Part shown: piece after piece, positions 1 to 64,000 of the stretch | How positions within the stretch are numbered: position 1 is the stretch's first letter | Layout of the letters: every line of letters starts with the position of its first letter | NCBI GenBank assembly: GCA_050084515.1 | Contig: CM114271.1 | Location: 8,308,001 to 8,372,000, forward strand | From: Blasia pusilla | Taxonomy: Eukaryota | Length of the DNA stretch: 64,000 bases | Direction of reading: 5' to 3' | Notes under the pieces: model-generated | Seen by the model: the letters and a program-made list of their open reading frames with translations, nothing else | Databases searched by the model: none | What the model was told of the DNA's origin: nothing | Made by a program: the position numbers and the translations under genes

Positions 1-260
1 TTGACCATTTGATAGAGGTAGGAGATTCCATACTTTACGGTCTCCAATCACTGGTTGGACTGTCGCACCTATTATGTCCTCGGTACCGTCCACCCTAACA
101 TCCTTGGATACAAAGATGGTTCCAATTTGTAGAAGAAATCGAAGAGAGAGAAAATTTTCATCCACTGCTAGAAAGACTCAAGAGCTTGCGGTCGAACGAT
201 TTTTGATTGAGGAAGGGCCGCCAGATGACTGCCACAAGTGAGCTTCACATAATTATCCAT
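1..260 (-). pseudogene. 5' end of MULE transposase (copy 1), runs off the window
   Basis: The minus strand translates VSKDVRVDGTEDIIGATVQPVIGDRKVWNLLPLSNGQ versus VSKDVRVDDMEDVVGETIQPVIADCKVWNLLPLKNGQ in copy 2. ATG at 260 (MDNYVKL) matches ATG at 41613 (MENYVKL). A frameshift/stop lies between. Confidence 0.7.
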
Positions 261-509
261 TCCGAAAAATTTTGTACGGGAGGAGAGTGAGAGTGAGAAT
301 GAGAATTTTTAATTTATAGTGAATAGGAAATCAGATACTCGTGACAAAATTTTACTGACAAGATGAAGTTCGGTAGGTGAAAATGTCTGACACAATGGAT
401 TCAATTCCGTTGCAACCGATTCAATTCCGTTGCAACCGATTCAATTTTGTTGCAATCTGTTACAGGATTTGGGAAGCAAAGACGTGGGTTGCGAAGCACA
501 CTTCATTTC

Positions 510-1196
510 GTTGGAACCCGTCGGAGTCCTGGTTACTCAACTATTAACCCAAGCTAAGCGAAGCCTACAACCCGTCGGCTTCGGACGGGTTGCATGCTTG
601 TGCCTACCTTGAAACGCAAACATGATCAAAGCTGGAAACCCGTCGCTCTCCAAGGAGTTGCTCGGATACCGCGCCTTCTTGCCCGAAGATGGCGGAGGCT
701 TGCAACCCGTCAGCATCAGACGGGTTGCCCAATTATCTCATGGTGTAACACTTACATGAAGGAAGCGTGCAAAGCTTCTATTCTCGACGAGTTCTGCGGG
801 TGCCGCACCTTCTTGCCCAAAGACGGCGAGGCGTGCAACCCGTCGCCCTCCGACGGGTTGCGCAAGGGCCTCCCCTTGTTTCGCTTACATGAAGGAAGCG
901 TGCAACATGTCGGCCTCCAACGAGTTGCGCGGAAAGCCCAGGTTGTTAACCCTTGACGAGGGAAGCGTGCAACCCAACGGTCTCTGACGGGTTGCGCGGT
1001 TACGTCCCGTTCTTGTCCGAAGACGGCGAAGGCGCGCAACCTGTAGATCTCCGACGGGTTGCGCGGGTACCTCCCGTTCTTGTCCGAAGAGGGCGGAGGT
1101 GCTCAACCTGTCGGTCTTCGACGGGTTGCTCGTGCACCTCGCGTTATCGTCCCAGGACGGCGGAGGCGCTCAACCTGTCGGACTCCGACGGGTTGC
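510..1196. repeat. Tandem array (~66-67 bp period, ~11 units), each carrying the palindrome GCAACCCGTCG-N5-CGACGGGTTGC
   Basis: Units at ~567, 636, 702, 835, 902, 969, 1036, 1101 and 1170. The inter-palindrome segments are related to each other (ttcttgtccgaagacggcg...). Confidence 0.9.
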
Positions 1197-1268
1197 CATT
1201 TTTCACGTCCAGACTTCCGTAACGGCCGGCACGTCGCCGGCGGAAGAACGATGCGACCCAACGGTCAG

Positions 1269-1293
1269 CCCAACGGCTAGAAAAGTATAAATA
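1269..1293 (+). promoter_or_regulatory. Putative core promoter (CCCAACGGCT + TATA box) of the ParB-like/MTase-like gene
   Basis: cccaacggctagaaaagTATAAATA. The same arrangement, cccaacggctctgaaacTATATAA, is conserved at 42351-42374 in copy 2. Confidence 0.55.
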
Positions 1294-2274
1294 GGGGAGA
1301 AATCCTTATTTCCGGTTTCTCATTTTGCGATCTCCATTGCTCTCCCGCGCAGAGCTGATCAGATACCAAGGGGCGCTTCACACGGCGAGTCATTGCGAGA
1401 CGATACGAGCAAACGAGAGCAAGACGATTCGACCAAACGATCGCGAGACGATTTGAGCTACCCGTCAAGGCGACTCATCTCGACATCAGCAAGGCGAGTG
1501 ATGAAGCGATTCATCGTGGACATAGGTGGAGGAATTTCTGGGAAAAATGACGAGGAAAAAAGCTCAAGCAAACAAGTCTGGGAGCTTCACTCCCAAGTCT
1601 ATTAGGACTCCTGCGTCACCATCTCCAGGGCCTCGTTCGGAAAATGAGATAAGGCAGCAAGAAATCGAGGAGCGGGAAAGGGAAGCGGAGATGCACAACC
1701 AGGAGCTTCTTGCGAAACGTGTACAAGAGGCGCTCGATAAACAAAACGCATAGGCTGAGATGTCGCAGGCCTTGAAGAAAAGGTTCGCCGACGAAAAGCG
1801 AGAAAAGAAGCGTCTGGACGCGTTGGTGAGAAGAGCAGAATTGGCAAAAGTGAGGAGGGAAAAAGCAATAGCCATTGACGACAGCCCTGCCCGTCCAACT
1901 GAAAGTGTTGAGATGCGGGAAATGTCCCCGATGAAGTTCGGGGACACAATCAATATAGCGGAAATGGCCGAAGTTCAAATCATGGACGATGAGGTCATGA
2001 GGACCGCCGGCGTGGAGATGGTGGACATTGCCGAAGAAGCAGGAGAGCGGTCATCCTCGTCTCCAAGCCCAGCGGAAGAAATTGACCTCTATCGGATCGA
2101 CGAGTTTCCAGTGGACTTTCCAACTGCTGTCTTAGAGCAGTTGGCTGGTCAATAAACCGACCCAATCTTCGAGCAGGTAAGAGAGGATCTGGGTTTTTTA
2201 AATTATGTGAAGGCCCATCTTGCAATTCATTGGCAATTAAGTGTAGCTTACTGATCTTGTCCCGGTTGTGACAG

Positions 2275-2747
2275 GTGGTAAAGCATATGGCACTGATGGA
2301 GGGCCACAACGCCCCGAGAATTCCACTCTCCCGATTGCGGACAATGGAGTACGTCCGCGAAATTCAGTTTGACGAGGATATTGCGAAGCTCAAACCATTG
2401 GCAGCGACAGCATCCTACGTCGACAGCTTCCCTCCATTCTATGTTCAGCCTTACGATGAGCATGGAACCCAAGCGCTGGTTACGGAGGAAGACTTGGAAA
2501 AGCTTGACACATTCTGGAGGATGAGAGATCAGGAATTCAGAAGGCAAGTAGAGGGGACGGAATTCAGCTGGATGAGGAATCTGCATTTCTTCATCTGGGA
2601 TGGAAATCACAGGTTCATGGCGTGGACAAAGTTTGCAGAGGAGCGCCCAAACTCCTTGGAGGCACATTTTTGCGTGAAGGAAGTGGTCCTTCATCCATAC
2701 CCTCATCACATGGCGACGGTGGAGATGGCCATGCATGCCATGAACAC
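2275..2747 (+). CDS. Exon 2: ParB/Srx-like N-terminal domain (DGNHR motif)
   Basis: RIPLSRLRTMEYVREI...FFIWDGNHRFMAW matches the ParB/Srx GxxRxxA signature. Flanked by acag| and |gtaag splice sites. Confidence 0.7.
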
Positions 2748-2759
2748 GTAAGTTTCTTC

Positions 2760-3560
2760 TTGCTGCAAACCGTCGGACTCCGACAAGTGGTTTGAGTCGC
2801 CACTGTTTTTGGGTTGTTTTTGGCCAAACGCAACTTGTCGGACTCTGTCGAGTTGCTCGATTGATGAATGGGTTAGGATGTTTTTGGCCGAAAGCAGCTC
2901 GTCGGAGTCCGACGAGTTGTTCGACTGACCACAAGTTTAGTATGTTTTTGGCCCAAAGCAACTCGTCGGAGTCCGACGAGTTGCTCGACAGGCCGCATTC
3001 TTTGGATGTATTTTGAAGAAAGCAACTCGTTGGAGTCCGACGAGTTGCTTGACTCGCCGTATTTTTTGGATGTATTTCGAAGAAAGCAACTTGTCGGAGT
3101 CCGACGAGTTGCTCGGCTCGCCGCATTTTTTGGATGTTTTGTGAAGAAAGCAACTCGTCGGACTCCAACTGACCATAGGTTTAGTATGTTTTTGGCCCAA
3201 AGCAACTCGTCGGAGTCCGACGGGTTGCTTGACTCGAAGCTATTTTTGGAGTTTTTTTGATGTTTTTGGCTGAAAGCAACTCGTCGGAGTCTGACAAGTT
3301 GCATTCGGAAGTTGGAAGCTACATTTTTCGCGTCAAATTGCAGCTTTCATTGCAATTGCACAACCTGTCGGACTCCGACGGGTTGCTATGTTCACTTTTG
3401 ATACGGACTATCTGACAACTCGTCGGAGTCCGACGGGTTGAAACCATGCAATCACAAATCTGAATGCAATCCGTCGGACTCTGACAGGTTGCATAATTTA
3501 GCTCGTTGCTAGAATCCGACCTTGAGCTATGACGAAGTGTCGGAGTCCGACGGGTTGCAG
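2760..3560. repeat. Intron 2 palindrome array (~13 units, ~64 bp period)
   Basis: Repeated aaaGCAACTCGTCGGAGTCCGACGAGTTGC at e.g. 2958, 3022, 3086 and 3202. Confidence 0.9.
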
Positions 3561-3849
3561 GAACCCATGTACCTTACAAAATTTCTTATATTGAGTTTGG
3601 ATGTGCAGGATTGTATCGGAGGGGAATGTCACCCACCACTGGATCCAAGATTGCGATCGGGTGAAGAAAGTGCTTACAACGCACCCGACAGAGTACAAGG
3701 GGTTCTTGGGCGACGCCTTGGTAAATCAGATGCTGGAAAAGGATGCACAAATAAAAAAGAAGACTTGGGCAAATAAGTTTATTTCCCAAGATGCAACCGT
3801 CACAATCCTTTGCTTGTCGAAGATATAGGCCGCGAAGAAGAGCGCTGCA

Positions 3850-5067
3850 TTGGAGGTGGAGCGGAGGGAGAAAGTATTTGTGTCTGAGCGTGCAAAATTC
3901 ATCGAAGCTACACTATCTGCAGCCACGAAGTACACGGCAAGCAAGATGCAGCGCTACATCGCCATTCTCAACCCCGAACTTGGTCCGGAGTTTTACAAGG
4001 AGTTGAAGGCGATTATCAAGCGCCAGCGAAAAAGGGATGAAGATCCGCAAGGTCGGATTGGGGAGAAAGTGTCTCTCAATCGCGTGCATCGATTTGCATT
4101 GTCAGGAATAAGCGAGTTTAGGAGAATCCGACTGATGAAAATCAGTCTCGAGGGCACAGAGGCCCAGAAGAGAGCGGCACACCATCCTCCGGGTGTGTCT
4201 GATCCAGTGATCTCCCATTGGCTCCGCGAATGGTCGTTTTGGGACGCGTTGCGGCTTATCGAGAAGTCCATGCTGGACGGTCTCCAAGCGGAGCTCAAAA
4301 GAATAGAGCCCATTTTGGATGAAGCATACCTGGAAAGTGCTGTAGATTTCGAACTTTGGCTTGATGACATCTGGGACAAGCCCATCAAAAACCCAAGTTT
4401 CAAGACGATGTTCAAGGATTGCGTCCTCCCTCAGGCAGACCTTGACGAAGAAATCGAGGGGAACAAAAGGGATCTCGCAAAGAAGAAGCGAGATCTTCAG
4501 GAGAATGCGGCCCATTTAGTTCGACTAAGAGCTGCCCAACGGATGGTCTTCAGGTACCTCGTCTATTGTAAGAATGCACGTACCTGGGGAAAAATACCGG
4601 CAGCCTACAAATTTTGGGCTTCTTCGCCTGATGGAGAGACATTCTCCATGTACGACACGGAGATGGCTCAGCACATGTCCGATTGGGAGGTGGAGAATTT
4701 CCCGATTTGGTTGGACTTCAACGACCATGAGGACATTACCGAGAAATATTTACGCGTGCTTCATGATGCAGTGGCCGCAGGACGGGACCACATCCCCAAT
4801 TTTGTGCAGCCTGGAGACTTTTTTGAAGGAGATGCGGAAGAGCAAGCCCTCGAGACAGCGGAGTTGGCTTCCAAGGTCCACACAGCCAAAGACAAATCCA
4901 AAATGGGTCTCAAAGGCAAGGCGAGGGGAGCGAAGAATTTTGAGGACGAGTCTTCCCAAAGAGAGGCTGAAGATTCAAGGCCAGAGCCGGAATCGTCCGG
5001 GCGAGCGGGGAGAGAGGGTCGGACCAGGTCCTCCACGAAAAAACCCCACCAGAGTCTGAGGTCATAG
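3850..5067 (+). CDS. Central part of exon 3 of the ParB-like/MTase-like gene (405 aa open stretch, helical/charged, function unknown)
   Basis: In frame with 3610-3828 across a single TAG. It is the longest ORF in the window and has protein-like composition. Confidence 0.6.
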   Translation: MEVERREKVFVSERAKFIEATLSAATKYTASKMQRYIAILNPELGPEFYKELKAIIKRQRKRDEDPQGRIGEKVSLNRVHRFALSGISEFRRIRLMKISLEGTEAQKRAAHHPPGVSDPVISHWLREWSFWDALRLIEKSMLDGLQAELKRIEPILDEAYLESAVDFELWLDDIWDKPIKNPSFKTMFKDCVLPQADLDEEIEGNKRDLAKKKRDLQENAAHLVRLRAAQRMVFRYLVYCKNARTWGKIPAAYKFWASSPDGETFSMYDTEMAQHMSDWEVENFPIWLDFNDHEDITEKYLRVLHDAVAAGRDHIPNFVQPGDFFEGDAEEQALETAELASKVHTAKDKSKMGLKGKARGAKNFEDESSQREAEDSRPEPESSGRAGREGRTRSSTKKPHQSLRS

Positions 5068-5689
5068 AGACCTTGACAAGCCGACCGCAGACTCGGGAGA
5101 AGCGGAAGCGAGAGGCGCCAGGGTTGTCCTAAGGAGAATACAGTCCATAATCCTTGGGAAGACATAGAAAAACAACGACCCGGACAAGCGTCCTCCTTCA
5201 GTTCACGAATTTACTGGATGAGCTGAAAAGTTTCAGTTCTCAAGCGTCGACACCCGCCATTGATAAATTGACAACGTTGGGACGGAAGCTTCAACGAAAC
5301 GGGCACGCTCCCTGGACGGTCAATGGAGTGGTCAAAGAGGTGGCGGTGGATCTATTGATCGCTGATTTGCCCTCGGGGTTGCGATTGGGGACGAAAATCC
5401 GTCGGACGGGGTACCAGACTAGAATGTTCCCCTTTCTTATGACCAGATCACGCTCCTATTTTTTCTTTGCATACGCTTATCTGAGTGACAGGGGCTACTT
5501 CTTAGTTTTGACTGGAGGGAGCAAGGACGAGCTTTTCAACCTCCAGTGCATCAAGAGGTCGCTAAAGTGGAGGACGGTGCAAGCGTGGATCATCAAGAAC
5601 GAGTACCCACTATGATCTGCGACGAGTCAGATCTGGGTAAGGCTCTATTCCTGTCTCTAGATTGTATATCTCCGACGTTGTTTTTGTCT

Positions 5690-6003
5690 GTGAGCAACCC
5701 GTCGGAAGGCGACAGGTTGTTGGCTTAGAGCAGCCCATGCTTGGTTGAGAGCAACCCGTTGTTTTCCGACGGGTTGCATCTTTCCCAGAAACATAGGGAA
5801 AACGCATTACCACATGCAACCCGTTGGAACCCGACGGGTTGCAGTTGCTTATGGTTTTTCCCTGTGTTTCCGAAAAGCTGCAACCCGTCGGAAAGCAACG
5901 GGTTGCTCTCAACCAAGCATGGGATGCTCTAAGCCAGCAACATGTCGCCTTCCGACGGGTTGGTCATGGACAAAAACAACCCGTCGGACTCCGACAAGTT
6001 GCT
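5690..6003. repeat. Intron 3 palindrome array (~6 units)
   Basis: Units at ~5694, 5750, 5816, 5880, 5937 and 5977, with variable 5-nt centres. Confidence 0.85.
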
Positions 6004-6112
6004 CCAATGTTAGTATTTAAAAGAAGTTCTCTAGGGTCAAGCAAAGTTTTTTGGTGACCTGTTGCACATTATGCCAAGTTTCTGACATTGTTTCCAATGT
6101 GCTTCTTTACAG

Positions 6113-6625
6113 ATGGACCACTCCTATGTTTACTGCTTCGTTTGGCCCGAGCACAACTTCCAGGTGTTCAAGATCCAAGATCCTGTGGATCCATGCTCAG
6201 ATGGGTACAGCTTAGATAGTTTATACAATTCTCCCCCGAGAATTTACATGCAAGACGGTACCCCACTACTTGGAGGAAGGGAAAAATCGCCATCCCTGAT
6301 GCAAACGCTCATCGAGCTCTGCTCAAGGCCGGGTGACTTGGTGTTCGACTTAGTGGGCCTTTCAGGGGCGAGTATCAAAGGCGCCAGGCAGAGTGGCAGG
6401 AACATTCTCTACCTCGAGGGAAGGCAGGAACTATTTGACCTTTGCAAGGAGGCAAAGGGAGATTACGACATGCTCGTTGGGGCGTACAACTCTCCACCGA
6501 AGTCGAGAGCTCCGATTCCCAACCCACCATTGGTAGTGACACCATCGTCACTTCCAACGATTCCGAAAATCGGGAGGGCAAGGCCGGAAGTAATTTTGCA
6601 AGAGCTCTCGGACGATGACCAGTGA
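6113..6625 (+). CDS. Exon 4: SAM-binding half of beta-class DNA amino-methyltransferase-like domain
   Basis: EKSPSLMQTLIELCSRPGDLVFDLVGLSGASIKGARQSGRNILYLE parallels the N6_N4_Mtase pattern QKPxxLxxxLIxxxSxxGDxVLDPFxGSGTTxxAAxxxGRxxxxxE. Confidence 0.7.
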   Translation: MDHSYVYCFVWPEHNFQVFKIQDPVDPCSDGYSLDSLYNSPPRIYMQDGTPLLGGREKSPSLMQTLIELCSRPGDLVFDLVGLSGASIKGARQSGRNILYLEGRQELFDLCKEAKGDYDMLVGAYNSPPKSRAPIPNPPLVVTPSSLPTIPKIGRARPEVILQELSDDDQ

Positions 6626-6699
6626 GTTCAAAGAACTCAAGGACCCAGCTTGACTGCATCGTTTGTAGTAGGGAGTTATTTAATGATGAGGCAAAAGAT

Positions 6700-7810
6700 T
6701 TCATAGAATAGATCAAATGTACAATTCCGAGCTTCTTTTGCATGTAATAAAGGAGAAGATTTTCTCGAACGATGGTGGTGTTTCTAAAAGTTTTCTGAAT
6801 ATCTTTTAAGTCTTTTCGAATGTGATCGTCTATGTACTCCGCGGACTTCTATTTTGCAACCCGTCGGATTTGCACGGCTTGCAACTTTTCACTTTTTGAC
6901 CATTGCACCTTTTTAACCACTTCCAAGCAACCTGTCGGATTCCGACAGGTTGCCTGATCGGACTCTTTCCTTGTTGGTCCAACTTAAGAGGCAGTCTGGC
7001 GGGCTTCTTCACTTTGGCACCTTCCCCTAGTATCGTAAAAGAAGGCGTAGGCTTCTTTTCTTCTCTCAGATGTGTTGGATTCCTACTACCTGTGGGATTG
7101 CCATCATGGTATTACCAAGGACGGAGCACATATTGATACTGGATGGGTGTCACATTGCAGAGCGTACAAGATATACTGCCGAGGAAGGCGATGGGACTCA
7201 AATCAGGTTACATGGGACCGTTATGGTGTACCTAGGGGGGGGCCAAGGCTCTCGAATTTTCCAACATTTTCGATCCCCGTCTACAATCGGCCAGAGGAGC
7301 TACTTGTATCCCCGGACATTCCTTTTGTATAACAACCTAGGAGAGTTAGGAGTAAATTTGTAGATGACGAGGCTGAAGAAATCATAGACTAGGTCAAATG
7401 TACATTTCCGAGGTTCCTTCGGAGGTAATAAAGGACGAGATTTTTTCAACCGATAATGGTGTTGGAAAAAGTTTGCTGGAAATTGTTTTTGGACTTGTGG
7501 ATTGTGTTCTTTTAGGTACTCAATCCACAAGTCCAATTAGCTAATTTTGCAACCCGTATGATTCCGACGGGTTGCAACTTTAAGCTTTTTGCCCACTGCA
7601 ACTTTTTAACCATTTCCAGGCAAGTTGTCGGATTCCGACAAGTTGGCTGCTTGAGTGATCGGACTCTTTCCCTGTGAAACCAACTTCTAACGCATTGTGG
7701 CGGGCTTCTTAACTTTTGGCTCGATCCCCTACATTCGTCAAACCAATTGTAGGCTTCTTTTCTTGTCTAAGATGTGCAGGATTCCTACTACCTGTCGGAT
7801 TGCCATTTCG
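6700..7810. repeat. Diverged direct duplication (~6700-7105 vs ~7380-7810), each with two palindromes; further palindromes to ~8016
   Basis: The blocks gatcaaatgtaca.., tgatcggactctttcc, ggcgggcttctt and gattcctactacctgt are shared in the same order. Confidence 0.8.
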
Positions 7811-8590
7811 GATTCCCAACCCGCTGGATTTTCGTGGGTGCGGGGTGGAAGGGAATCACAGTGAGAAATCTTTCCTTTCTTATGGTGAGCTTGCTTGCAA
7901 GGGGTGCAAGCCATCTGATTCCAATGGGTTGCAAGAGTTGCAACCTGTAAAATTTCGATGGGTTGCAAGAGTTGGAGGCCCCCAAGAGTTGCAACCTGTA
8001 AAATTCCGACGGGTTGGGAGGATCTTAATGAAGTGACATCACTTCCTCTTTACTCCAGAAAACTAACAATCTTTTGGTTCAATTATCGTCTCATGTGTTC
8101 ACATTTCACAAAGTTGGTCTTGAGCAGACACCACTCATAACCAACAGAAAGTTGGTTATGAGGCAATTCAGGGAAGGCCATGATGCAGGCAACAATCCCT
8201 GCAAAAAGAGAGGTTGGCATCGTATTGATGCGCATCCGGGTGGTCTTCCAACAAAAATATCCATGGGCACTGCTTATTGTAGACCAAGACAGGCAATGTT
8301 AAGAATTTTAGGCTCACATGGAGAGTGATGGAAAATTGTTTGGAGTGGTCTTATGATGTCTATTTTTTTTTCGCGCCCTGGAAAAAGGAGGTTTCTTTAG
8401 GGCCAAATGTGGACCACTACCTACTCTCTTCTAAAGATTTCATGAATTTGAAAGCAAACAAAAATTTCAAATATGTCACAAAGTTTTGAAGAGAAGAGGC
8501 AGATTTGGCCCTTTTTTTTGAAGAGAGACTCTCCTCTCTTCCTCTCTTCCTCTCCTCTCTTACTCTCTCCAGTCAAAATACCAGCCCCCG

Positions 8591-10151
8591 CAATTGTATG
8601 TGGTAGTGCATGGCTATGAGTCGTTCATCATAGGCTTAGGATGTAAGTCAAGAGGACAGACAAGGAGTATTTGAGGTGAGAGCTCGTATGTGGATAAGCA
8701 CCTAGAACAGGACCTTGTGTTGGATTACACTCGGCCTCGCCCTAGCGTCGGCGAGACAGATGAAGTCTATCTTGGGGCTTGGGGTGATCTTACTTGTGGC
8801 TTCAGAAGTAAACTTAGTGACGCGCCTAAGTCGAATACGAGAGTGACCCAATAGAAGTACAAATTGTAGATCAGGTAAACAAGTGTGATGTTTAGAGGAA
8901 TGAGCCAGAAGAGTCTAAGGTTGCACACTTAGTTAGCTTATTTGATAGGTTAGTTCTTTGGAATGAGTCCAAGCTTATCAAAGAGGAGAGGGTAATAATT
9001 CTAAGTGGTGCAAAGCGACAACTGTAGACTTAGAGGAATTGCAGGTTAGCCACCAGAACGCAATTCAATGTCAAGGGGTAGGCTGCCCAAGAGACTTGAC
9101 ATAACACATGTTTGCGTTGATGAGGGCATCAACCTTTAAAGAGGGGTGAGTGTCGTGATCCTCATGACCAAATGAGTGCCAAAGCGGAACATCGGAACAT
9201 TAGCGGGCTCACGCTAAGATGGTTTGCGCGTTGGAGTAGTCTCGAAGAAGAGACAAGAGACAAGACGCAAGCGAGCCTTCGCGTTTCAGATGTTGTGGTC
9301 GCGACCGAGAAACCTGGACCAAACGCGGAATAAGACTTGAAAGGAGTCGAGTCTAGAAAGTGGGTTGCCAAAGGAAGAATCCGGATTTGGAACGCCACTA
9401 GCGTTTGAGAGTTTCCGACTGTATCTATAACCATAACTTTTAGCGCCGAGATGAGTTTGGATTAGACAAGGGTGCATTGGAAGGCTTATGGAAAGCTGAT
9501 TCAAACGCACTAAAGATCTCTACAAACGGATAAGCAGCGGCTGAGGAAAAAAACCAAGAAACGATTGTAATTAGAGTCGGGTTGAGGGCCACAATGAAGG
9601 GCCCGACCCTCCTTTTCCAAAGGGGGGTTATTGGAGAACCCAGAAGTACTAGTAAGGGGGAAGGTCTCCAAGAGTGCTTGGAACTCGAATCCCACTTTGG
9701 GTGCCACACGGCGGCTCAAGGGCGTGGAACGGATCGAGAGTTTGGGGTTGGGTTGGAAAACCTGAACCAAGTCTACGGAGGTGATTTTAGACATCCCTCT
9801 TGGATTTCACACCGCGACTCAATTTCTTGGGTCTCGGTTTGGAGCTCGCACCAGGTCCGTTGAACAGTTGGGATCGCTAGGCGCGCAAGTGCCATTTTAG
9901 GTTCCTGGACTAATCAGGAAGTCTGTTCCAAGTCTTGAAGGACTTGCCATGTTTTGGAAACTAGGAATTAAGGAAGGTTGAGCTTGATGAGACGCCGAGT
10001 TGAGAACTCGGTGGGTTGGAACGCTGGTTGGCCCGGACCCGACTAACAAGAGTGCGTGTTTGGGTGCAGATCGGCGATGAGATCGTGTCCTACTGAACAT
10101 ACGCTTTCGCAACACTAAAGATTGACGTTCAATGAGAGTAGGGGCACGACA
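8591..10151 (+). mobile_element. Long LTR (chromovirus family, 5'-truncated/solo)
   Basis: High similarity to 33031-34593. Ends ...gtaggggcacgaCA. The homologous LTR end at 40192 is followed by a PBS and gag. Confidence 0.8.
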
Positions 10152-12050
10152 GTAACGACATCATTTTTCAAACACCTTATGGCAGACGGTTGGAGGTCAA
10201 GTTGACGGGAAAGCAGATGCACGGCCACCACGAAAATCAAGCAGCCGCAATAAGTATCTAGTCGGTGCAGTCAACGGGCAATAGCTAATCGGTTGGAGAA
10301 TGGGGCGGTGCAAGACCGCCCAATATCAGGGCGTCAGGAAAGGGCGGGCCGCGGGTCAACGACCAAATGCGGCTACAGGGACGGTTGTGGCCATAGTCCG
10401 GGGAGTTTTTTCAAGAGAACTGGTACAGAACCGGTGTTCCAAAGCCCGAACCGGTAAATTTAGATTTCCATCCGGCTTTTCAGATACGTTTACAAAAACA
10501 TCCCCCCTAAACTTGCCAGTTTTTTCCCGACGAGTTTGGATTGAATCGGAAAATTTTGATTTTAGCCGGCTACGATTACTCGTAACCCCGGATCTCCCTG
10601 TTCATTGGTTGTGGCGGCACAATGGGTGAGGCCGGGTGAAGCAGGTTGACATTCGTTCAATGGCGGGCAGGGCAGCAACGGCAGTTGCGGTCACAGCTAC
10701 GATCGCGGCAGCAACGAAGGCTGTGGAGTAGCCGCGGTTAACGCGTTTAGGGGCAACTTGAGGGGTCTCTGTAGGCGCCAAATGTGACAGTGGCGGGGGA
10801 GAGCAACCCGTCAGGGCCGACCATGGCCACTTGACTGTGGGGAGGAATGCCGCTCCATTTCGCGCAACGTGGGCGGGACAACCAAGAACGGACCTAACTT
10901 GGCGTGAGCAACGCAGTAGCCACCCGAGTGTCAGCGAAGATGCACTTGTATCCGCGATTCCCTCTTTCAGCCTACGTCTGCCCACTGTTATTTTGTCCTT
11001 TTACTCAATCAACCCTATGACAAGGGGGTGAGTTCCTATTTTTGCTAACTTGATTGCCCCCCTTCTGACAGCTTTCCAATTTGCCTGCTTTCCCACAAAT
11101 TCCTCCTAGACTTGAGGGTCAACACCCCCCCAAAAATGGTTTTCATTCACTTTTTACACTAGCTCTTTCACTTTTCCTATCCAGTCACCACAAAAGTTTT
11201 ACTTTTCTATCTCTCAAATAAGGATTTTACCAAAGGAAATTGAAGTTTCACTCACACGGTAGCACGGTACCTATGCCAGCTTGTTCAATCAACCAAAACT
11301 TTGTGCTCCAAAACTGAGAATTGCGCACTGTTTATTTGGCAGCGTACAAAGCTTCCCGATATATGTCAGCGTTAAATCGGTTTCCTCATTTGAACTTACA
11401 ATAAAATCTGAGAGGGATTTTCATGCAACCCTTCAATCTGCACTCATACAAAAAATTTGACAGCGCGGATTTCTCCCAACAAAAATTGAAAACTTGTAAA
11501 CGCAAAAACCAGCAAGCTTCAAGGTACTCCCAAGAGCACCGGCATGGAGAAATATGCTCCCACACACAATTTATAACACAAATTGGGCAGCGCTCTAGCG
11601 CGCCATTCTCCTATACGAAAAATCGGCAAAGACAACAGAAAAATCGAGCGCCTCTTGCTCTGGTGAGCACTCCCATGAACATCTGAAAAAGGAACATGGT
11701 CCCCAACCTGCACCAACACTGAGTGACCAAAAAGCTCCTCTATTTAAGCTCTCTCACTCTCTCATTCTCTCCTTGTAACCTCTTGGCATAAGGCGGCGGA
11801 GCTATGGTCCTCCTTGCCTTGTGTGTGTAACCCAAGCCTCTCATGAGGAGAGCGGGTTTGACATGAGAGAGAGTGCATACAATGGAGAGCTTGGTGTGAG
11901 ATATGATGGGAGATTTGATCGATAAACCTAAGAGAGCAGGTTACCCGTGTCCTCAACAGGTCATCCTTGACCTCTTGAGGTTGTCCTCTAATATCTCCGA
12001 AGGTGCTCTACTAGATCTCGTCGATCTATCCTAATAGACGTGACACATAT

Positions 12051-15000
12051 CTAGATCTTTCCCGATTTCTTCTTAGGAAAAATCACTATTGGGGAAACCC
12101 ATTCACTACTCAACAAATGATATATGGCTCTTGCTTCAAGACGCAGGTCAATCTCTTCCTTGACCAATAATGAGTACTTTGGGTTTAACTTATACTGTCG
12201 CATCCTAACTAGGACCATACTCGCCTTACGATCAAATCTTGTGCTCTCCATACTTAGCTGGAATGCCCTTCATTTCATCCATTGTGTAGGCAAACACATC
12301 CAAGAAATCAGAAAGTAAGTTTTTATATACTTGAAGTTCAGCGGAAGACAAGTTTGTCGATAGGTGCAACGCTTTCTGACTAGTGATCTGCACCTTTTGA
12401 TGCACCATATTTTCTGTAAATTTGTAAGTGGTAGTCCTAATTTCTCCTCCCCCTGGGATAACTTACTATGTTATAATGACAAAGACTCTTTTTCGACCTC
12501 ATAAAATTATAAATACTAAGCATAAGACGAAGACCCTGTATCAACTGCAGTCTCCTGGTTGGAGGTGTAGCCTTCGTCCGTGGTTGGCATCTCTCCTTGG
12601 GAATATTGTAACTTCCAGGATAGCTTCACCAGCTTCTTTGGAGATTGGCCCAAAGCTTGAAAAGTGAACCTTCTTCTTTTTCAATCTGTATTCACTCGCA
12701 CTCCATAAAGCCAAGGTTGTCCTATCAATAAAGGGTAGCCTGTGACTGTCAAGGGTTGAAGTACAATGTAATCCAAGTTTGGATCTGAGTGAGGTATCCT
12801 AGGGGTTGCTTCAGGGAGTGATCGGAAAAGCGCAAGTACTTGTCAGTAGGTTTGTACTTCATGTAGCCAAAAGCATGAGCTCTCTGCTCGATCATAATAT
12901 TAATCCTACTTCCAGAATCGATGGGGACTTTCTTGATTTTTCTACCTCCAATCTCCACCTCTGTCTCCGACGCTCTGAGATCCTCTACCTTGATGCAGAA
13001 TAGGTCAACCACCGAAAACTTTTTGGCATTCTTCTTGGTCTTCTTTCGGCCCATCTTCCATTTTTGAAGGATCTTTACCCGAATGGGGTTATCCATCAAT
13101 AGCTGCAATAGTGAGATATTCGCGAGAATGGACGCCATATCTTGAATTAAGTCATAAGCCTCCATGATGAGCAGGGAAGTCATCATGGCCTCTACAGCCG
13201 GCTCTTCCACAAGCTTCACTCTTGCCGAAGACTCTTTCAACAAAGATCCTTGTGCGTGATCCTTGCTAACTTGTTTGCAGACATGTTCTTCAAAATCCTG
13301 ATGGAAATACTTAGGATGATTCCGGTCGGAGGCTGGACCCATGTCGCCCTTCAAATTGGCTTTTCCTGCTCGGAAAGGTTCAATCCCCTTCTTAGAAACT
13401 TCATTGCTTTGCAACGACGAAGGATTAATCTTCGTCTTGGTCTTCACACTATGCTTAGTCTTCGACCTGGTTTCCACTACAAGGACTTTGTTCACGATCT
13501 TCTCGGTCCAATTAGAAGACTCTTCCGCACTCTTCCTACCAAGCTCCTCTTCCTTGATGGTAACCCACTTACTCACCTTTTGAGAAGTGATTTCCTCCAC
13601 GCACACCAGTAGCACGTTCACCTTGTTCTTGGCTCCATCCGACGCTGATTGGGTGGCTACATACTTCACTAGCAATCTTGGAACATTAATTCTGAGCACT
13701 CCACCGCAGTATGGGCACCTTTCTTAGAATTTCCGCACAAGGGATTCAACCCCATTGATCTTTTTGGGGTTGGGAAATTCTTCGCCCAGTGGTCAGTTGC
13801 TCCACAATTGTAGCAACAATTCTTCTTGATTGGTGGAGTGAAAGCCGCGGGTCCCATGATTTTCCGTAGAGGTCTTTGTTCTCCATATTTCGGAGGCACA
13901 TACCTTGGAATCCAATTTTGGGCAATAGAGGAAGTTGGGACGGTTTGGATTGCATAGCAACCCTCCCACTGCTCAGCTTCATACAACCCATCCTCTGCAA
14001 TTGGGTCTTTTTGGACCCAACGAAGATCTCGCTGAAGATGGCACTCTTGTGCAATGTGCACTTGGTTTCTGCAAGCACTGCACCATAAGTTATGCCTCAT
14101 CATACTCGATCTTCATCTCGGATCTTTCAAGGCTTCTAGATGAACTTTCAATTCGGCCATCTGCTTGGTCAACTCTTCGATGGCAGACTTCTCTACATCC
14201 TTCTTTAGCTTGCGAGCTAGACTCGTCAACTTCCGGCTAGCATGCTTTGTAGACTTGGTCTTTTCTTCGAGTCCTGAGGACGAGGAGCTCTTATAATGCC
14301 TCGCTTTCCTTTTACCCTAGGCCTTGGAGTCTTCCTCAGACTATGAATCTTTGCTATCACTCACAGACGAGGCCTATGCAGAATACGAAGATAAAGAGTC
14401 TTCAGATAAAGAGCTGAACTCCTTCCTCTGGTTTCTCCTTCTCCTATTCTTCCTTGATTTTTTTGAAGCTTTGTAGGCTTCAATAGAAGCAATGGCAATT
14501 TCTAGAGAATCTCTCTGCCCTCTCCGACAGTAGCGGTCTATTTCTTTTGACAGTCCTGACACAAACCAATCCACCAACTGCAACACCGAGGCTGCCAATG
14601 AGGTTGCAAAATCTTTGGGTGTACTTCCTCAGTGTTTCCCTCTTCTTCCTGTTGCAGAGCCTTGTGAGTAGCCGGTCTTCAAATTCTAAGTCTCGTAACT
14701 TGTGAAAGAACACCTGGAGAACTGTTGGCCAGGTTTCTAGTGTTCCTTCTTCCAACCCATCATACCACTGGCTAGCTTGCTTCTTCAGGAGTCCAAGAAA
14801 GATCCACAGAAGGTCCTCCCCTGAACCCTCCCCATTTGCCTCAGCTACATGGGTGAATTCTAAAATAAAGTCATCCGCATCGTCCCGCTTACTCCCTGCG
14901 AACTTGGGGTACCTCAACAAGGATTTCCTCAGTTGCGCCATGGTTTCCTCACCCTCTTTGCTTTGTGCTAGGCTTAAGCCTCTAGAGGGTGGGGGTAGAG

Positions 15001-15720
15001 TTGGAGGTGGAGATTGATCCGTATCCTTGCCGTCCGTGGTGTCGCTCGGATGACGTTCCCCTAACGTGTTCCATGCCTTTTCTTCCTCAATCCTCGAGGG
15101 TGAAGAGTGGGCTTGAGGAGACTTCCTCTTCCCTTTGCCTCATGCAGGAGGTGTTGTTCAAGGAGGGGAAGGTTTCTTCACATGTGTTCCCTGCAGTTTC
15201 CATGCTCTTTGCTCTGCTTGTTGTCTTCTACATCTATCAACTCGCTGATTGCGTGTCTCAAGAGGTCGCTCGATACCCATCTGAGCTTGGCAATGCTTCT
15301 CTTACTACCCACCCAACAAAACGCATGGATCGCCACTCCATGGGAATTACGAGTTTTTCTAAAGGCACTTTCCTACACAGAAGCCATTTGCACAAGATCT
15401 TCTTCCCACAAAGAAGTACCAAATCATCACGCGGTACCACAGATGTTCGTGGGTCGGACACCTCTTGGCCTTGGGTTCTTTTACAAGATCAGGTAACCTC
15501 TCTAGATCATACAAGACTTGAACCGCGAAGCAGTTGGATCCTGAATCTGAGATCCACTGTGTGAGTGGGAGTAGCCAAGACAAGAGAGGCTCTTGTGTCA
15601 AACTGAGTGTGGGTTCTGAAACTGCGAAGCAGTTCTTGCTTATGCTTCCTCCCGCATGCCCCACTTCCACTACCACTCTTTTCTTGGGAGATCTGGTGAT
15701 CCTTGGCAATGGCGCCAAAA
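12051..15720 (-). mobile_element. Degenerate Ty3/gypsy internal region: PBS, gag, zinc knuckle, aspartic protease, start of RT
   Basis: PBS-like tggcgccattgcc (minus, ~15704-15716). Gag KFAGSKRDDADDFILEF (14480-14941), CYNCGATDHWAK (13669-14103), VPIDSGSRINIM (12749-13699) and RT start VKEEID..SEWVSPIVIFPKK (12051-12251). Confidence 0.85.
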
Positions 15721-15736
15721 TTTTACGGTCATCTTT

Positions 15737-16990
15737 TGTAATGTACAAGTGAATGGAAAAGGTGATCCTTTTGTCGAAAAGTAGGAAGTTTGTTCCCAAG
15801 AGATCTCTATTTCTCCTAAAGAAAAGAGATATTTTGTTAAGATTTCAAAGTATAAGCTTCTTAGTAGTTTTGTAGCTCAGTAACCAAGAAAGAGATCTCC
15901 AGTAGTACAATATCGTTCTATGAGTTTTCCCTCCTAATACTCTTCTCGAGTGTAGAAAAAGAAATTTCACAGGGTTCTTGAATATTTGAATTTGAACAAG
16001 GACCTCATAGAGAACGCAAGGAAGTTGTGGCTCATCCTTCTTTCAGAATTGTAACTGTCAAGGCATGCTATTCTCTATCTAACAGATTTCATATGCTACT
16101 CCCCGATTATCCTTGCAAATTTGGATGCTAACAAACCTACTCTCATCTTTATTGCAACCCAACAAGATAATTCAATCAACATCGCATATCGGAGAAAATG
16201 AAAGAGGAACTCTTCTTACATCAAAGAGTGAAGGGAACTACAAGAGGTTACAGGTTGCGGAGTATGCTAGGCCCCTCCTTGGGCCACTCAACCCGGATCT
16301 TTCCAACACTAATACTCCTAAAGATGGACGCAAAGTACATTAATGATAAGAATGACGCTCAGTTCAACAAACTAACTCTTTAAATAGTGTTCTCAATAGG
16401 TAGCGGACTTAAGTGATGAAAGAGTTCATGCCCCTTCAAGATGTTGCTTAGTACTTCCTAACTCCTTAATCTATTGCTCGTCTTCTTTATCTCTTGATCC
16501 CTATGAATGCGCCAAACTAACCATTGTGCCTATTCTTTTCTCGAGTTAAACGATATGTATTTTCCCTGTCTTAACTACTTGACAAGACAACTCTTGGACT
16601 AACTAATAGACCTCGCTATTTTATGAAGCACTCTTGTCTTCGCAAAAACTCCCGAGAAGTGCCTCTTACTACAGTTCTTTTGCTATAAAGTTAAGCTTCG
16701 GTTTCTTTCTCTTCTCTCTTCCTTCTTTGTCTTTGCTCACCGTTCTTTGTTATGAAGCACCAAGAACTTTGTGCTTCATCTTTCTTTTTTTCCACTCCTT
16801 GAAGATAATGCTTGATCTTTCAATCTCTTTGTCTTCTCAATGGAGCTTCGTTCCACTTCACACTCAAAAAAAAGTTCACCAAAGTCTCTTGAAAATCTTT
16901 TCCTTACTTTATATATAATTCTCAACAAAACCTGAGTCTTCAATCTTTATCCGCGAAGATTTTTCTTCAAATCTGTACCAAAGAAAGAAC
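15737..16990. mobile_element. LTR-like fragment (TGTAATGTACA family, diverged)
   Basis: Begins tgtaatgtacaag like 44951 and 42677. Shares actcttc..tacatcaaagagtg with 43150. Confidence 0.55.
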
Positions 16991-16993
16991 TAC

Positions 16994-19900
16994 TGTGGAA
17001 AACTACTAAAGAAGCATAACTGTTGGGAAACGGCTCTCACACTCACACACCACCATGGAGAACAAAATTTGCAATGAGAGAATGAGTGGAGGCTGGTCCC
17101 TTCTCAATTATATAGGGTATGTACGAGCCACCCTAACCCTAACCTTAACCATAGTCTCGAGTTAGACTAATTGTGATTAACTAACCCTAGTTAAGATAAT
17201 CGCGCTTAACTGACTAACCAAGATTTAGCTTCCCTACTTTGTGTAAGTACAAAATGTAGTAGTTCAGGTGTCTCACGAGCTTGACTGAACTCAATCTTCA
17301 ATACTCTCGAGACCTCAAGCTCATATCGATATCTCTAACGCCTAAATCATTTCTAAACATCTCAAACTTATCTCTAGACAATGCATGTGTAAAGATGTCA
17401 GCAATTTGCTGATCTGTACCTATATACACAAGATGAATTTCTCCTGCAAGTACTTTCTCTCTGATAAAATGATAATGCACGTCAATATGGTTTGTACGAG
17501 CATGAAACACAGGGTTATTAGCAATCTTGATGCTACTAATATTTTTTGCATATATTACGCTAGGTCCTAAGTTACTAACACCAATCTCAACAAGTAATCG
17601 ATAAAGCCACACCGCCTCATATGCTGCATTGGTTGCTCCATTGTACTCAGCCTCTGTTGAAGATAAAGCAACTGTAGGTTGCTTCTTGGAAGCCTAACTT
17701 ATAGTTGCGCTTCCTAAATTAAATAAATAACCAGATGTGAAGTGTCGATCAGACACGCTTCCTATCCAATCAGCATCCATGAATCCCTGTTATTGAAAAC
17801 TCAAAGAAGATTCAAATTGAAGCCCAAATGGAATAGAGAATTTCACATACTCCATAATCCTCCTCACAGCATCAAGGTGAGGTTTTCGAGGTGCTTGCAT
17901 AAACTGGCTCACTAGAACATAGCTCAAATCTGGCCTGGTTATAGTTAGATAGATTAAACTTCCAACCATGCACGTGTACATATTAGAATCTGCAAGCAAC
18001 TCTCCTTCATCCACTCTTAGCTTCACACTCTCGTCTAACTCTGTAGAGATTGGCTTAGAAGCCGTCATACCATATTTTGAAAGCATATGAAGAACATGTT
18101 GTCGTTGTAGTAACCACATGCTCTCTCCAACCTTGATAAACTCAATACCAAAGAAGTACTTGAGTTCTCCCAAGTCCTTCATATTGAAATGTACAAGAGT
18201 TTCTATTTTACAGTCGTTTAATAAGTTTGATCCCCAAGAGGATCATTGTTTGATGAAAAAAGAGTTCAAAATTATAATTCTTTTGTAATAGTTGTATTTA
18301 AATGTGTATGATTTATATTCAATATCTTATCAATATTTTTGGATCTTTCTTAGTACCAAAGTTTATTTTCTCAATTCTCTCTAGTGGAGTTGACAGCACG
18401 CTCTGGTAGATTTCCTCTCGATCTCAAGAAACCTCACAGAGACCTCAACATGAAAGCTGGCTTTTCCTACTTTCGGAACTCAATCCGTCTCGGCAGGCTA
18501 CTCTCTGTCAAACAAATTTCCTACAACTCTATGTTGATTATTCCATTGATGAGAAAGGTTCGCCTGATTCACTCCTCACTCTGCAGATCCAATAAGAATA
18601 CTCAGACATAAACATCGCGATTCAGAACGAAGAAATTATCGCTTTACTACTCCATCAAGAATGAGAAAGCTTCAAAGTGTATACAAGCTTGAGAGGGTAC
18701 TACTCCCTTGCTCGGACCATTCCTACAGCATAAGGATTTCGTAAGAGAATGATGATGATAGCTACTTTTATTGCTTCTTAAATACTCTCTAAAGGAGGAG
18801 TGATCCAAAGATTCGAAACGTTCTTGAAGAAGCTGGTGGCTCTTCAACTTTTGTAACTACCTAGATCTATGGTGCTCTTTGCTTTTCCTATGATCCCTAT
18901 GAATCCGCAGACCAAAACTGTCATAACTACCAATTTGATCCAAAGGGTTGCGTCTCTTCCTATTCTAACTGTTCTAACTATGTGTCGCTTGAAATTAGTG
19001 TCAGTCTTAGCTTCGCTTTGCTGCTAAGTCTGGACCTCTTTTGCTTCGCTTGAGCACGAAGCTCTTTCTCCTGATCTGAAGACGAAGCGCTCCATTATTG
19101 GTTCTTGTTCCATGTGCTTCGTTCTTCGTGCTTCGTTCACGAGCAAAGTACTTCTTTCTCTTCTTCTTCATGCTTCGTTATGCTTTGTTATAGAGCGAAG
19201 CACTTCATAGACAGAGCTTCGTTGAGCTTCGTTGTCATCTTGAAGCTTCTTGCTGGGTTTTGAGACTTCGTTACTTTAGTCTCCTCTCCTCTTAGGAAAA
19301 TCCTTGATTTTCTATCTCTCTGCCTTGTCCTTGGAGCTTCGTGATTCACTTTAATCTTACTCATTCCTTCCCATAATAATATATAATAATCAAAATCATA
19401 ATGTATGTACAAGTCTTCGTTGAATAAAAAGATATATTTCTTCAAAAGTACAAAATTGTGGGTATCACATATCCCCTCCCCTCCCTCAAATGTGAGCCGC
19501 CCCGGCGAACACTTTAGGATGTTTCTTCTAACTCCATAAAATTATCCTCTAAACTATCAAACTCAGGTGTAGGCGTAAAACGACCGTGAATAGTAGAAGG
19601 TTTGTTGATAATGTTGGGGGTGTGATTGCGCATTCTTTCTCGCGATTTATTAACAACTAGTTTACTTCCTAATACTCTCCTCCTCCATCACAACGCAATC
19701 TGAGAATGTGTCCTCGAGTCTGCTTCTCTACTATAACTCTGAATATTTGGAACAATGAGAATACCTCTGACTTGGCTTTCAGAAAGTATACCCATATATA
19801 CCTAGAGAATTCATGAATAAATGAAATAAAGTATTGGCAACCACTAAGGCTATGTTGTGATGTTGTCCACACATCATTGTGGATCAACTCCAATATCCTG

Positions 19901-22296
19901 GATGCTCTTCTACCTTGCTTTGGAAAAGGAAATCTAGCTTATTTTCCAAATTGGCAAGCTGGACATACCTCCAACGTAGCAGGACTCGCTAATTTAGGGA
20001 GTTTTATTACTATATTAGATGATGAAAGACTCTATAATCTTTGAAGATTTATATGTCCAATTCTATTATGCCACATATTTAGATCTGTGACTTGTTGGCC
20101 TCTTTGACCATACATTGCTGTTTCAATCTTTGGCATAGAAACATCTAATTTGAATATTCTGCCAAATGTAGTTCCTTTGGCTATCGTAGTGTGGTTATCC
20201 ATTGTTTCAATGAAACAACCATCTGCGTTAAACTTCACTTGATAGCCCTGTTCTACTATTTGTCCTATAGAGATCAGGTTTCTTGCAATGGTAGGAATAT
20301 AGAGAACATTTCCAAGTGCACAAAGATTGTCTAAGGCTATTGGAACTTTACCGGTATGCATGATATGATGTTGAGTGTCATCTCCTGTGAGCACAATTGT
20401 AGGATCTTTCACCGGCTCCAAACTACTGAACCATTTAGCTTGTGAGGTCATGTGATTTGATGCAATAGAGTTAATATACCAATCTGTTGTCAAGTCTTTC
20501 TTGACCATTGCTCCCATATAATGAGTCATAACCAAGAGATGTTTTGTTTGTGAATGTTGTTGTTTTTGGTACTACTCTTGGTGTTGTTGCTCCACATAGT
20601 TTTGTTGCTATAAGGCTCCTGTTCTCATATCTGCCTTTTTTCTGAAGCAAAATTTTGCATAGTGACTCTTTATCCCACAGTAATTGCAAGATCCAAGGAC
20701 CCTCTGCTGCTGACCTCGACCCTAACGGTTTCCACCATCACCACCTTGTGATTGTGTCTGATACTGGTTCGTAGTTGATTGAGTGACGTTATATTGAGTG
20801 CCTCTTCCTCCATATGCTTGATATCCACCACGACCACGGAAGCTTTTGCCATGACCCCTGCCTCTCTTTGATCCATAACCTACAAATAACGCATTCTCTT
20901 GCAGACTAGACGAGCGACCGTTGCCTACTAGGCACATCTCTTCACTGATTAAAAATGGGACTAACTCTTGAAAGGTTGGATAATTCTCTCTCATAGAGAT
21001 AGAGGTCTCAAAGGACTTGTAATTCTTAGGAAGGCCTTGAAGAGTGAATAAAATCATATCATCAACTTCTACTGTCACTCAATCGAATGCTATTCAACTG
21101 ATCAACAATATATCTGATACTCAAAATATAATTATCGATGCTCTGTGATCCTTTCCTCGCTTTATTCAATTACTATTTCAATTGAAGCTTTCACGCCTTT
21201 ATAGATATCAAGAATAGATTTTCCAATGCATCCTAGGTCTCCTTCGGAGTATCAACATCTTAAATGTGACCTATCATTGGTGAACTAATCATTATTGAAA
21301 TGTAGTGGATTACTTGCCTTGCGCGTTTGTTCCAGGCGCAAACATTCAAGTCTGTTGAGTCACCTTCTGGCTTGGCCTCATTACCTGTGACAAGCTCCCA
21401 TAGTTCTTGACCCATAATAAATTTTTTTATGCCAAACTTCCAGACAATGTAATTCTGCCTATTTAGCTTCTCGCTTGTGATTGCTGTTGAGGAATACTCC
21501 ATGACGAACGATTTCACTCAAAAAAACGTTATTTCATGCTCTCTACTGCTCCAATAGAAGCATAGACCATTCCTACATAGAAATTGACCTGAAATTTGCT
21601 AAAATTGATCAACTTTATGAAAGAACTAGTAAAAAATGGCTTGTAGAGAGCAAACTGCACAACTTTTTTTCACTAATTGCACTTTCTTACACTAGAATTA
21701 CTACTGCAAGAGCTCAGAATCTCATAATCAAGAAATTTTGGATGCATTGGAAAGCTCTTGACAAGCTCTATGCAAAGGCTAGAAAATATGGCTAAATCAA
21801 CTAGGAAATCCTTCAAAAAAGTCTCCAAAGTTTTATCACCGTCAAAGCTCCACCTGAAATCTACACCCACTGAGCTCTGAACAAAATTTCCTTCTCCCAA
21901 ACTGAAATTGTGCCTTCTCTTGCCTCTCTTCTCTCCTCAAACACCAAGAATTTCAAGTGATGTTCTCTTATCGCTCTAATACCATGTGGAAAATTGCGAA
22001 AGAAGCATAACTGGTGGGAAACGACTCTCATACTCACACACCACCATGGAGAAAAAAATTTGCAATGAGAGAATGAGTGGATGTTGGTCCCCTTCTCAAT
22101 TATATAGGGTATGTTCAAACAACCCTAAACTTAACCTTAACCATAGTCTCGAGTTATACTAATTATGATTAACTAACAATAGTTAAGATAATCGCGCTTA
22201 ACTGACTAACCAAGATTAAGCTTCCCTACTTCTTGTGAGTATCAAATGTAGCAATTCAAATGTCTCATAAGCTTGAATGTAACTCAATCTTCAATA
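16994..22296 (-). mobile_element. Ty1/copia retrotransposon copy 1 (degenerate, interrupted, with integrase-RT deletion)
   Basis: LTRs 21985-22296 and 16994-17303. PBS tggtattagagc. Gag 21260-21517 and 20722-21078, protease DWYINSIASNHM (20032-20535), integrase ELIHNDVW..LRCDGGGEY (19669-19893), RT 17790-18182 and RNase H 17298-17612. Confidence 0.9.
18185..19469 (-). mobile_element. LTR (~1.28 kb) with adjacent polypurine tract, nested in copia copy 1
   Basis: Closely similar to 44951-46204. TG...CA ends. The purine tract gagggaggggaggggata lies on the minus strand at 19470-19487. Confidence 0.8.
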
Positions 22297-25200
22297 CTAA
22301 CTACTCACATCTCACATTGCGGGTATCACATAAATCCACTTTTGATGATTTTTTGTGGAGGGCAAGAAAGAGTTTTGGGTAGAGGAGAGTGGACACATGT
22401 CCATGAGTGGAAAGGTCCACCAATCCATGGCCTTCATGTGGCGACACATGACATGGGCTAGCCATTGATTTAGGCGCCATGAATTTGGGGCTATTGTATG
22501 ATGATGTAGGGTTTGCAAGACATGTGAAGGAATGCAAAGCGGATGCTAACCAAATGTAGGAAGCAAACCAATTCCACTAATAATTCTTTATCAAATATTT
22601 TTTTTTTCTCATAGTCCAACCCCTTTGCAACTATCCTTCCTTACCTCCATCCTCCTCCTTTTCCAAAAACCTATCTTTTATTAGAACCATCCTAATTTAA
22701 TAGTCTCCCCCTCTTGCCTATTCAAACTCACTACATGCTAACCTCAATCCCAGACCCTACGACTCTTCCTCCATATGAATCCCTCCATGCCATGTCACCC
22801 ATCTCCCTACCCCTACCCTCCTCCCTTGCCCTGAACCCACCCCCACCTCCCACCATGACCCTGACCTCCTCCTCCGCCCTAAGCCCGCACTCTACTGCAC
22901 ATCTCGCTGCACATGCTTCCCACCCTTCCGGGCCACCCGCTCCTTGGCCCACTCCCACCCTCCTCCCCTCACATGCACTATCCCGCTCCTACCCACCCCT
23001 CTTTACGCTTCCTCTCTTGCCATCTCCCACCCTACATCCCTCGCTACAACCCTACTTCTTGCGCTGTCCTACACTTGCAACTACCCCCATGCCCATCCTC
23101 TACTCCCCACCCCTCTGCCAAAAACTTGGATACGATAAAAACTCAAGCACCGGGGTGAGATGGCATGTCTATGGACTTGTCCGTTTCCCTACATTGTTGG
23201 AGGTGCACGATCAGGGTGGGTGTATGCCTACAATAGTGGTGTGTATTGGTGGTGTATGAATATGGTATATGGCATGTTTAATGCCACCAAGATTGCAAAG
23301 AAACAAACTTGTTTTTCCATGGGATGAACATGCCCAAGAGCTCCCCTGCCCAAGTTTTTTTTATACCCAAATTGCACGCGTGGACTAGGTATGCGGAAAC
23401 AGTTCCGGGCTTGGATTAACGAAGGCAGGAAATGATCAAACAAGTGTGCCAAGTACAAGCCCTGGCCTAGCCGACATAGAGGTCGCATGGCCAACGTGGG
23501 CTATATGCGGGCTCAATGCAAGCCTCTACGAACAAGGCACAGACTATGAATCAAGTGACAAGAACGGATAAGTAGTTGCTAGATTGGGTGCAAGCTAGCC
23601 GAGTCCAATTCTGCACTACGAGAGGGGTGGGGTAGGTCCCCATTACGAGAATATGGGCTTCAGGAACTCGAGCCTGCATGGACATGTCTGTTTTAGGGAC
23701 TGACATGGACATATCCGTCTTAAGGACAAACATGGACATGTCCACGGACTCGAACTTTGTCCATGTGCAACCTTGAATGCCATCCTCACTTGAGGGAAAA
23801 ATATTCTTTTTATGACTAGAAAATAAAGGACCAAGATTATGATTATATATTTTAGTTTAGTCATTTTTCTATTACTAGAGGAATCTATTCTAGTCATATA
23901 AGTATGACACAAATAGTAACAAACATGTCTTAGTCATAACTTACGACTTGTTTGGTTGACATAATTATACTTGACTAACTCAGACTAGCAATTTAAACAT
24001 TCAAAAGCAAATTTTCCTCTCTTATATGCTTGATTCTTTTAATATTACGAAGTCAACGCACATATATTGTAAATGAAATATGATTAAAAATCATGATAAT
24101 CCAGAATTTATTTTTTGTCCATGGCATGTGTGGCCATATGATGAATATCGATATTTTAGTTTAGATCCAAAACATGTATGTAAATGAATTTTTAATTAAA
24201 AAAAATCCAATGGGAGTTAAATTAATTAGGATTGAATCTTCCAATTCAAATAGAATGATATAAGTTAATCAAATATAGTAAATTTCCTTGATCATTTTCT
24301 TTGTAAATTATAAGGTTATGCAACTATGCAAACTTATACTTTTTGGAATAACATTATAAAAAAAAATGTGCATCAATTTACAAATATTTATTATAACACA
24401 ATCTAAGACCATACTCTAGTCTTTAAATTTTATGCTAACCTCACTGTTCATGGTTAAAGGATGCATGGATAAATTTTGCACCATTCTATTTTTTACGTGA
24501 AATTAAAAACTAAACTTCAAATTTGGACTCTCGTTTTATTTTAATTTCATATTTAAAAAAATCTTGATCATAGAAGAGTTTGGTACTAAAATTTTTCCAA
24601 TTCTCCAAAACGTATGATCAAAATTTTTTTCTATCAAAAAATATTTTAGATTATTTCAATGGTTGAGATATTATCATAACTTCTCCAATGAAAAAAGTTC
24701 ATACATTCTTATTTTTCATTAAATGTGGAGGTCTATTTTTTCAAGGAAAATTCATAGATTTTATCCATGTGAATCCTTATCTCTTTTGAAATCTTATTTT
24801 CAAAAATTTAAAATTTAGGAATAACAAAGATTCATTAATATACTTGTAATTGAAATCATTTTTCTGATTTGATAAAAGATTTCTTAAAAAAAATTTAATT
24901 GCAACGATCTATTTTTGTAACCATTATATGATTTTCCAAATTTATGAGATCCAATAAAATATCATATTGGATTACATGAATGATTTAGGTGCTATCATAT
25001 ATTCTCTAATATTATTTAAGGGAATGATTTCAAATCTTTCAATTATTAACTACTTTAGATATGGAATTTTAGATCTTGAAATATTTATAAATAAAAATAT
25101 TTCAATGTAGGAACTGCTTATACGAAAAAACAGTGCAAATGTGAGTTTTACAAAGTAGAAATGGGGTTAAAAGGAAAATGATATTTACATATGTATCTAC

Positions 25201-26392
25201 ATTTTTTGTTGTTGTATATGTAATAATGTATTGATTAGTGGTAGGAGACATAACTATGGGCTTGATAGTGAAGGTTTGAATCTTGCCCAAGACATGGACA
25301 AATGAGGTCGGTGGATGGAGTGTTGTCAGACGCAGTTCATGGTTGGATGAATGGACAAAGTTGGTGGATGGACGGATGGGTCGATGGATGGAGTTGATGG
25401 ATGGATAGACACATGGAATGTCGATGGAGAAAGAGTTGATAAACTGATGGAGGATAGGACGTATGAACAAATGGAGTTGATGGAGTTATTGAAGGTGAGA
25501 GAGATCCGGATAGAGGGTACAACATATGGACGGAGATAATTGATGTAAGGATAAACATAATATTTTGTCATTTATTCTTATTTCTATGTCATTGAATCAT
25601 TTGCCATATCATCTATATGATGTAACAAGCATGAATATATGACTCAAATTTTTGTGCCATGACAATAAAGCATGCTAATCATCGCAATTATTTGAAAGAT
25701 ATGCAAGGTGTCACAAAAACGGACTTGTCCAAAAAATTATAGACATCAAGTTTGCATGTGGAAAAAGTCATTGTCCATGTCCTTGGACTTACGTCCATCT
25801 TATGGAAGGACTTGCCCCCACCATCCCCTTCTTTCTCATTCCCCCCACTTGCCTTTGTGTTCCATACTCTCCCGTTTTTTCTTCCCTCTACCTCCACTCC
25901 CTCCTCCCTTATTTCCCCACTCGCCCTTGCCCTACTTTCCATCATTAAGTTTGGGTCTCACCTCTTGCAGTCCATGTCCGTGGAGAGGAGCAATATGAGG
26001 AGAGGAAGAGAGGAGAGAGGAAACTACCTTCAACCCAAAGAGATATTTTTTTCTTGAAGAGAGTTTCCTGTGATTTGAAGAGAGTTTCCGTTGGGTTGAA
26101 GGAAGGAAATTTTTTTGTAATTTTTTTTGCACTTTTGTTCTCAATGCTTAGGCACTCCCACAGATTTTTTTCCTCTTGCACATTTTAGCAACCCATCTGA
26201 ATCCGACGGGTTGCAATTTGCATAAAATTTCAAAAAATATAAAAATCATTGGAATCATAAATGTGGAACAAATCACTTTTTCCATCCAAGGTCTGGAAAA
26301 ACTCTATCATTTGCCCTGGGATGAATAGAGTTCAAGCTTAAAGTGAAGGTTCTAGCAAATGAAAGTACAATCTAAGACATCATTTTGCATCC

Positions 26393-29300
26393 TCAAAGTA
26401 GTTTGTTTAAAATACTTCGCACTTCTTTGAGGGACATAATTGGTTGGTGGAATCCTACTCCTACCTCCGACTCTCTGAAAACTACAAGCAACACGTAGTA
26501 CATGTGCTTACAAGGGAAATACCTTTTCCCACTTGTCTCTCTTTGGACAAAGTCTTCATAGGAACATGTGGGAAAGCAACAGATGTGCACCACATACACC
26601 CCTGTGACACTTGAATTTACAATGTTGTTCTTGATCCAAAACATCCTTCCTATTCCATTACCACTCTCGACATCTTTTGTGGCGATGATTTCCATGTTTG
26701 CCTCCGGAACTGATGCGATTCGCTTTGCTCTCTCCACCGTTGGCCTACACATTCTATTTCTCTTCACCCCATTTCTAGACTCAAACAGAAATAGTGGATT
26801 GAGATCATCCACCTTCTCTCGGTACATGTTGACATCAATCTTGGGTTGAATACGAAATGCGAAGGTCTTTGTAATGCAAACATGATCCGAACTTCCTCCG
26901 TGAACGAGTATGAAACCGACACTTGTAAGATTGTCCACTTCATCCTAAGTGCAATTCATACTTGCGGCAATGGGCCAAATCGTGGGGGTATTTCCTGTAG
27001 CTCCAATGGCAGCCGGATAAGACTTACGGAAAGCGCAATATTTATTTGGGCAGAAGAAGTACTCCAATTGATCCCCGGTCCTTGTGAAATGATCAAAGGT
27101 CTTGAGTCCCCAAAATCTAGGCAGTGGTTGTCCAGTCCTTGTACAGTTCTTATTTAGGAAAGTGCCGCATGCTCTCCTAATGCCATCATATCATGCCCTG
27201 CAAGTGGCTCCACATACAGGTTTGCTCCGAGATATATGCCACCTTTTGAGGTTGCAATCCACCTCAATGACCGGAATCCCATGCTATTGAACTACCCTAG
27301 AGACCGGATGTTGCGAACTTCCAACAACGGAGGGCTTATGAAATAAAACATTCACTGATTTTGGAGAAGTTACTGCATCTCATATTTGGGAGCAATCCGG
27401 GGTCTCCCAATACCTGGGCGGCATAATTTCTTTATCCAAATCAATCACCCGGTTCGTTCCTCAATGTTGAAGTCAAGATATTTATCTGGTCTCCACGAAT
27501 CTCGCTTGGACTGCTCTACCACCATCTATATGGGACGTCTTGAAACACGCCCATGAATATCCCCACCAATGTGGACATCTTGCTCGAGGGGAGTTCTTGC
27601 TACGCACCGATTGAAGGCTTCCACATAGAGTTTCTAATCAACAAATCTTACAGCCGCCTTGACATAGACCTCGTAAATTGAAGGCCCCTTTCCTTTTGTT
27701 ATGCCTTTTGTGAGGAAGATATGGGATGCTGCAGACTGTAGCGTTGCTCTTGCATGGTCTTGTTGGTATGCCTCAACGAGTGGAATTCTTTGGCATGCTG
27801 GTGACGACCTCTAGGAGGAATGAACACTTTCTGCTCCACTTGTCTTGGGGCAGAGGCCATTTTCATGAATGTTCTATCCCTGCAACGACGACAATGTGAG
27901 AAGGGAACAAAAATAGCTCTATGAGCAAAGAAAAAAGCAACCTGTCGAAACCAGACGGATCGCAAGTCGAAGGCATCCCATGAATGACTCTGTGACCCAT
28001 CGGTTTTCGACTTGTTGCAACACCCAGGAACCACCTAGTGCAACCCGTCGGATTCAGATGGGTTGCAAGTAACTTTGGTCACTCCGCGTTGGAAGATCCA
28101 AGTGCAAGTCATCAGAATCCGACGGGTTGCACATGGATTTTCCAGCCTCGGACTTGAAACGGGTTGCAAGTCGGAGACATCCCTGGAATGTCCCAGTAAC
28201 CTTTTACTTCAACCTAGCACCCAAGAACCTGCTACTGCAACCCGTTGGAATCGGACGGATTGTGAGAAGCAGGCCGGTCCGGTCTCGAAAATCCTTGTGC
28301 AACGTGTCGGATTCCGTTGGCTTGCAAGAAGTGTCCACACACAAAGCTTTCAAACTATTGGAATTTGACGGGTTCCAATTAACTTGCGTTGATGCAACAT
28401 ATCTGGATGCGAGGACTTGTAGACATCAACAACCTGTTTGAATGCGAGGAGTCGCATACAGACGCAACTAGTCAGAATCTGACATGTTGCAGACGCACGC
28501 AACTTGTCGGAATCCGACGGGTTGTAGACCGAGTTAACTTGTAGCCTTGCGGCTTGCGACCCATCTGGGTCAAACTATTTGCAGGCCTTGTATACATGCA
28601 ACTTGCAACCCGTCGGGATTCGACAGGTTGCACACTCATGCAACCAGTCAGGTTTTGACGGGTTGCACAAACATTCCTCGTGCATGATGTCGCACTCTGA
28701 CGGGTGTGACACTTAAGCAACCAATTGAGTTCCAATGGGTAACACAAACATTCTTGATGCAATGTGTCGATTTCCGACGGGTTGCACACCTAGACAACCC
28801 GTCGCATCCGACGGGTTGCTTGGTTTCTGCGGTTTGAAATCCCTATAGTGCCCACGCTTCTCAACTTAAGCTGCAACTTTTCAAAAACATCTCAGCATGA
28901 GCTCAACAGGACGAAATACTGAACTCACCTACTGCATGAAGTTTCCCCATTGTCTCATTTGTACAGTCCACCAATTGAGCCAAGAGCACAACTCTTTGTA
29001 CTTCCCCTCAATCGCATGCTTCCTCCACCACCCATGAAGTTCTTCTTGGCACTCCATGGTCAGTTTCAAGGTTTTGCTGTCCTTGCAACGTTCAAGTAGA
29101 GTGACATGCTATGTCCTCTTATTCTTCTTGATGCAAGATTTGGTGTATCGGGTCACAGATTGTTGCCAATGGAAAGCATGCGACCTTTCCCTCTCTGGTT
29201 GACCCTCTCCACCCGAGAACACTCCCCTGATAGCAATCCACCCAGGTTGTGCATTGTCTGCCATAAATCCATAAATTTCCGGAGATGGCCTTTTGTTTTT

Positions 29301-30790
29301 GTTCGCCACCTCCAATAAGAGTAACCAACACATCTTCAAACTGCCAACGTCTTTTTCTTTTACCTCACAGATAAATATAGTTTCTAGTCCCTTCTCCACA
29401 TGGTCCTAAACGTGAGCACCCATAGTCAACCATCCATTCAACACTCTGTAGAAAATATCAAAGCTTACCCAATTGCCATAGAGATCTTCCCCTTCCCTCA
29501 TTCAATCTATAAGATCGAGGCCACTCGACGGCCCTGTAGCTGGTATTTTGAAGACATAAGCCTTGGATCCTTCACCTCCTTGGCCCATGAACTTCCATCT
29601 TTGAATAAATGGAAATCTGGAGTTGGCCTTGATTCTGGAAATGGCATCCATTTCGGCCGTCTTTCCATCAATTACCGTATTTTACGCAACAAATTCCGGA
29701 AGCATTCAGAATTGGCGAGAAATGCGGGATTTTCCGAGAGTTCTTTCTCCTTAACAGTTGTGATCTCGCCTTGCCCAGAGATTCCAAGCAATTGTTCAAA
29801 AATTTGTGATGTTGTTGTTAACTTGATCACTCCGAGCTTTGATCCCACAGAGTTTCTATATACCTCGGCCACTTTCTTTGCCACGTCCTCGTTGATGTGT
29901 CTCTGAATTGCACCGATAACACGATGAGTGTGGGAGCCAACATGAATTTCCAGCCTGGTGTACTCGAACGTAGAGTTGAAGTCGTGCACAATGAAAAATA
30001 TATATGGAGGACACGCTCCAACGCAGAAAGGGGATGCCTGACAATGAGGACATCGATGGCCTCCTAGCGGTATGGTCGCACCGACCTCATATGGATTTTC
30101 TGCATTCTTTGGGAGGAATTGCGACATATTGACTTGCCCATTGCGCTCTAGATACGAGCAGCTTGGACTTCTACACTCCATGGCTCCAACGCATTGGCGG
30201 CTAGAAACAATCCAAGGACCATATGGAATTGAAGCACTAGTCCGTTGAAGCCTGCACCATCGATGACAATCAGACTTTCTGTCCATACCCTTCAATCGTC
30301 CTCCATCTTTCTTTTGAGCAAGACCAATAAGTGGAGGTAACTCAAGAATGCAATTACCATCATACGTGGACGATATCTTGTCCAAAAGAATATGCTTGAA
30401 TATTTTAAAGGGCAGAGACGCCAACAAAATATTTCCTGATACTCACAAGAGGAACGAATAGGCAGACACAGGGCCTGGTTGGTGTCCGTCAGATCCACTA
30501 AGGTTGACAACATCTGGAATGTCTTCAAGAAAGACAATATTTTTATGAACACGTGAAGTTGGAGTCGATGCCGGATCTACTGAGCTGGGAGTGGCAAACA
30601 TAGAGCTCGATGCACTAGGAAATTCGAGATTGTCTACTTGGGAAACAGAGGAATTCAGAGGTAAGCCATAAACTCTATATTGACCATTTTTTAGGGGTAG
30701 GAGATTCCATACTTTACAGTCTGCTATCACTGGCTGGATTGTCTCACCTACAACGTCCTCCATATCGTCCACCCTAACATCCTTGGAAAC
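26393..30790 (-). pseudogene. MULE transposase: GCM/WRKY-like Zn domain + DDE core + C-terminal SWIM finger; intron ~27880-28928
   Basis: RQCVGAMEC...C..C...HVGSHTH (29672-30427). WVSFDIFYRVLNGWLTMGAHV (first D, ~29410-29475). FMADNAQPGWIAIRGVF...HAFHWQQS (second D and C/HxxH, 29109-29399). TSGAESVH (E, ~27820-27845). CCFPTCS..FPCKHMYYV SWIM finger (26393-26938). Multiple stops and frameshifts. Confidence 0.85.
27935..28820. repeat. Palindrome array inside the transposase intron (~12 units)
   Basis: gcaacccgtcggattcagatgggttgc (28040), gcaacttgtcggaatccgacgggttgt (28499), gcaacccgtcgggattcgacaggttgc (28606) and others. Confidence 0.85.
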
Positions 30791-31810
30791 CTCTCGAACA
30801 TACTTGGTGATGTTCCTGCCATCAAATCTCCCCAACTTCTTCACAATCGCTTGGAGATCCCTTGTTGATCTTTGCTCTCCGATGTGAACTCCTCCTTGTT
30901 GGCTCAACAATGTTGTCAAAGTTCGGAGAAGATCCTCAGCTCCCTCAGTTCCCATTGATGAAGTATTCCCAAAAGTAGTCATCTTGATACGACTCCAACT
31001 TGCAAACACAAACTACCGCCTCAAAGAGCTCTCAGTGGAAGCACCATTTGTCGTGTCGAGAATCTTTCTTCGAGCAAGGGCGGGCCTTCTAGCTGAGGTA
31101 GATGCGGTCGATGCAAGGTGAACTCTCTAATAAGTTCTCCTTTTTTAATACAAAATTATGATGTACACTCTCCATTCTCTCACGACAGGTATCACAATTG
31201 GAAGTGCCGAGGCGATCACTTCTTCGTAACATCGGACCCCGAAATTCCTAACTATAAAATCCCTATAAACTATTTTACGTTTGTACACGAGGAAGATAGC
31301 ACAACTAGTGTTAAACCCTACTTGACCAGGCCTATTGACATCCATGGATCGCTATATAAGGACATACAAAGTACAATCCCATGTCCTTCCATATGTGACG
31401 ATAGGAAGAATCACCGGAGTTGGAGATTGCATGACCTGGTTCATGAACGCCTCCCCAAAGTGATAAACTAAATAGCGAATGAACCAGTGCCTATCTACAA
31501 AGAGTACCTTGACATGGTAAGGATTGAGGAAAGGAAAATCGGGCACAGCTCATGCTCCACCCCTATCCATGCTTGATAGACATTCTCTACTCTCCTCAAG
31601 AATGGGTTTTGGCGGAGTTATTCTCCCAAGAGGGGAATCCACTCTCATTGGGAAAGTAACAAGCCAAAACATCCGCTATTTTAGTATGACTAAACTCCTC
31701 TACGGTGACAAACCTCTCATCTCCACACACACACACACCACACTCTAGAAACCTCTCGAAGAATAGACCATGATCAAGTTACTCTCCCAAGAGGGGTGAT
31801 CCACTCTCAT
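30791..31810 (-). mobile_element. Gypsy 5' LTR + PBS + gag N-terminus (inverted relative to the rest of gag)
   Basis: LTR end ...cacgaCA at 31049 (minus) followed by aatggtgcttccactgagagc (PBS-like). Gag KKLGRFDGRNITKYVRE. Confidence 0.65.
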
Positions 31811-32661
31811 TGGGAGAAAATCCAACCTCATGGGAGGAGTACGAACAGTTGCTGAAAGGAGAATTCTTCGATGATGATGTGGATCGGGTGACTAAGAGGA
31901 GTTTTCTAGAATGGATAGAGCAACGTCGAGGGAAGGGAATGACTCCAAATGAATTGTTGCGTGAGTTTGAGAAGCGGTTTTTTCAGCTTTCTCCTTCTGA
32001 AAGGGCAACTCTAGACTTGAGGAAAACCGAGTTATTCCTTGAGGCGGCAGATGAGAATTTGGAGGACAAGCTTTTCATAATGTTGGCGGACAAGACCGAA
32101 GAAGGAGGTGTCAACACTAATTGGAAGAAAGTGGAAGAAGCTGTTGCTATCCTTACAAAGCAAAATCGAAGTAGAGGTAGAACCACATTATTCAAATCGG
32201 AGGTATTAATTTCAAATCCATTGCCTAAGCCCGTTTCAACAAAACTTGAAGATTCTGCTATAGATGAGTTGGTGAAAAGTTTGAGAGAATTGAGAGTAGA
32301 AATGGCAGAGCTTAAACTTGACAGGAATCCTAGTGTTGGTGCTCCTTCGATAAGTAGGAACTTTGTGAGAAGATGTATATGGTGTGATAGTGTTGAGCAT
32401 CAACGTCGAGAATGTGAGGAGTTTTCAGAAGCTCTTAGGAATGGAATAGTAAACTTCAAAGATGGGAAAATTCATTCAACACAGAATGGTATGCCGTTGA
32501 ATACCAACTTTGGTAGAGGAGGAATGAAAGGCTTAGTGAGAAGTCAAGTAAAAGTTGCCACTACGACATTAGATTCTGATACCTTTGCAGTACAATCCGG
32601 ACGAGTTCAAGATTCACCCGACCTTTCATGTGTCATTGTTGAAGAAATATCTTCAAGATAA
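31810..32661 (+). pseudogene. Gypsy gag (capsid + CCHC knuckle)
   Basis: SWEEYEQLLKGEFF...LLREFEKRF...CIWCDSVEHQRREC. Confidence 0.75.
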
Positions 32662-32899
32662 TGGACGTTTCGAGCGGAGACAGGTGGTGAGACCGCACCC
32701 GAACATCGTAAATGAAGAGCCAGAGTTTGAGGTGGAGACCATCTTACTTTCGAGGCGTCGGGCCAACAAGTATGAATACTTGGTAAAATGGAAGGGCTAC
32801 CATGTGAAGGAGGCGACTTGGATTGCAGAGGCGGATTTGGAACACGCGCAAGAGTTGTTGCGTGACTTCAAGCGAACACAAACGAAGCACATACGTTAG
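32585..32899 (+). pseudogene. Chromovirus integrase C-terminus with chromodomain
   Basis: IHPTFHVSLLKKY (GPY/F region) followed by FEVETILLSRRRANKYEYLVKWKGYHVKEATW. Confidence 0.9.
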
Positions 32900-32925
32900 T
32901 ACGAGGAGAAGCTAGAGACATGACT

Positions 32926-34593
32926 TGTAACCAGTGGAATCTTGGGCCGAAGGCCGTTGTAACTAGAATATGCTAGTGTTGCAATAAAGGAGTGTATGGA
33001 TTTGGATATTCGATACCCTTGTTGATTGCAAATTGTATGTGGTAGTGCATGGCTATGAATCGTTCATCATAGGCTTAGGATGTACGACAAGAGGCTTGAC
33101 AAGGAGTATTTGAGGTGAGAGCTCGTATGTGGATAAGCACCTAGAACAGGACCTTGTGTTGGATTACACTCGGGCTCGCCCTAGCGTCGGCGGGGCAGAT
33201 GAAGTCTGTCTTGGGGCTTGGGATGATCTTACTTGTGGCCACATAAGTAAACTTAGTGACGTGCCAAAGTCGAATACGAGAGCGACCCAATAGTAGTACG
33301 ATTGGTGGACCAGGTAAACAGGTGTGATGTTTACAGTAATGAGTCAAAAGAGTCTAAGGTTGCACACTTAGTTAGCTTATTTGATAGGTTAGTTCCTTGG
33401 AACTAGTCCAGGCTTATCAAAGAGGAGAGGCTAATAATTCTAAGTGAGGCAAAGCGACAACTAGAGACTAAGAGGAATTGCGGGTTAGCCACCAGAACGC
33501 AATTCAATGTCAAGGGGTAGGCTGCCCAGGAGACTTGACATAATAAAGGTTTGCGTTGATGAGGGCATCAACCTCTAGAAGAGGGGTGAGTGTCGCGACC
33601 CTCATGACCAAACAAGTGCCAAGCGGAACATCGGAACATTAGCGGGCTCACGCTAAGATGGTTTGCGCGTTGGAGTTGTCTCAAAGAGGAGACAAGAGAC
33701 GAGACGCGAGTGAGAAGTCGCGTTTCAGGTGTTATGGTCGCGACTGAGAAACCTGGACCAAACGCGGAATGAGACTTGAAAGAAGTCGAGTCTAGGAAGT
33801 GGGTTGCCAAAGGAAAGATCCGGATTTGGAACGCCACTAGCGTTTGAGAGTTTCCGACTGTATTTATGGCCATAACTTTTAGTGCTGAGATGCGTTTGGA
33901 GCAAATAATGGTGCGTTGGAAAGCTTATGAAGAGCCGGTCCAAACGCACTAAAGATCGCTGCAAACGCATAAGCAGCGGCCGAGATAAAACCCGAAAACG
34001 ACTGTAAGTGGAGTCGGGTTGAGGGCCACAATGAAGGGCCCGACCCTCTTTTCCCAAAGGGGAGGGGTTATTGGAGAACCCCAGAAGTACTAGTAAGGGG
34101 GAAGGTCTCTGAGAGTGCTTGGAACCCAAACCCCACTTTGGGCGCCATGGGGCGGTTCGAGGGCATGGAACGGAACGCGAGTTTGGGGGTTGGGTTGGAA
34201 AACCTGCACCAAGTCCAGGGAGGCAATTTTAGACACCCCTCTTGGATTCCACCCCGCGACTCAATTACTTGGGTCTCGGTTCGGAACTCACCCGAGGACC
34301 GTTGAATAGTTGGGATCGCTAGGCGCGCAAGTGCCGTTTCAGATCCCTGGACTAACTAGGAAGTCTGTTCCAAGTCTTGAAGGACTTGCCATGTTTTGGA
34401 AGCTAGGAAGTAAGGAAGGTTGAGCTTGATGAGACGCCGAGTTGAGGACTCGGTGGGTTGGAACGCCGGTTGGCCCAGACCCGACTTACGAGAGTGCGTG
34501 TTTGGGTGCAGATCGGCGATGAGTTCGTGACCTACTGAACGCACGCTTCCGGAATACTAAAGATTGACGTTCAAGGAGAGTAGGGGCGCGACA
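32926..34593 (+). mobile_element. Chromovirus 3' LTR
   Basis: Follows the chromodomain, is homologous to 8591-10151 and ends ...gcgcgaCA. The exact 5' start is uncertain (~32926-32977). Confidence 0.75.
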
Positions 34594-34599
34594 AGCTGC

Positions 34600-36300
34600 A
34601 TCATCATCATGGCAACAATCCTCTATTCCAACCGATCGATGTGCGAGACAAGCGTCGTCTCTGGTGCTCTCGCTGCAAGTGGTGGTCCTCCACCACCACG
34701 TCCAACAACAACTCCTCGACCTCCTCCAAGACGACCACTCCCAGGCCCTCAGCCTACCTCTCGTGGTGCCTCTCGACGAAGGTCAAAACATCTATCCCTA
34801 GTGTGACCATATCTATGGCAATAGTCACACTAGAACTGTGGTGGGGCCATCCTCTTTGGTTCCTGAGCAATCGGAGGTGCTCGTGTGACCATATCTATGG
34901 CAATAGTCACACTAGAACTGTGGTGGAGCCAGCCTCTTTGGCTCCTGAGCAATCGGAGGTGCTGGTGGTCCTCTCCCATGATGTGGATAGTCTCTCTACT
35001 TATGGGCCCTTCCACATGGTACTGGTGCTTGCTATGGCACATGTGGGGTCACCGTCGCTCATGGACCCGTGGACTCTTGAGAAAATCCAGTGGTCAATAC
35101 CTACTCCTCATTCATGTTGAGCTCAATACGCTCAGACAACTCGAAGACCACCTTCAATGTGGGCTTCGCATCACATCTCGGACTCTCCTCTGTAGTTCTT
35201 GGTCTAGAATCCCATACCAATACTGGATCAACTACGCCTTAGTCACTCCATAAGTAGTAATGGTCAGCCTCATCATGCGCGTGAATGCCTCTCTTACACT
35301 CTCACACTCTTCAACTTGTCGGTGCGTACGCCCAGATAGCTCTTCCCCAACTATCGGAAGAACTCCATTTTGGGAATGAAAATGGGTGGCCCTCTACCAC
35401 CAGAGGTCTCTGCCACATTGCTTGTCTCATTGCCCTCCTCTCTATCTAGTCTCTGGGCTTATGATATAGGTCTCTCTCCTCTCACAATCCCATCATATGC
35501 CTCACGACCACTAGTGGACACATACCTTGGAGCCCAATACATCCTCTAGGCATCGATCTCTACTGAATATAGTGATCAAAACTCCATGTAGTCATCCATC
35601 GCAGGACCCTCCAAGTGCTGGAACAACCCCTACCATGTCATGAAAGGGTTGAACTGTGTCGGGGTCCGTATCTCCTGGAAATCGCACCATGTGTCAAACT
35701 CCTGGATGAAGTCATCTAAGTCGATGGTGCCCTCTGCACCCGAGAAACGAAGCATGCCACGGTGGCCCATGTCATCTATCTCCTGCCAAGTGACACTTTC
35801 TCCATCTGTGATCTCGTCACCAGACCCGATGTCTAATGATGACGATCCAGCCACGGATGGAAGGCGAGGTAGCTCCTCACTGATAACCCCTTGATATCTC
35901 ACTCCACTCCGTATCACACCACTACTACTACTCGCACTACCCCATTCTTCCAAAACCGGGAAGAACGCCGTGATGAGAACCCCGTCTCATCCGCTAAAGC
36001 ACTCGAACTCACCAAGAGTCTCCCATACTCCTCACTAGCTCACCTACGCTAATGGTAATCACATGACGACACACCCAGTCTCACGCACACTCAACACTTG
36101 GGCTCACCATGAGCCTCCCAATTGACTCACCTAAACTTCCGACACTCTCAGGGGTCATACACGTGACCCCTACTCGGAAACTTCCGTATATCCATAGACA
36201 TGCTGCACATGCATGGAGACTACACTCATCACCATCAACACACCCATCTAAATCCTGAAACTACCCAATACCCAACACTCTCAATCACATAAGATAAGCG
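34600..36300 (-). mobile_element. Degenerate gypsy gag region
   Basis: LRFSGAEGTIDLDDFIQEFDTWC (35630-35953). Contains an ~81-bp tandem duplication at 34801-34962. Related to 47760-50700. Confidence 0.6.
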
Positions 36301-37029
36301 TGGGAAAAGGGACTCGAATGGGTGACCTGATCACGCCCTCCAACCTACGGCACCGTCAACACTCACTCCTCCATGTGGTACGGCAACCTCCACAACACAA
36401 CACTCTCCTTGACCAACACATCAAACCTTGCATAAGCATTGGCGTGTGCATCTCCAGCAGCATCCTCGCAAATCCCAGCCGCACCCGAAAAGCATCACGT
36501 CCTGAAAATCTCTCCGCCCACCCCCAGACAGACCTTGTAACCTTAACTCAACACCGATTGAACTCAACCATGTCAGCCCGTCTACCACGTCAAACTCTAC
36601 CACATCCACTCAAGCCCCTACTACATCCACCGCCATGCCCTTACCACACCCGCTCCTACCACATCCGCTTTGTCAACCACGTTCAAATTCTGACTACGTT
36701 GGGTACCTACCACGTCATGAGGAAGACGCCGAACATGTCTGGAAAAGGAGGGGGGCTCTTTTTTATGCTGGGAGGGGAGAAGGGGCCCGCCCCCCTATGG
36801 AACTTGCGCGGAGGGTGGGTGGGTGGAAGGGCCCTTGGCCCGTGCCCCAAACCTATGTGCGGGGGGGGGGGCGGGGTTTCGCAGCCAATGCCCGCGGCCT
36901 ACCGCCCTATGCTCCCGCCTCGCTGCCTCCCAAGCTCCCGGCCCCGGCTCTGACTTTCGACCCCCCGCTTTCGGCGCTCTACCGTGCTCTGCCCTCTTCT
37001 GTCTCCAACCTAACCCTAGCCCTAGGCAT

Positions 37030-37870
37030 TTATCTTGCAATAGTTGTAGTTAAGTGTGTACAATTCGGATTCAATCACTGATCAGTGTATTCTTCTCTCT
37101 ATTAGTACTAAGATTTCTTTCCTCGATTCTCTCAAGTGGAATTGCATTCACGCTCATGTAGATCTTCACTCAACTTCAAAGAACCTCACAGAGACTTCAA
37201 CAAGAAGATGGCTTCTCCTACTTTCGCAACTCAATCCGTCTAGGCAGGCTACTTCTATTGAACAGATTTCTTACAACTCAATGTTGATTATTCTAATGAT
37301 GAAAGTGTTCTCCTGATCCACTCTTCACTCTGCAGACCCAATAAGAATTCTCAGACATATGCATCGCACATCAGAATGAAGAAATGAGTTCTTTACTACT
37401 CCATCAAGAATGATAAAGCTTCAAAGTGTATACAAGCTTGAGAGGGTACTACTCCCTTGCTCGGACCATTCCTACAACATAAGGACTTCGTGAAATAATG
37501 ATGATGATAACTACTTTGTTCTTCGCTGAAGAGCGAAGTACTTCTTCCTCTTCTTATTCATCATGCTTTGTTCAAGAGCCAAGCACTTCGTAAACAGGTT
37601 CTTAATAAGGCTTCGTTGTCTTTTCCAAGCTTCGCTCTGAGTCTTTAGACTTCGTTACCACATTTCCCTCTCCTCTAAGGCAAATCCTTGATTTTCCACC
37701 TCTCCGCCTTGTCCTGGGAGCTTTGTGATCTATTTCAATATTACTCATTCTTCCAATATACAAACATAATATCTAAAACAGTCGTGTATATACAACCTTT
37801 ACTTCATAGATTCTTCATTCCTTGAATCACAAGGTGTAAATCTCAAAATTATAAAATTGTGGATATCACA
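37030..37870 (-). mobile_element. Diverged, truncated LTR of the 18185-19469 family
   Basis: Shares aaagcttcaaagtgtatacaagcttgagagggtactactcccttgctcggaccattcc and the end aaaattgtggatatcaca. Confidence 0.75.
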
Positions 37871-38609
37871 ACACTTCTCTTCTCCTTCTCTCGTTACTCT
37901 CGTCAATACACTTGCCGCCCCACTCTACGCTATGTCCAACCGTTGTCCCCCATCAACCTGCTCCAGAGAAATCTGAGAAAAATGGACATCGCTTCTACAC
38001 ACGGCCTTTTGAACAAAAAAAAAACAAAAAAATGCCAACCAGTGTCTCGAGGGGCTCCCCACTGAGGCAACTTGCTTGCCTACTTGCAACCAATGAATTC
38101 CCTCTAGTCCCTTGACATCTTTCTCATGTAAAACTAAAGAGGAGTAAAAATTCCACATCTGGCCTAAAACTCCAGTCCTCAATCTACATCGGCATATTGA
38201 GCCTCGTCCAACATGTGCTCTTAGGAAATCAATATGCTAGCACCCTAGTCCTATCTCACACACAACAACAGAGGTGTTCCAACTGCCCAACATGAGAAAG
38301 ATGGCTTGGGAAGTCAATCTTCCTCCCTTATATAGGGTTGGGAAGAGCCAAAAGGCTCTTCTCCTAAAAATAGCTATCCTCTTGGTAACCTGGGTGCATA
38401 GGTTACCAAGGATCCGTGACATGTTCAACAAGTCACCCGACTATGAAAGACCTCAATAGGAAAGTTAATATAAACGACGTTCCCGACACAACAGACCTAT
38501 TCTCAACCTCATCCGACACCTCGGGACAAAGTTACACTCAAGACAGTCCGTTGGCTCCTATGCCCTATCCATGATAGATCTCTGCCTATCGGCTACTCAG
38601 ATGTGACAT

Positions 38610-41580
38610 CCTCATCAACGCAAACCTTTTAATGTCAATATTTGGGAAGCCGTCCCCTTGACTTTGAATTGTATCTTGGTAGCTAACTCGCAATTCCTCT
38701 TTTGGCTTAAGTCTTAGGTTGTCGCTTGGAGCACTTAGCATCATTACCATTTCCACTTAAATAAGCCTAGATCAATTCTACATAAATAATCTACCCTATC
38801 AAAATAAGTTAACTAAGTCTACAACCTAACACTTCATTTGCTCACTATTTGTAAACATCTCACATGCTTACTTGGTTAATTTGTACTACTTTTGGGTCTC
38901 TCTCGTATTCGACTTAGGCGCGTCACTAAGTTCATTCATGTACTCACAAATGAGATCACCCCAAGCCCCAAGACAGAGTGATCTGCCCTCTCGGCACTAG
39001 GGCAAGCCCAAATTTTTGTACTTCAACACTTGGTCTTGTTCTAGGTGCTTTATCCAAATACAAACTTTCACATAATATACTCCTTGTTTTGCCTCTTTGA
39101 CCTACCTCCTAAGCATATGAAGAACTACTCATTTCCATGCACTACCACTTAAAAATTGCAATCTCTAGCATCAAATTTCCAAATCCATGCATTCTTTCAT
39201 TGCAACCCTAAAGATTTACGTTCAAGGAGAGTAGGCGCACTACAAGGATGGTTTGCTCGTTGGAGTGGTCTCTTGGAAGAGACGCAAGAGACACAAGAGT
39301 TGAGATGCAAAAAAGGTTGAGCATTTCATGCATTTTTTGTTGTGAATAGGAAACCTGAACCAAATGTGAACCAAGACTTAAGAGGAGTTGAGTCTAAAAA
39401 AGTTGGTTGCCAAAGAATGAGAACCAGATTTGGAATGTGACTAGCCTTTGGGGTTTTGACTATATTTTGGACCATAAATCTTAGTCTCAAGATTTTTTTG
39501 GACAAGTAAGGTGGCATTGGAAATCTTGCAAATCCAACTCCAACGCACCAAAGATCTTAGCAAACGCACAAGTAGAAGCTGCAAAACTGCCCAAAAACAA
39601 TTGTATGAAGAGTTGGATTGAGGGCCAAAAAAAGGGGCATGAACGTCTCTTTCCCAAAGTTTGGGGGAGGCGGGGATCCCTTAAAGTAATAGTAAGGGGG
39701 AAGGTGTCCAAGAGTGCTTGGGACTCAAACCCCACTTTGGGATGCGGCGGGACGACCCGAGTGCACGAAATGGATTGGGAGTTTTGGCATTGGGATTCGA
39801 AACCCGAACCAAGTCCAAAAGAGTGGATTTCCGAGATCCCTATTGGATTCCAACCCGCAACTCATTTAGTTGGGTCTCTGTTTAGGGCTTGTGCAAGGTC
39901 CATTGGAAAATTGGGATTGCTAGGTGTGTGAACGTTGCTTTAGGTGCCTAGACTAACCAAAATATTTGTCCCAAGTCTCGAAAGAGTTGCCCGTGTTGGG
40001 AAGATAGGAATGAGGGAAGGTTGAGCTTGATGAGGTTCTGAGTTGAGAACTCGGTGGGTTGGAAGGCCGATTGACCCAATCTAGACTAAAGTGAGTGTAT
40101 TTGGGTGTAGATTGGCAGTGAGAGTGTGTCGTATTGAACGTACGCTTCCGCGACACTAAAGATTGATGTTCAAGAGGAGTAGGTGCGCGACACATGGTAT
40201 TAGAACTTATCCTTGGTGAGCAAGAACTTGAGGCCATAGGAGCAATTGGACTCTTGGGGGAGAACTCAAGATATAGTGAGACCTAGACGCTCGAGGAGAG
40301 ACGCAAGAAACAAGGAGGATATCTGAGTAGTCGAGGACTCAAGCTCAAGATGGCGACTAAGGGAAAAGAACCAAGGAAGAGTCGAGTCAAGCAAAAAAAA
40401 TTGAGAGACAAACTGATGCTTGAGCGACAGCCAGAGGAAGAGATAGCCACTCCCAAGAAGCTAAGCTCTAGTCATGAGGATGTCCTAGATGTAAATCCTT
40501 CCGCACGGCCTTTGGCTCCAAACTCAAGTGAACCAATGCTCTATGTCCAAATGATGGATTGATGAAGTTAATGGCAAAGCAGATGACCTAGTAGAGTAAG
40601 CAGATCGTTGAGCTCAAGTCAGATAGAGCTTCTAGTTCCAACAAGAAGATGTGTAAAAACAATCTACCAACTCCATTCAAGGGAATGGGGTGGTCCCCGA
40701 AAGTGAATGAGTTATGATGGAGGTGGAACTTTACTTCGATGTATAGAGGGTAGAGGAGCAAGACATGGTGACCGTGGCAGTCATGTTCTTAAGAGATCAT
40801 GCACTCCAATAATGGATGGCTCATGGAAAATAACATCTAGGTTGTGGACCATCTTTGAGTTGGGAGGAGTTCAACCAGAGTACTAGGAGTTCCGCGATGG
40901 CGTAGAGTTCATGCGGCTACGGGAGAGTGGTTCCCTTAGCGCTTATGTGTAGGAGTTCAGTGCAAAAAATAAACTCGCTTCCAAAGATGGATGAGTTTGC
41001 AAAGAAGGTGATCTTCATCAGTGGACTTAAGCCTAGCATAGAAAAGGTCCCCTTAAGGATGCCAAAGGTACCAAAGATGTGCGTGGAACTTTTGAAGCTG
41101 GCAAAGTGGATAGGGAATGATGAGGTCAAAGTCCTAAGATCCTTTGAGCAGAAAAGTTTTTTGAAGTTATCAAAAAACAAGGGGACATCCAAGAGGGTCT
41201 GGAGTGGGGGTGAGTGCAACCAAGGAGAGTTACTTACCCTTATAGCCACACTAGTGGAACTCAACATGAAGCCGAAGGGAATGCACCATTCAAAGTCAGG
41301 GAACGCCAAAGTGATTTGCTACAATTGTGGTGAACCCTGGCATATGGCTAAGGGGTGCTCAAAGCCCATGATTAGTGACAAGATTAGAATTGCACTGGCT
41401 AATGTCGGCGGGAGGTGTAGAAACATCCCAAGATCCCCAATTTGATGTACCTAAGATCCAAGATTATTGATCATGATGTGATGTTGCTCGTTGATACAAG
41501 TGCTTCGCACTCCTTCTTGAGTCCGAGAATCATGAAGGAGTTGGGTTTTTCAACCTCTGAGGTGGACGAGCCCATCCGAG
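38610..41580 (+). mobile_element. Chromovirus-family 5' LTR (partly inverted) + PBS + gag/protease remnant
   Basis: 38610-39205 is the inverted LTR 5' part and 39247-40192 the direct LTR 3' part. PBS tggtattagaac at 40195. CYNCGEPWHMAKGC (40927-41445) and LLVDTSASHSF (41442+). Confidence 0.75.
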
Positions 41581-42676
41581 TAGGCTCTCATGTAATTTCA
41601 CATAATTTTCCATGTGGATATGAAAACAAAGATAATTCCACAGGAAAGGAAGGGAATGAGAATGAGAATAAGAATAAGAGTGAGATAGTTGAATTTAGAG
41701 TGAACATTGTCCGTTTATTTTCTGACATGAAGTTGGTAGTTAGGTTGAACCGTCACTAGTTGACAAGACCAAGCGACCAAGAATATTTCTATGTTAGATG
41801 AATGGGTAAGCAACCAATCAAAGTTTGAGGAGTTGATGTGGAGTCTCCTGTAAGAGTTGGGATGAAATCAAGTCAATTTGGAAATGCAACCCGTCGGACT
41901 CCGATGGGTTGCAAGGGGTCATGTTGGTCAACTAGTCAGATTCCGACGGGTTGCTTTATTGCAAATGTAAGTGATTCTGCGGTAAGAAGAGGGTCCCCGA
42001 TGGAATTTGTTCTACCCATCGGATTTTGACATGTTGTAGTTGGTCCAAAGTTGGGGGTCTTTAGGACGTACGTGAAAGAAGAGTGGGAAGGGGTTCATTC
42101 AACCTTTCGAAATCCGACTGGTTGCATTGACCTCTTGAAAAGGCGTATGGTGTACAGCCTCCCGGGGTAAGTGCAACCTGTCGGATTCCTTCAGGTTGGG
42201 CTAGGAGAATGCTCTAAACTTTGTTCGAGAGTAACCCATCGGAATTCGTTGGGGTTGCACAATGCACGCGCTGTAGCGGTCCACCGTTGTTGTCGCCCCA
42301 ACGGACAATGGTCGATGTCACCCCAATAGTCTTCAGTCGCCGTCGCTTGGCCCAACGGCTCTGAAACTATATAAGGACCAACTTTGACGTCTTTCATTTT
42401 TTCATTTTCCACGATTAAGCAAGAGCTCCTCTCCCTCCGAGGACTTGGTTGGTTGGGAGTGAATCAGAACGACATTCCCCCCTATAGTTTTGGTAGTTGG
42501 TGCGCATTCCCTTAAGCTTGACCGCAAAATGGTTGGTGATCCTTCAGTTGGAAGGTGACGACAGTTTGGGTGGATATCCTTTGAGCTGCCACGGTCAGGC
42601 TGAGCTTGACTCCACGATTTCATGACAGCTCTTCTCCCCTCGAGGACTTAGTTGGTTGGCAGTGCATCAACACGAT

Positions 42677-44173
42677 TGTAATGTACAACTCAAGGAAAAA
42701 GATACCCTTTCTATCAAAAAGTATTAAGCTCGTTCCCAAGAGACCGCCGTTTCCTGAGTAAAGAGAGGATTTATAAGAAATAACAAGAATAACTTCTATC
42801 TTCACTTAAAACGCTTCACTAACTCTAATGACTCTTACTTCACGAAGGTAAAGAAAAGATAAGATGGTCTTCTTTCCTTGTAGAAAAGACTCTTCATAAG
42901 TGTAGAGAAAGACTCTTGTGAATCTGCAGTAACAAAGCTCCACGAAGACCTCAAAGAGACCTCAAGAATGGCGGCTCACCCTATTTTCATAACTAAATTT
43001 GTCATGGTAGGTTACTCACTATCTAAGAGCTTTCCTAAGCTTCTTCCTGATTATCTTCTGGATTTTTGAATCTACAAGACTCAACTCTCATCTCTACTGC
43101 AGCCCAATAAGATCCACATTCAATTCCGCACCTCAGAAAAAATGAGAGAAGACTCTTCTCCTACATCAAAGAGTGGAAAGAACTCAGAAGTAGTACAAGC
43201 TTCAGAAAGTAAAAGACTCTTCAGCTTGGATCATCCCCCAATAAAACTCCTAACACCCTCACCAAGACTGCTGGTAAACTCAAGATATACGAAACAATAT
43301 TGAGGAGTTCAAGATACAAGGGGAAACGATGATCCCTTGTTCTACTAATTGCTCTTTTAAATAGTATTTACAATTACGATTGGTCTTCCTATTCTAATCT
43401 AGATTTCTAACTGCTAATCCTAACTCTTTGCTTCCAATTCTCCAACCCTCCATCTTCCTAAGACTGTTCATTGTCTCGGCGTTTCCTTTCCACTCCCTTT
43501 TAAACTTTTGTAATTGTCGCGACTCTCCCTTTCTGGCTTCCGAGACTGCCGCGACGGTTCAATCTTTGCGCTTTTTGCAATTCTTCACGAAGAATCTTCC
43601 TAGTCTTTGTAGTCTTTCTCTTTCCTATCCTATCTTTGCACGAAGACTCTTATCCTTCTGCCGCCGCAAAGAGTCTTTACGTTCTTTCCTTCAACTTTCT
43701 TCCAAGCATTCTCTATCTTTCTATTCCTCTTCTTAATATACATGTCCACTTTTGTGAAGATTCTTTGATCTCTTCCGCTTCTTCCTCTTCCTTATCTGAG
43801 TTCTTATTCTTTTCTGTGGAGTCTTTGTACAAAGACTATCTCCCATCTTCTTTACAAAGAATCTTTCCCTCAATCTTTGTTGGCAGTCCTTTACACTACT
43901 ATTTCTGCGGTCTTCCTTGCTAAGCACCCGCGCTTCCTCTTCTAACTCTTATTCTCATTTTTATCACCTCTCACTCTTCCAAGATAGTCCTTAATCTTCT
44001 AACATTTCTTGTCTTCTCATCAGAGTTCTGTCAATTACTCCTCCCACACAATTTCAGTAAAGTAAGACCCTTTACTTCCCATAGTGAGTCTTTAGTTTTC
44101 ACTTCATAAAGACTTTACTATAATTCAATAAAAAACATCATAAATTCAAATTTCTCATAAGAGTGGGTTATCA
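42677..44173. mobile_element. LTR-like insertion (TGTAATGTACA...TATCA) splitting a ~200-bp tandem repeat in the MULE leader
   Basis: The termini resemble the 44951-46204 family. The flanks 42616-42676 and 44180-44315 together rebuild a second copy of the unit at 42410-42615. No clear TSD. Confidence 0.65.
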
Positions 44174-44370
44174 TAGCCACGTTCCCCCCTAGGAAAAAAT
44201 TGCGGTTGGTTCTTATTCCCTTCAACTGGAAGGCGAAACAGTTGGTGACCCTTCATCTAGAAGATGACCCTGGTTTGGGTGGAAATCCTTTCAGGTGCGA
44301 CGGTCAGGCTGAGCTCAAGTCTCCTCGCCTATATTTGGATCAATCGCGTCAAACCTTTTTGACATCGACT

Positions 44371-44620
44371 ATGCCTCGGAAAAAGGCCCAAGCCAGAAAG
44401 GGTGGGAGCTTCACTGCTAACTCCTCTAGCACTTCTAAGTCGGCTTCTCCTGCTCGTCGTTCGGCCGCGGACATACGGCAAGAAGAGATTGCGGAGCGGG
44501 AGAGAGAAGAAAACATGGGCAAGCAGGAGTTGGAGGAGAAACTCACTCTTGAGAACCTTGGAAAGCAAGATATCAAACAGGTCATAGAGGCAAACAAGGC
44601 GAGAGAAAGAAAATTGCACA
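44371..44620 (+). pseudogene. Truncated exon 1 of the second ParB-like/MTase-like gene copy
   Basis: MPRKKAQARKGGSFTANSSSTSKSASPARRSAADIRQEEIAEREREE aligns with the 1547 translation. Confidence 0.75.
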
Positions 44621-44950
44621 CGAGCTCAAATAGAAGAAGCGGTAGGATGTCCTCTAGATGTATACTAATATTGACATAGTAAATTGTTGCGAATTTTCCA
44701 ACAATTATTGGGGGATAAGTGAGTGCCTGTAGTCATGACCAAAGTCACAAAACTCCAATAGATTGTGAAGGAACATTGGGAAGAAGTACAGATGAAAGAT
44801 GGAACATCAAGTTGATGGCAGTGCAAGTATTATTCCTATTCTATGAAAACCTATCATAGCACGCTGATGGTGGAGCATTTTACACGAGAGAGATGAAAGA
44901 CAAAGGATGGGAATCAGGATACCCATCATGCCATATTATGTGTGAAGTTC

Positions 44951-46204
44951 TGTAATGTACAAGAGTTTCTATTTTACAGTCGTTTAATAAGTTCGATCCC
45001 CAAGAGGATCATTGTTTGATGAAAAGAGAGTTGGAAATTACAATTCTGTTGTAATAGTTGTATTTAAATGTGTATGATTTATATTCAATGTCTTATCAAT
45101 ATCTTCGGATCTTTCTTAGTACCAAAGTTTCTTTTCTCAATTCTCTCTAGTGGAGTTGACAGCGTGCTCAGGTAGATTTCCTCTCGATATCAAGAAACCT
45201 CACAGAGACCTCAACATGAAAGTTGGCTTCTCCTACTTTCGGAACTCAATCCGTCTCGGCAGGCTACTCTCTGTCAAACAGATTTCCTACAACGTTATGT
45301 TGATTATTCCATTGATGAGAAAGGTTCGTCTGATTCACTCTTCACTCTGCAGACCCAAAAAGAATACTCAGACATAAGCATCGCACATCATAATGAATGA
45401 ATGATTGCTTTACTACTCCATTAAGAAAGTGTATACAAACTTGAGAGGGTACTACTCCCTTGCTCAGGCCCATTCCTACAGCATAAGGACTTTGTAAGAG
45501 AATGATAATGATAGCTACTTCTATGCTTCTTAAATACTCTTTGAAGGAGGAGTGATCCAAAGATTCGAAGCGTTTTTTATGAAGCTAGTGTCTCTTCAAC
45601 ATTTGTAACTACCTAGATCTATGGTGCTCTTTGCTTTTCCTACGATCCCTGGGAATCCGCAAAACAAAAGTGTCATAACTACCAATTTGATACAAAGGAT
45701 TGCGTCTTTTCCTATTCTAACTGTTCTAACTATGTGTCGCTTGAAATCACTGTCAATCTTAGCTTCATTTCGCTGCTAAGTTTAGACCTCTTTTGCTTTG
45801 CTTGAGGACAAAGCTCTTTCTTATGATCTGAAGACAAAGCGCTCCATTCTTTGTTCTTGTTCAAGGTGCTTCGTTCTTCGTGCTTTGTTCAAGAGCGAAG
45901 TACATCTTTCTATTACGCTTCGTTATAGAGCGAAGCACTTCATAAACAGAGCTTGGCAGAGCTTCGTTGTCATTCCGAAGCTTCTTGATGGGTCTTGAGA
46001 CTTCGTTATTTTATTCTCTTCTCCTCTTAGGCAAATCCTTGGTTTTCTATCTCTCTGCCTTGTCCTTGGAGCTTCGTGATTCACTTTAATCTTACTCATT
46101 CCTCCCCATAATAATATATAATAATCAAAATCATAATGTATATACAAGTCTTCGTTGAATAAAAAGATGTATTTCTTCAAAAGTACAAAATTGTGGATAT
46201 CACA
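44951..46204 (-). mobile_element. LTR (~1.25 kb), sister of 18185-19469
   Basis: tgtaatgtacaagag...ttgtggatatcaca, followed by a PPT-like tacccccttcc. Confidence 0.8.
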
Positions 46205-46239
46205 TACCCCCTTCCAGCGTGCAACGGGTTTTCCGAAAC

Positions 46240-47754
46240 AGGGTACTATTGGGAAATGGACAAAGAAGGGAAGCGAGACCTTCGAGTGAAGTGGAAGAGA
46301 CGACTCCATTACAAATAGGTTCGCAACAAATAGGATGAGGAAAGAAGAATTGGCCAGAGAAGTTTGAGGTTATTGCACCACCATTGAGTTTCCTCCATTT
46401 TAACATTGTCTGTACATATGGGACGTGTTGGGCTTTCCACTTCTAGGGCCAAAGCCTTCTCCTTCTAGAATTTGGAGCCACATCCTTCTCCTTCAATAAT
46501 TCTTGCAACCTCAAGAGATGGCATATTTCTCGAAGCAACCCCAAACATGGATCCACTTGCATGGAAAGATCGGATGAAATAAGGATTGCATGTCGGGCTT
46601 TCCTGAATAAGAACCGTTCAAATACTCCGCGACCTTTGCCAAGCTTTTGAGGGCTGAAAACCTTTGATCGTTTTACAAGGACAGGGGATCAATTGAAGTT
46701 CTTCTTCTGCCCAAATTAAACGTGTGCTTTCCGAAAATCATACCGAGCTACCATTGGAGCTCTTAGGAATACCCCCATGATTTGGCCATTGTTGCAAGAA
46801 CCAATTTTACTCAGGAGGAAGTGGACAATCTTACAAGTGCAGGGTTCAAAGTGGTAGACAAAGGGAGTTTGGAACATGTTCGCTTTACACAGACATTTGT
46901 ATTTCGTATCCAACCTAAAACTGATATCAACCTATATCCGAAGAAGGTGGATGATCTAAACAGAATGTGTAGGTCAACAATGGAGAGAGCAAAGTGAATC
47001 GCATCAGTTTGGGAGGCCAACATGGAAATCATTGCCACAAAAGGTGTTCACATTGGGAATGGAATAGGAAGGATGTATTGGGTAAGGAACAATACTGTGA
47101 ATTCAAGTGTTCCTAGGGTGTATGTTGTACACATCTGTTTCCTACGTGTTTCTGGGATGACTTTGTCCAAAGAGAGACAAGTGGGAAAAGGTAGCTCCCT
47201 TGTAAGCACGTGCAGTATGTTTTGCTTGTAGCTTTAAGAGAGTCGGAGCTAGGAGTAGGAATCTATCAACCAATTAATTTGGGCCCTTAAAGAAGTGTGA
47301 AGTATCCTAAACAAGCCACTCTGAGGATGCAACATCAGGTCTGATAGTAGTTTGGAATTGCCAAACTATTAAATGCAATCTAGAACTTTCATCAATGTGC
47401 TTAAATTAAAAAAATTTCAGACCTTGTATGGAAATGTGATTTTTTCCACATCTGTGATCCAATGATTTTTTCAATTTTATAACTATGTGTTGAGAAATGA
47501 TTGGATGGAGGAAAGTTTCATCTATGTTGCAACCCGTCGGATTCAGATAGGTTGCCATAGTGGGGAGGAGGAAACAAAGTTTTTGGGAGTGACTAAGAAA
47601 AGAGAACATAATTTTAAGATTAAAAAAAATGTTTCTCCCTTTCTTCAACTTATAGGAAGCTCTCTTCAACCTATAGGAAACTCTCTTAGAAAAAAGGATC
47701 TCTTTGGGTTGACAATAGTTTTCTCTCTCCTCTCTCTCTCTCCTCCTCTCCTCT
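46240..47754 (+). mobile_element. Mutator-like transposon copy 3: transposase 3' end with SWIM finger and terminus, inverted relative to copy 2
   Basis: FTQEEVDNLTSAGF...FVFRIQPK and GIGRMYWVRNNTVNSSV match 26393-26938. Palindrome at 47528. 47660-47754 is the reverse complement of 25985-26080. Confidence 0.8.
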
Positions 47755-47759
47755 AACCA

Positions 47760-50700
47760 CTCCTTAGTGAGATGCGCCTTGCAACCTCAATGCTTCATCA
47801 AGCTCTACATACAAGTACTGTTGCACGCGCACGCTTGCCTACAAAACAACAACCAACCCAATCCTGATCCCTCCAAAGAGATCCAACACTTGAATGCCCT
47901 CCTCAAGGATATGCCACACAATGGGTATGGATCCAAGAGCAACATTGTAGTATTCCCGGCTACTTCGGGTTCCTTTGACCCATCATGCTCTAGCGCAAAT
48001 GCCTTACTCCAATCCATCTTCACGTGCTCATCAGCCAAGCGTCGAAGCTCTTCAATCAAGCCCCACAAAGGCACCTCTCTTCCACAGAATGATGATGTCA
48101 TCACAATACTTCTCTCCATAGGGATATCAATCATGGGTGTGTCCTCCGAAAGGACATGACCCTCAATCAAATCGTCAGGCCATATGATGGCGCTATTGAA
48201 TGCAACCAAAGAAACCATATCTCATGGCCGTCGCTCAATCACTCCACATGTTAATCAAATGGGTAACAAGCTAAGTATCCTATCACCTAACTGCCATCTT
48301 CATCTATAAGATGTTGACTCCTCCTAGTAATACATGAAAAACCACATTGGGTACAACACTACTCCTCCAACCAATACGTCAAAGGAATCGACATCATTCA
48401 CTATTGCCTTAGCTCGCACCACGGACTCATCTGAAGGATGTCTTGGTTGAATCCTCACCACAACCTCATGTGGGTGATAAATTATGTCGTGCTCGCTCCA
48501 CCCAAGGATGTTTGTATCCTAAATGGGCAGCGCTCCACATCAGCCCTTGTGAGGCCCAACCCTATAAATGCCTCTTTCCCTTAATATTAGGGGTTGCATT
48601 CCTGGATCTAACAAGACGCCTTGTGGATAAAATACTCTACTTCTTGGACTCACCAAATGTAAGACCTCTCCCCAATTATCTAGAAAAACAACACCTAGAT
48701 AAACCATGGCATGCTCTATTGCGGGTCTACTAATGGGCACCTACGTCATCCTAACATCCATGAATGTGAGGAGGATGGCCCAAGCATAAGCTTCAAGGGC
48801 AGGTCCACCACCTCCTCTGCAACCACCTCTGAACGTAAGGCAGTGATACCATCTCCACGCTCATATAGCATAGCGGCCAACCAGAAAAACCTTGGGGCGG
48901 GGGGGGGGGAATACCTCTAAACATTGTAACATTAGAAGGTGAAAACCATGTTTTTGGGGTGCGGTGCATAGCATGTGCCGCCCCCAACAACATACTCAAC
49001 ATAGGCCCTCTTTGAGCATCAACAATAGAAGTCATCGCACTTGCTTCTCCCATTTCCCGTTGTCCCTCCACACCAACAACATCCACTCTCCGAGAACTTT
49101 GATAAGGATCCATCAATGAGGTCCTAATTGCCTCATACAACGTAAAAGAATAAGGAAGCCTAGTCATTTTTCTAGCTTCCCTTCTTTGTGGATCCAACTC
49201 TACGACTCCTCTAGGCGTAACAACAACGGCTGCCTCCATCTGTGGAGCCTTTCACATCCAACCAAGATCATCCATATCTCTTGCTATGCCATATGATGTT
49301 GATGACACTGATTTGGCATTGGGTAACCTCAATGCCATTGAGGAAATATGTTGCTACAATTGCTCTATTTGAGCAGCTTCATGCCCCAAGTCTTCCTTGA
49401 ATCGTTTAGGTGCGGACCTCTACCTCCTCCATAGGAAAATCCACCACTCCCATGGGAAAATCCAACTCCATGTCCCCCCTATGGAACCACCTAGCACACA
49501 ACGTCTAGGCCCACCAAGACTGCCAACTTGCTCTAGTTGGTGCCCTCTCTTGTCCTTGGTCTAGACATAAGTCAAGACGTAAGCTAAAGCAACAAGAACA
49601 TGTATGACCATACCACTTATAATGATCACACTGGTATACTCTTGGTACACGCCCATCTCCTCCTCTAGGCAAGGGCACGTGTCCACTACCTTGACGGTTG
49701 CAATCTTGCTGCCACGTGCCCAAAATCTTGCTGACCCACATATGATGGCATGGGTTTTTGTGGCACATGCTCACAATAACCTTCTTGAGCTCGAGATGCC
49801 CTCCTCTCTTGAAATTCATATTGCTGCACTCTTGCTGTAATCAATTATGATTGATCTCGCACATAATTCATGGCAGATACACTCTCCTTGGCCCTGTTGT
49901 GCTAAATAAACTCTGCCATCTCACAAACATTTGACCATGTAGGTGAGGTGTGGATCAGAATTATTGCATCCCTCACATGTTTTCGTAGGTCTTGTTCCAA
50001 CATCGCATACCATGTGTGAAGGACGCGGGCCTTTGTCACCTCTTGAGTGACACTAATAATATGATGCAAATGAGTAAATTCCTCCCGCAAACTCTCCCGT
50101 GTATGCCTATGGAAGTCATGGATATTCCACAACTTCTCGATCCGTACGCCTTGGTATTTCCTCTATAAATCTGGAAAGAACTCAACCATGGGTTGAACCT
50201 AGGACCAACCCAACTAGACTATGCAACCGCCCCACTCTAACTCACCACTTCCTAGCTCTCACTGGTGGAAGAGGAAGTAGCATGCCCTAGCTCCTCCTCC
50301 TCATGTGGAAATGGCTCAATCATTGACATATAATGCAGATCGTAGAAGAGTCTCCAGGCCTCAATCTTGGGTGCGTACCTTTGGGAAAACTCATGGTAAT
50401 TGTTCATGAGTACCCCCTCTAGGTGCTAAAATATCCCATTCCATAATGTTAAAGGGTTGAAATTCTAGAGTTTGTGGCCCTCTGCGAGTCACACCAACTC
50501 CTAAACTCCGCAAGGAAGTCGCGCAATTCTATAGTACTTACAACTCCCAAAAACCTACGCGATCCTCTACCCTAGTCATCCATCTCGTATGTCCAAATGA
50601 TAGGACTACTCAAGGTGTGTGGGAAGGCACTAAAAAACTCTCTACGCCCTCTCACTCCTTTGAGGATGGCATAGAAGAAGGTCGAGATGGTCCCTCACGT
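47760..50700 (-). mobile_element. Highly degenerate gypsy gag-protease region
   Basis: HRHTRESLREEFTHL..WYAMLEQDLRKHVRD gag-like segment (49902-50132). Similar in layout to 34600-36300. Confidence 0.5.
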
Positions 50701-52054
50701 GAAGACTTTGGAAACCCTATACCACTCCGCATAAAACCTCTAGAGCTACTCTCATGCACACCATCTCGCCTTTCTAAGTTCGGAAGGACGTTTTGATGAC
50801 CCTTGTGCTCCCTCACATAATCACTCTCAATCCTATGAGCAATCTCTCAATCACTTACAACTAACGTATGTGGCATTCACTATCTCCCACCGAGATATGT
50901 GTACTGCGACAACAAGCGGCGTGGTGCGACATATCACTTATCTATCGTCTCATCAACATAGCATACCCACAACTTTGGACATTCCACACATATCTGTCTC
51001 CCCTAACCTCATACATCAACGATGGTTTACCATCTACATAAACCCAATGCCGGGAATTCCCTCACACATGCAGGATAAAAGAACAAAATGGCTAACTTGG
51101 AAACAATATCATTGTCACTCCTCAAAAATTGCAAACCTCCACACCAACTTGGTCATGAAGATAACTCCTCCAATCATCAAGTCATACTCCCCCGGTGCTG
51201 ACGATGCTCAAACCTCCTCGATGTGCAGTGCGGATACAACGGTACTGTGCGGCATTAGCTTGGGTTACTCATAAGGCAAGGAGGACCATAGCTTTGTAGC
51301 CTTATGTCAAGAGGTTCAGCAAAGAAAGAATGAACATCACGAAAGTTAGAGGGTGCTAACTTTGATATAATTTGAACATGAAATCTGGTAGCGCTAACTT
51401 TCATATTGATTTGATATCAATTAAATTTTAATCTATTAAATTTTTCATATCAATAAACTTTCCATGCCAATTATATGCACAAAGTTTTCTATAGAAAAAA
51501 TTTCAACTTAGAAATGACATCATAAATATATCAAACATATATCATATTGTAATTGATATCAAAATGACATAGCTCCAAGTTTTGTGATGAGCTCCAAAGC
51601 TCTCTCCCCTTGGGTATACCCCCTTCCCTCTCCCAAGCTCTCTCCATGGTAACCTATGCTCACACGTCACCTCCTTGGCTCCTTACCTACTATAGGGGAT
51701 CAAGGGCCACTTCCCAAAGTATAAATTCAACTTTCTTCCTAATGGTTACTTACCAAAAATAGTATTTTTCTCTGTATAGTTCCAAATGAGCCGAAACGAA
51801 GGGAAAACCTGCTCTCTCAAGTAACCCAAGGCCTTGGCAAGTTATCCTTGACCTATTGAGATTATCCTCCAATATTCTCAAAGGCGCTCCACCATAAAAT
51901 CGTCGATCCATCCTAAAAGATATGACATAGTCTCATAGAGATATATATCATGGTAGTTAGGGATAGATAACTATTCAGTATCAAAAAAACCTAACTGGAA
52001 ACTAAGGCAACGATTGGAGATATTTTGATACAAAATTATCTATGTTGTGCCCCT

Positions 52055-55000
52055 TATTGAAGATTGAGTAACATTTGGGTCATGAGACATCTAAACTGCA
52101 ACATTTGGTACTCACACAAAGTAGGGAATCTTAATCTTGGTTATTCAGTTAAGCACGATTATCTTAACTAGGGTTAGTTAATCACAGTTAATCTAACTCG
52201 AGACTATGGTTAAGGGTAGGGTTAGGTTTTCTTGTACGTATCCTATATAATTGAGAAGAGGACCATCCTCCACTCATTCTCTCATTGCAAATTTCGTTCT
52301 CCATGGTGGTGTGTGTGTATGAGAGCCGTTTTCCACCAATTATGCTTGTTTAGTAGTTTTCTACATAGTATAAGAGCGGGAGGAGAACATCACTTGAAAT
52401 TCTTGGTGTTTGAAGACAGAAGAGAGGCAAGAGAAGAAAAAATTTCAGGTAGGGAGAAGGAAATTTATTCAGAGCTCAGTGGGTGCAGATTTCAAGTGGA
52501 GCTTTGACGGTGATAAAACTTAAAAGGCATTTTTTAGGGCTTTCCCGGTTGATTCAGCCGTCTGGGTTTGCTTTGGCTATAACGATGCTGAATTTTGATT
52601 ATATCCATCTTGTAGAGCTTGTCGAGAGCTTTCCAACGTACCCAAAATTGCTCGATTCTGATACTCTAAGCTCTTGCAGTAGCAATTTCAGTGTAGAAAA
52701 GTGCAGTTAGTGAAGAAAAGTTGTGTAGTTTGCTCTCTACATGCCAATTTCGACTAGTTCTTTCATACAGTTGATCAATTTTGGAAAATTTTAGGTCAAT
52801 TTCTTTGTACGATTGGTCTATGCTTCAATTGGAGCAATAGAAAGCCTGAAATTACGTTTTTGTGAGTGAAATCGTTTATCATGGAGTATTCCCCACCAGC
52901 AATCACAAGCGAGAAGCTAGACAAGCAGAATTACAATGTCTCGAAGTTTCGCATGAAAAAATTTCTCCTGGGTCAAGAACTATGGGAGCTTGTCATAGGT
53001 GATGAGGCCAAGCCAGAAGGTGACTCAACAGACTTGAATGTTTGCGCTTGGAACAAACACGCAAGGTAAGTAATCTACTACATTTCAATAACGATCAGTT
53101 TGCCAATGATAGGTCACATCCAAGATGTTGATACTCCGAAGGAGACCTGGGATCCATTGGAAAAGTTCTTCCAGACATCTACAAAGGCTGTTAAGCTTCA
53201 ATTGAAACAAAAATTGAACGAAGTGAGGAAAGGATCGCAGCGCATCAATGATTATATTTTGAGCATGAGACATATTGTTGATCGGATGAATAGCATGGGA
53301 GTGACGGTAGAAGGTGATGATCTGATTTTTTTCACTCTTCAAGGTCTTCCAAAGGATTACAAGTCCTTTGAGACCTCTATCTCTGTAAGAGAGAAGTATC
53401 CAACGGGTTTCTTCATAGAGAAGCAGACTAGACAACACATTCTAAAATTGCGTTGTGATGGAGGAGGAGAGTATCTTTCAATAGAGTTTGATGACTATTT
53501 ACGTCAGAATGGCATCCAATGTCAAGTGACTTGCCATTACACTCCACAATAAAATGGAGTGGTTGTATTTGTTATGCTCATATTCCTTCTGAGAGACGTC
53601 TAAAATTAGACCCCAAGTCTAAAAGATGTATCTTAATTGGCTATGCTGATGGAACTAAGGGCTATAAGTGCTACATTCCATCCTCTAGGCAGCTTATTAT
53701 TAGTCGGGATATTAACTTTGATGAGCTAAAGTCATGGTATGCTCCATCTGAGCCTAGTCCACCTCTAAACTCGTATGTTGAGGGGGAGAATATGACTATA
53801 AACCAATAGACATTGTCTTCAACTTCCCCAAGTACTAGTGCAGGATTAAGAGAGGTCTTAGATTCATCGGTTAAATTTGTGAGTCCATGGACGCAAAGAG
53901 TACATATTCAATTAAGTTATAAGCTTGAGTTAAGTGTCTGAGGTATCTACCTCTGAACAACAACTTCGTAGATCAATAAGAGTTACACATCTAGTTCATA
54001 GATTCTTAATGAAGATTTCCTTACAACACATCATGCATATATGATGACTATCCTTCAAGAGCAGGAGCCGAGTTGTTTTGAAGAAGTTGCGAGTAAAACC
54101 AGATGGATTGAAGCTATGGAGGAAGAGCTTGCCGCATTAAGACATCAACAAACATGGGAGATGGTTGATATACCTTCCGATAAGGAAGCTATTGGTTGCA
54201 AATGGGTTTACAAAATCACGTGCAATCAAGATGGTATAATTAACATATACAAAGCGAGATTGGTGGGTAAGGGCTATGCACATCAATATGGTATCGACTA
54301 TAAGGAAACATTTAGCCTTGTTGCAAAGATGGCGACTACGAGAACAGTGGTTGCTGTTGGAGTAAATAAGAAGTGGAGATTACATCACATAGACGTCAAG
54401 AATGCCTTTTTGAATGGAGATCTATACAAGGAGGTATATATGACTCAACCACTTGGATAGGAGCATCCCAAGTTTCCATTTCGCGTATGCAGGTTGAAGA
54501 AAGCTCTATACGGGCTCAAACAAGCTTCAAGAGCTTGGTATGGCAAGATTACATACGTCTTACAAGAGTTGGATTTTAGTGTCTGTGATTCTGACTCCTC
54601 GTACTATGTCTTGAGAGGACAAGATCATACAGTTCTCATTGTGTTGTATGTTGACGATCTCTTGATTAGTGGGAGTACTGAAGAAATTGTATAATAAGTC
54701 ATGCTTAAGTTACAAGCAGAATTTGATATGAAGGACTTGGGAGAACTCAAGTACTTCCTTAGTATTGAGTTTATCAAGGTTGGAGAGAGCATGTGATTAC
54801 TACAACGATAACATGCTCTTCATATAATTTCAAAATATGGTATGACGGCTTGTAAGCCAATCTCTACACCGTCAGACCAGAGCGTGAAGCTAAGAGTGGA
54901 TGAAGGAGAGCTGCTTGCAGATTCTAATATGTACATGCACATGGTTGGAATTTTGATCTATCTAACTATAACCAGACCAGATTTGAGCTATGTTGTTGGT

Positions 55001-55920
55001 CTAATAAGCCTGTATATGCAAGCACCTTAGAAACCTCACCTTGATGTTGTGAGGAGAATTATGCGGTATGTGAAATTCTCTATTCGATTCGGGCTTCAAT
55101 TTGAACCTTCTCCGAGTTTTCAATTACAAGGATTCACAAATGCTGATTGGGCAGGAAGCGTGCCTGATCGACACTCCATATCTGGTTATTCGTTTACTTT
55201 GGGAAGCGCAGCTATAAGTTGGGTTTCAAAGAAGAAACCTACAGTTTCTTTATCTTCAACATAGGTTGAGTATAGAGGAGCAACCAGTGCAACATGTGAG
55301 GCGGTGTGGCTTCATCAATTACTTGTTGAGATTGGTGTTAGTAACTTAGGACCTAGTGTAATATTTGCAGACAATATTAGTAGCATCAAGCTTGCTAATA
55401 ACCTTGTGTTTTATGCTCTTACAAAGCATGTTGAGCTCCACTATCATTTTATCAAAGAGAAAGTGCTTGAAGGAGAAATTGATCTTGTGTATATAGGTAG
55501 AGATCAGCAAATTGCTGACATCTTTACAAAGGCATTGTCTAGAGATAAGTTTGAGATGTTTAGAAAGGATTTAGGCGTTAGAGATATCGATATGAGCTTG
55601 AGGGGGAGTATTGAAGATTGAGTTACAGTCAAGCTCATGAGACACCTCAACTACAACATTTGGTACTCACACGAAGTAGGGAAGCTTAATCTTGGTTAGT
55701 CAGTTAAGCACGATTATCTTAACTAGGGTTAGTTAATCATAGTTAGGCTAACTCGAGACTATGGTTAAGGATAGGGTTAGGGTTGCTTATACATATCCTA
55801 TATAATTGAGAAGAGGACCACCCTCCACTCATTCTCTCATTGCAAATTTCGTTCTCCATGGTGGGGTGTGTGTGTGAGAGCCGTTTTCCACTAGTTATGC
55901 TTGTTTAGCAGTTTTCCACA
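52055..55920 (+). mobile_element. Ty1/copia retrotransposon copy 2 with both LTRs and 5-bp TSD (CCCCT); internal deletions
   Basis: LTRs 52055-52365 and 55609-55920. PBS tagtataagagc and PPT agggggag. Gag is fused directly to the integrase tail (SVREKYPT/..LRCDGGGEY). RT KARLVGKGY..DVKNAFLNG and YVDDLL. RNase H ADWAGS..ADIFTKAL. Confidence 0.92.
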
Positions 55921-56559
55921 CCCCTCATAACCAAATTTATGCCAATGCAGAAAATCAAAACTTTAGTGGCCTTACACAAGGAGGGAAGCGTGTCAGAATC
56001 TCATGAGTGAGACGTGAGTTGCAAAAGTGAGGCATAAGCCATGATGGGTATCTCAAAGGATGGGGTTTGTAACCTAGCAAAATATGACCAAAATTCAAAT
56101 TTGACCTGAAAAAATCTCAAGACTTACAAGAGTTGGGCGCCAAAACAACAACCTTGCTTTGAACTTGATCGAGCACTTGGGGATTCTCCATGTCTTAGAT
56201 CAAATAAGTAGACCCAAGATGCATTTGGGATGAATAAGATGGCATTGGAAAGCTTGCGAGAAGCTAATTCCAACACATTGAAAATCCAAAAAAATCATGA
56301 AGAAAGATCTAGAAACCCTTCCCAAATTATCGGAATAATGGTTAGGTTGAGGGCCACAAAGAGCGGTCCAAAGAGACTTCCCTAGATGTAGGGAGGGGAT
56401 GGGCATCTCTAGAAATATATGTAAGGGGGAGGATCTCCAAGGGTGTTTGGAACCTCAACCAAGAGGGAAGAGGGAAGGGATACACTCGCAAAAAGTGAGC
56501 TTGTGAGGTCATTCTGTCTTTGTGGAACTTCCTTTCATGAGGCATCGACTCTATAATCC

Positions 56560-57170
56560 TCTTTACGTCGTGAGTAATCCAAGCCTCTCATTAGGAGAAT
56601 GGATTTGGTTTGACATGAGAGAGACATGGAGTGTATGGGAGATTTGATGTTCCATAGATTATTTTGGTACATTAATGTCTATGTATGTAGATGACATGAA
56701 TGACTATGGTATCTTGTGTTTGTGTATATGTGAATGGTGTCACATCTTTTAGGTAAGATTGAAGATTCTTGTTATATCCCCTTCCTATAGGTTTGGAGGA
56801 CACCCTCAAAAGATTGAGGATGATCTGTTGAGGCTCAAGTAACCTGAAAGAATTGGTTTCCCCTTCGTTTTGGGTCATTTGGAGTTATATAGAGAAACTT
56901 ACTCTTCCAGGTAAGTTTCTATAGAGAGTATTCTTGAAATTATACTTTGAGAAGTGACCCTTGACCCCCTACAATGAGTCAAGAGAAAAGGAGGTGACCT
57001 ACAAGCATATGTTATCATGGAGAGAGCTTAGGAGGGGAGGGGATATACCCAAAGAGAAGGAGATTTGGAGTTTATTCTCTCTTTGTTGAACCTCTTAGCA
57101 TGAGGTGGCCTAGATATGGTCCTCCTTGCCTTGTAGGTAACCCAATCCTCTTTCTTTTAGCGTCATAGAG
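56560..57170. repeat. Dispersed LTR-like repeat family, also at ~11760-11910 and inverted at ~51255-51700
   Basis: Shared atggtcctccttgccttg..gtaacccaa and ccaagcctctcat.aggaga..gtttgacatgagagaga. 56990-57070 is the reverse complement of 51595-51675. Confidence 0.55.
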
Positions 57171-58553
57171 ATGTATGTCATGGCAGATGGAAATAGATGG
57201 CTATCTGGAGTTAGAGGGACCTAACTACTAACTAGGAGGCAATTGGAGATATTTTGGTAAAAAATCGTCTCGATGTTCACATTTCGTGAGTGAGTATGAT
57301 ATCTTGTGTATTTTTGTTTGTAGTTGGTGATAACAATATATGTTGTGTAGTGATGTATATATGCATGTCACCTTAATATGGAGGTTATGTGTGAAGAGGC
57401 TAGGAGTAACCAAATGGCCTCCCTTGGTGACTTGTGTGCATAAGCCATCCTTTGGGAGGTTTCTTGAAGGTTATTGGAGAATTAGGTAGCAACCTATTGT
57501 GAATGTTGAGGTGACTTATGTGAACAAGTCACCTTCTTAGAGCCTCAGAGACCTTGAAAGGGATATATCCCATGGGGAGGCTTGAAGAGGCTCATCTTTC
57601 CATAGTTGAGCTTTCCAAGCATATGCTAGGGTAGGGTTGTACCGATGTGCATTATACTTGGATTCCCTCACATTGAGGGTGGCTTTGGCTTAGTTTTTAT
57701 TTAGTTTTATCATAGAGCGATGTATTTCCCATAAAATTTTCATTATGTGGCCTCCTCATATTATGGCATATATATGATGTGATGTGCATGTGTTATGTGT
57801 TATGTATTCTATTGGTATTATGTTGTGTGTGTGCTACAATTATGTATGTATTGTAGTGATAAGTATGCACATGACAAGGTCAACTAGACAAGAAGGCGCA
57901 AGTTCAATTATTTTAGGATGCTAAACATCTTACGTGGCTATTATCTTCCTTATTTTGGACACACAAGAACTAGTCTTTGTTTCGAACATTATTCCGCTTA
58001 TTGTATAACAAAAAATAGGCCACATCTATTTTCAGCTACATAGTACAAGACTAAAAGGTTACACATTCATGCCCTTGCAACCAATATCTATATCAAGGGA
58101 AATGGTTATTGTTGAGGTCTTACCCATATTGCAAAGCCACACAATATCGACATGACACATAAGGAGATGTGTATCAGAATGCTCTTCATCAATTTCTCAT
58201 CATTCCACAATTGTCGCATATGTATAAAGTACCGTCATTGGCAAAGTTCATGGTGGCCCCCATCCACAAATGATGTCATGCGTTTGGTGGTGGACTCTCC
58301 ACCCCCACTCACATGTGGAGAGCACATAGTCGGCTAGGCAAGATAAGCCTTGCAAAGTGCAGTTGGGTCTTGCAACCGATGGGTTGTCCACGTATAACCT
58401 TACATGATGATCCTATAAAGTGTGGCCAAATGTGTTGGTGAACTATACCATTTCACCTTGGCTTGCTATGAAGAGGAGTTTTCTGATTTTGGGGTTAATC
58501 ATTCAAAATACACGATTTACTTTCCTCTTGTTTTGTAGTGTGAGACCGTTCAA

Positions 58554-58619
58554 ACATGTGCATGTGATATACTTGGATAAGTAACCACATGTGCATGTGA
58601 TATACTTGGATAAGTAACC
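58554..58619. repeat. Perfect 33-bp tandem duplication
   Basis: acatgtgcatgtgatatacttggataagtaacc x2. Confidence 0.9.
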
Positions 58620-59898
58620 ACCAAGCTAGGTACTCCTACAAAGTACATGTGTTGTACATGTTGCACGGCCAGATATGGCTTTCAAACAGTAAAATATACA
58701 TTTTGGGACAAACCAACCAGCAACTTTGGCTTCGCGATTTGGTTGTGCAATAACTTCCATTCCTCCCCTCACCCGCCTATGAAACCCCTTTGAGTAACAC
58801 TACATGTTCATCAGCCGTTTTGCACCTTATAGCTCCACAACCAACCTCAATATGAGAGTGTTCACAAGCACAAAACACCTCGGGAATTTTTTAAAGGACC
58901 GATAATTTTGGGGGAGGGGATTACTTAACCACCATCCTTTTAGAGAGAAATATACCCAATGTTTTTTAGAAAATTTGATAATAGCTTGATGTAGAGGTTA
59001 GGAAGTAAGTTACCCAGTTAATTTCAGAAATTTCCGTTTTCTCTGGAAGATACCGGGAAAGAATTGGCCCAAAATGTGGATAAATGGTGTTTTGTTTACA
59101 AACGGTATCTGAAAGACCCATCAGAGGTGGACCTTACCTTCTTCTGGCTCCCTCTCCTTGTGTTTCTCTACTCCTGAGGAATACAGCAAGGAAGGCAGCA
59201 CCTCTTTTAAAGAAACCTTCCATAAGGGCTCCACTTCTTATAGTAAATTATTAGCTTCGGTCCCTCCTCATAGTAATTCCCCTATGTTGAGTTGAGAGTA
59301 AAGATTACAATTACTACCCACAATAACGATAGCATCTTCGCCGTGATATCACAAGCCCGCTTGGTTATATATCCCAATTTCACTGACCTAACTCCGGGTT
59401 AGTTGATCGAGAACCTGAGTGCCCATCCCCAGGGTATTGGCACAATAGCTATTAGGGAGATATTTCAGAAAACATCATGAAATTAAATCAGCCCAAAAAA
59501 ATGGTGCTGGTAATTGGAATGATATAATACATTTCTCTAATACTGTTCAAAGAACTTCGATAGAGTTCTACAAGACCAATACTTCTTGAAACCGAGCAAA
59601 AAATACCCATCATAGGGATTCATGATAGAAAGACATAGAGCCTTAGAAGAACACCAAGCACGATTAGTGCAAGTCAGCTCAGAGAGGAGCTACAAACTGT
59701 TTTCTATCCTATGATCTCTGAGTAGTTGAATTCTATCTCTCCTTAAGTCTTTTCTCAGGCCTTCCAGGCCATGGTAAGCTTCTTAATGTGTTATCCACAT
59801 TGTCCTGTACAACAATCTATTATCCTTGTTCCATACTTACTAGTTACAGGATGCATAGCCACAAGGCTATCGATGGCAAGATTTGTTCTTTGGATTAA

Positions 59899-62800
59899 TC
59901 ACAAGGTTCTCCCCAAACCAGAGTATGTTGTTTGGGGTACAAGAGGATTGACAGCATCCGTGAAAACCTCGGAATCTAGCCTATCCATTACTAGCCAGAC
60001 CTGCAAACAAGAGAGAAGGAATCTTCGTCAAAGTGGTCTTCCACACTAGGAGACAAGGCCTGTCAAAGCATTTTCCATGTTTGAAAATACAACAAATAAA
60101 GTTTGATATGGGTAGAACACCTCTATGACAGTCGAACCTATCTAGCCCAGGCAGTAAATCCATCATAGTGAAGAACACTGAATTTGGAGCTCAAGACTTT
60201 CTGTTATGTTATGAAATTGTCAGGCTCACCTCTGTAGCATAGTGCCTGGAAATGCCTCGCAAGTACCCTAGTGTGCACTTGCGCCATTGGAGCTCTTCCT
60301 CATTTTGAAGCTCTTCTTTGCTTGACACTCCATTACTCTTCTCCCGACCATACCTGCTCAGCTTGAACAGAAGGCTTCAGCTTTTGATGGAACTCGAATG
60401 AGAACTAGAGTAAAATTACTACCTTACTACTCTCAGACCAGAAGACTACAGAGACACCTTTTTGGTAACACTGGACAAAAATTAGTGCCACTAGGCCAGG
60501 TCACAAACAGTTAAGTACTTACTGTACATAAAATGCTCAGACAATAAAATCAGGTTCTAATCTTAGGGACTACCTACTGCTCAGCACACATAGAGGATAC
60601 TCCTTGAGATATCTTTGAGAAACAAACTAACATGTTCTTATCATAGGGCCTCTTCACTTGATGCTGATCCCATTCCAGTTTGACCCATGGAAAACTACTC
60701 ACATAGAACATCACTTTAAACAAGAGGAACCATCTGATTAGAGAAGGTACTATGTACCTTTGGTTTCTACGTTCACCATCAGTGTCCATATCTGCATCTT
60801 CTGCTCCTGCTGCACCTTCTTGGTCAACCGCCATGGCCTCCTCATTAGATGCCGATTTATTCTCAGCCTTCAAAGACTTGGACATTCCCTCAGATAACAA
60901 AGGTCTTGATAATCGGTCTGTTAAAATAGTGGCAAAGTTCTGGAAAACAGCCATGAATAGAGCCTGCCAGAGAAGAGAAAAGATCCATTCAATGATACTC
61001 AACTCCCCATAATATCTGAAGGCATTGCCATACTTTAAGTAGGGGAATTGAAAAATTTTCTTCAACTACACCACTCCCACCAGTGCTAGCTTAAGGAAAA
61101 GATACTGGCATCCAGGGCTTGCCTACCAATAGAATGAAATTCCAATTTATTGTAGAGGTACTTGTGATGAAGTTTCACTGCCTAAATATTCTCTCATGTA
61201 CATCACACTATCACTGCTCAATCTCAAACAGAGAAACCATATTAGTTTAGCTGGACATGAAACTCATTTACATGTTAACACAACTGACTAACTTATAGTC
61301 ATTATGTTCCCTTAATTGATAATGTATGAGTAAAGTGGGTATTACAGTCAACAAATGTCTCAGAACATCAAAATTATCCTACCAAAGTTTCTCCTTACAA
61401 AATGATGTCTATTTTCATGCTAAGCTCCTGAATGGTTTGATCACTGTCATCTGGTCCTCACTATTCTTCCATTAAATGCTGTTTCGTATTTCTTTCTGTT
61501 ACGCAATAGCAGTGGCAAGCCTAACAGATTTTTTGGCATTCACAGACTTGCTTATACATAAATAGCTCAACCTGAAGGATCCATCAGGCCCACTCAAACT
61601 GGATGTAGACCCAGAAACTCATGAATTTACACATGACAAATAGCCGAAGAAGTCTGTTTGTGGGAGAACATACCTCCTGTTCCCGTAGGGCTCGAGCAAG
61701 AAGAGCCTCTTTGGCTTGAAGAGACTCTTGCCAAGTAGTTTCATCATCTTTCGCTTTTCTCAAAACAGATTTAGCCCACTCGCTCTTGGCATTAGCGGAG
61801 ACCCTTGCCTCCTCTGGATCTGCTAACTCCAACATGGTTTGTGCAGTTTCCAATTTGGCCTCTGCTTTTGTTACAGCTGCAGTGGCAACACTTAATTGTT
61901 TCTCCACAGACGCTACATCATTCTGTAAATCTGCCTTCCGGTTGTTTGTCTTGTTGATTGCATTTTCAAGCACCTGCAATTCAGGATCAAATGCTCTGAG
62001 TTTGCACCAGCACTTGGAAAGAATTTCAAGATAGCTTTTTAACAGTCTCGAAGATAAATCTCAGACAACCCACCTCCCAAACTTGATTTGATGTGTGGAA
62101 TCGGTTCACGTTCTCAGCAGAGAATACCCAAGCCACAATTGCCAAATTAGAAACAATGCGAAACCCCATGAGACGATCGATCAAAATTGCTGTCATCTGG
62201 GCTGAGTTTCTCCAGAAGACGGCAACAGCTTCAATCATTGCCACCTGCCAAGTATGATTTGAAGCAGCTAGTTTACTTAACACTGTGCCATACCATTCCA
62301 GTATTGTCACTGTGTGGGTGAAACTCTTTGATCCAATAAAAAGAAAGGTTTGCACAGCAATCTCAATTGCCATTTTCTGCCCATGGACCGGCAATATCTT
62401 CTCCTCGATGTACACTTGAATGTCCCTTGCACTTTTCTTTGCTCGAGTCATTCCTACTAATTCAGTAGCTATAGTCATCTCTGCCTCGGATACTCCTTGT
62501 GGATCGGCGTCATATTTATAGTTTGGCCCACTTTTCGGGGGCAGTAGCTCTATCAGCTTGGGACTGCTATGCAAACTCTGTTAATGACCAAGAAAGCAGA
62601 CATTTCTGGATTAATACAACATACAGTATGGGCTTGAAGTTGACACATCTCACAGACTAGCGTCAGAAATTGACGAAGGGTCAGACTTCCTCGGCTGAAA
62701 TGTCAAATGTAACCCCTACACAAACTTATTCCATCATCAAGCCTTACATCAGATACGACATGCTCTTGTATTGTTGCTTAAGGCAAAGAATTAATCTAGT

Positions 62801-63613
62801 TGACTGAATCTCAACTTGCAGACAGAAGTGTGAAAACACAAATTGTTGCTAGGCAGTATGCATTAAGATGTCCTGCGTACCTCTCTAATCTTATCCCAAT
62901 ATGCCAAGCGCACTTCTTTTTCAAGGACCTCTTGCGCAAAGACCCGCTGTGGTGACCATTTTGGCTGCTCCAAGACATGCGCCCATTCCTCCCACGGCCA
63001 TACAAATTGAAAGTTGGACCTGCACCAAAGGACCCATGCTTACTATGAGGGCCGCAGAATAATACTTCATGAAAATTGAATTTTTAAAAGAAGGAAGGTC
63101 TTACTATTAAGGAGTTAATATGCTCACACTGTGTGCTTAAGATATACCATTCTTAGTGAAGCCCTTAATGTCACCACCTTGATCCCACATGTTAATCAGC
63201 TCAGTGTGGAAGCAAGAAGTACATACAAATGGTGAGATAGCCACTGTACAAGTCGGGTGCGGCACTCCACATCCATATCTCCAACCTTCGCAAAAAGGAT
63301 GCGCACAGCTCCAGCTACAACAGCAGGAAAAGCCCCAGGAAGTGCCTACAAATCTCATAGAATTACACCTTCAGTTCTGGATATATTGCAATACTGGATA
63401 GTAATCAATATGTTCCTACATTTTAAGTTTTTTTTCATACACTGGACATTGGGCACTCATATTTTCTAGTGCTGAACTACAAGATCCAAACACACATGAG
63501 AAATTAGCTCATGACCTGCACGTATACAATGACAAGGGACTCACCTTACAGAGGTCCACCATTACAACGGTGTAGTAAATGAGCTTAAAAGGAGGGGCTG
63601 GAAGGAGCAGTAA
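59899..63613 (-). CDS. CBP80: Nuclear cap-binding protein subunit 1 (CBP80/ABH1), 3' exons; 5' part outside the window
   Basis: Exons in minus order: 63613-63545, 63345-63227, 63019-62881, 62577-62074, 61973-61674, 60963-60758, 60353-60230 and 60000-59899. All are GT-AG and in frame. Peptides include LLLLPAPPFKLIYYTVVMVDLCK, ALPGAFPAVVAGAVR, SNFQFVWPWEEW and IGSKSFTH, ending at TGA 59901-59899. Confidence 0.93.
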
Positions 63614-64000
63614 CTACAAACACAATACAAATACAGTCACCAAATTTAGCTTCAGTTCAATCCTGGCTTCTATGAGAGGCAGTCTGCTGAAGCTAAGAAT
63701 TCTGAAGAAGGGAAACATCCAAGAAACCATGTCTGGCATTTTAACAAGGCAGAAAAACTTGTGTCAATAACTGCAGCTGCCTTTCCAATTGTTCACATCT
63801 ATAGATAAAGTACTCCACAGAGATGATAATGCCCTTGAAACTCGATGAGTGTCAAGGATTAAGGGCAAGATCTTGAGAGTGAAATTTTAAAGAAGAGACC
63901 AGAAATACGATAGAGCCTATATTGTTCCCTCTTCAAAGAAAGATACTTGGCATAATCTGCTTTAACTGCATTAGAAGTTATCCAATGAACTCCAAGCCTT

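Follow-up and report, generated by a model that had tools for sequence, protein, structure and literature searches.

A CpG-rich 27-bp palindrome with the consensus GCAACCCGTCGGA-N-TCCGACGGGTTGC recurs in the non-coding DNA of a Mutator-like element (MULE) family in Blasia pusilla, and comparisons between diverged copies support the conclusion that it is maintained by selection in this family. On balance, we favour the interpretation that the palindromes are parS-like sites onto which the element's own ParB-like protein loads, with a use comparable to that of the VANDAL/VANC motif arrays. The data suggest that the element marks its own copies by a borrowed bacterial recognition system. No description of the element or the motif was found in the openly accessible literature searched. 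The exact motif did not occur in viral, metagenome or prokaryote collections (0 in each), and the palindrome had no match in Rfam.

The window, a stretch of 64,000 nucleotides (contig CM114271.1, positions 8,308,001 to 8,372,000), contains at 1 to 8589 (unstranded) the right two thirds of an element of ~12.8 kb, the left end of which lies ~4.2 kb upstream of the window, at ~8303781 on the same contig. The element is inserted in an LTR, whose uninterrupted site is present at ~33031-33043, and is collinear with 10 other copies. It has sharp ends (GAGG...CCCCC) and a 10-bp target site duplication (TSD) at 8590 to 8599 (plus strand), with identical bases abutting the left end. Two divergent genes code for a MULE transposase and for an accessory protein with a ParB fold, a helical region and a methylase-like domain. 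Besides these, just one short 3′ ORF was found, and a cognate ParA ATPase was absent among the genes found in the element. The 5′ end of the transposase gene lies at 1 to 280 (minus strand; tblastn places the N-terminus at 278-1), and the gene runs leftwards past the window edge.

The initial assignment of the element to the MULEs holds. TSDs of 9-10 bp with at most one mismatch flank all six copies with both ends (9-11 bp is typical of MULEs), the ten best named Atlas matches of the transposase catalytic part all share the MULE clan (scores 0.91-0.95), and a SWIM finger (E=0.005) completes the MULE-type combination of DDE domain and SWIM finger. The G...C ends and the non-autonomous derivatives are likewise shared with known MULEs. 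Unlike known MULEs, the element carries a second gene of bacterial or phage type, and its transposase is too divergent for PF10551: no match was obtained by HMM, and the third catalytic residue was not located. Long terminal inverted repeats, as in TIR-MULEs, were not found; only a GA-rich imperfect match of ~40 bp was seen, which forms a TC-rich inverted counterpart of the left end at the right terminus (8504 to 8589, unstranded). Judged by its sequence, the element is of the non-TIR Mutator-like type. With regard to the label 'GCM-like', previously given to the transposase, a Cys/His pattern that may belong to an N-terminal WRKY-GCM1 domain is visible, and neither Pfam nor the PDB gave a match.

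Scanning of 1-8100 revealed 35 copies of the palindrome between 567 and 8017 at ≤8 mismatches and 39 at ≤10 (mean of shuffled sequences, 0.005), in agreement with the roughly 35-40 copies initially placed in the promoter, introns 2 and 3 and the 3′ region. Nine of the 35 lie in the divergent promoter that separates the transposase gene from the accessory gene (567 to 1196, unstranded) in 67-bp units, and two more degenerate palindromes are found near 514 and 768. A TATA-like box, recognised by sequence and of putative function (1286 to 1293, plus strand), precedes the accessory gene, which is also on the plus strand. Exon 1 (1547 to 2176; predicted boundaries) encodes a low-complexity N-terminus and is frameshifted in the window copy, and intron 1 (2177-2274) is palindrome-free. 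Exon 2 (2275 to 2747) encodes the predicted ParB/Srx-fold domain with a DGNHR (GxxR-type) motif. Intron 2 (2748 to 3608) holds 13 palindromes in units of 64 bp and then of 51-84 bp; its GT..AG joint (2747-3609) is covered by 7 reads over 3 runs from family members. Exon 3 (3609 to 5636), which encodes the helical region, a linker and the N-terminal half of the methylase-like domain (DLPS at motif IV), has stops and frameshifts in the window copy and is open over 660 codons in copy L013. Intron 3 (5637 to 6112) has 6 palindromes in a fold-back arrangement of ~300 bp and is represented by spliced reads and one contig from family members. Exon 4 (6113 to 6625; stop at 6623-6625) encodes the C-terminal half of the N6/N4-methylase-like domain (motif X-I-II region). 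The 3′ region (6856 to 8017, unstranded) contains 7 palindromes, at 6856, 6927, 7549, 7620, 7906, 7940 and 7991, of which the first four are two pairs from a ~700-bp duplication; the last ~570 bp of the element are without palindrome. The original description also holds for the palindromes at 2958-2984 and 6927-6953 and for the repeat periods of 67 and 64 bp. A fourth intron, indicated by an RNA joint at 6634-7115 (48 reads), was rejected because several genomic copies lack that segment. Family transcripts are present at a low level, and no holder was found among indexed RNA records.

The absence of the palindrome from exons extends beyond the window: none of 902 palindromes lay inside the coding anchors of 31 element copies (~148 kb), and a single 9-mismatch exon match at position 4226 is at chance level. 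The motif had been described as confined to non-coding compartments, which is correct. It is not confined to the interval 510-8016, since 22 further copies (≤8 mismatches) occur elsewhere in the window. All are within other pieces of the same transposon family. A truncated second copy (26000 to 30790, minus strand) comprises a left end, a subterminal site at 26188 and the transposase gene, with an array at 27937-28819 in a predicted intron. A promoter-type piece of a diverged subfamily (41640 to 42420, unstranded) has palindromes at 41810-42257, and a diverged transposase 3′ end (46459 to 47765, plus strand; 50-63% identity) has a subterminal site at 47529 and a left terminus.

Genome-wide, 522 exact copies were counted. 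The exact-site loci examined belong to this MULE family or its miniature derivatives in 35 of 36 cases, the remaining one being a displaced intron piece. No copy of this palindrome was detected in an unrelated MULE family (25 loci, 82 kb) or in window DNA outside elements (48 kb). Another MULE family also carries non-coding tandem repeats. A palindrome found in another MULE family was set aside as unrelated and single-copy per element. A first look gave ~2,900-3,000 candidate elements in the 390-Mb genome. Miniature elements of 340-690 bp carry 1-4 sites within an unrelated A/T-rich interior (13/13), with at least 8 matching TSD bases in 8 of the 13. At the left end, a half-site ~90 bp inside and a full site ~200 bp inside are constant, and not even a half-site was seen in the last ~510 bp of autonomous right ends (0/7).

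Long-term conservation argues for selection. In 9 divergent arrays (160 sites), the consensus is unchanged, with 70-98% agreement per position, and the spacers are unalignable (score 0.34-0.44 against 0.34-0.38 for shuffled sequence). The divergent loci were chosen by an exact site and the miniature elements were found with a site-holding query, so that both samples are biased. Synonymous divergence between subfamilies ranges from 0.7 to saturation; the CpG-rich consensus is the same at dS>1, although CG/CHG sites mutate several-fold faster, and subfamilies at 50-76% protein identity have palindromes in the same compartments. The arm gap is constant in 934 of 1032 half-site pairs, in line with the conserved length of the spacer between the arms noted initially. 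Because diverged subfamilies with unalignable spacers keep the consensus, the arm gap and the compartments, selection is supported at the sequence level. Inside one subfamily, arm divergence is only ~25-35% below that of spacers, with one region showing no difference. In dead copies, CG transitions amount to 0.045 in arms, 0.061 beside arms and 0.057 in exons, and protection from methylation near sites is not clearly visible in this mutation footprint. The 41 palindrome unit types share only the 27 bp. Site-to-site spacing has a weak ~10-bp periodicity (R=0.21, p=0.001-0.006; 191 spacer classes, not fully independent). The initial annotation had argued for selection on a dimeric protein-binding site. 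This proposal is supported by evidence other than its own, namely the unchanged consensus across subfamilies, the fixed gap, the persistence of sites in miniature derivatives, their specificity for the family and the ParB/KorB-like accessory protein.

Its original basis, symmetric covariation between the arms, was not reproduced. The window copies show 118 arm differences. Of these, 22 are symmetric and form 11 pairs, where 7.9 are expected (p=0.12); C>T/G>A changes make up 78. Divergent arrays gave 35 symmetric pairs against 35.0 expected, and collapsed unit types 4 against 2.1 (p=0.13). An apparently strong excess in the pooled counts (199 vs 108) shrinks once they are stratified by unit type, and the remaining 6:22 pair ranks 44 among 300 linked site pairs (intron-2 units). 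Symmetric covariation was rejected because the stratified, collapsed-type and divergent-array counts show no clear excess; the apparent covariation is shared ancestry. Asymmetric arms are fixed in many unit types, and only 2 of the 35 window copies have perfect arms. Arm symmetry thus does not exceed what ancestral units would give by tandem amplification, which is the outcome that the initial annotation had named as refuting its argument, and the hairpin alternative raised there is therefore unsupported. Together, the fixed gap and the lack of compensatory change indicate that sequence, not structure, is kept.

The fold of the accessory protein was taken from a modelled homologue of the liverwort Riccia, which is 32% identical to exon 2 and 22% to exon 3; a single-sequence model of the window's exon 2 was unusable (pLDDT 43.5). 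The homologue model aligned with KorB (Z 9.4, 204/209 residues, rmsd 5.0), ParB (Z 9.2, 99 residues, rmsd 2.3) and Noc (Z 8.8, 210/221 residues, rmsd 5.6). Whole-chain alignments with KorB, Noc and ParB cover the helical region (188-210 residues) at a loose rmsd of 5-5.6, and the ParB DNA-binding domain alone also superposes loosely (Z 5.1, rmsd 7.0). Exon 2 has ParB_N-type neighbours in the Atlas, and the DGNHR motif is intact in 27 of 37 matches. A ParB/Srx NTP-binding fold with a GxxR motif is predicted for the accessory protein, and the earlier ParB-like call is upheld by the ParB alignment and the Atlas neighbours. Foldseek gave no match at E≤0.001, a word-based homologue search with exon 2 returned nothing, the full-alignment HMM found nothing meaningful among PDB sequences, and no viral loci for the protein were found. 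Judging by a dN/dS of ~0.1 in the ParB, helical and methylase-like parts, the accessory gene is under purifying selection.

The methylase-like domain matches PF01555 (N6_N4_Mtase) with E=5.6e-4 for exon 4 and E=1.1e-5 at best, all below Pfam's cut-off, and PHROG DNA methyltransferases with E=2.5e-5. Its motifs follow the beta-class N6A/N4C order (IV - target region - X/I/II). The catalytic (D/N/S)PP(Y/F) was found in none of 36 motif-IV matches in the genome and in none of the aligned homologues; motif IV is a non-canonical D-[LMFIV]-P-x in every family copy and homologue examined. Phages have ParB-N6N4-methyltransferase fusions, in which a ParB fold is likewise joined to a domain of the PF01555 type that has its motifs in beta-class order (PMC12704722). 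As a bacterial-type methylase in an early-diverging plant lineage, the domain also recalls eukaryotic N6A/N4C methylases (PMC4738411; bioRxiv 10.1101/2021.02.12.428880), but it lacks their DPPY/NPPY/SPPY motif IV. Among those described there, the chlorophyte ParB-Dam fusion differs in having only the ParB HTH, and Marchantia DN4MT1 in having TSPPY and being described as a host gene pair.

We propose that the palindrome is a double-stranded recognition site, which would be read by a protein dimer and kept under selection in the MULE family, and that sites multiply by local tandem duplication wherever coding permits. The likeliest reader would be the accessory protein, with its predicted NTP-binding ParB fold, helical DNA-binding domain and methylase-like tail. 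We infer its binding, clamping and effect: dimers would load at parS-like sites, both in autonomous copies and in their miniature derivatives, may then spread as an NTP-gated clamp, and would keep cognate elements open, transcribed or transposition-competent, which is VANC's job for VANDAL.

VANDAL elements of Arabidopsis are MULEs with an accessory gene, VANC, for anti-silencing (PMC5735166, PMC10398659). In these elements, a family-specific motif is multiplied by tandem repeats in introns, intergenic and terminal non-coding DNA and is absent from coding parts, as are the family-specific arrays here. VANC motifs are 9-bp, asymmetric, same-orientation and fast-changing between families (PMC5735166), whereas the present motif is a 27-bp palindrome, constant across subfamilies. 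VANC binds its motif and causes loss of DNA methylation; for the present accessory protein, such an effect is putative, and the mutation footprint of dead copies gives no clear sign of protection. The accessory protein combines a ParB fold with a methylase-like domain, and Pfam gives only N6_N4_Mtase for it, with no VANC-type family. VANC is not known to be ParB-like.

ParB/parS, Noc/NBS, KorB/OB and BisD/bisS are described as NTP-gated DNA clamps (PMC12704722, PMC12409273), and BisD on ICEclc activates genes of its own element (PMC12409273). The accessory protein resembles these clamps in its predicted ParB fold with a GxxR-type motif, in the helical domain after it, which can be superposed loosely on the DNA-binding domain, and in palindromic sites on the same mobile element, for which its cognate role is putative. 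It differs from them in belonging to a eukaryotic nuclear transposon with spliceosomal introns and without ParA, in its long helical insertion and C-terminal methylase-like domain, and in a longer site present in dozens per element. The parS, NBS and OB sites are 13-16 bp, shorter than the 27-bp palindrome.

We consider it unlikely that the N-terminal Cys/His domain of the transposase binds the site for synapsis or self-activation, comparable to subterminal repeats of DNA transposons. Retention in miniature elements and the constant half-site and full site at the left end (~90 and ~200 bp) would fit this role, and WRKY-GCM1 DNA-binding domains occur in MULE transposases (PMC1702500). The AtMu1 transposase is reported to bind and activate copies via motifs common to autonomous and non-autonomous elements, but what it bound were TIRs (10.64898/2026.08.24.746577). 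Here, most sites lie deep inside introns and promoter, the seven autonomous right ends lack even a half-site in their last ~510 bp, and the inverted match between the two termini has another, GA-rich sequence. The transposase and accessory genes always occur together here, so that co-occurrence cannot separate them as site reader.

A neutral satellite is improbable and strongly disfavoured. An ancestral palindrome would have spread by slippage, been kept uniform through gene conversion and survived in non-coding parts only, because exons cannot tolerate it. Absence from exons is then expected anyway, the arrays are tandem units as also seen in non-coding DNA of another MULE family, the apparent covariation is ancestry, and arm decay after insertion is near background. 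However, conversion or slippage would homogenise whole units, whereas only the 27 bp with its fixed gap is common to the 41 unit types and to the 9 divergent arrays with unrelated spacers. The persistence of the CpG-rich consensus at dS>1 and its reappearance in the new A/T-rich setting of miniature elements also argue against it.

It is very improbable that the element exploits a transcription or chromatin factor of the host, recruited through the site. The arrays 90-720 bp upstream of the TATA-like box and in introns, and the low-level transcripts, would suit such a factor, but its sites should occur in host promoters, whereas all of the 36 exact-site loci examined except the displaced intron piece are in the family. 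Near-invariant 27-bp palindromes are also unusual for plant factors. A hairpin or cruciform that serves as a signal in RNA, gives rise to small RNAs or attracts recombination has the least to recommend it: perfect copies have a folding energy of -14 kcal/mol (z -7.7 and -9.5) and intron 3 forms a larger fold-back, but conservation is of primary sequence and not of pairing, as the rarity of perfect copies, the fixed asymmetric unit types, compensatory change not beyond ancestry and the lack of an Rfam match indicate.

The interpretation of the palindromes as parS-like loading sites can be widened, tentatively and with some doubt on our part. A eukaryotic transposon may have captured parS-like sites along with a fusion of ParB and methylase from bacteria or phages. 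In the nucleus of the plant, this protein would then act as an NTP-gated sliding clamp that recognises the element's own copies, spreads along them and either marks or shields them; the non-canonical methylase-like domain might do so at the central GANTC. This would be an anti-silencing or transposition-licensing system independent of VANC and common to liverwort and fern elements. In the literature examined, the transposon accessory proteins that recognise their own element by sequence are those of flowering plants (VANC, TnpA), and ParB clamps that load at palindromic sites are described for bacteria and for bacterial mobile elements. In this family, both the protein and the exact 27-bp site are available as candidates, and the miniature derivatives are natural minimal substrates, so that direct tests become feasible of how the transposon attains its very high copy number under CG/CHG methylation. 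Should the clamp interpretation be true, a ParB-parS-type switch would act on eukaryotic chromatin, and this would account for a group of unnamed proteins in liverworts and ferns.

The palindrome is real, family-specific and under selection. Scanning with the consensus GCAACCCGTCGGA-N-TCCGACGGGTTGC gave 35 copies at 1-8100 with up to 8 mismatches, and 39 at a limit of 10, compared with 0.005 in shuffles. Nine lie in the promoter array (567-1196), the point from which the two genes diverge, 13 in intron 2 (2765-3558), six in intron 3 (5694-6002) and seven in the 3′ region (6856-8017). Placement in non-coding parts held: across 31 main-subfamily copies, coding anchors totalling about 148 kb contain no site. 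The assumed extent did not hold, since the same scan found 22 further copies beyond 8017 (26188, 27937-28819, 41810-42257 and 47529). In these 31 copies, 863 of 902 palindromes fall in the promoter, introns 2 and 3, the 3′ region, the transposase intron or the left subterminal region, and the other 39 inside nested or rearranged pieces. Tandem repeats of 20-21 bp with half-site-like GTTG/CAAC words occur near the promoter and left ends (398-455, 26054-26101, 47642-47687). In the main subfamily, a ~700-bp tandem duplication (6666-7104 / 7347-7806) doubled one site pair; segment 6680-7112 is missing from other element copies. Intron 3 forms a ~300-bp fold-back (5677-5980) whose 107-bp arms are 93% complementary and flank a centre at the 5816 site.

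Genome-wide (390 Mb, 26 contigs), there are 522 exact copies, whereas a reversed control pattern gave no match. We examined 36 distinct exact-site loci (the 24 first-listed on contig C1 and the 15 first-listed of 98 with an A/T centre, with 3 repeats): 35 were the family, its divergent subfamilies or miniature derivatives, and one was a displaced intron-2-like array amid host exons. This 10-site orphan array (L044 / L082 9500-10000, L083 1-3200) is 70-84% like a divergent-subfamily intron 2 and adjoins a Helitron-like fragment; the surrounding host gene is presumably a UBX-domain gene. No palindrome was found in 48 kb of non-element window DNA, or in 25 loci (82 kb) of an unrelated MULE family. 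That family (L132-L156) has long non-coding tandem repeats and a different 21-bp palindrome, present once, in a constant position close to where the transposase is encoded, in 24 of 25 loci. Miniature elements of 340-690 bp keep both element termini, mostly with a target duplication, around an A/T-rich interior that differs from the autonomous element. All 13 carry 1-4 sites, a count that is biased because the query itself held the site. Miniature derivatives (L041 905-1232, L034 725-1416, L049-L059) number 1,431 first-look candidates, the smallest consisting of two termini and one perfect palindrome.

The selection proposed in the initial annotation is borne out by comparison across subfamilies. 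Arrays occupy the same compartments at 50-76% protein identity, and synonymous divergence to five divergent subfamilies runs from 0.7 to saturated. Spacers of divergent arrays are barely or no closer to main-subfamily spacers (0.34-0.44) than shuffles are (0.34-0.38; controls 0.89-0.91). Nevertheless, 160 sites from nine divergent loci, the loci chosen by one exact site and the sites by a 7-mismatch limit, share the same consensus at 70-98% per position. Of 1,032 half-site pairs, 934 have a gap of 7 bp. Spacings peak near 54, 64, 75, 83, 96 and 104 bp (191 spacer classes), with a best period of 9.9 (R=0.21, p=0.001-0.006 versus jitter) that is weak and drawn from classes of shared ancestry. 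Mutation rates at CG/CHG positions are several-fold those at other positions. Two results count against selection: in the main subfamily the arms are only about 25-35% less diverged than the spacers, one region showing no difference, and no clear methylation shelter appeared near sites in dead copies. In element copies the mutation rate at CHG matches that at CG (about 0.05-0.06, versus 0.013 at CHH), which suggests heavy CHG methylation of the family.

Symmetric covariation of the arms, also claimed initially, was rejected. In the window, 11 symmetric pairs were observed versus 7.9 expected (p=0.12); C>T or G>A accounts for 78 of 118 arm differences, and such changes hit the symmetric positions of a palindrome alike. 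The large excess in 862 pooled units (199 versus 108) dissolves on stratification by 41 unit types, remaining at pair 6:22 only, which comes 44th among the 300 linked site pairs of the intron-2 units and is outranked by many flank-flank pairs. Between types, 6 pairs versus 2.5 (p=0.024) become 4 versus 2.1 (p=0.13) once related types are collapsed, and 149 imperfect sites of divergent arrays give 35 versus 35.0. The two symmetric variants singled out earlier each reflect one ancestral event, then copied.

The window copy, with 4.2 kb to its left, is collinear with 10 other copies picked from the best exon 2 matches. Its termini are sharp (GAGG...CCCCC), 6 of 6 copies having both ends show a 9-10 bp target duplication, and the terminal inverted match is only ~40 bp, GA-rich and imperfect. 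It is inserted in an LTR whose uninterrupted form lies at ~33031. The left gene is a MULE-type transposase (Atlas 0.95; SWIM finger), and this, with the target duplications, sustains the MULE assignment; its putative 'GCM-like' domain shows a Cys/His pattern and gave no Pfam or PDB match. A first look yielded 2,898 exon 2 candidates and 3,018 transposase candidates, which are not copy numbers. The remaining window DNA is mostly nested, broken LTR retroelements; a host-gene exon at 62026-62580 (−) encodes a MIF4G_like_2 domain (E=1e-27). The accessory gene on the right has four exons, disrupted in the window copy by stops and frameshifts. RNA reads derive from family members 82-99% alike (≥99% in only 3 of 1,719); in 7 of them, from 3 runs, intron 2 is removed at GT..AG, and a few reads plus one contig show splicing of intron 3; unspliced intron-2 reads are also present. 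Directly 3′ of the accessory-gene TGA, a ~90-codon ORF (7121-7392, +) ending in FVDDEAEEIID is conserved across subfamilies (L123, L125, L086), in frame across a single TGA in 3 of 6 translated copies, and similar to the tail of Riccia homologues. It is possibly a readthrough product or extra exon.

The accessory protein is related to unnamed proteins of Riccia and Adiantum. The Riccia homologue P0012 was modelled from a 52-row alignment (mean pLDDT 73, with 161-550 mostly at 70-97). In a wide structure search the three best matches of this model are all ParB-fold proteins, and it aligns with KorB (Z 9.4, 204/209, rmsd 5.0), ParB (Z 9.2, 99, rmsd 2.3) and Noc (Z 8.8, 210/221, rmsd 5.6); a search by Foldseek alone found nothing at E≤0.001. 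With the DGNHR motif intact in 27 of 37 matches, the ParB-like call stands, and a ParB layout is predicted. The C-terminal domain resembles N6/N4 methylases but does not qualify as such an enzyme, as none of 36 motif-IV matches has DPPY-type residues. Purifying selection nevertheless acts on it, with dN/dS of 0.09-0.17 where this could be measured; the ParB part gives 0.10 and the helical part 0.11-0.14. The palindrome centre is GANTC, which the available text of PMC3708114 gives as the CcrM target; this match may be chance. One Atlas neighbour cluster of 2275-2748 has DUF3723 in 31% of its members. DUF3723 is reportedly named in fungal Starship papers, and may mark a further case of a eukaryotic transposon with a ParB-like accessory gene.

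What the data show directly is the anatomy of the element and the specificity and conservation of the site. The likeliest interpretation is that the palindromes serve as parS-like sites for the ParB-methylase-like accessory gene that this non-TIR MULE carries. The main rival, that the transposase reads them, is unlikely: a half-site and a full site lie at element left ends, and the accessible part of 10.64898/2026.08.24.746577 backs it, but the last ~510 bp lack a site in 7 of 7 autonomous right ends. A neutral satellite is improbable. Reading by a host factor is quite improbable, and a hairpin most improbable of all.

No description of the element was found in the literature searched, and supplements, subscription journals or repeat libraries could hold one. 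In the portions available, PMC4738411 and bioRxiv 10.1101/2021.02.12.428880 cover other eukaryotic methylases and PMC1702500 MULE DNA-binding domains. By analogy, the parS-like system would resemble VANDAL/VANC (PMC5735166, PMC10398659, as far as their accessible text goes) in its way of working; however, the protein here is another one, the motif is palindromic and stable, and the element is not a member. The system also resembles ParB/Noc/KorB and BisD (accessible part of PMC12409273), and the accessory gene resembles the phage ParB-N6N4-methylase fusions of PMC12704722, likewise seen in part, here in both cases without ParA. We somewhat favour a mechanism in which accessory-protein dimers would load on the palindromes and perhaps spread from them as an NTP-gated clamp; in this way they may maintain the activity of cognate elements both in cis and in trans.

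Follow-up and report, generated by a model that had tools for sequence, protein, structure and literature searches.

Accessory proteins that join a ParB-like domain to a DNA methylase have been described in algal transposons. According to the available part of the report on the DNA transposon Sola1-1_Ec32 of the brown alga Ectocarpus, this element encodes a 1104-aa accessory protein with ParB-like and N4/N6 DNA-methyltransferase domains, whose gene lies opposite in strand to the transposase and whose product was proposed to bind and modify its own element (PMC12477816). In the red-algal Plavaka elements, the corresponding excerpt describes two proteins, PAG2 (PF01555 with SET) and PAG3 (a ParB-like domain with a 2OG oxygenase), and places inverted-repeat tandem arrays next to the ParB-like gene (bioRxiv 10.1101/2025.02.11.637652). 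Green-algal transposon cases are credited to Iyer et al. 2011, as cited in PMC12477816. A role in marking the element that encodes them has been proposed for the algal proteins, which in the available text of both reports are confined to brown, red and green algae and come without a functional test (PMC12477816; bioRxiv 10.1101/2025.02.11.637652).

Fusions of a ParB-CTPase domain with an N6_N4 methyltransferase also exist in phages, and the same source, as far as its available text goes, presents ParB-fold NTP switches as only now being mapped beyond bacterial chromosome segregation (PMC12704722). Land plants are described by Iyer et al., in the part of the text available, as having few N6-adenine methylases (PMC4738411). 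A search of the literature on ParB with transposons in land plants and bryophytes gave no land-plant case by title or abstract. Genes of this type are known from algal transposons, and what is new here is their occurrence in land plants.

We analysed a window of 64,000 nucleotides from Blasia pusilla (contig CM114271.1, positions 8,308,001 to 8,372,000); all coordinates below are those of the window. The reading that we favour, and consider probable, is that an exon at 2275..2747 encodes the ParB-CTPase-fold domain of a protein of about 1,100-1,200 aa, which belongs to a dispersed transposon-like family of liverworts and at least one fern, that the window copy is a pseudogene and that related copies are spliced.

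The ParB-fold exon and its family

The ParB/Srx-fold (ParB-CTPase-like) exon at 2275..2747 on the forward strand is intact and comprises 157 codons plus 2 nt, within an open frame of 159 codons spanning 2272-2751 (+) that contains ...APRIPLSRLRTMEYVREI...FFIWDGNHRFMAWTKF.... Its acceptor AG (2273-2274) and donor GT (2748-2749) give the borders AG/GTG and ACG/GTAAGT. The N-terminal conserved strand motif RIPLSRL...VR lies at 2317..2358 (+; RIPLSRL codons 2317-2337, VR codons 2353-2358) and corresponds to the family consensus IPLCRL..VR; the codons of IWDGNHRFMAW follow at 2593-2625 (+), with DGNHR at 2599..2613 (+). The first-pass annotation had placed an exon with IWDGNHRFMAW at 2275-2747, and its frame, GT..AG borders and motifs are all as stated there. 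The observation is confirmed as real and beyond chance, because a phmmer search with the exon against 1.84 billion representatives found 119 related proteins at E ≤ 0.001, of which 31 reached E ≤ 1e-10; the best match had E 7.5e-21 and an identity of 36%.

In a 66-sequence alignment P17, G110, N111, H112, R113 and W117 are each at least 90% conserved, and W81 is also at or near invariance in the alignment of the ParB-like family. The motif DGNHR is exact in 82 of the 119 family proteins and reads EGNHR in 10, with other variants in 13; no such motif shows in the remaining 14, which may not span the DGNHR region. The ParB reading had been made to depend on conservation of DGNHR among family copies, and the motif is kept (82/119 exact, at least 90% at four residues). 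A motif of the [IV]PL[CY].. type occurs in 67 of the 119 proteins, and a family profile finds exactly one such exon among the six-frame ORFs of the window (E 2.3e-56).

Profile libraries hold no close counterpart of this domain. Pfam ParBc (PF02195) gave no match to the exon at E ≤ 1, the sole Pfam match being DUF1015, whose 14.6 bits fall short of the cut-off of 25.8, and NCBIfam gave no family at E ≤ 1, TIGR00180 included. Among 66 members of the family, sub-threshold Pfam matches were to DUF1015 (5/66), DndB (2/66, best E 0.066) and DUF6551 (1/66), all three of which we take to be members of the ParB clan. Neither phmmer nor a profile search of PDB sequences with the exon returned a ParB; COMMD9, which came up in the PDB profile search with E 0.15, was treated as a chance match. 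Judged from these searches, the ParB-like family, with at least 119 representatives, is outside Pfam coverage.

Word-indexed homologue searches, among proteins of similar length and among those of 572-2000 aa, gave no relative, which reflects their low sensitivity, since phmmer shows that relatives exist. A single-protein query of metagenome loci with P0020 confirmed no relative, and tblastn of the ParB exon against 50,697 phage records gave nothing at E ≤ 1. As sequence comparison detects no relative of the exon in prokaryotes or phages, the horizontal acquisition of the ParB domain proposed by the first-pass annotation remains an inference.

Predicted fold

The AlphaFold2 model of the exon domain has pLDDT 91.1 and pTM 0.86, and Caulobacter ParB-CTPγS (7bm8_A) superposes on it with Z 9.5 and an rmsd of 1.9 Å over 95 residues. 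Z values of at least 8 were reached by 11 of 134 chains, every one of them ParB, Noc or KorB (Z 8.0-9.5, rmsd 1.9-2.7 Å, 91-97 residues). A VIA search of 48,161 PDB representatives gave 13 chains at Z ≥ 2, namely KorB (8.4), PadC (7.4), plant Srx (6.6), pNOB8 ParB-N (6.3), SerK (5.6), human Srx (5.5), Atu1540 (5.5), SbnI (4.9), Spo0J (3.1), SspE (2.9), BrxU (2.7), Osa (2.3) and the DndBCDE-DndI entry (2.1); we take all 13 to be ParB/Srx-type or related DndB/GmrSD-type folds. Nearly all rows listed by Foldseek against the PDB are ParB, Noc, KorB, Srx, PadC, SbnI or SerK, with probabilities up to 1.00 and E-values of 0.004-0.013, none being at or below 0.001. Among the BFVD matches are ParB-like proteins of phages and two DNA methylases, also from phages.

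The model, VIA and Foldseek thus all point to a ParB/Srx fold, the assignment by which the first-pass annotation was to stand or fall, and the modelled structure supports placing the exon domain in the ParB/Srx superfamily as a ParB-CTPase fold. The likeness to Srx and to DndB/DGQHR suggested at the same time stands only in part, the fold being nearer to ParB/Noc/KorB (Z 8-9.5) than to Srx (5.4-6.6) or to the DndB type (2.1).

In the model, about 85 residues separate the two motifs of the domain, with extra helices, and DGNHR forms a strand-to-helix turn, strand 105-109 preceding it and helix 111-122 beginning within it. We infer that DGNHR is the equivalent of ParB GERRxRA (Box II / P-motif) and a candidate phosphate-binding G-x-x-R.

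Gene architecture and decay of the window copy

Relatives from the liverwort Riccia sorocarpa, of about 1,200 aa, show the layout of the intact protein: a disordered N-terminus, the ParB-like domain, a long middle region without a known family and a C-terminal beta-class (N6/N4) methyltransferase-like domain. By tblastn the Riccia proteins P0122 and P0014 are collinear with window exons at 2314-2745, 3616-4869, 5340-5609 and 6119-6439. All exons of the window copy lie on the forward strand. Exon 1 (1547..2176, +) starts with ATG and encodes a low-complexity N-terminal region with in-frame TAG at 1751-1753 and TAA at 2153-2155; at the N-terminus it shares 57% identity with a second copy at 44371-44571. 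Intron 1 (2177..2274, +), with GT..AG ends, is in phase with the flanking exons and is read from the sequence, being absent from the RNA reads. Behind the ParB-fold exon, intron 2 (2748..3608, +; GT..AG) is filled by a palindrome array and leads to exon 3 (3609..5064, +), which encodes the long middle region and contains an in-frame TAG at 3826-3828. Residues 324-712 of P0122 align to 3616-4869 in exon 3 with E 1e-22 by tblastn, and the middle region matches no Pfam family.

The N-terminal half of the methylase-like domain is encoded by an exon at 5151..5636 (+; motif IV-like ADLPSG at 5364-5378, LSDRGYFLVL at 5481-5510), whose frame differs from that of exon 3 and which is matched by residues 938-1028 of P0014 (tblastn, E 0.015). 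After an intron at 5637..6112 (+; GT..AG), the last exon (6113..6625, +) supplies the C-terminal half of this domain, with FDLVGLSGAS at 6344-6373 as the equivalent of SAM-binding motif I, and the stop codon; residues 1057-1161 of P0122 match it with E 1.5e-9 (tblastn). Apart from weak PF01555, Pfam found no family in the downstream exons and in full-length Riccia proteins, and no HTH, other DNA-binding or C-terminal dimerisation domain was recognised in the protein. The window copy carries three in-frame stops and changes frame once, in each case outside the ParB exon, and is on its sequence a pseudogene.

RNA evidence for splicing

The joint 2747->3609, with GT..AG ends, is present in 7 RNA reads from 3 runs (2 in X18, 3 in X19 and 2 in X20). 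The gene had been called spliced, and the GT..AG borders together with these reads bear this out. All 7 junction reads come from copies 90-95% alike to the window copy, so that transcription, and splicing at the 3' border of the exon, are seen for related copies under the same species label. There were no RNA reads at least 99% alike to the window copy, which is therefore not demonstrably expressed. A second joint, 5632->6112 with 3 extra letters, is weak, being seen in only 2 reads of one run.

The methylase-like domain

The profile PF01555 (N6_N4_Mtase) matches the window at 6086-6622 with E 5.6e-4 and 20.4 bits, below the cut-off of 26.7 bits, and the Riccia proteins P0120, P0123 and P0122 approach the same cut-off with 26.2, 24.8 and 23.7 bits; these matches span only profile positions ~165-220 of 221, that is, the last ~55. 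The SAM-binding motif I (F-x-G-x-G) lies near the C-terminus, after motif IV; Riccia has DFAGGWGAT here and the window DLVGLSGAS. The motif I region is 46% identical over 46 aa to the methylase of phage Lrm1 (PF01555, 83.7 bits). In tblastn against phage records, similarity to the methylase part was limited to 46 aa of three methylases from Lactobacillus-type phages, and the one of the three that was inspected stands alone, without a ParB domain. An AlphaFold2 model of the methylase region of P0123, built from an 8-row alignment, has pLDDT 34.6.

In beta-class methylases the canonical motif IV is (D/N/S)-P-P-(Y/F/W). The window exon 5151..5636 aligns in pairs with Riccia ...LDLPTGLK... and ...LDDRGCLIIL..., and at the motif IV position Riccia has DLPTG or DMPSG, the window DLPSG and Adiantum DVPFG, so that the consensus here is D[LMV]P[STF]G and departs from the canonical form. 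Because motif IV is non-canonical, the methylase-like domain may be inactive or may act on another substrate.

Palindrome arrays

A 26-bp palindrome, GCAACCCGTCGGAnnTCCGACGGGTTGC, is matched 62 times in the window, where shuffled sequences lead one to expect 0. It forms a tandem array with a 67-bp period upstream, at 557..1196, between two diverging genes, and a 64-bp-period tandem array in intron 2 (2765-3558; repeat families D1, D2 and D4). Further copies lie in the later intron (5684-6002) and downstream of the gene at 6856..8016 (D5, D7-D9), where a block of about 700 bp is duplicated (6851-7104 against 7544-7806). The palindrome recurs at the second copy, at 26188, 28040-28631 and 41886-41954. 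Long inverted pairs were considered as terminal inverted repeats and rejected, being merely palindrome copies that pair with each other, and for this reason the element ends are undefined. The palindromes could also be transposase-binding subterminal repeats or an unrelated satellite.

Opposite-strand gene and dispersal

At 1..177 (-) the window contains the beginning of a gene in the opposite orientation, which continues beyond the edge of the window and recurs, by its translations, at 30446-31012 (-); 1-111 and 30680-30790 are 86% identical (blastn). A second, partial copy of the ParB-methylase gene is present in the window, and the opposite-strand gene adjoins both copies. The last exon of its second copy (26396-26944, -) is SWIM-like zinc-finger by an Atlas lead only (score 0.88-0.89), while Pfam gave no match to the gene even at E ≤ 5 and Atlas no usable match to the region 29675-30442. 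Motifs judged by eye would allow a MULE-like transposase as a tentative reading of this gene.

Riccia sorocarpa contributes 17 of 30 representatives looked up, on at least 8 different contigs. Family members are 33-36% identical between two liverworts, whose CBP80 proteins are 70% identical. The neighbouring host gene has its closest relatives among liverwort proteins, in accordance with the plant origin given in the first-pass annotation. The same annotation had spoken of a transposon; a repeated, dispersed family with a decayed copy agrees with this, but around the gene we identified neither a transposase family nor terminal inverted repeats nor a target-site duplication, so that this part of the claim stands halfway.

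Discussion

If the exon is the ParB-CTPase-fold domain of a transposon-like family, a tentative mechanism suggests itself, which we consider possible but doubtful. The arginine of DGNHR would bind a nucleoside triphosphate, as Box II of ParB does; the tandem palindromes of its own element would be to the protein what parS is to ParB, its recognition sites; and this recognition would bring the methylase-like domain to the DNA of the element and so mark it. A bolder version, which we regard as quite unlikely, would make the system a land-plant, transposon-borne counterpart of ParB/parS. An NTP-gated clamp would load on the tandem palindromes GCAACCCGTCGGAnnTCCGACGGGTTGC of the element, which lie within the introns and the promoter region of the gene that encodes it, and spread over the element, carrying the non-canonical N6/N4 methylase domain, and a self-applied 6mA or 4mC (or other) mark would shield the element from host silencing.

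The alternative that survives best, though we hold it unlikely, is that the protein is a structural relic, in which the fold is kept, nucleotide and DNA binding are lost, and the methylase-like domain is dead, leaving a scaffold or a functionless product. Motif IV of the liverwort proteins, without the canonical PP and aromatic residue, fits such decay, as does the pseudogene in the window, and the methylase domains of DIRS1 retrotransposons were called inactive on similar grounds in the available part of one survey (PMC4738411). However, DGNHR, W81, W117 and P17 are near-invariant although the proteins compared share only 25-36% identity, a sign of selection on this site; methylase motif I is well kept, and related copies are transcribed and spliced.

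We see little probability that the ParB-like domain is instead a nuclease or DNA-nicking module serving mobility of the element rather than an NTP switch. Although several BFVD neighbours are phage proteins named as ParB-like nuclease domain proteins, and Iyer et al., in the part of the text available, list ParB with other nuclease domains that occur as fusions in restriction-modification contexts (PMC4738411), the top structural matches are nucleotide-bound clamp forms of ParB, Noc and KorB (Z 8-9.5), and no terminal repeats or cleavage sites are known.

Equally improbable, in our judgement, is a host gene family, domesticated or expanded in the lineage, with introns invaded by an unrelated satellite or MITE that gave rise to the palindromes. 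No transposase domain was recognised beside the gene, the ends of an element are undefined, and the Riccia annotation lists ordinary hypothetical proteins, all of which such a family would explain. Against it stand the many Riccia paralogues on at least 8 different contigs, the divergence between two liverworts (33-36% identity versus 70% for CBP80), the decayed copy and the second fragment, each beside the same oppositely oriented gene, the return of the palindromes at the second copy, and the same gene type in curated algal transposons (PMC12477816, available part). An ATP-using phosphotransferase of the Srx/SerK/SbnI type, whose substrate would be a protein or small molecule rather than DNA, is highly improbable: Srx, SerK and SbnI are among the structural matches (Z 4.8-6.6) and ParB-fold domains fused to SAM-dependent methyltransferases bound ATP in a PNAS survey (PMC12704722, available part), but these matches score below the ParB, Noc and KorB chains, an Asn replaces the Srx catalytic cysteine, and the fusion partner resembles a DNA methylase.

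With the favoured reading, a ParB-CTPase-fold domain in a transposon-like liverwort family, the structure of the ParB-like domain would be assigned with confidence, a family without Pfam coverage would be added, with at least 119 representatives, and the ParB-like plus methylase type would be placed, transcribed and spliced, in liverworts, with a relative in a fern. If palindrome binding and DNA methylation are both true, a plant transposon would have in this family a means of marking itself, and land plants a possible source of DNA methylation other than 5mC; the locus itself is a decayed copy, and its function is predicted only.

Comparison with known systems

The catalytic cysteine of sulfiredoxin sits in a GCHR motif. 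The liverwort domain has the core fold (Z 5.4-6.6) and the ..HR motif in common with this enzyme, whereas Asn111, at least 90% conserved, stands at the position of the cysteine, the protein is large and multidomain, and the scores are below those of ParB. With the CTP-dependent clamps ParB, Noc and KorB of bacteria it shares the N-terminal fold and G-x-x-R at the strand-to-helix turn, and palindromic repeats lie near the liverwort gene as parS lies near theirs. Unlike them, the liverwort protein has no TIGR00180/ParBc match, HTH, C-terminal dimerisation domain or ParA partner, and it is the product of a eukaryotic spliced gene, with about 85 residues between the motifs and extra helices.

The phage ParB-CTPase–N6_N4 fusions, as presented in the available text, have identical domain types in the same order in one polypeptide of mobile DNA, as in the liverwort (PMC12704722). 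They differ from the liverwort protein in its ~600 residues between the domains, its non-canonical motif IV and the lack of sequence similarity to its ParB exon. The Plavaka accessory genes, again from a partial source, share the ParB-like domain and the PF01555-type methylase, and their inverted-repeat arrays parallel the liverwort palindromes; there, however, two proteins with SET and 2OG partners do what one protein without SET or 2OG combines here, and the red-algal ParB call has an HHpred E of 0.29, compared with a liverwort fold at Z 9.5 (bioRxiv 10.1101/2025.02.11.637652).

Sola1-1_Ec32 belongs to a brown alga and is a curated Sola1 element with a known transposase, whereas the liverwort partner gene has only a SWIM-like lead, and the two are likened here by description, from the available part of the algal report. 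In both, a ParB-like domain and a methylase are united in one long protein of a repeated element, and the gene for this protein lies opposite in strand to a second gene.

Conservation of the ParB Exon

The plus-strand frame at positions 2272–2751 is open over 159 codons and contains APRIPLSRLRTMEYVREI and, further on, FFIWDGNHRFMAWTKF. The exon borders proposed in the first-pass annotation (2275–2747) were borne out by an acceptor, ...TGTGACAG followed by GTGGTA (AG at 2273–2274), and a donor, ...ATGAACAC followed by GTAAGT (GT at 2748–2749). The codons of RIPLSRL lie at 2317–2337 and those of DGNHR at 2599–2613; the observation of a ParB-type exon with DGNHR is confirmed.

The 158-aa translation of the exon was compared with 1.84 billion cluster representatives by phmmer, which gave 119 relatives at E ≤ 0.001; E ≤ 1e-10 was reached by 31 of them and E ≤ 1e-30 by none. 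The top match had 36% identity (E = 7.5e-21). DGNHR is exact in 82 of the 119 matches, EGNHR occurs in 10, single variants in 13, and 14 have no motif of this type and may be fragments missing the region. In the 66-sequence family alignment A1 (residue numbers of the translated exon), W81 is invariant, and conservation is 90% or higher at P17, F43, Y48, F55, W77, F88, G110, N111, H112, R113, and W117. Judged from these alignments, the exon belongs to a conserved family whose motif did not arise by chance, and the conservation of DGNHR among family copies agrees with its earlier assignment to the ParB/Srx superfamily. When the A1 profile was run against all six-frame ORFs of at least 25 aa in the window, the single match was the ParB exon itself (E = 2.3e-56).

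Among the 30 representatives looked up, 18 carried an organism name, the liverwort Riccia sorocarpa in 17 cases and the fern Adiantum nelumboides in one, and no prokaryotic or viral source was found among the 30. The Riccia relatives are annotated as hypothetical proteins. The UniRef name of three Riccia relatives (P0120, P0122, and P0123), "Trimethylguanosine synthase", is probably misleading; their sole Pfam signal is a sub-threshold match to PF01555.

Fold of the ParB-like Domain

Pfam returned DUF1015 alone for the ParB exon (E = 0.015, 14.6 bits versus a cut-off of 25.8), NCBIfam gave no family, and PDB sequence searches with the exon found no ParB. The sub-threshold families of interest that recurred over the 66 members were DUF1015 (5/66), DndB (2/66), and DUF6551 (1/66).

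The AlphaFold2 model built from A1 was confident (mean pLDDT 91.1, pTM 0.86), with a strand at 105–109 (FFIWD) leading into a helix at 111–122 (NHRFMAWTKFAE). A comparison of this model with 48,161 PDB representative chains in VIA-align 2 gave 13 chains with Z ≥ 2, namely KorB (8.4), PadC (7.4), Arabidopsis sulfiredoxin (6.6), pNOB8 ParB-N (6.3), free serine kinase (5.6), human Srx (5.5), Atu1540 (5.5), SbnI (4.9), Spo0J (3.1), SspE (2.9), BrxU (2.7), Osa (2.3), and a DndBCDE-DndI entry (2.1), all of which we take to be ParB/Srx-type or related DndB/GmrSD-type folds. In a second comparison, with 134 chains from Foldseek's list, Caulobacter ParB with CTPγS reached Z = 9.5 (rmsd 1.9 Å over 95 residues, 18% identity), followed by Myxococcus ParB (9.3), KorB (8.6), and Noc (8.5); Srx gave 5.4–6.6, SerK and SbnI gave 4.8–5.8, and 11 of the 134 chains had Z ≥ 8. 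Foldseek's own E-values were weak (best 0.013 in PDB and 0.0039 in BFVD, none at 0.001); the PDB matches listed were nearly all ParB, Noc, KorB, Srx, PadC, SbnI, or SerK, and among those from BFVD were ParB-like proteins of phages and two DNA methylases of phages.

The model thus supports the ParB/Srx fold put forward earlier; the DndBCDE-DndI entry gave Z = 2.1 versus 8.4–9.5 for KorB and ParB. As modelled, the domain is nearer to the ParB/Noc/KorB clamps than to Srx or DndB. Because of its position at the strand-to-helix turn and its conservation, DGNHR is the likely equivalent of Box II (GERRxRA).

Gene Architecture and the Methylase-like Domain

The full architecture is seen in the Riccia protein P0122 (1207 aa), with a disordered N-terminus, the ParB-like domain (residues ~174–321), ~600 residues of no known family, and a C-terminal region matching the last ~55 positions of PF01555 (N6_N4_Mtase). 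Scores on PF01555 are slightly below the cut-off of 26.7 bits in P0120 (26.2), P0123 (24.8), and P0122 (23.7), and the last exon of the window copy scores 20.4 bits. Over 46 aa, the region of SAM-binding motif I shares 46% identity with the phage Lrm1 methylase, a full PF01555 member (83.7 bits). At the expected position of motif IV, canonically (D/N/S)PP(Y/F/W), Riccia has DLPTG or DMPSG, the window DLPSG (5364–5378), and Adiantum DVPFG. Structure prediction of AlphaFold2 type from an eight-row alignment gave a low pLDDT (34.6) for this domain; we use the label "methylase-like" in view of the motif order and the sub-threshold matches, and regard the activity as putative.

The Riccia proteins align collinearly with the window by tblastn at 2314–2745, 3616–4869, 5340–5609, and 6119–6439. 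For the window copy we infer a plus-strand gene of exon 1 (1547–2176, with in-frame stops at 1751–1753 and 2153–2155), intron 1 (2177–2274, GT..AG), the intact ParB exon (2275–2747), intron 2 (2748–3608, GT..AG), exon 3 (3609–5064, with an in-frame TAG at 3826–3828 within Riccia-aligned sequence), an exon in another frame than exon 3 (5151–5636), an intron of the methylase-like part (5637–6112, GT..AG), and a last exon ending in a stop codon (6113–6625). In-frame stops and a frame change lie outside the ParB exon, and the window copy is therefore, on its predicted reading frames, a pseudogene whose ParB exon is intact by chance.

Splicing and Expression

Raw reads of three RNA-seq runs under the same species label (X18, X19, and X20) were placed on the window at ≥90% likeness (139, 202, and 169 reads, respectively). 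Since nearly all are 90–95% alike and none reaches 99%, the reads derive from related copies of the ParB-methylase gene. Reads that join 2747 to 3609, with GT..AG ends, number 2, 3, and 2 in the respective runs, which bears out the description of the gene as spliced, at the level of these related copies. In all of these reads the first mate maps to the minus strand, which in most stranded libraries means plus-strand RNA. The joint 5632→6112 was found in 2 reads of one run alone, and no intron 1 joint was found among the reads of the three runs. Of the 45 database proteins whose matches reach the ParB-exon end, 24 end within two residues and 21 continue; ORF callers stop at an intron, and the intron after ...MHxxN at the 3' side of the exon seems old because these 24 proteins stop there.

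At 2295–2368, 33–49 reads per run cover just ~44 nt of the ParB exon (2325–2368) and are oriented against the remaining reads. Every one of them has C>T at 2352 and G>A at 2359, with constant unrelated sequence beyond 2368 and, ahead of 2325, a clipped part similar to upstream sequence of the window itself. These reads appear to come from some well-expressed transcript in which a piece of a diverged paralogous exon is embedded antisense.

Palindromes, Partner Gene, and Mobile-Element Setting

The 26-bp palindrome GCAACCCGTCGGAnnTCCGACGGGTTGC has 62 matches in the window versus 0 expected from shuffles. Arrays lie upstream of the gene (557–1196, 67-bp period), within intron 2 (2765–3558, 64-bp period), within the last intron (5684–6002), and downstream (6856–8016), with further palindromes at 26188, 28040–28631, 41886–41954, and 47529. 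At 3139–3199, RNA reads of other copies (11 in X19, 6 in X20) omit 59 nt of the 64-bp array and carry six other letters; what differs between family members here is the copy number of the intronic array, and the reads place the array in transcribed RNA, unspliced or intron-retaining.

A partner gene on the opposite strand (1–177, −), upstream of the ParB-methylase gene, extends past the window start and recurs at 30446–31012 (−), with 86% identity between 1–111 and 30680–30790. Its second copy has several exons (26396–31012, −), the C-terminal one at 26396–26944 (−). At both copies the partner diverges from the ParB-methylase gene; it has no Pfam family, and its N-terminal part contains Cys/His-rich stretches. 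The C-terminal exon shows a SWIM-type zinc finger by eye and SWIM clusters in the Atlas cluster resource (0.88–0.89), which we treat as a lead only; the partner may be a Mutator-like transposase. A second ParB-gene copy has its N-terminus at 44371–44571 (57% identical protein, 70% DNA); LTR-retrotransposon sequence lies between it and its partner. The two genes clearly form a repeated two-gene module, and the earlier term "transposon" is borne out only in part: searches of the window brought up neither a transposase domain of Pfam, nor terminal inverted repeats, nor a target-site duplication.

A ~410-bp repeat, probably an LTR, is present in three copies (8590–9000, 33031–33439, and 38740–39159; identities of 92% and 76%, with one copy inverted). 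Remnants of gag, protease, and chromodomain sequence lie nearby at 31774–32896 and 40906–41756. LTR-type insertions appear to split the second module copy and to bound the first. Decayed Ty1/copia-type genes (RVT_2, Pol_BBD, Retrotran_gag_2, and SH3_retrovirus) lie at 17301–21078 (−) and 53070–54457 (+). The host gene at 60577–62580 (−) encodes nuclear cap-binding protein subunit 1 (MIF4G_like_2, E = 1e-27); over 62029–62580 (−), liverworts are closest (Marchantia paleacea 77%, Calypogeia fissa 73%, Riccia 70–71%), followed by mosses (59–61%) and angiosperms (47–51%), so that this gene assigns the window to a liverwort.

Possible Mechanism and Comparison with Known Systems

The fold, the conserved candidate phosphate-binding arginine, the methylase-like fusion, the multiple copies, the transcription and splicing of relatives, and the palindrome arrays around and within the gene are shown by the present analysis. 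We offer as a doubtful proposal that the ParB-like domain would bind an NTP, that the protein would recognise the palindromes of its own element, and that it would thereby deliver the methylase-like domain onto the element's DNA. Against this proposal count the non-canonical motif IV, the fact that no DNA-binding domain was identified in the protein, and the palindromes themselves, which could serve a transposase instead. According to a published survey (PMC12704722), prophages often encode fusions of a ParB-CTPase fold with an N6_N4 methylase; different members of the fold bind CTP, ATP, or GTP, and the bound nucleotide is not predictable from sequence.

The domain architecture suggests a possible horizontal origin from prokaryotes or phages, as the first-pass annotation had supposed; no prokaryotic or phage relative of the exon was detectable by sequence among phage records and the 30 representatives. 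N6-adenine methylases are few in land plants, as stated by Iyer et al. (PMC4738411), and no land-plant or bryophyte report linking ParB to transposons was found in the literature searched.

In algae, two reports describe similar genes. A ParB-like plus methylase accessory gene of the brown alga Ectocarpus is transcribed opposite the transposase in a 21.5-kb Sola1 element (PMC12477816). In the red alga Bostrychia, PAG2 combines PF01555 with SET, PAG3 combines a 2OG oxygenase with a ParB-like domain (the latter by HHpred, E = 0.29) and is adjoined by inverted-repeat tandem arrays, and these genes shift from one kind of element to another (Plavaka, Mutator, Zisupton, and Fanzor; bioRxiv 10.1101/2025.02.11.637652). 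Because such algal genes are published, the gene type is already known, and the case in the window represents, in land plants, a class of transposon accessory genes that has been recognised only recently. To this class it adds a liverwort and fern family, a confident fold assignment, and an architecture in which a single protein carries both domains and a variant motif IV.

Follow-up and report, generated by a model that had tools for sequence, protein, structure and literature searches.

Within the 64,000-nucleotide window analysed in this study (the whole stretch of DNA under consideration), positions 1547-6625 of the plus strand are predicted to hold a gene with four exons and some 1,200 codons, the C-terminus of which is a DNA methyltransferase (MTase)-like domain. 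Putative exon 1 (1547-2176) opens with an ATG at 1547, encodes a lysine/glutamate-rich N-terminus and would end at the donor cag/gtaaga (2176/2177), with TATAAATA lying upstream at 1286-1293. Putative exon 2 (2275-2747) holds FFIWDGNHRFMAW and would join exons 1 and 3 in frame, the splice sites of exons 1 and 2 having been placed from sequence only. Predicted intron 2 (2748-3608, GTAAGT..CAG) is taken up by a 64-bp tandem array along with 23 half-sites of the palindrome, and predicted exon 3 (3609-5636) encodes a middle region followed by the half of the domain that carries motif IV. The middle region is without known domain, is homologous to the N-terminus of proteins from the moss Ceratodon purpureus, and found no usable match in the ESM Atlas; word-index protein searches yielded 0 of 5,978 candidates for the middle ORF and 0 of 492 for exon 4 among longer proteins. 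Predicted intron 3 (5637-6112, 476 bases, GT..AG, phase 0) splits the MTase-like domain, and predicted exon 4 (6113-6625) supplies the variable region, motifs X, I and II and an acidic C-terminal tail, ending at a TGA stop at 6623-6625. The first-pass annotation had already described the domain as split by an intron, and the intervening stretch does read as one: the Ceratodon protein aligns straight across the junction, the bases of intron 3 have no counterpart in it, and RNA depth is 0-0.6 in intron 3 versus 5-20 in exon 4. The spliced joint 5636>6113 was not seen among the 15 joints listed out of 192.

The gene sits on a repeat unit roughly 7.6 kb long, of which a plant-type genome, probably that of a bryophyte, contains several hundred copies. 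About 1% of one WGS run placed 33,800 reads on 1200-8100, of which only 72 were at least 99% alike; the 30 bins of this interval all had depths within about 210-1,110, and reads over its coding and non-coding parts were 88-95% alike. Upstream of the gene, repeat search, TRF and motif scan delimit non-coding arrays at 398-1196, consisting of a 20-bp repeat (398-455) followed by units some 67 bp long with a single 27-bp palindrome of the GCAACCCGTCGGAnTCCGACGGGTTGC type in each (14 half-sites at 513-1196 in the motif scan). The same palindrome motif builds a foldback, or long inverted repeat, inside intron 3 (5671-5988), the arms of which (5677-5783 and 5874-5980) are 93% complementary (-163 kcal/mol, z -25). 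Downstream of the gene, the non-coding part of the unit (6626-8020) has 10 half-sites of the palindrome and a 34-bp repeat (7895-7974), as well as a tandem duplication whose two copies (6683-7104 and 7364-7806) have diverged (75%); its right end near 8020 is approximate, with WGS depth falling in the last bin (7899-8100). Altogether 83 palindrome half-sites were observed, compared to 1.11 expected, and 55 of these lie at 513-8017.

Because of its copy number, and for that reason alone, the repeat is presumed here to be a transposable element. It is rather unlikely that the unit is instead a multigene family of the host, or a locus multiplied by segmental amplification, with palindromes that are unrelated MITE-like insertions occurring by chance in its introns and flanks. 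Such an origin would be in keeping with the spliceosomal-type introns, with the annotation of the Ceratodon copies as ordinary genes (M758_9G084500, M758_3G218200, M758_1G310400 and M758_6G158200, each a "hypothetical protein"), with a read depth over the intron 3 foldback that is lower than over its flanks, and with the occurrence of the palindrome in other contexts of the window (26.19, 27.9-28.8, 41.9-42.2 and 47.5 kb) that have nothing else in common with the repeat unit. It would also be consistent with several searches for the hallmarks of mobile elements: no transposase, recombinase or reverse transcriptase domain of Pfam was found in 1-8100 or in neighbouring ORFs, no target-site duplication was found around the window copy, and no inverted repeat besides the palindrome motif joins 100-1300 and 7400-8600 in the one copy examined. 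However, several hundred-fold cover by reads of this degree of similarity is a pattern typical of a dispersed repeat family, and all 55 half-sites of 513-8017 avoid the predicted exons, with arrays flanking the gene on both sides and lying inside two of its introns.

The window copy of the gene is a pseudogene, containing 5-7 in-frame stops and three frameshifts. Exon 1 is interrupted by a TAG at 1751 and a TAA at 2153, while the reading frame of exon 2 is open. Exon 3 contains a TAG at 3826, lacks one base near 5037 and has TAA codons at 5130 and 5148, and the motif IV half is itself damaged: its frame shifts near 5387 and again near 5459, and stop codons interrupt it at 5420 (TAG) and 5613 (TGA). 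The first-pass annotation had proposed decay of this copy as one of two alternative explanations for the altered motifs of the domain, the other being a family-level change to an inactive, DNA-binding protein, and it had overlooked that the motif IV half is broken. Other copies differ at these positions: one base more than in the window is present in 299 of 541 reads at 5037 and in 92 of 168 reads at 5387, and one base less in 56 of 109 reads at 5459, such that roughly one in two reads from other copies lacks the frameshifts. The decay is private to the window copy or partial among copies. Among the 40 differences listed out of 1,346 between the WGS reads and the window, none affected a motif codon. 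A possible mini-intron, a GT..AG stretch of 45 nt at 5123-5167, encloses the TAA codons at 5130 and 5148.

Both halves of the MTase-like domain are present as the first-pass annotation had stated. The peptide VDLLIADLPSG, in the frame of the ORF at 5151-5615, occupies 5346-5378 of the plus strand and represents the motif IV region, with D-L-P-S replacing D/S-P-P-Y and lying under the DPPY/SPPY of bacterial enzymes in both hhalign and MAFFT alignments. The second peptide, EKSPSLMQTLIELCSRPGDLVFDLVGLSGASIKGARQSGRNILYLE (EKS...DLVGLSGAS...YLE), is encoded at 6281-6418 on the same strand inside the ORF at 6086-6625, and comprises motifs X, I and II (EKSPSLMQ...GDLVFDLVGLSGAS...RNILYLE) as supported by the Pfam match, the alignment of relatives and the family profile. 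Motif IV thus lies 5' of motifs X/I/II, and this order, which had been recognised as the beta permutation, is collinear with six bacterial enzymes in profile alignment.

Homology to the N6A/N4C beta-class MTases, also claimed in the first-pass annotation, is borne out by several comparisons. In the proposed comparison with Pfam, exon 4 matched PF01555 (N6_N4_Mtase; E 5.6e-4, profile positions 165-220 of 221) with a score of 20.4 bits, which is below the gathering cut-off of 26.7 bits; relatives scored 15.7-26.5 bits, and the profile was matched by only one of the four pieces searched and one of 134 window ORFs. DNA methyltransferase families of PHROGs were matched with E-values down to 2.5e-5 and MTase_II of PADLOC with 1.3e-4. 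Against solved structures, the family profile found M1.HpyAVI/DpnA as its best match (3e-5) and CcrM at 5.7e-3, and nine of the 11 matches at E<=10 were beta-class DNA MTases. When the window read-through and the Ceratodon proteins, taken together, were compared with the six bacterial beta-class MTases in hhalign (local mode), the alignment spanned 203 columns from motif IV through motif II (E 1.7e-7, probability 93.8). The N-terminal, motif IV half alone was not significant (E 0.027, probability 1.8); MAFFT independently places the ADAPEG of Ceratodon under the DPPY/SPPY of the bacterial enzymes. Chance similarity to MTases is ruled out by the E-values of the Pfam, structure-profile and hhalign comparisons. 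Homology of the C-terminal half to the beta-class N6A/N4C MTases is supported by these alignments, while the similarity of the N-terminal half on its own is marginal, and the domain as a whole most likely has its origin in the beta-class N6-adenine/N4-cytosine DNA methyltransferases of bacteria or phages.

A HMMER search over 1.84 billion proteins returned eight matches, seven of which are relatives; the eighth (P0007), a TPR/HEPN protein matching residues 95-142 only, was dropped as unrelated. A metagenome scan with the fragment alignment recovered 11 loci, all of them ordinary bacterial MTases (28-43% identity) and not members of the eukaryotic family, which served as a bacterial reference set only. 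No relative was found among 277 pattern matches in a scan of viral contigs. The four Ceratodon paralogues (P0001, P0009, P0017 and P0018) would, judging by their locus tags, lie on four chromosomes. They are open models of 758-810 residues and true family members, about 24-45% identical to the window gene and collinear with it all the way from its middle region to its acidic C-terminus (BLASTP E-values of 3e-4, 2e-6 and 5e-16 for three parts), with gene models that start downstream of window exons 1-2. Within the domain, identity between Ceratodon paralogues is 93% and 90%, versus 80% and 78% overall, so that the domain evolves more slowly than the rest of the protein.

The alteration of motifs IV and I noted in the first-pass annotation recurs in these relatives. 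Motif IV reads D-L-P-S in the window and D-A-P-E in all four Ceratodon proteins (context IDMIFADAPEG); in these two lineages, the only ones in which motif IV is documented (the seven fragmentary relatives cover the C-terminal half only), the Asp and second Pro are kept but the aromatic residue is lost (D-x-P-S/E-G versus D/S-P-P-Y). Motif I, in place of D-P-F-x-G-x-G, reads D-L-V-G-L-S-G in the window, DWSA(N/S)TGAS in all four Ceratodon paralogues and D-L-S/T-x-x-T/C-x-A/T-S in the seven fragments, so that the relatives together show D-L/W-S/T-x-S/N/L/G-T/C-G/S/R/E. The Phe is missing throughout, the first Gly position is occupied by Ser, Asn, Leu or Gly, and most sequences, those of the window and Ceratodon among them, retain the last Gly. 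Six exon 4 residues (G49, Q64, G74, D79, S87 and E102) are invariant in the 11 aligned sequences, D79 being the motif I Asp and E102 the motif II acidic residue with which strand 2 ends. It is very improbable that these deviations reflect decay only, with intact members being ordinary DPPY/FxGxG enzymes and the window and Ceratodon copies being relics. The plain pseudogene status of the window copy would fit such an explanation, but the four open Ceratodon models have an identical ADAPEG and a near-identical motif I, and the seven fragments, which come from other sources, have the same non-canonical motif I. Nor would decay acting independently account for shared substitutions in lineages that are only 25-45% identical. 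Judged from these alignments, the changes in motifs IV and I are family-level and are not confined to the window; both explanations put forward in the first-pass annotation, copy decay and family-level change, therefore apply, each at its own level.

The most likely reading, held with moderate confidence, is that the C-terminal domain of the four-exon gene on this repeat is a pseudo-methyltransferase of bacterial or phage origin. Since key catalytic residues are missing in every relative found, the domain probably no longer methylates DNA. Such a protein would have lost methyl transfer but kept the fold, perhaps together with a pocket for a nucleotide or SAM, and it may serve the element as a DNA-binding or regulatory module; we infer that its role could be that of an inactive, DNA-binding pseudo-enzyme. 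The obvious candidate target would be the element's own 27-bp palindrome arrays, protein and palindrome being linked here only because both sit in the same repeat unit. According to PMC10406627, motif IV of CcrM and N4CMT grips the amino group of the target through its Asp/Ser and first Pro, and its Tyr makes a stacking contact with the target base.

As an unlikely alternative, the family may still methylate DNA (or RNA) by way of an unorthodox active site, the altered motifs being due to a change of target or mechanism and not to lost function; the element would then methylate its own palindromes or the host genome. Divergent motifs are no proof of inactivity, and the retained D79, G85 and E102 could still bind SAM. 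The conservation of the motif I Asp and motif II Glu in 11 of 11 sequences, the retention of the last Gly in most sequences and of the motif IV Asp and second Pro in both lineages, and the position of the domain as the best-conserved part among the Ceratodon paralogues would all be expected of an enzyme, and active eukaryotic beta-class enzymes of bacterial derivation do exist (rotifer N4CMT and Marchantia DN4MT1). However, DN4MT1 (TSPPY) and N4CMT (S107PPY110) keep the full motif, while the present family has Ser or Glu where the aromatic would stack, and Ser, Asn, Leu or Gly at the first Gly position of the SAM loop. Similar substitutions occur in relatives that have lost catalysis, METTL14 among them, which also counts against activity.

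AlphaFold models of the domain, for which a Rossmann-like, seven-stranded MTase fold would be expected, were poor. With a family-only alignment, AlphaFold gave a mean pLDDT of 40.9 and was confident only for the last 70 residues or so, where a helix-strand-helix-strand-helix core of the SAM half was predicted at a pLDDT of about 70-80. Addition of bacterial MTases gave a pLDDT of 50.7 and a pTM of 0.55; the top 12 Foldseek matches were then all beta-class MTases, at a TM of only 0.30-0.38 and partly reflecting the bacterial rows in the alignment. The row for window 5241-5612, which was misaligned in MAFFT, was left out of the folding alignments.

Compared to bacterial and phage beta-class MTases (CcrM, M.RsrI, M1.HpyAVI/DpnA, M.BceJIV and M.PvuII), the window family has the same motif order (IV...X-I-II), aligns collinearly over a stretch that opens with the strand preceding motif IV and closes with motif II, and has in common with them the Asp of motif I, the Glu of motif II and the "EKS/QKP" position of motif X. 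It differs in its motif IV (D-L/A-P-S/E-G) and in a motif I without Phe and first Gly, and the window domain is eukaryotic, intron-interrupted and belongs to a protein some 1,200 residues long that is carried by a high-copy repeat. Like the window family, N4CMT of Adineta vaga and DN4MT1 of Marchantia polymorpha are eukaryotic genes of bacterial beta-class ancestry, and N4CMT structures are among the matches (8s9m, E 0.22 by sequence profile and 2.5e-4 by Foldseek). Unlike the window family, both keep an intact catalytic motif and are reported to be active, and they are single or tandem host genes compared to hundreds of copies here. In the comparison with these two proteins that the first-pass annotation had suggested, no close sequence relationship was seen. 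A precedent for a pseudo-MTase kept by a mobile element, as proposed for the window repeat, is offered by the DIRS1 retrotransposon, the MTase domain of which is judged inactive in PMC4738411 on account of substituted catalytic and substrate-binding residues. According to the same paper, that domain is PCIF1-like, belonging to another MTase group, and lies in a retrotransposon polyprotein; the window unit, unlike DIRS1, is without its own reverse transcriptase or recombinase. No published description of the family or of the palindrome was found in a search outside of which lay subscription journals and Repbase/Dfam.

Beta-class N6A/N4C MTases are rare in eukaryotes, and a 2016 survey of eukaryotic adenine MTases records few such enzymes in land plants; N4CMT and DN4MT1 changed views on eukaryotic 4mC. 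A third lineage with hundreds of copies in bryophyte-type genomes and conservedly altered motifs would exemplify the reuse of an enzyme fold by a selfish element, and would caution that the presence of an N6_N4_Mtase-like domain in surveys does not by itself imply 6mA/4mC capacity. It would also offer a defined candidate protein-DNA pair, consisting of the protein and the 27-bp palindrome. A more specific version, in which a land-plant repeat family keeps a phage-type ParB-plus-methyltransferase protein as a dead, sequence-specific binder of its own palindromes, is decidedly improbable. If this were true, the element would recognise itself much as ParB recognises parS, be it for clustering, for mobilisation or to evade silencing, and no such case is known among the eukaryotic transposon proteins described. 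As a lead only, the FFIWDGNHRFMAW region of exon 2 is a possible ParB/sulfiredoxin-like domain. Exon 2 had no match in Pfam, NCBIfam, PHROGs, PADLOC or PDB sequences, and its language-model look-alikes, which score 0.94-0.96, include a "ParB/Sulfiredoxin domain-containing" cluster. One look-alike cluster carries PF02195 on 11% of its members, and exon 2 contains a DGNHR that we take to resemble the DGQHR/DGQQR motifs.

The C-terminal part of the window gene, a putative four-exon gene at 1547-6625 (+), is homologous to beta-class N6A/N4C DNA methyltransferases, and both this homology and the beta order of its motifs (IV before X/I/II) are real. The two motif peptides described in the first-pass annotation are present on the + strand: VDLLIADLPSG at motif IV (5346-5378) in one translated ORF and EKSPSLMQTLIELCSRPGDLVFDLVGLSGAS...RNILYLE (6281-6418) in a second ORF (6086-6625), with 5637-6112 separating the two. 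Residues 66-121 of the second ORF match positions 165-220 of the 221 in the Pfam N6_N4_Mtase profile (E = 5.6e-4) at 20.4 bits, which falls under the cut-off of 26.7 bits; the same stretch is matched by PHROGs DNA-methyltransferase families (E down to 2.5e-5) and PADLOC type II methyltransferase models (1.3e-4), and the similarity of this half clearly exceeds chance. When a profile of the family was compared with the sequences of solved structures, nine of the 11 matches at E<=10 were beta-class DNA methyltransferases (best first, M1.HpyAVI/DpnA at 3e-5 and CcrM at 5.7e-3, then TTHA0409, RsrI, rotifer N4CMT and MboIIA); the remaining two were unrelated. For the whole domain, hhalign of the window copy (read through its breaks, each marked X, and aligned to domains from the moss Ceratodon purpureus) against six bacterial beta methyltransferases gave a probability of 93.8 and an E of 1.7e-7 over 203 columns, beginning at the strand preceding motif IV and placing A-D-x-P-x-G-L on D-P-P-Y-n-l; the N-terminal half by itself reached only an E of 0.027. 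Independently, MAFFT stacked ADAPEG under DPPY/SPPY and the helix after motif IV (DYVENLFYFASYHLTDVG) under the bacterial Y-x-x-W/Y-x-E-x-W-F...L-x-x-x-G segment, and this collinearity, together with the sequence order itself, bears out the proposed permutation. AlphaFold models were poor from the family-only alignment (mean pLDDT 40.9, with about 70-80 solely in the helix-strand-helix-strand-helix of the SAM half); with bacterial rows added, pLDDT was 50.7 and pTM 0.55, and all 12 Foldseek matches at E<=1e-3 were beta-class N6A/N4C methyltransferases (TM 0.30-0.38), a modelling result that agrees with the homology but is partly circular and does not confirm the fold.

The closest named relatives of the window gene are in C. 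purpureus. A HMMER search of 1.84 billion representative proteins returned eight matches with E<=1e-3, of which none reached 1e-10: one 758-residue Ceratodon protein, an unrelated TPR/HEPN protein (P0007), and six fragments (103-203 residues) taken from ENA, Logan and JGI entries, some of which bear the label 'DNA modification methylase'. Two further Ceratodon paralogues were recovered via another search and a fourth via a cluster look-up, and the locus tags of the four point to chromosomes 9, 3, 1 and 6. Three blocks of the window gene align collinearly with the Ceratodon protein: the middle ORF (E = 3e-4), the motif IV half (2e-6; 25% identity across 97 residues) and the motif I half (5e-16; 45% across 62). 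In each of the four Ceratodon proteins, motif IV is I-D-M/L-I-F/I-A-D-A-P-E-G-L and motif I is V-F-D-W-S-A-N/S-T-G-A-S; at motif I the fragments have D-L-S/T-x-x-T/C-x-A/T-S and the window copy D-L-V-G-L-S-G-A-S. Since these departures from D/S-P-P-Y and D-P-F-x-G-x-G are common to lineages with no more than 25-45% identity, they do not stem from decay of the window copy, and of the two explanations first offered for the altered motifs it is the family-level change that holds. Exon 4 residues G49, Q64, G74, D79, S87 and E102 are invariant in all 11 sequences, and the domain is, by paralogue identity (93% and 90%, versus 80% and 78% for whole proteins), the slower-evolving part of the Ceratodon proteins.

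Motif IV is TSPPY in Marchantia DN4MT1 (bioRxiv preprint) and S107PPY110 in rotifer N4CMT (PMC10406627), and in CcrM and N4CMT the target amino group is held by Asp/Ser and the first Pro, with Tyr stacking on the base (PMC10406627). The present family retains the motif IV Asp and the second Pro, with Ser or Glu in place of the Tyr. On motif logic and analogy, the most likely reading, with slightly better than even confidence, is that a high-copy repeat encodes a large protein in which this domain would be a conserved pseudo-methyltransferase module. The available part of a survey of eukaryotic adenine methyltransferases, which notes few N6A methyltransferases in land plants, contains no such land-plant family and offers the methyltransferase domain of the DIRS1 retrotransposon as a precedent for an element-borne domain that is inactive (PMC4738411).

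The decay suspected earlier does affect the window copy, which is a pseudogene. In-frame stops occur at 1751, 2153, 3826, 5420 and 5613, and frame shifts near 5037, 5387 and 5459. In whole-genome reads under the same species label, other copies depart from the window copy exactly at these frame shifts, with an extra base behind 5037 (299 of 541 reads) and 5387 (92 of 168) and one base fewer at 5459 (56 of 109), and there were 1,346 single-letter differences, of which none of the 40 listed falls in the motifs. Two more stops (5130 and 5148) lie in frame inside a 45-nt GT..AG stretch, 5123-5167, whose length is a multiple of three and which could represent either a mini-intron or simple decay. 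The exons (1547-2176, 2275-2747, 3609-5636 and 6113-6625, +) were predicted from in-frame joins at GT..AG boundaries in the sequence alone. An intron at 5637-6112 in phase 0 would split the methyltransferase-like domain, as originally proposed, and the Ceratodon protein aligns gap-free over the 5636/6113 junction. RNA depth is 0-0.6 in 5589-6050 versus 5-20 in exon 4; no spliced joint for this intron appears among the 15 of 192 joints listed.

The gene lies in a repeat unit of about 7.6 kb. In about 1% of one whole-genome run, 33,800 reads matched 1200-8100 at a likeness of at least 88% (72 at >=99%, 2,500 at 95-99%, 20,144 at 90-95% and 11,084 below 90%), covering 30 of 30 bins roughly 210-1,110-fold; if the 72 near-identical reads represent a single-copy depth of about 1.6-fold, this amounts roughly to a few hundred copy equivalents. 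Since coverage is similar over coding and non-coding parts, the repeat comprises the entire unit. Few RNA reads matched 1200-8100 (303, 387 and 317), and because none reached 99% likeness, other copies and not the window copy are transcribed at a low level. Over exon 4 and the 3' region the first mate is mostly on the minus strand, usually indicating RNA of the + (sense) strand. A joint 6634>7115 occurs in RNA and also in DNA reads and is therefore a structural difference between copies, not splicing, with other copies lacking about 480 bases from the 3' portion of the unit. This portion also holds a diverged tandem duplication (6683-7104 and 7364-7806, 75% identity). No transposase, terminal inverted repeats or target-site duplication was found for the unit.

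The half-site GCAACYCGTCGGA (<=2 mismatches) occurs 83 times in the window against 1.11 expected, 55 of them at 513-8017, mostly as 27-bp palindromes (GCAACCCGTCGGA-n-TCCGACGGGTTGC) in arrays with 67-bp and 64-bp periods. All 55 fall outside the predicted exons: introns 2 and 3 hold 23 and 8, and the upstream and downstream parts 14 and 10, respectively. Intron 3 contains a 318-bp foldback of these motifs (5671-5988; arms 93% complementary, -163 kcal/mol as DNA, z -25), which only some copies may carry, since whole-genome read depth there is below that of the flanks. The remaining 28 half-sites cluster at 26188-26214, 27937-28819, 41886-42243 and 47529-47541, sharing with the unit only the palindrome; these clusters could represent non-autonomous relatives or a different repeat family that uses this site. 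RNA over the intron 2 array (2817-3740) reaches about 25-fold on the sense strand, above most exons, and as every read differs from the window copy, transcripts of other loci contain such arrays. It is possible that the window-gene protein is linked to the palindromes. Exon 2 (2275-2747, +) encodes FFIWDGNHRFMAW, for which language-model look-alikes scoring 0.94-0.96 include a 'ParB/Sulfiredoxin domain-containing' cluster; as HMM and PDB sequence searches gave no support, a ParB-like N-terminal domain is hypothetical and a lead only, which, if real, would give the protein the ParB-plus-methyltransferase layout often seen in phages and plasmids. A 44-base segment of exon 2 (2325-2368) is found in 34-49 RNA reads per run, flanked by unrelated sequence on either side, with mates oriented opposite to those of the exon 4 reads and G>A fixed at 2359; this gene fragment seems to lie within a different transcript with higher expression.

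The window has a eukaryotic, plant-like character. Among its 134 ORFs of at least 90 codons, Pfam matched domains of copia- and gypsy-type retroelements, one MIF4G_like_2 ORF of host type and, just once, N6_N4_Mtase (6086-6622). Decayed LTR-retroelement remnants lie at 13.7-15.1, 17.8-21.1, 32.6-32.9, 40.9-41.8 and 53.1-54.5 kb, with copia-type gag, RVT_2 and integrase SH3 pieces, a gypsy-type integrase chromodomain, and gag zinc knuckle and protease pieces. The ORF with the strong MIF4G_like_2 match (62029-62580, -; E = 1.2e-27) resembles an exon from a host gene for a protein of nuclear cap-binding protein subunit 1 type.
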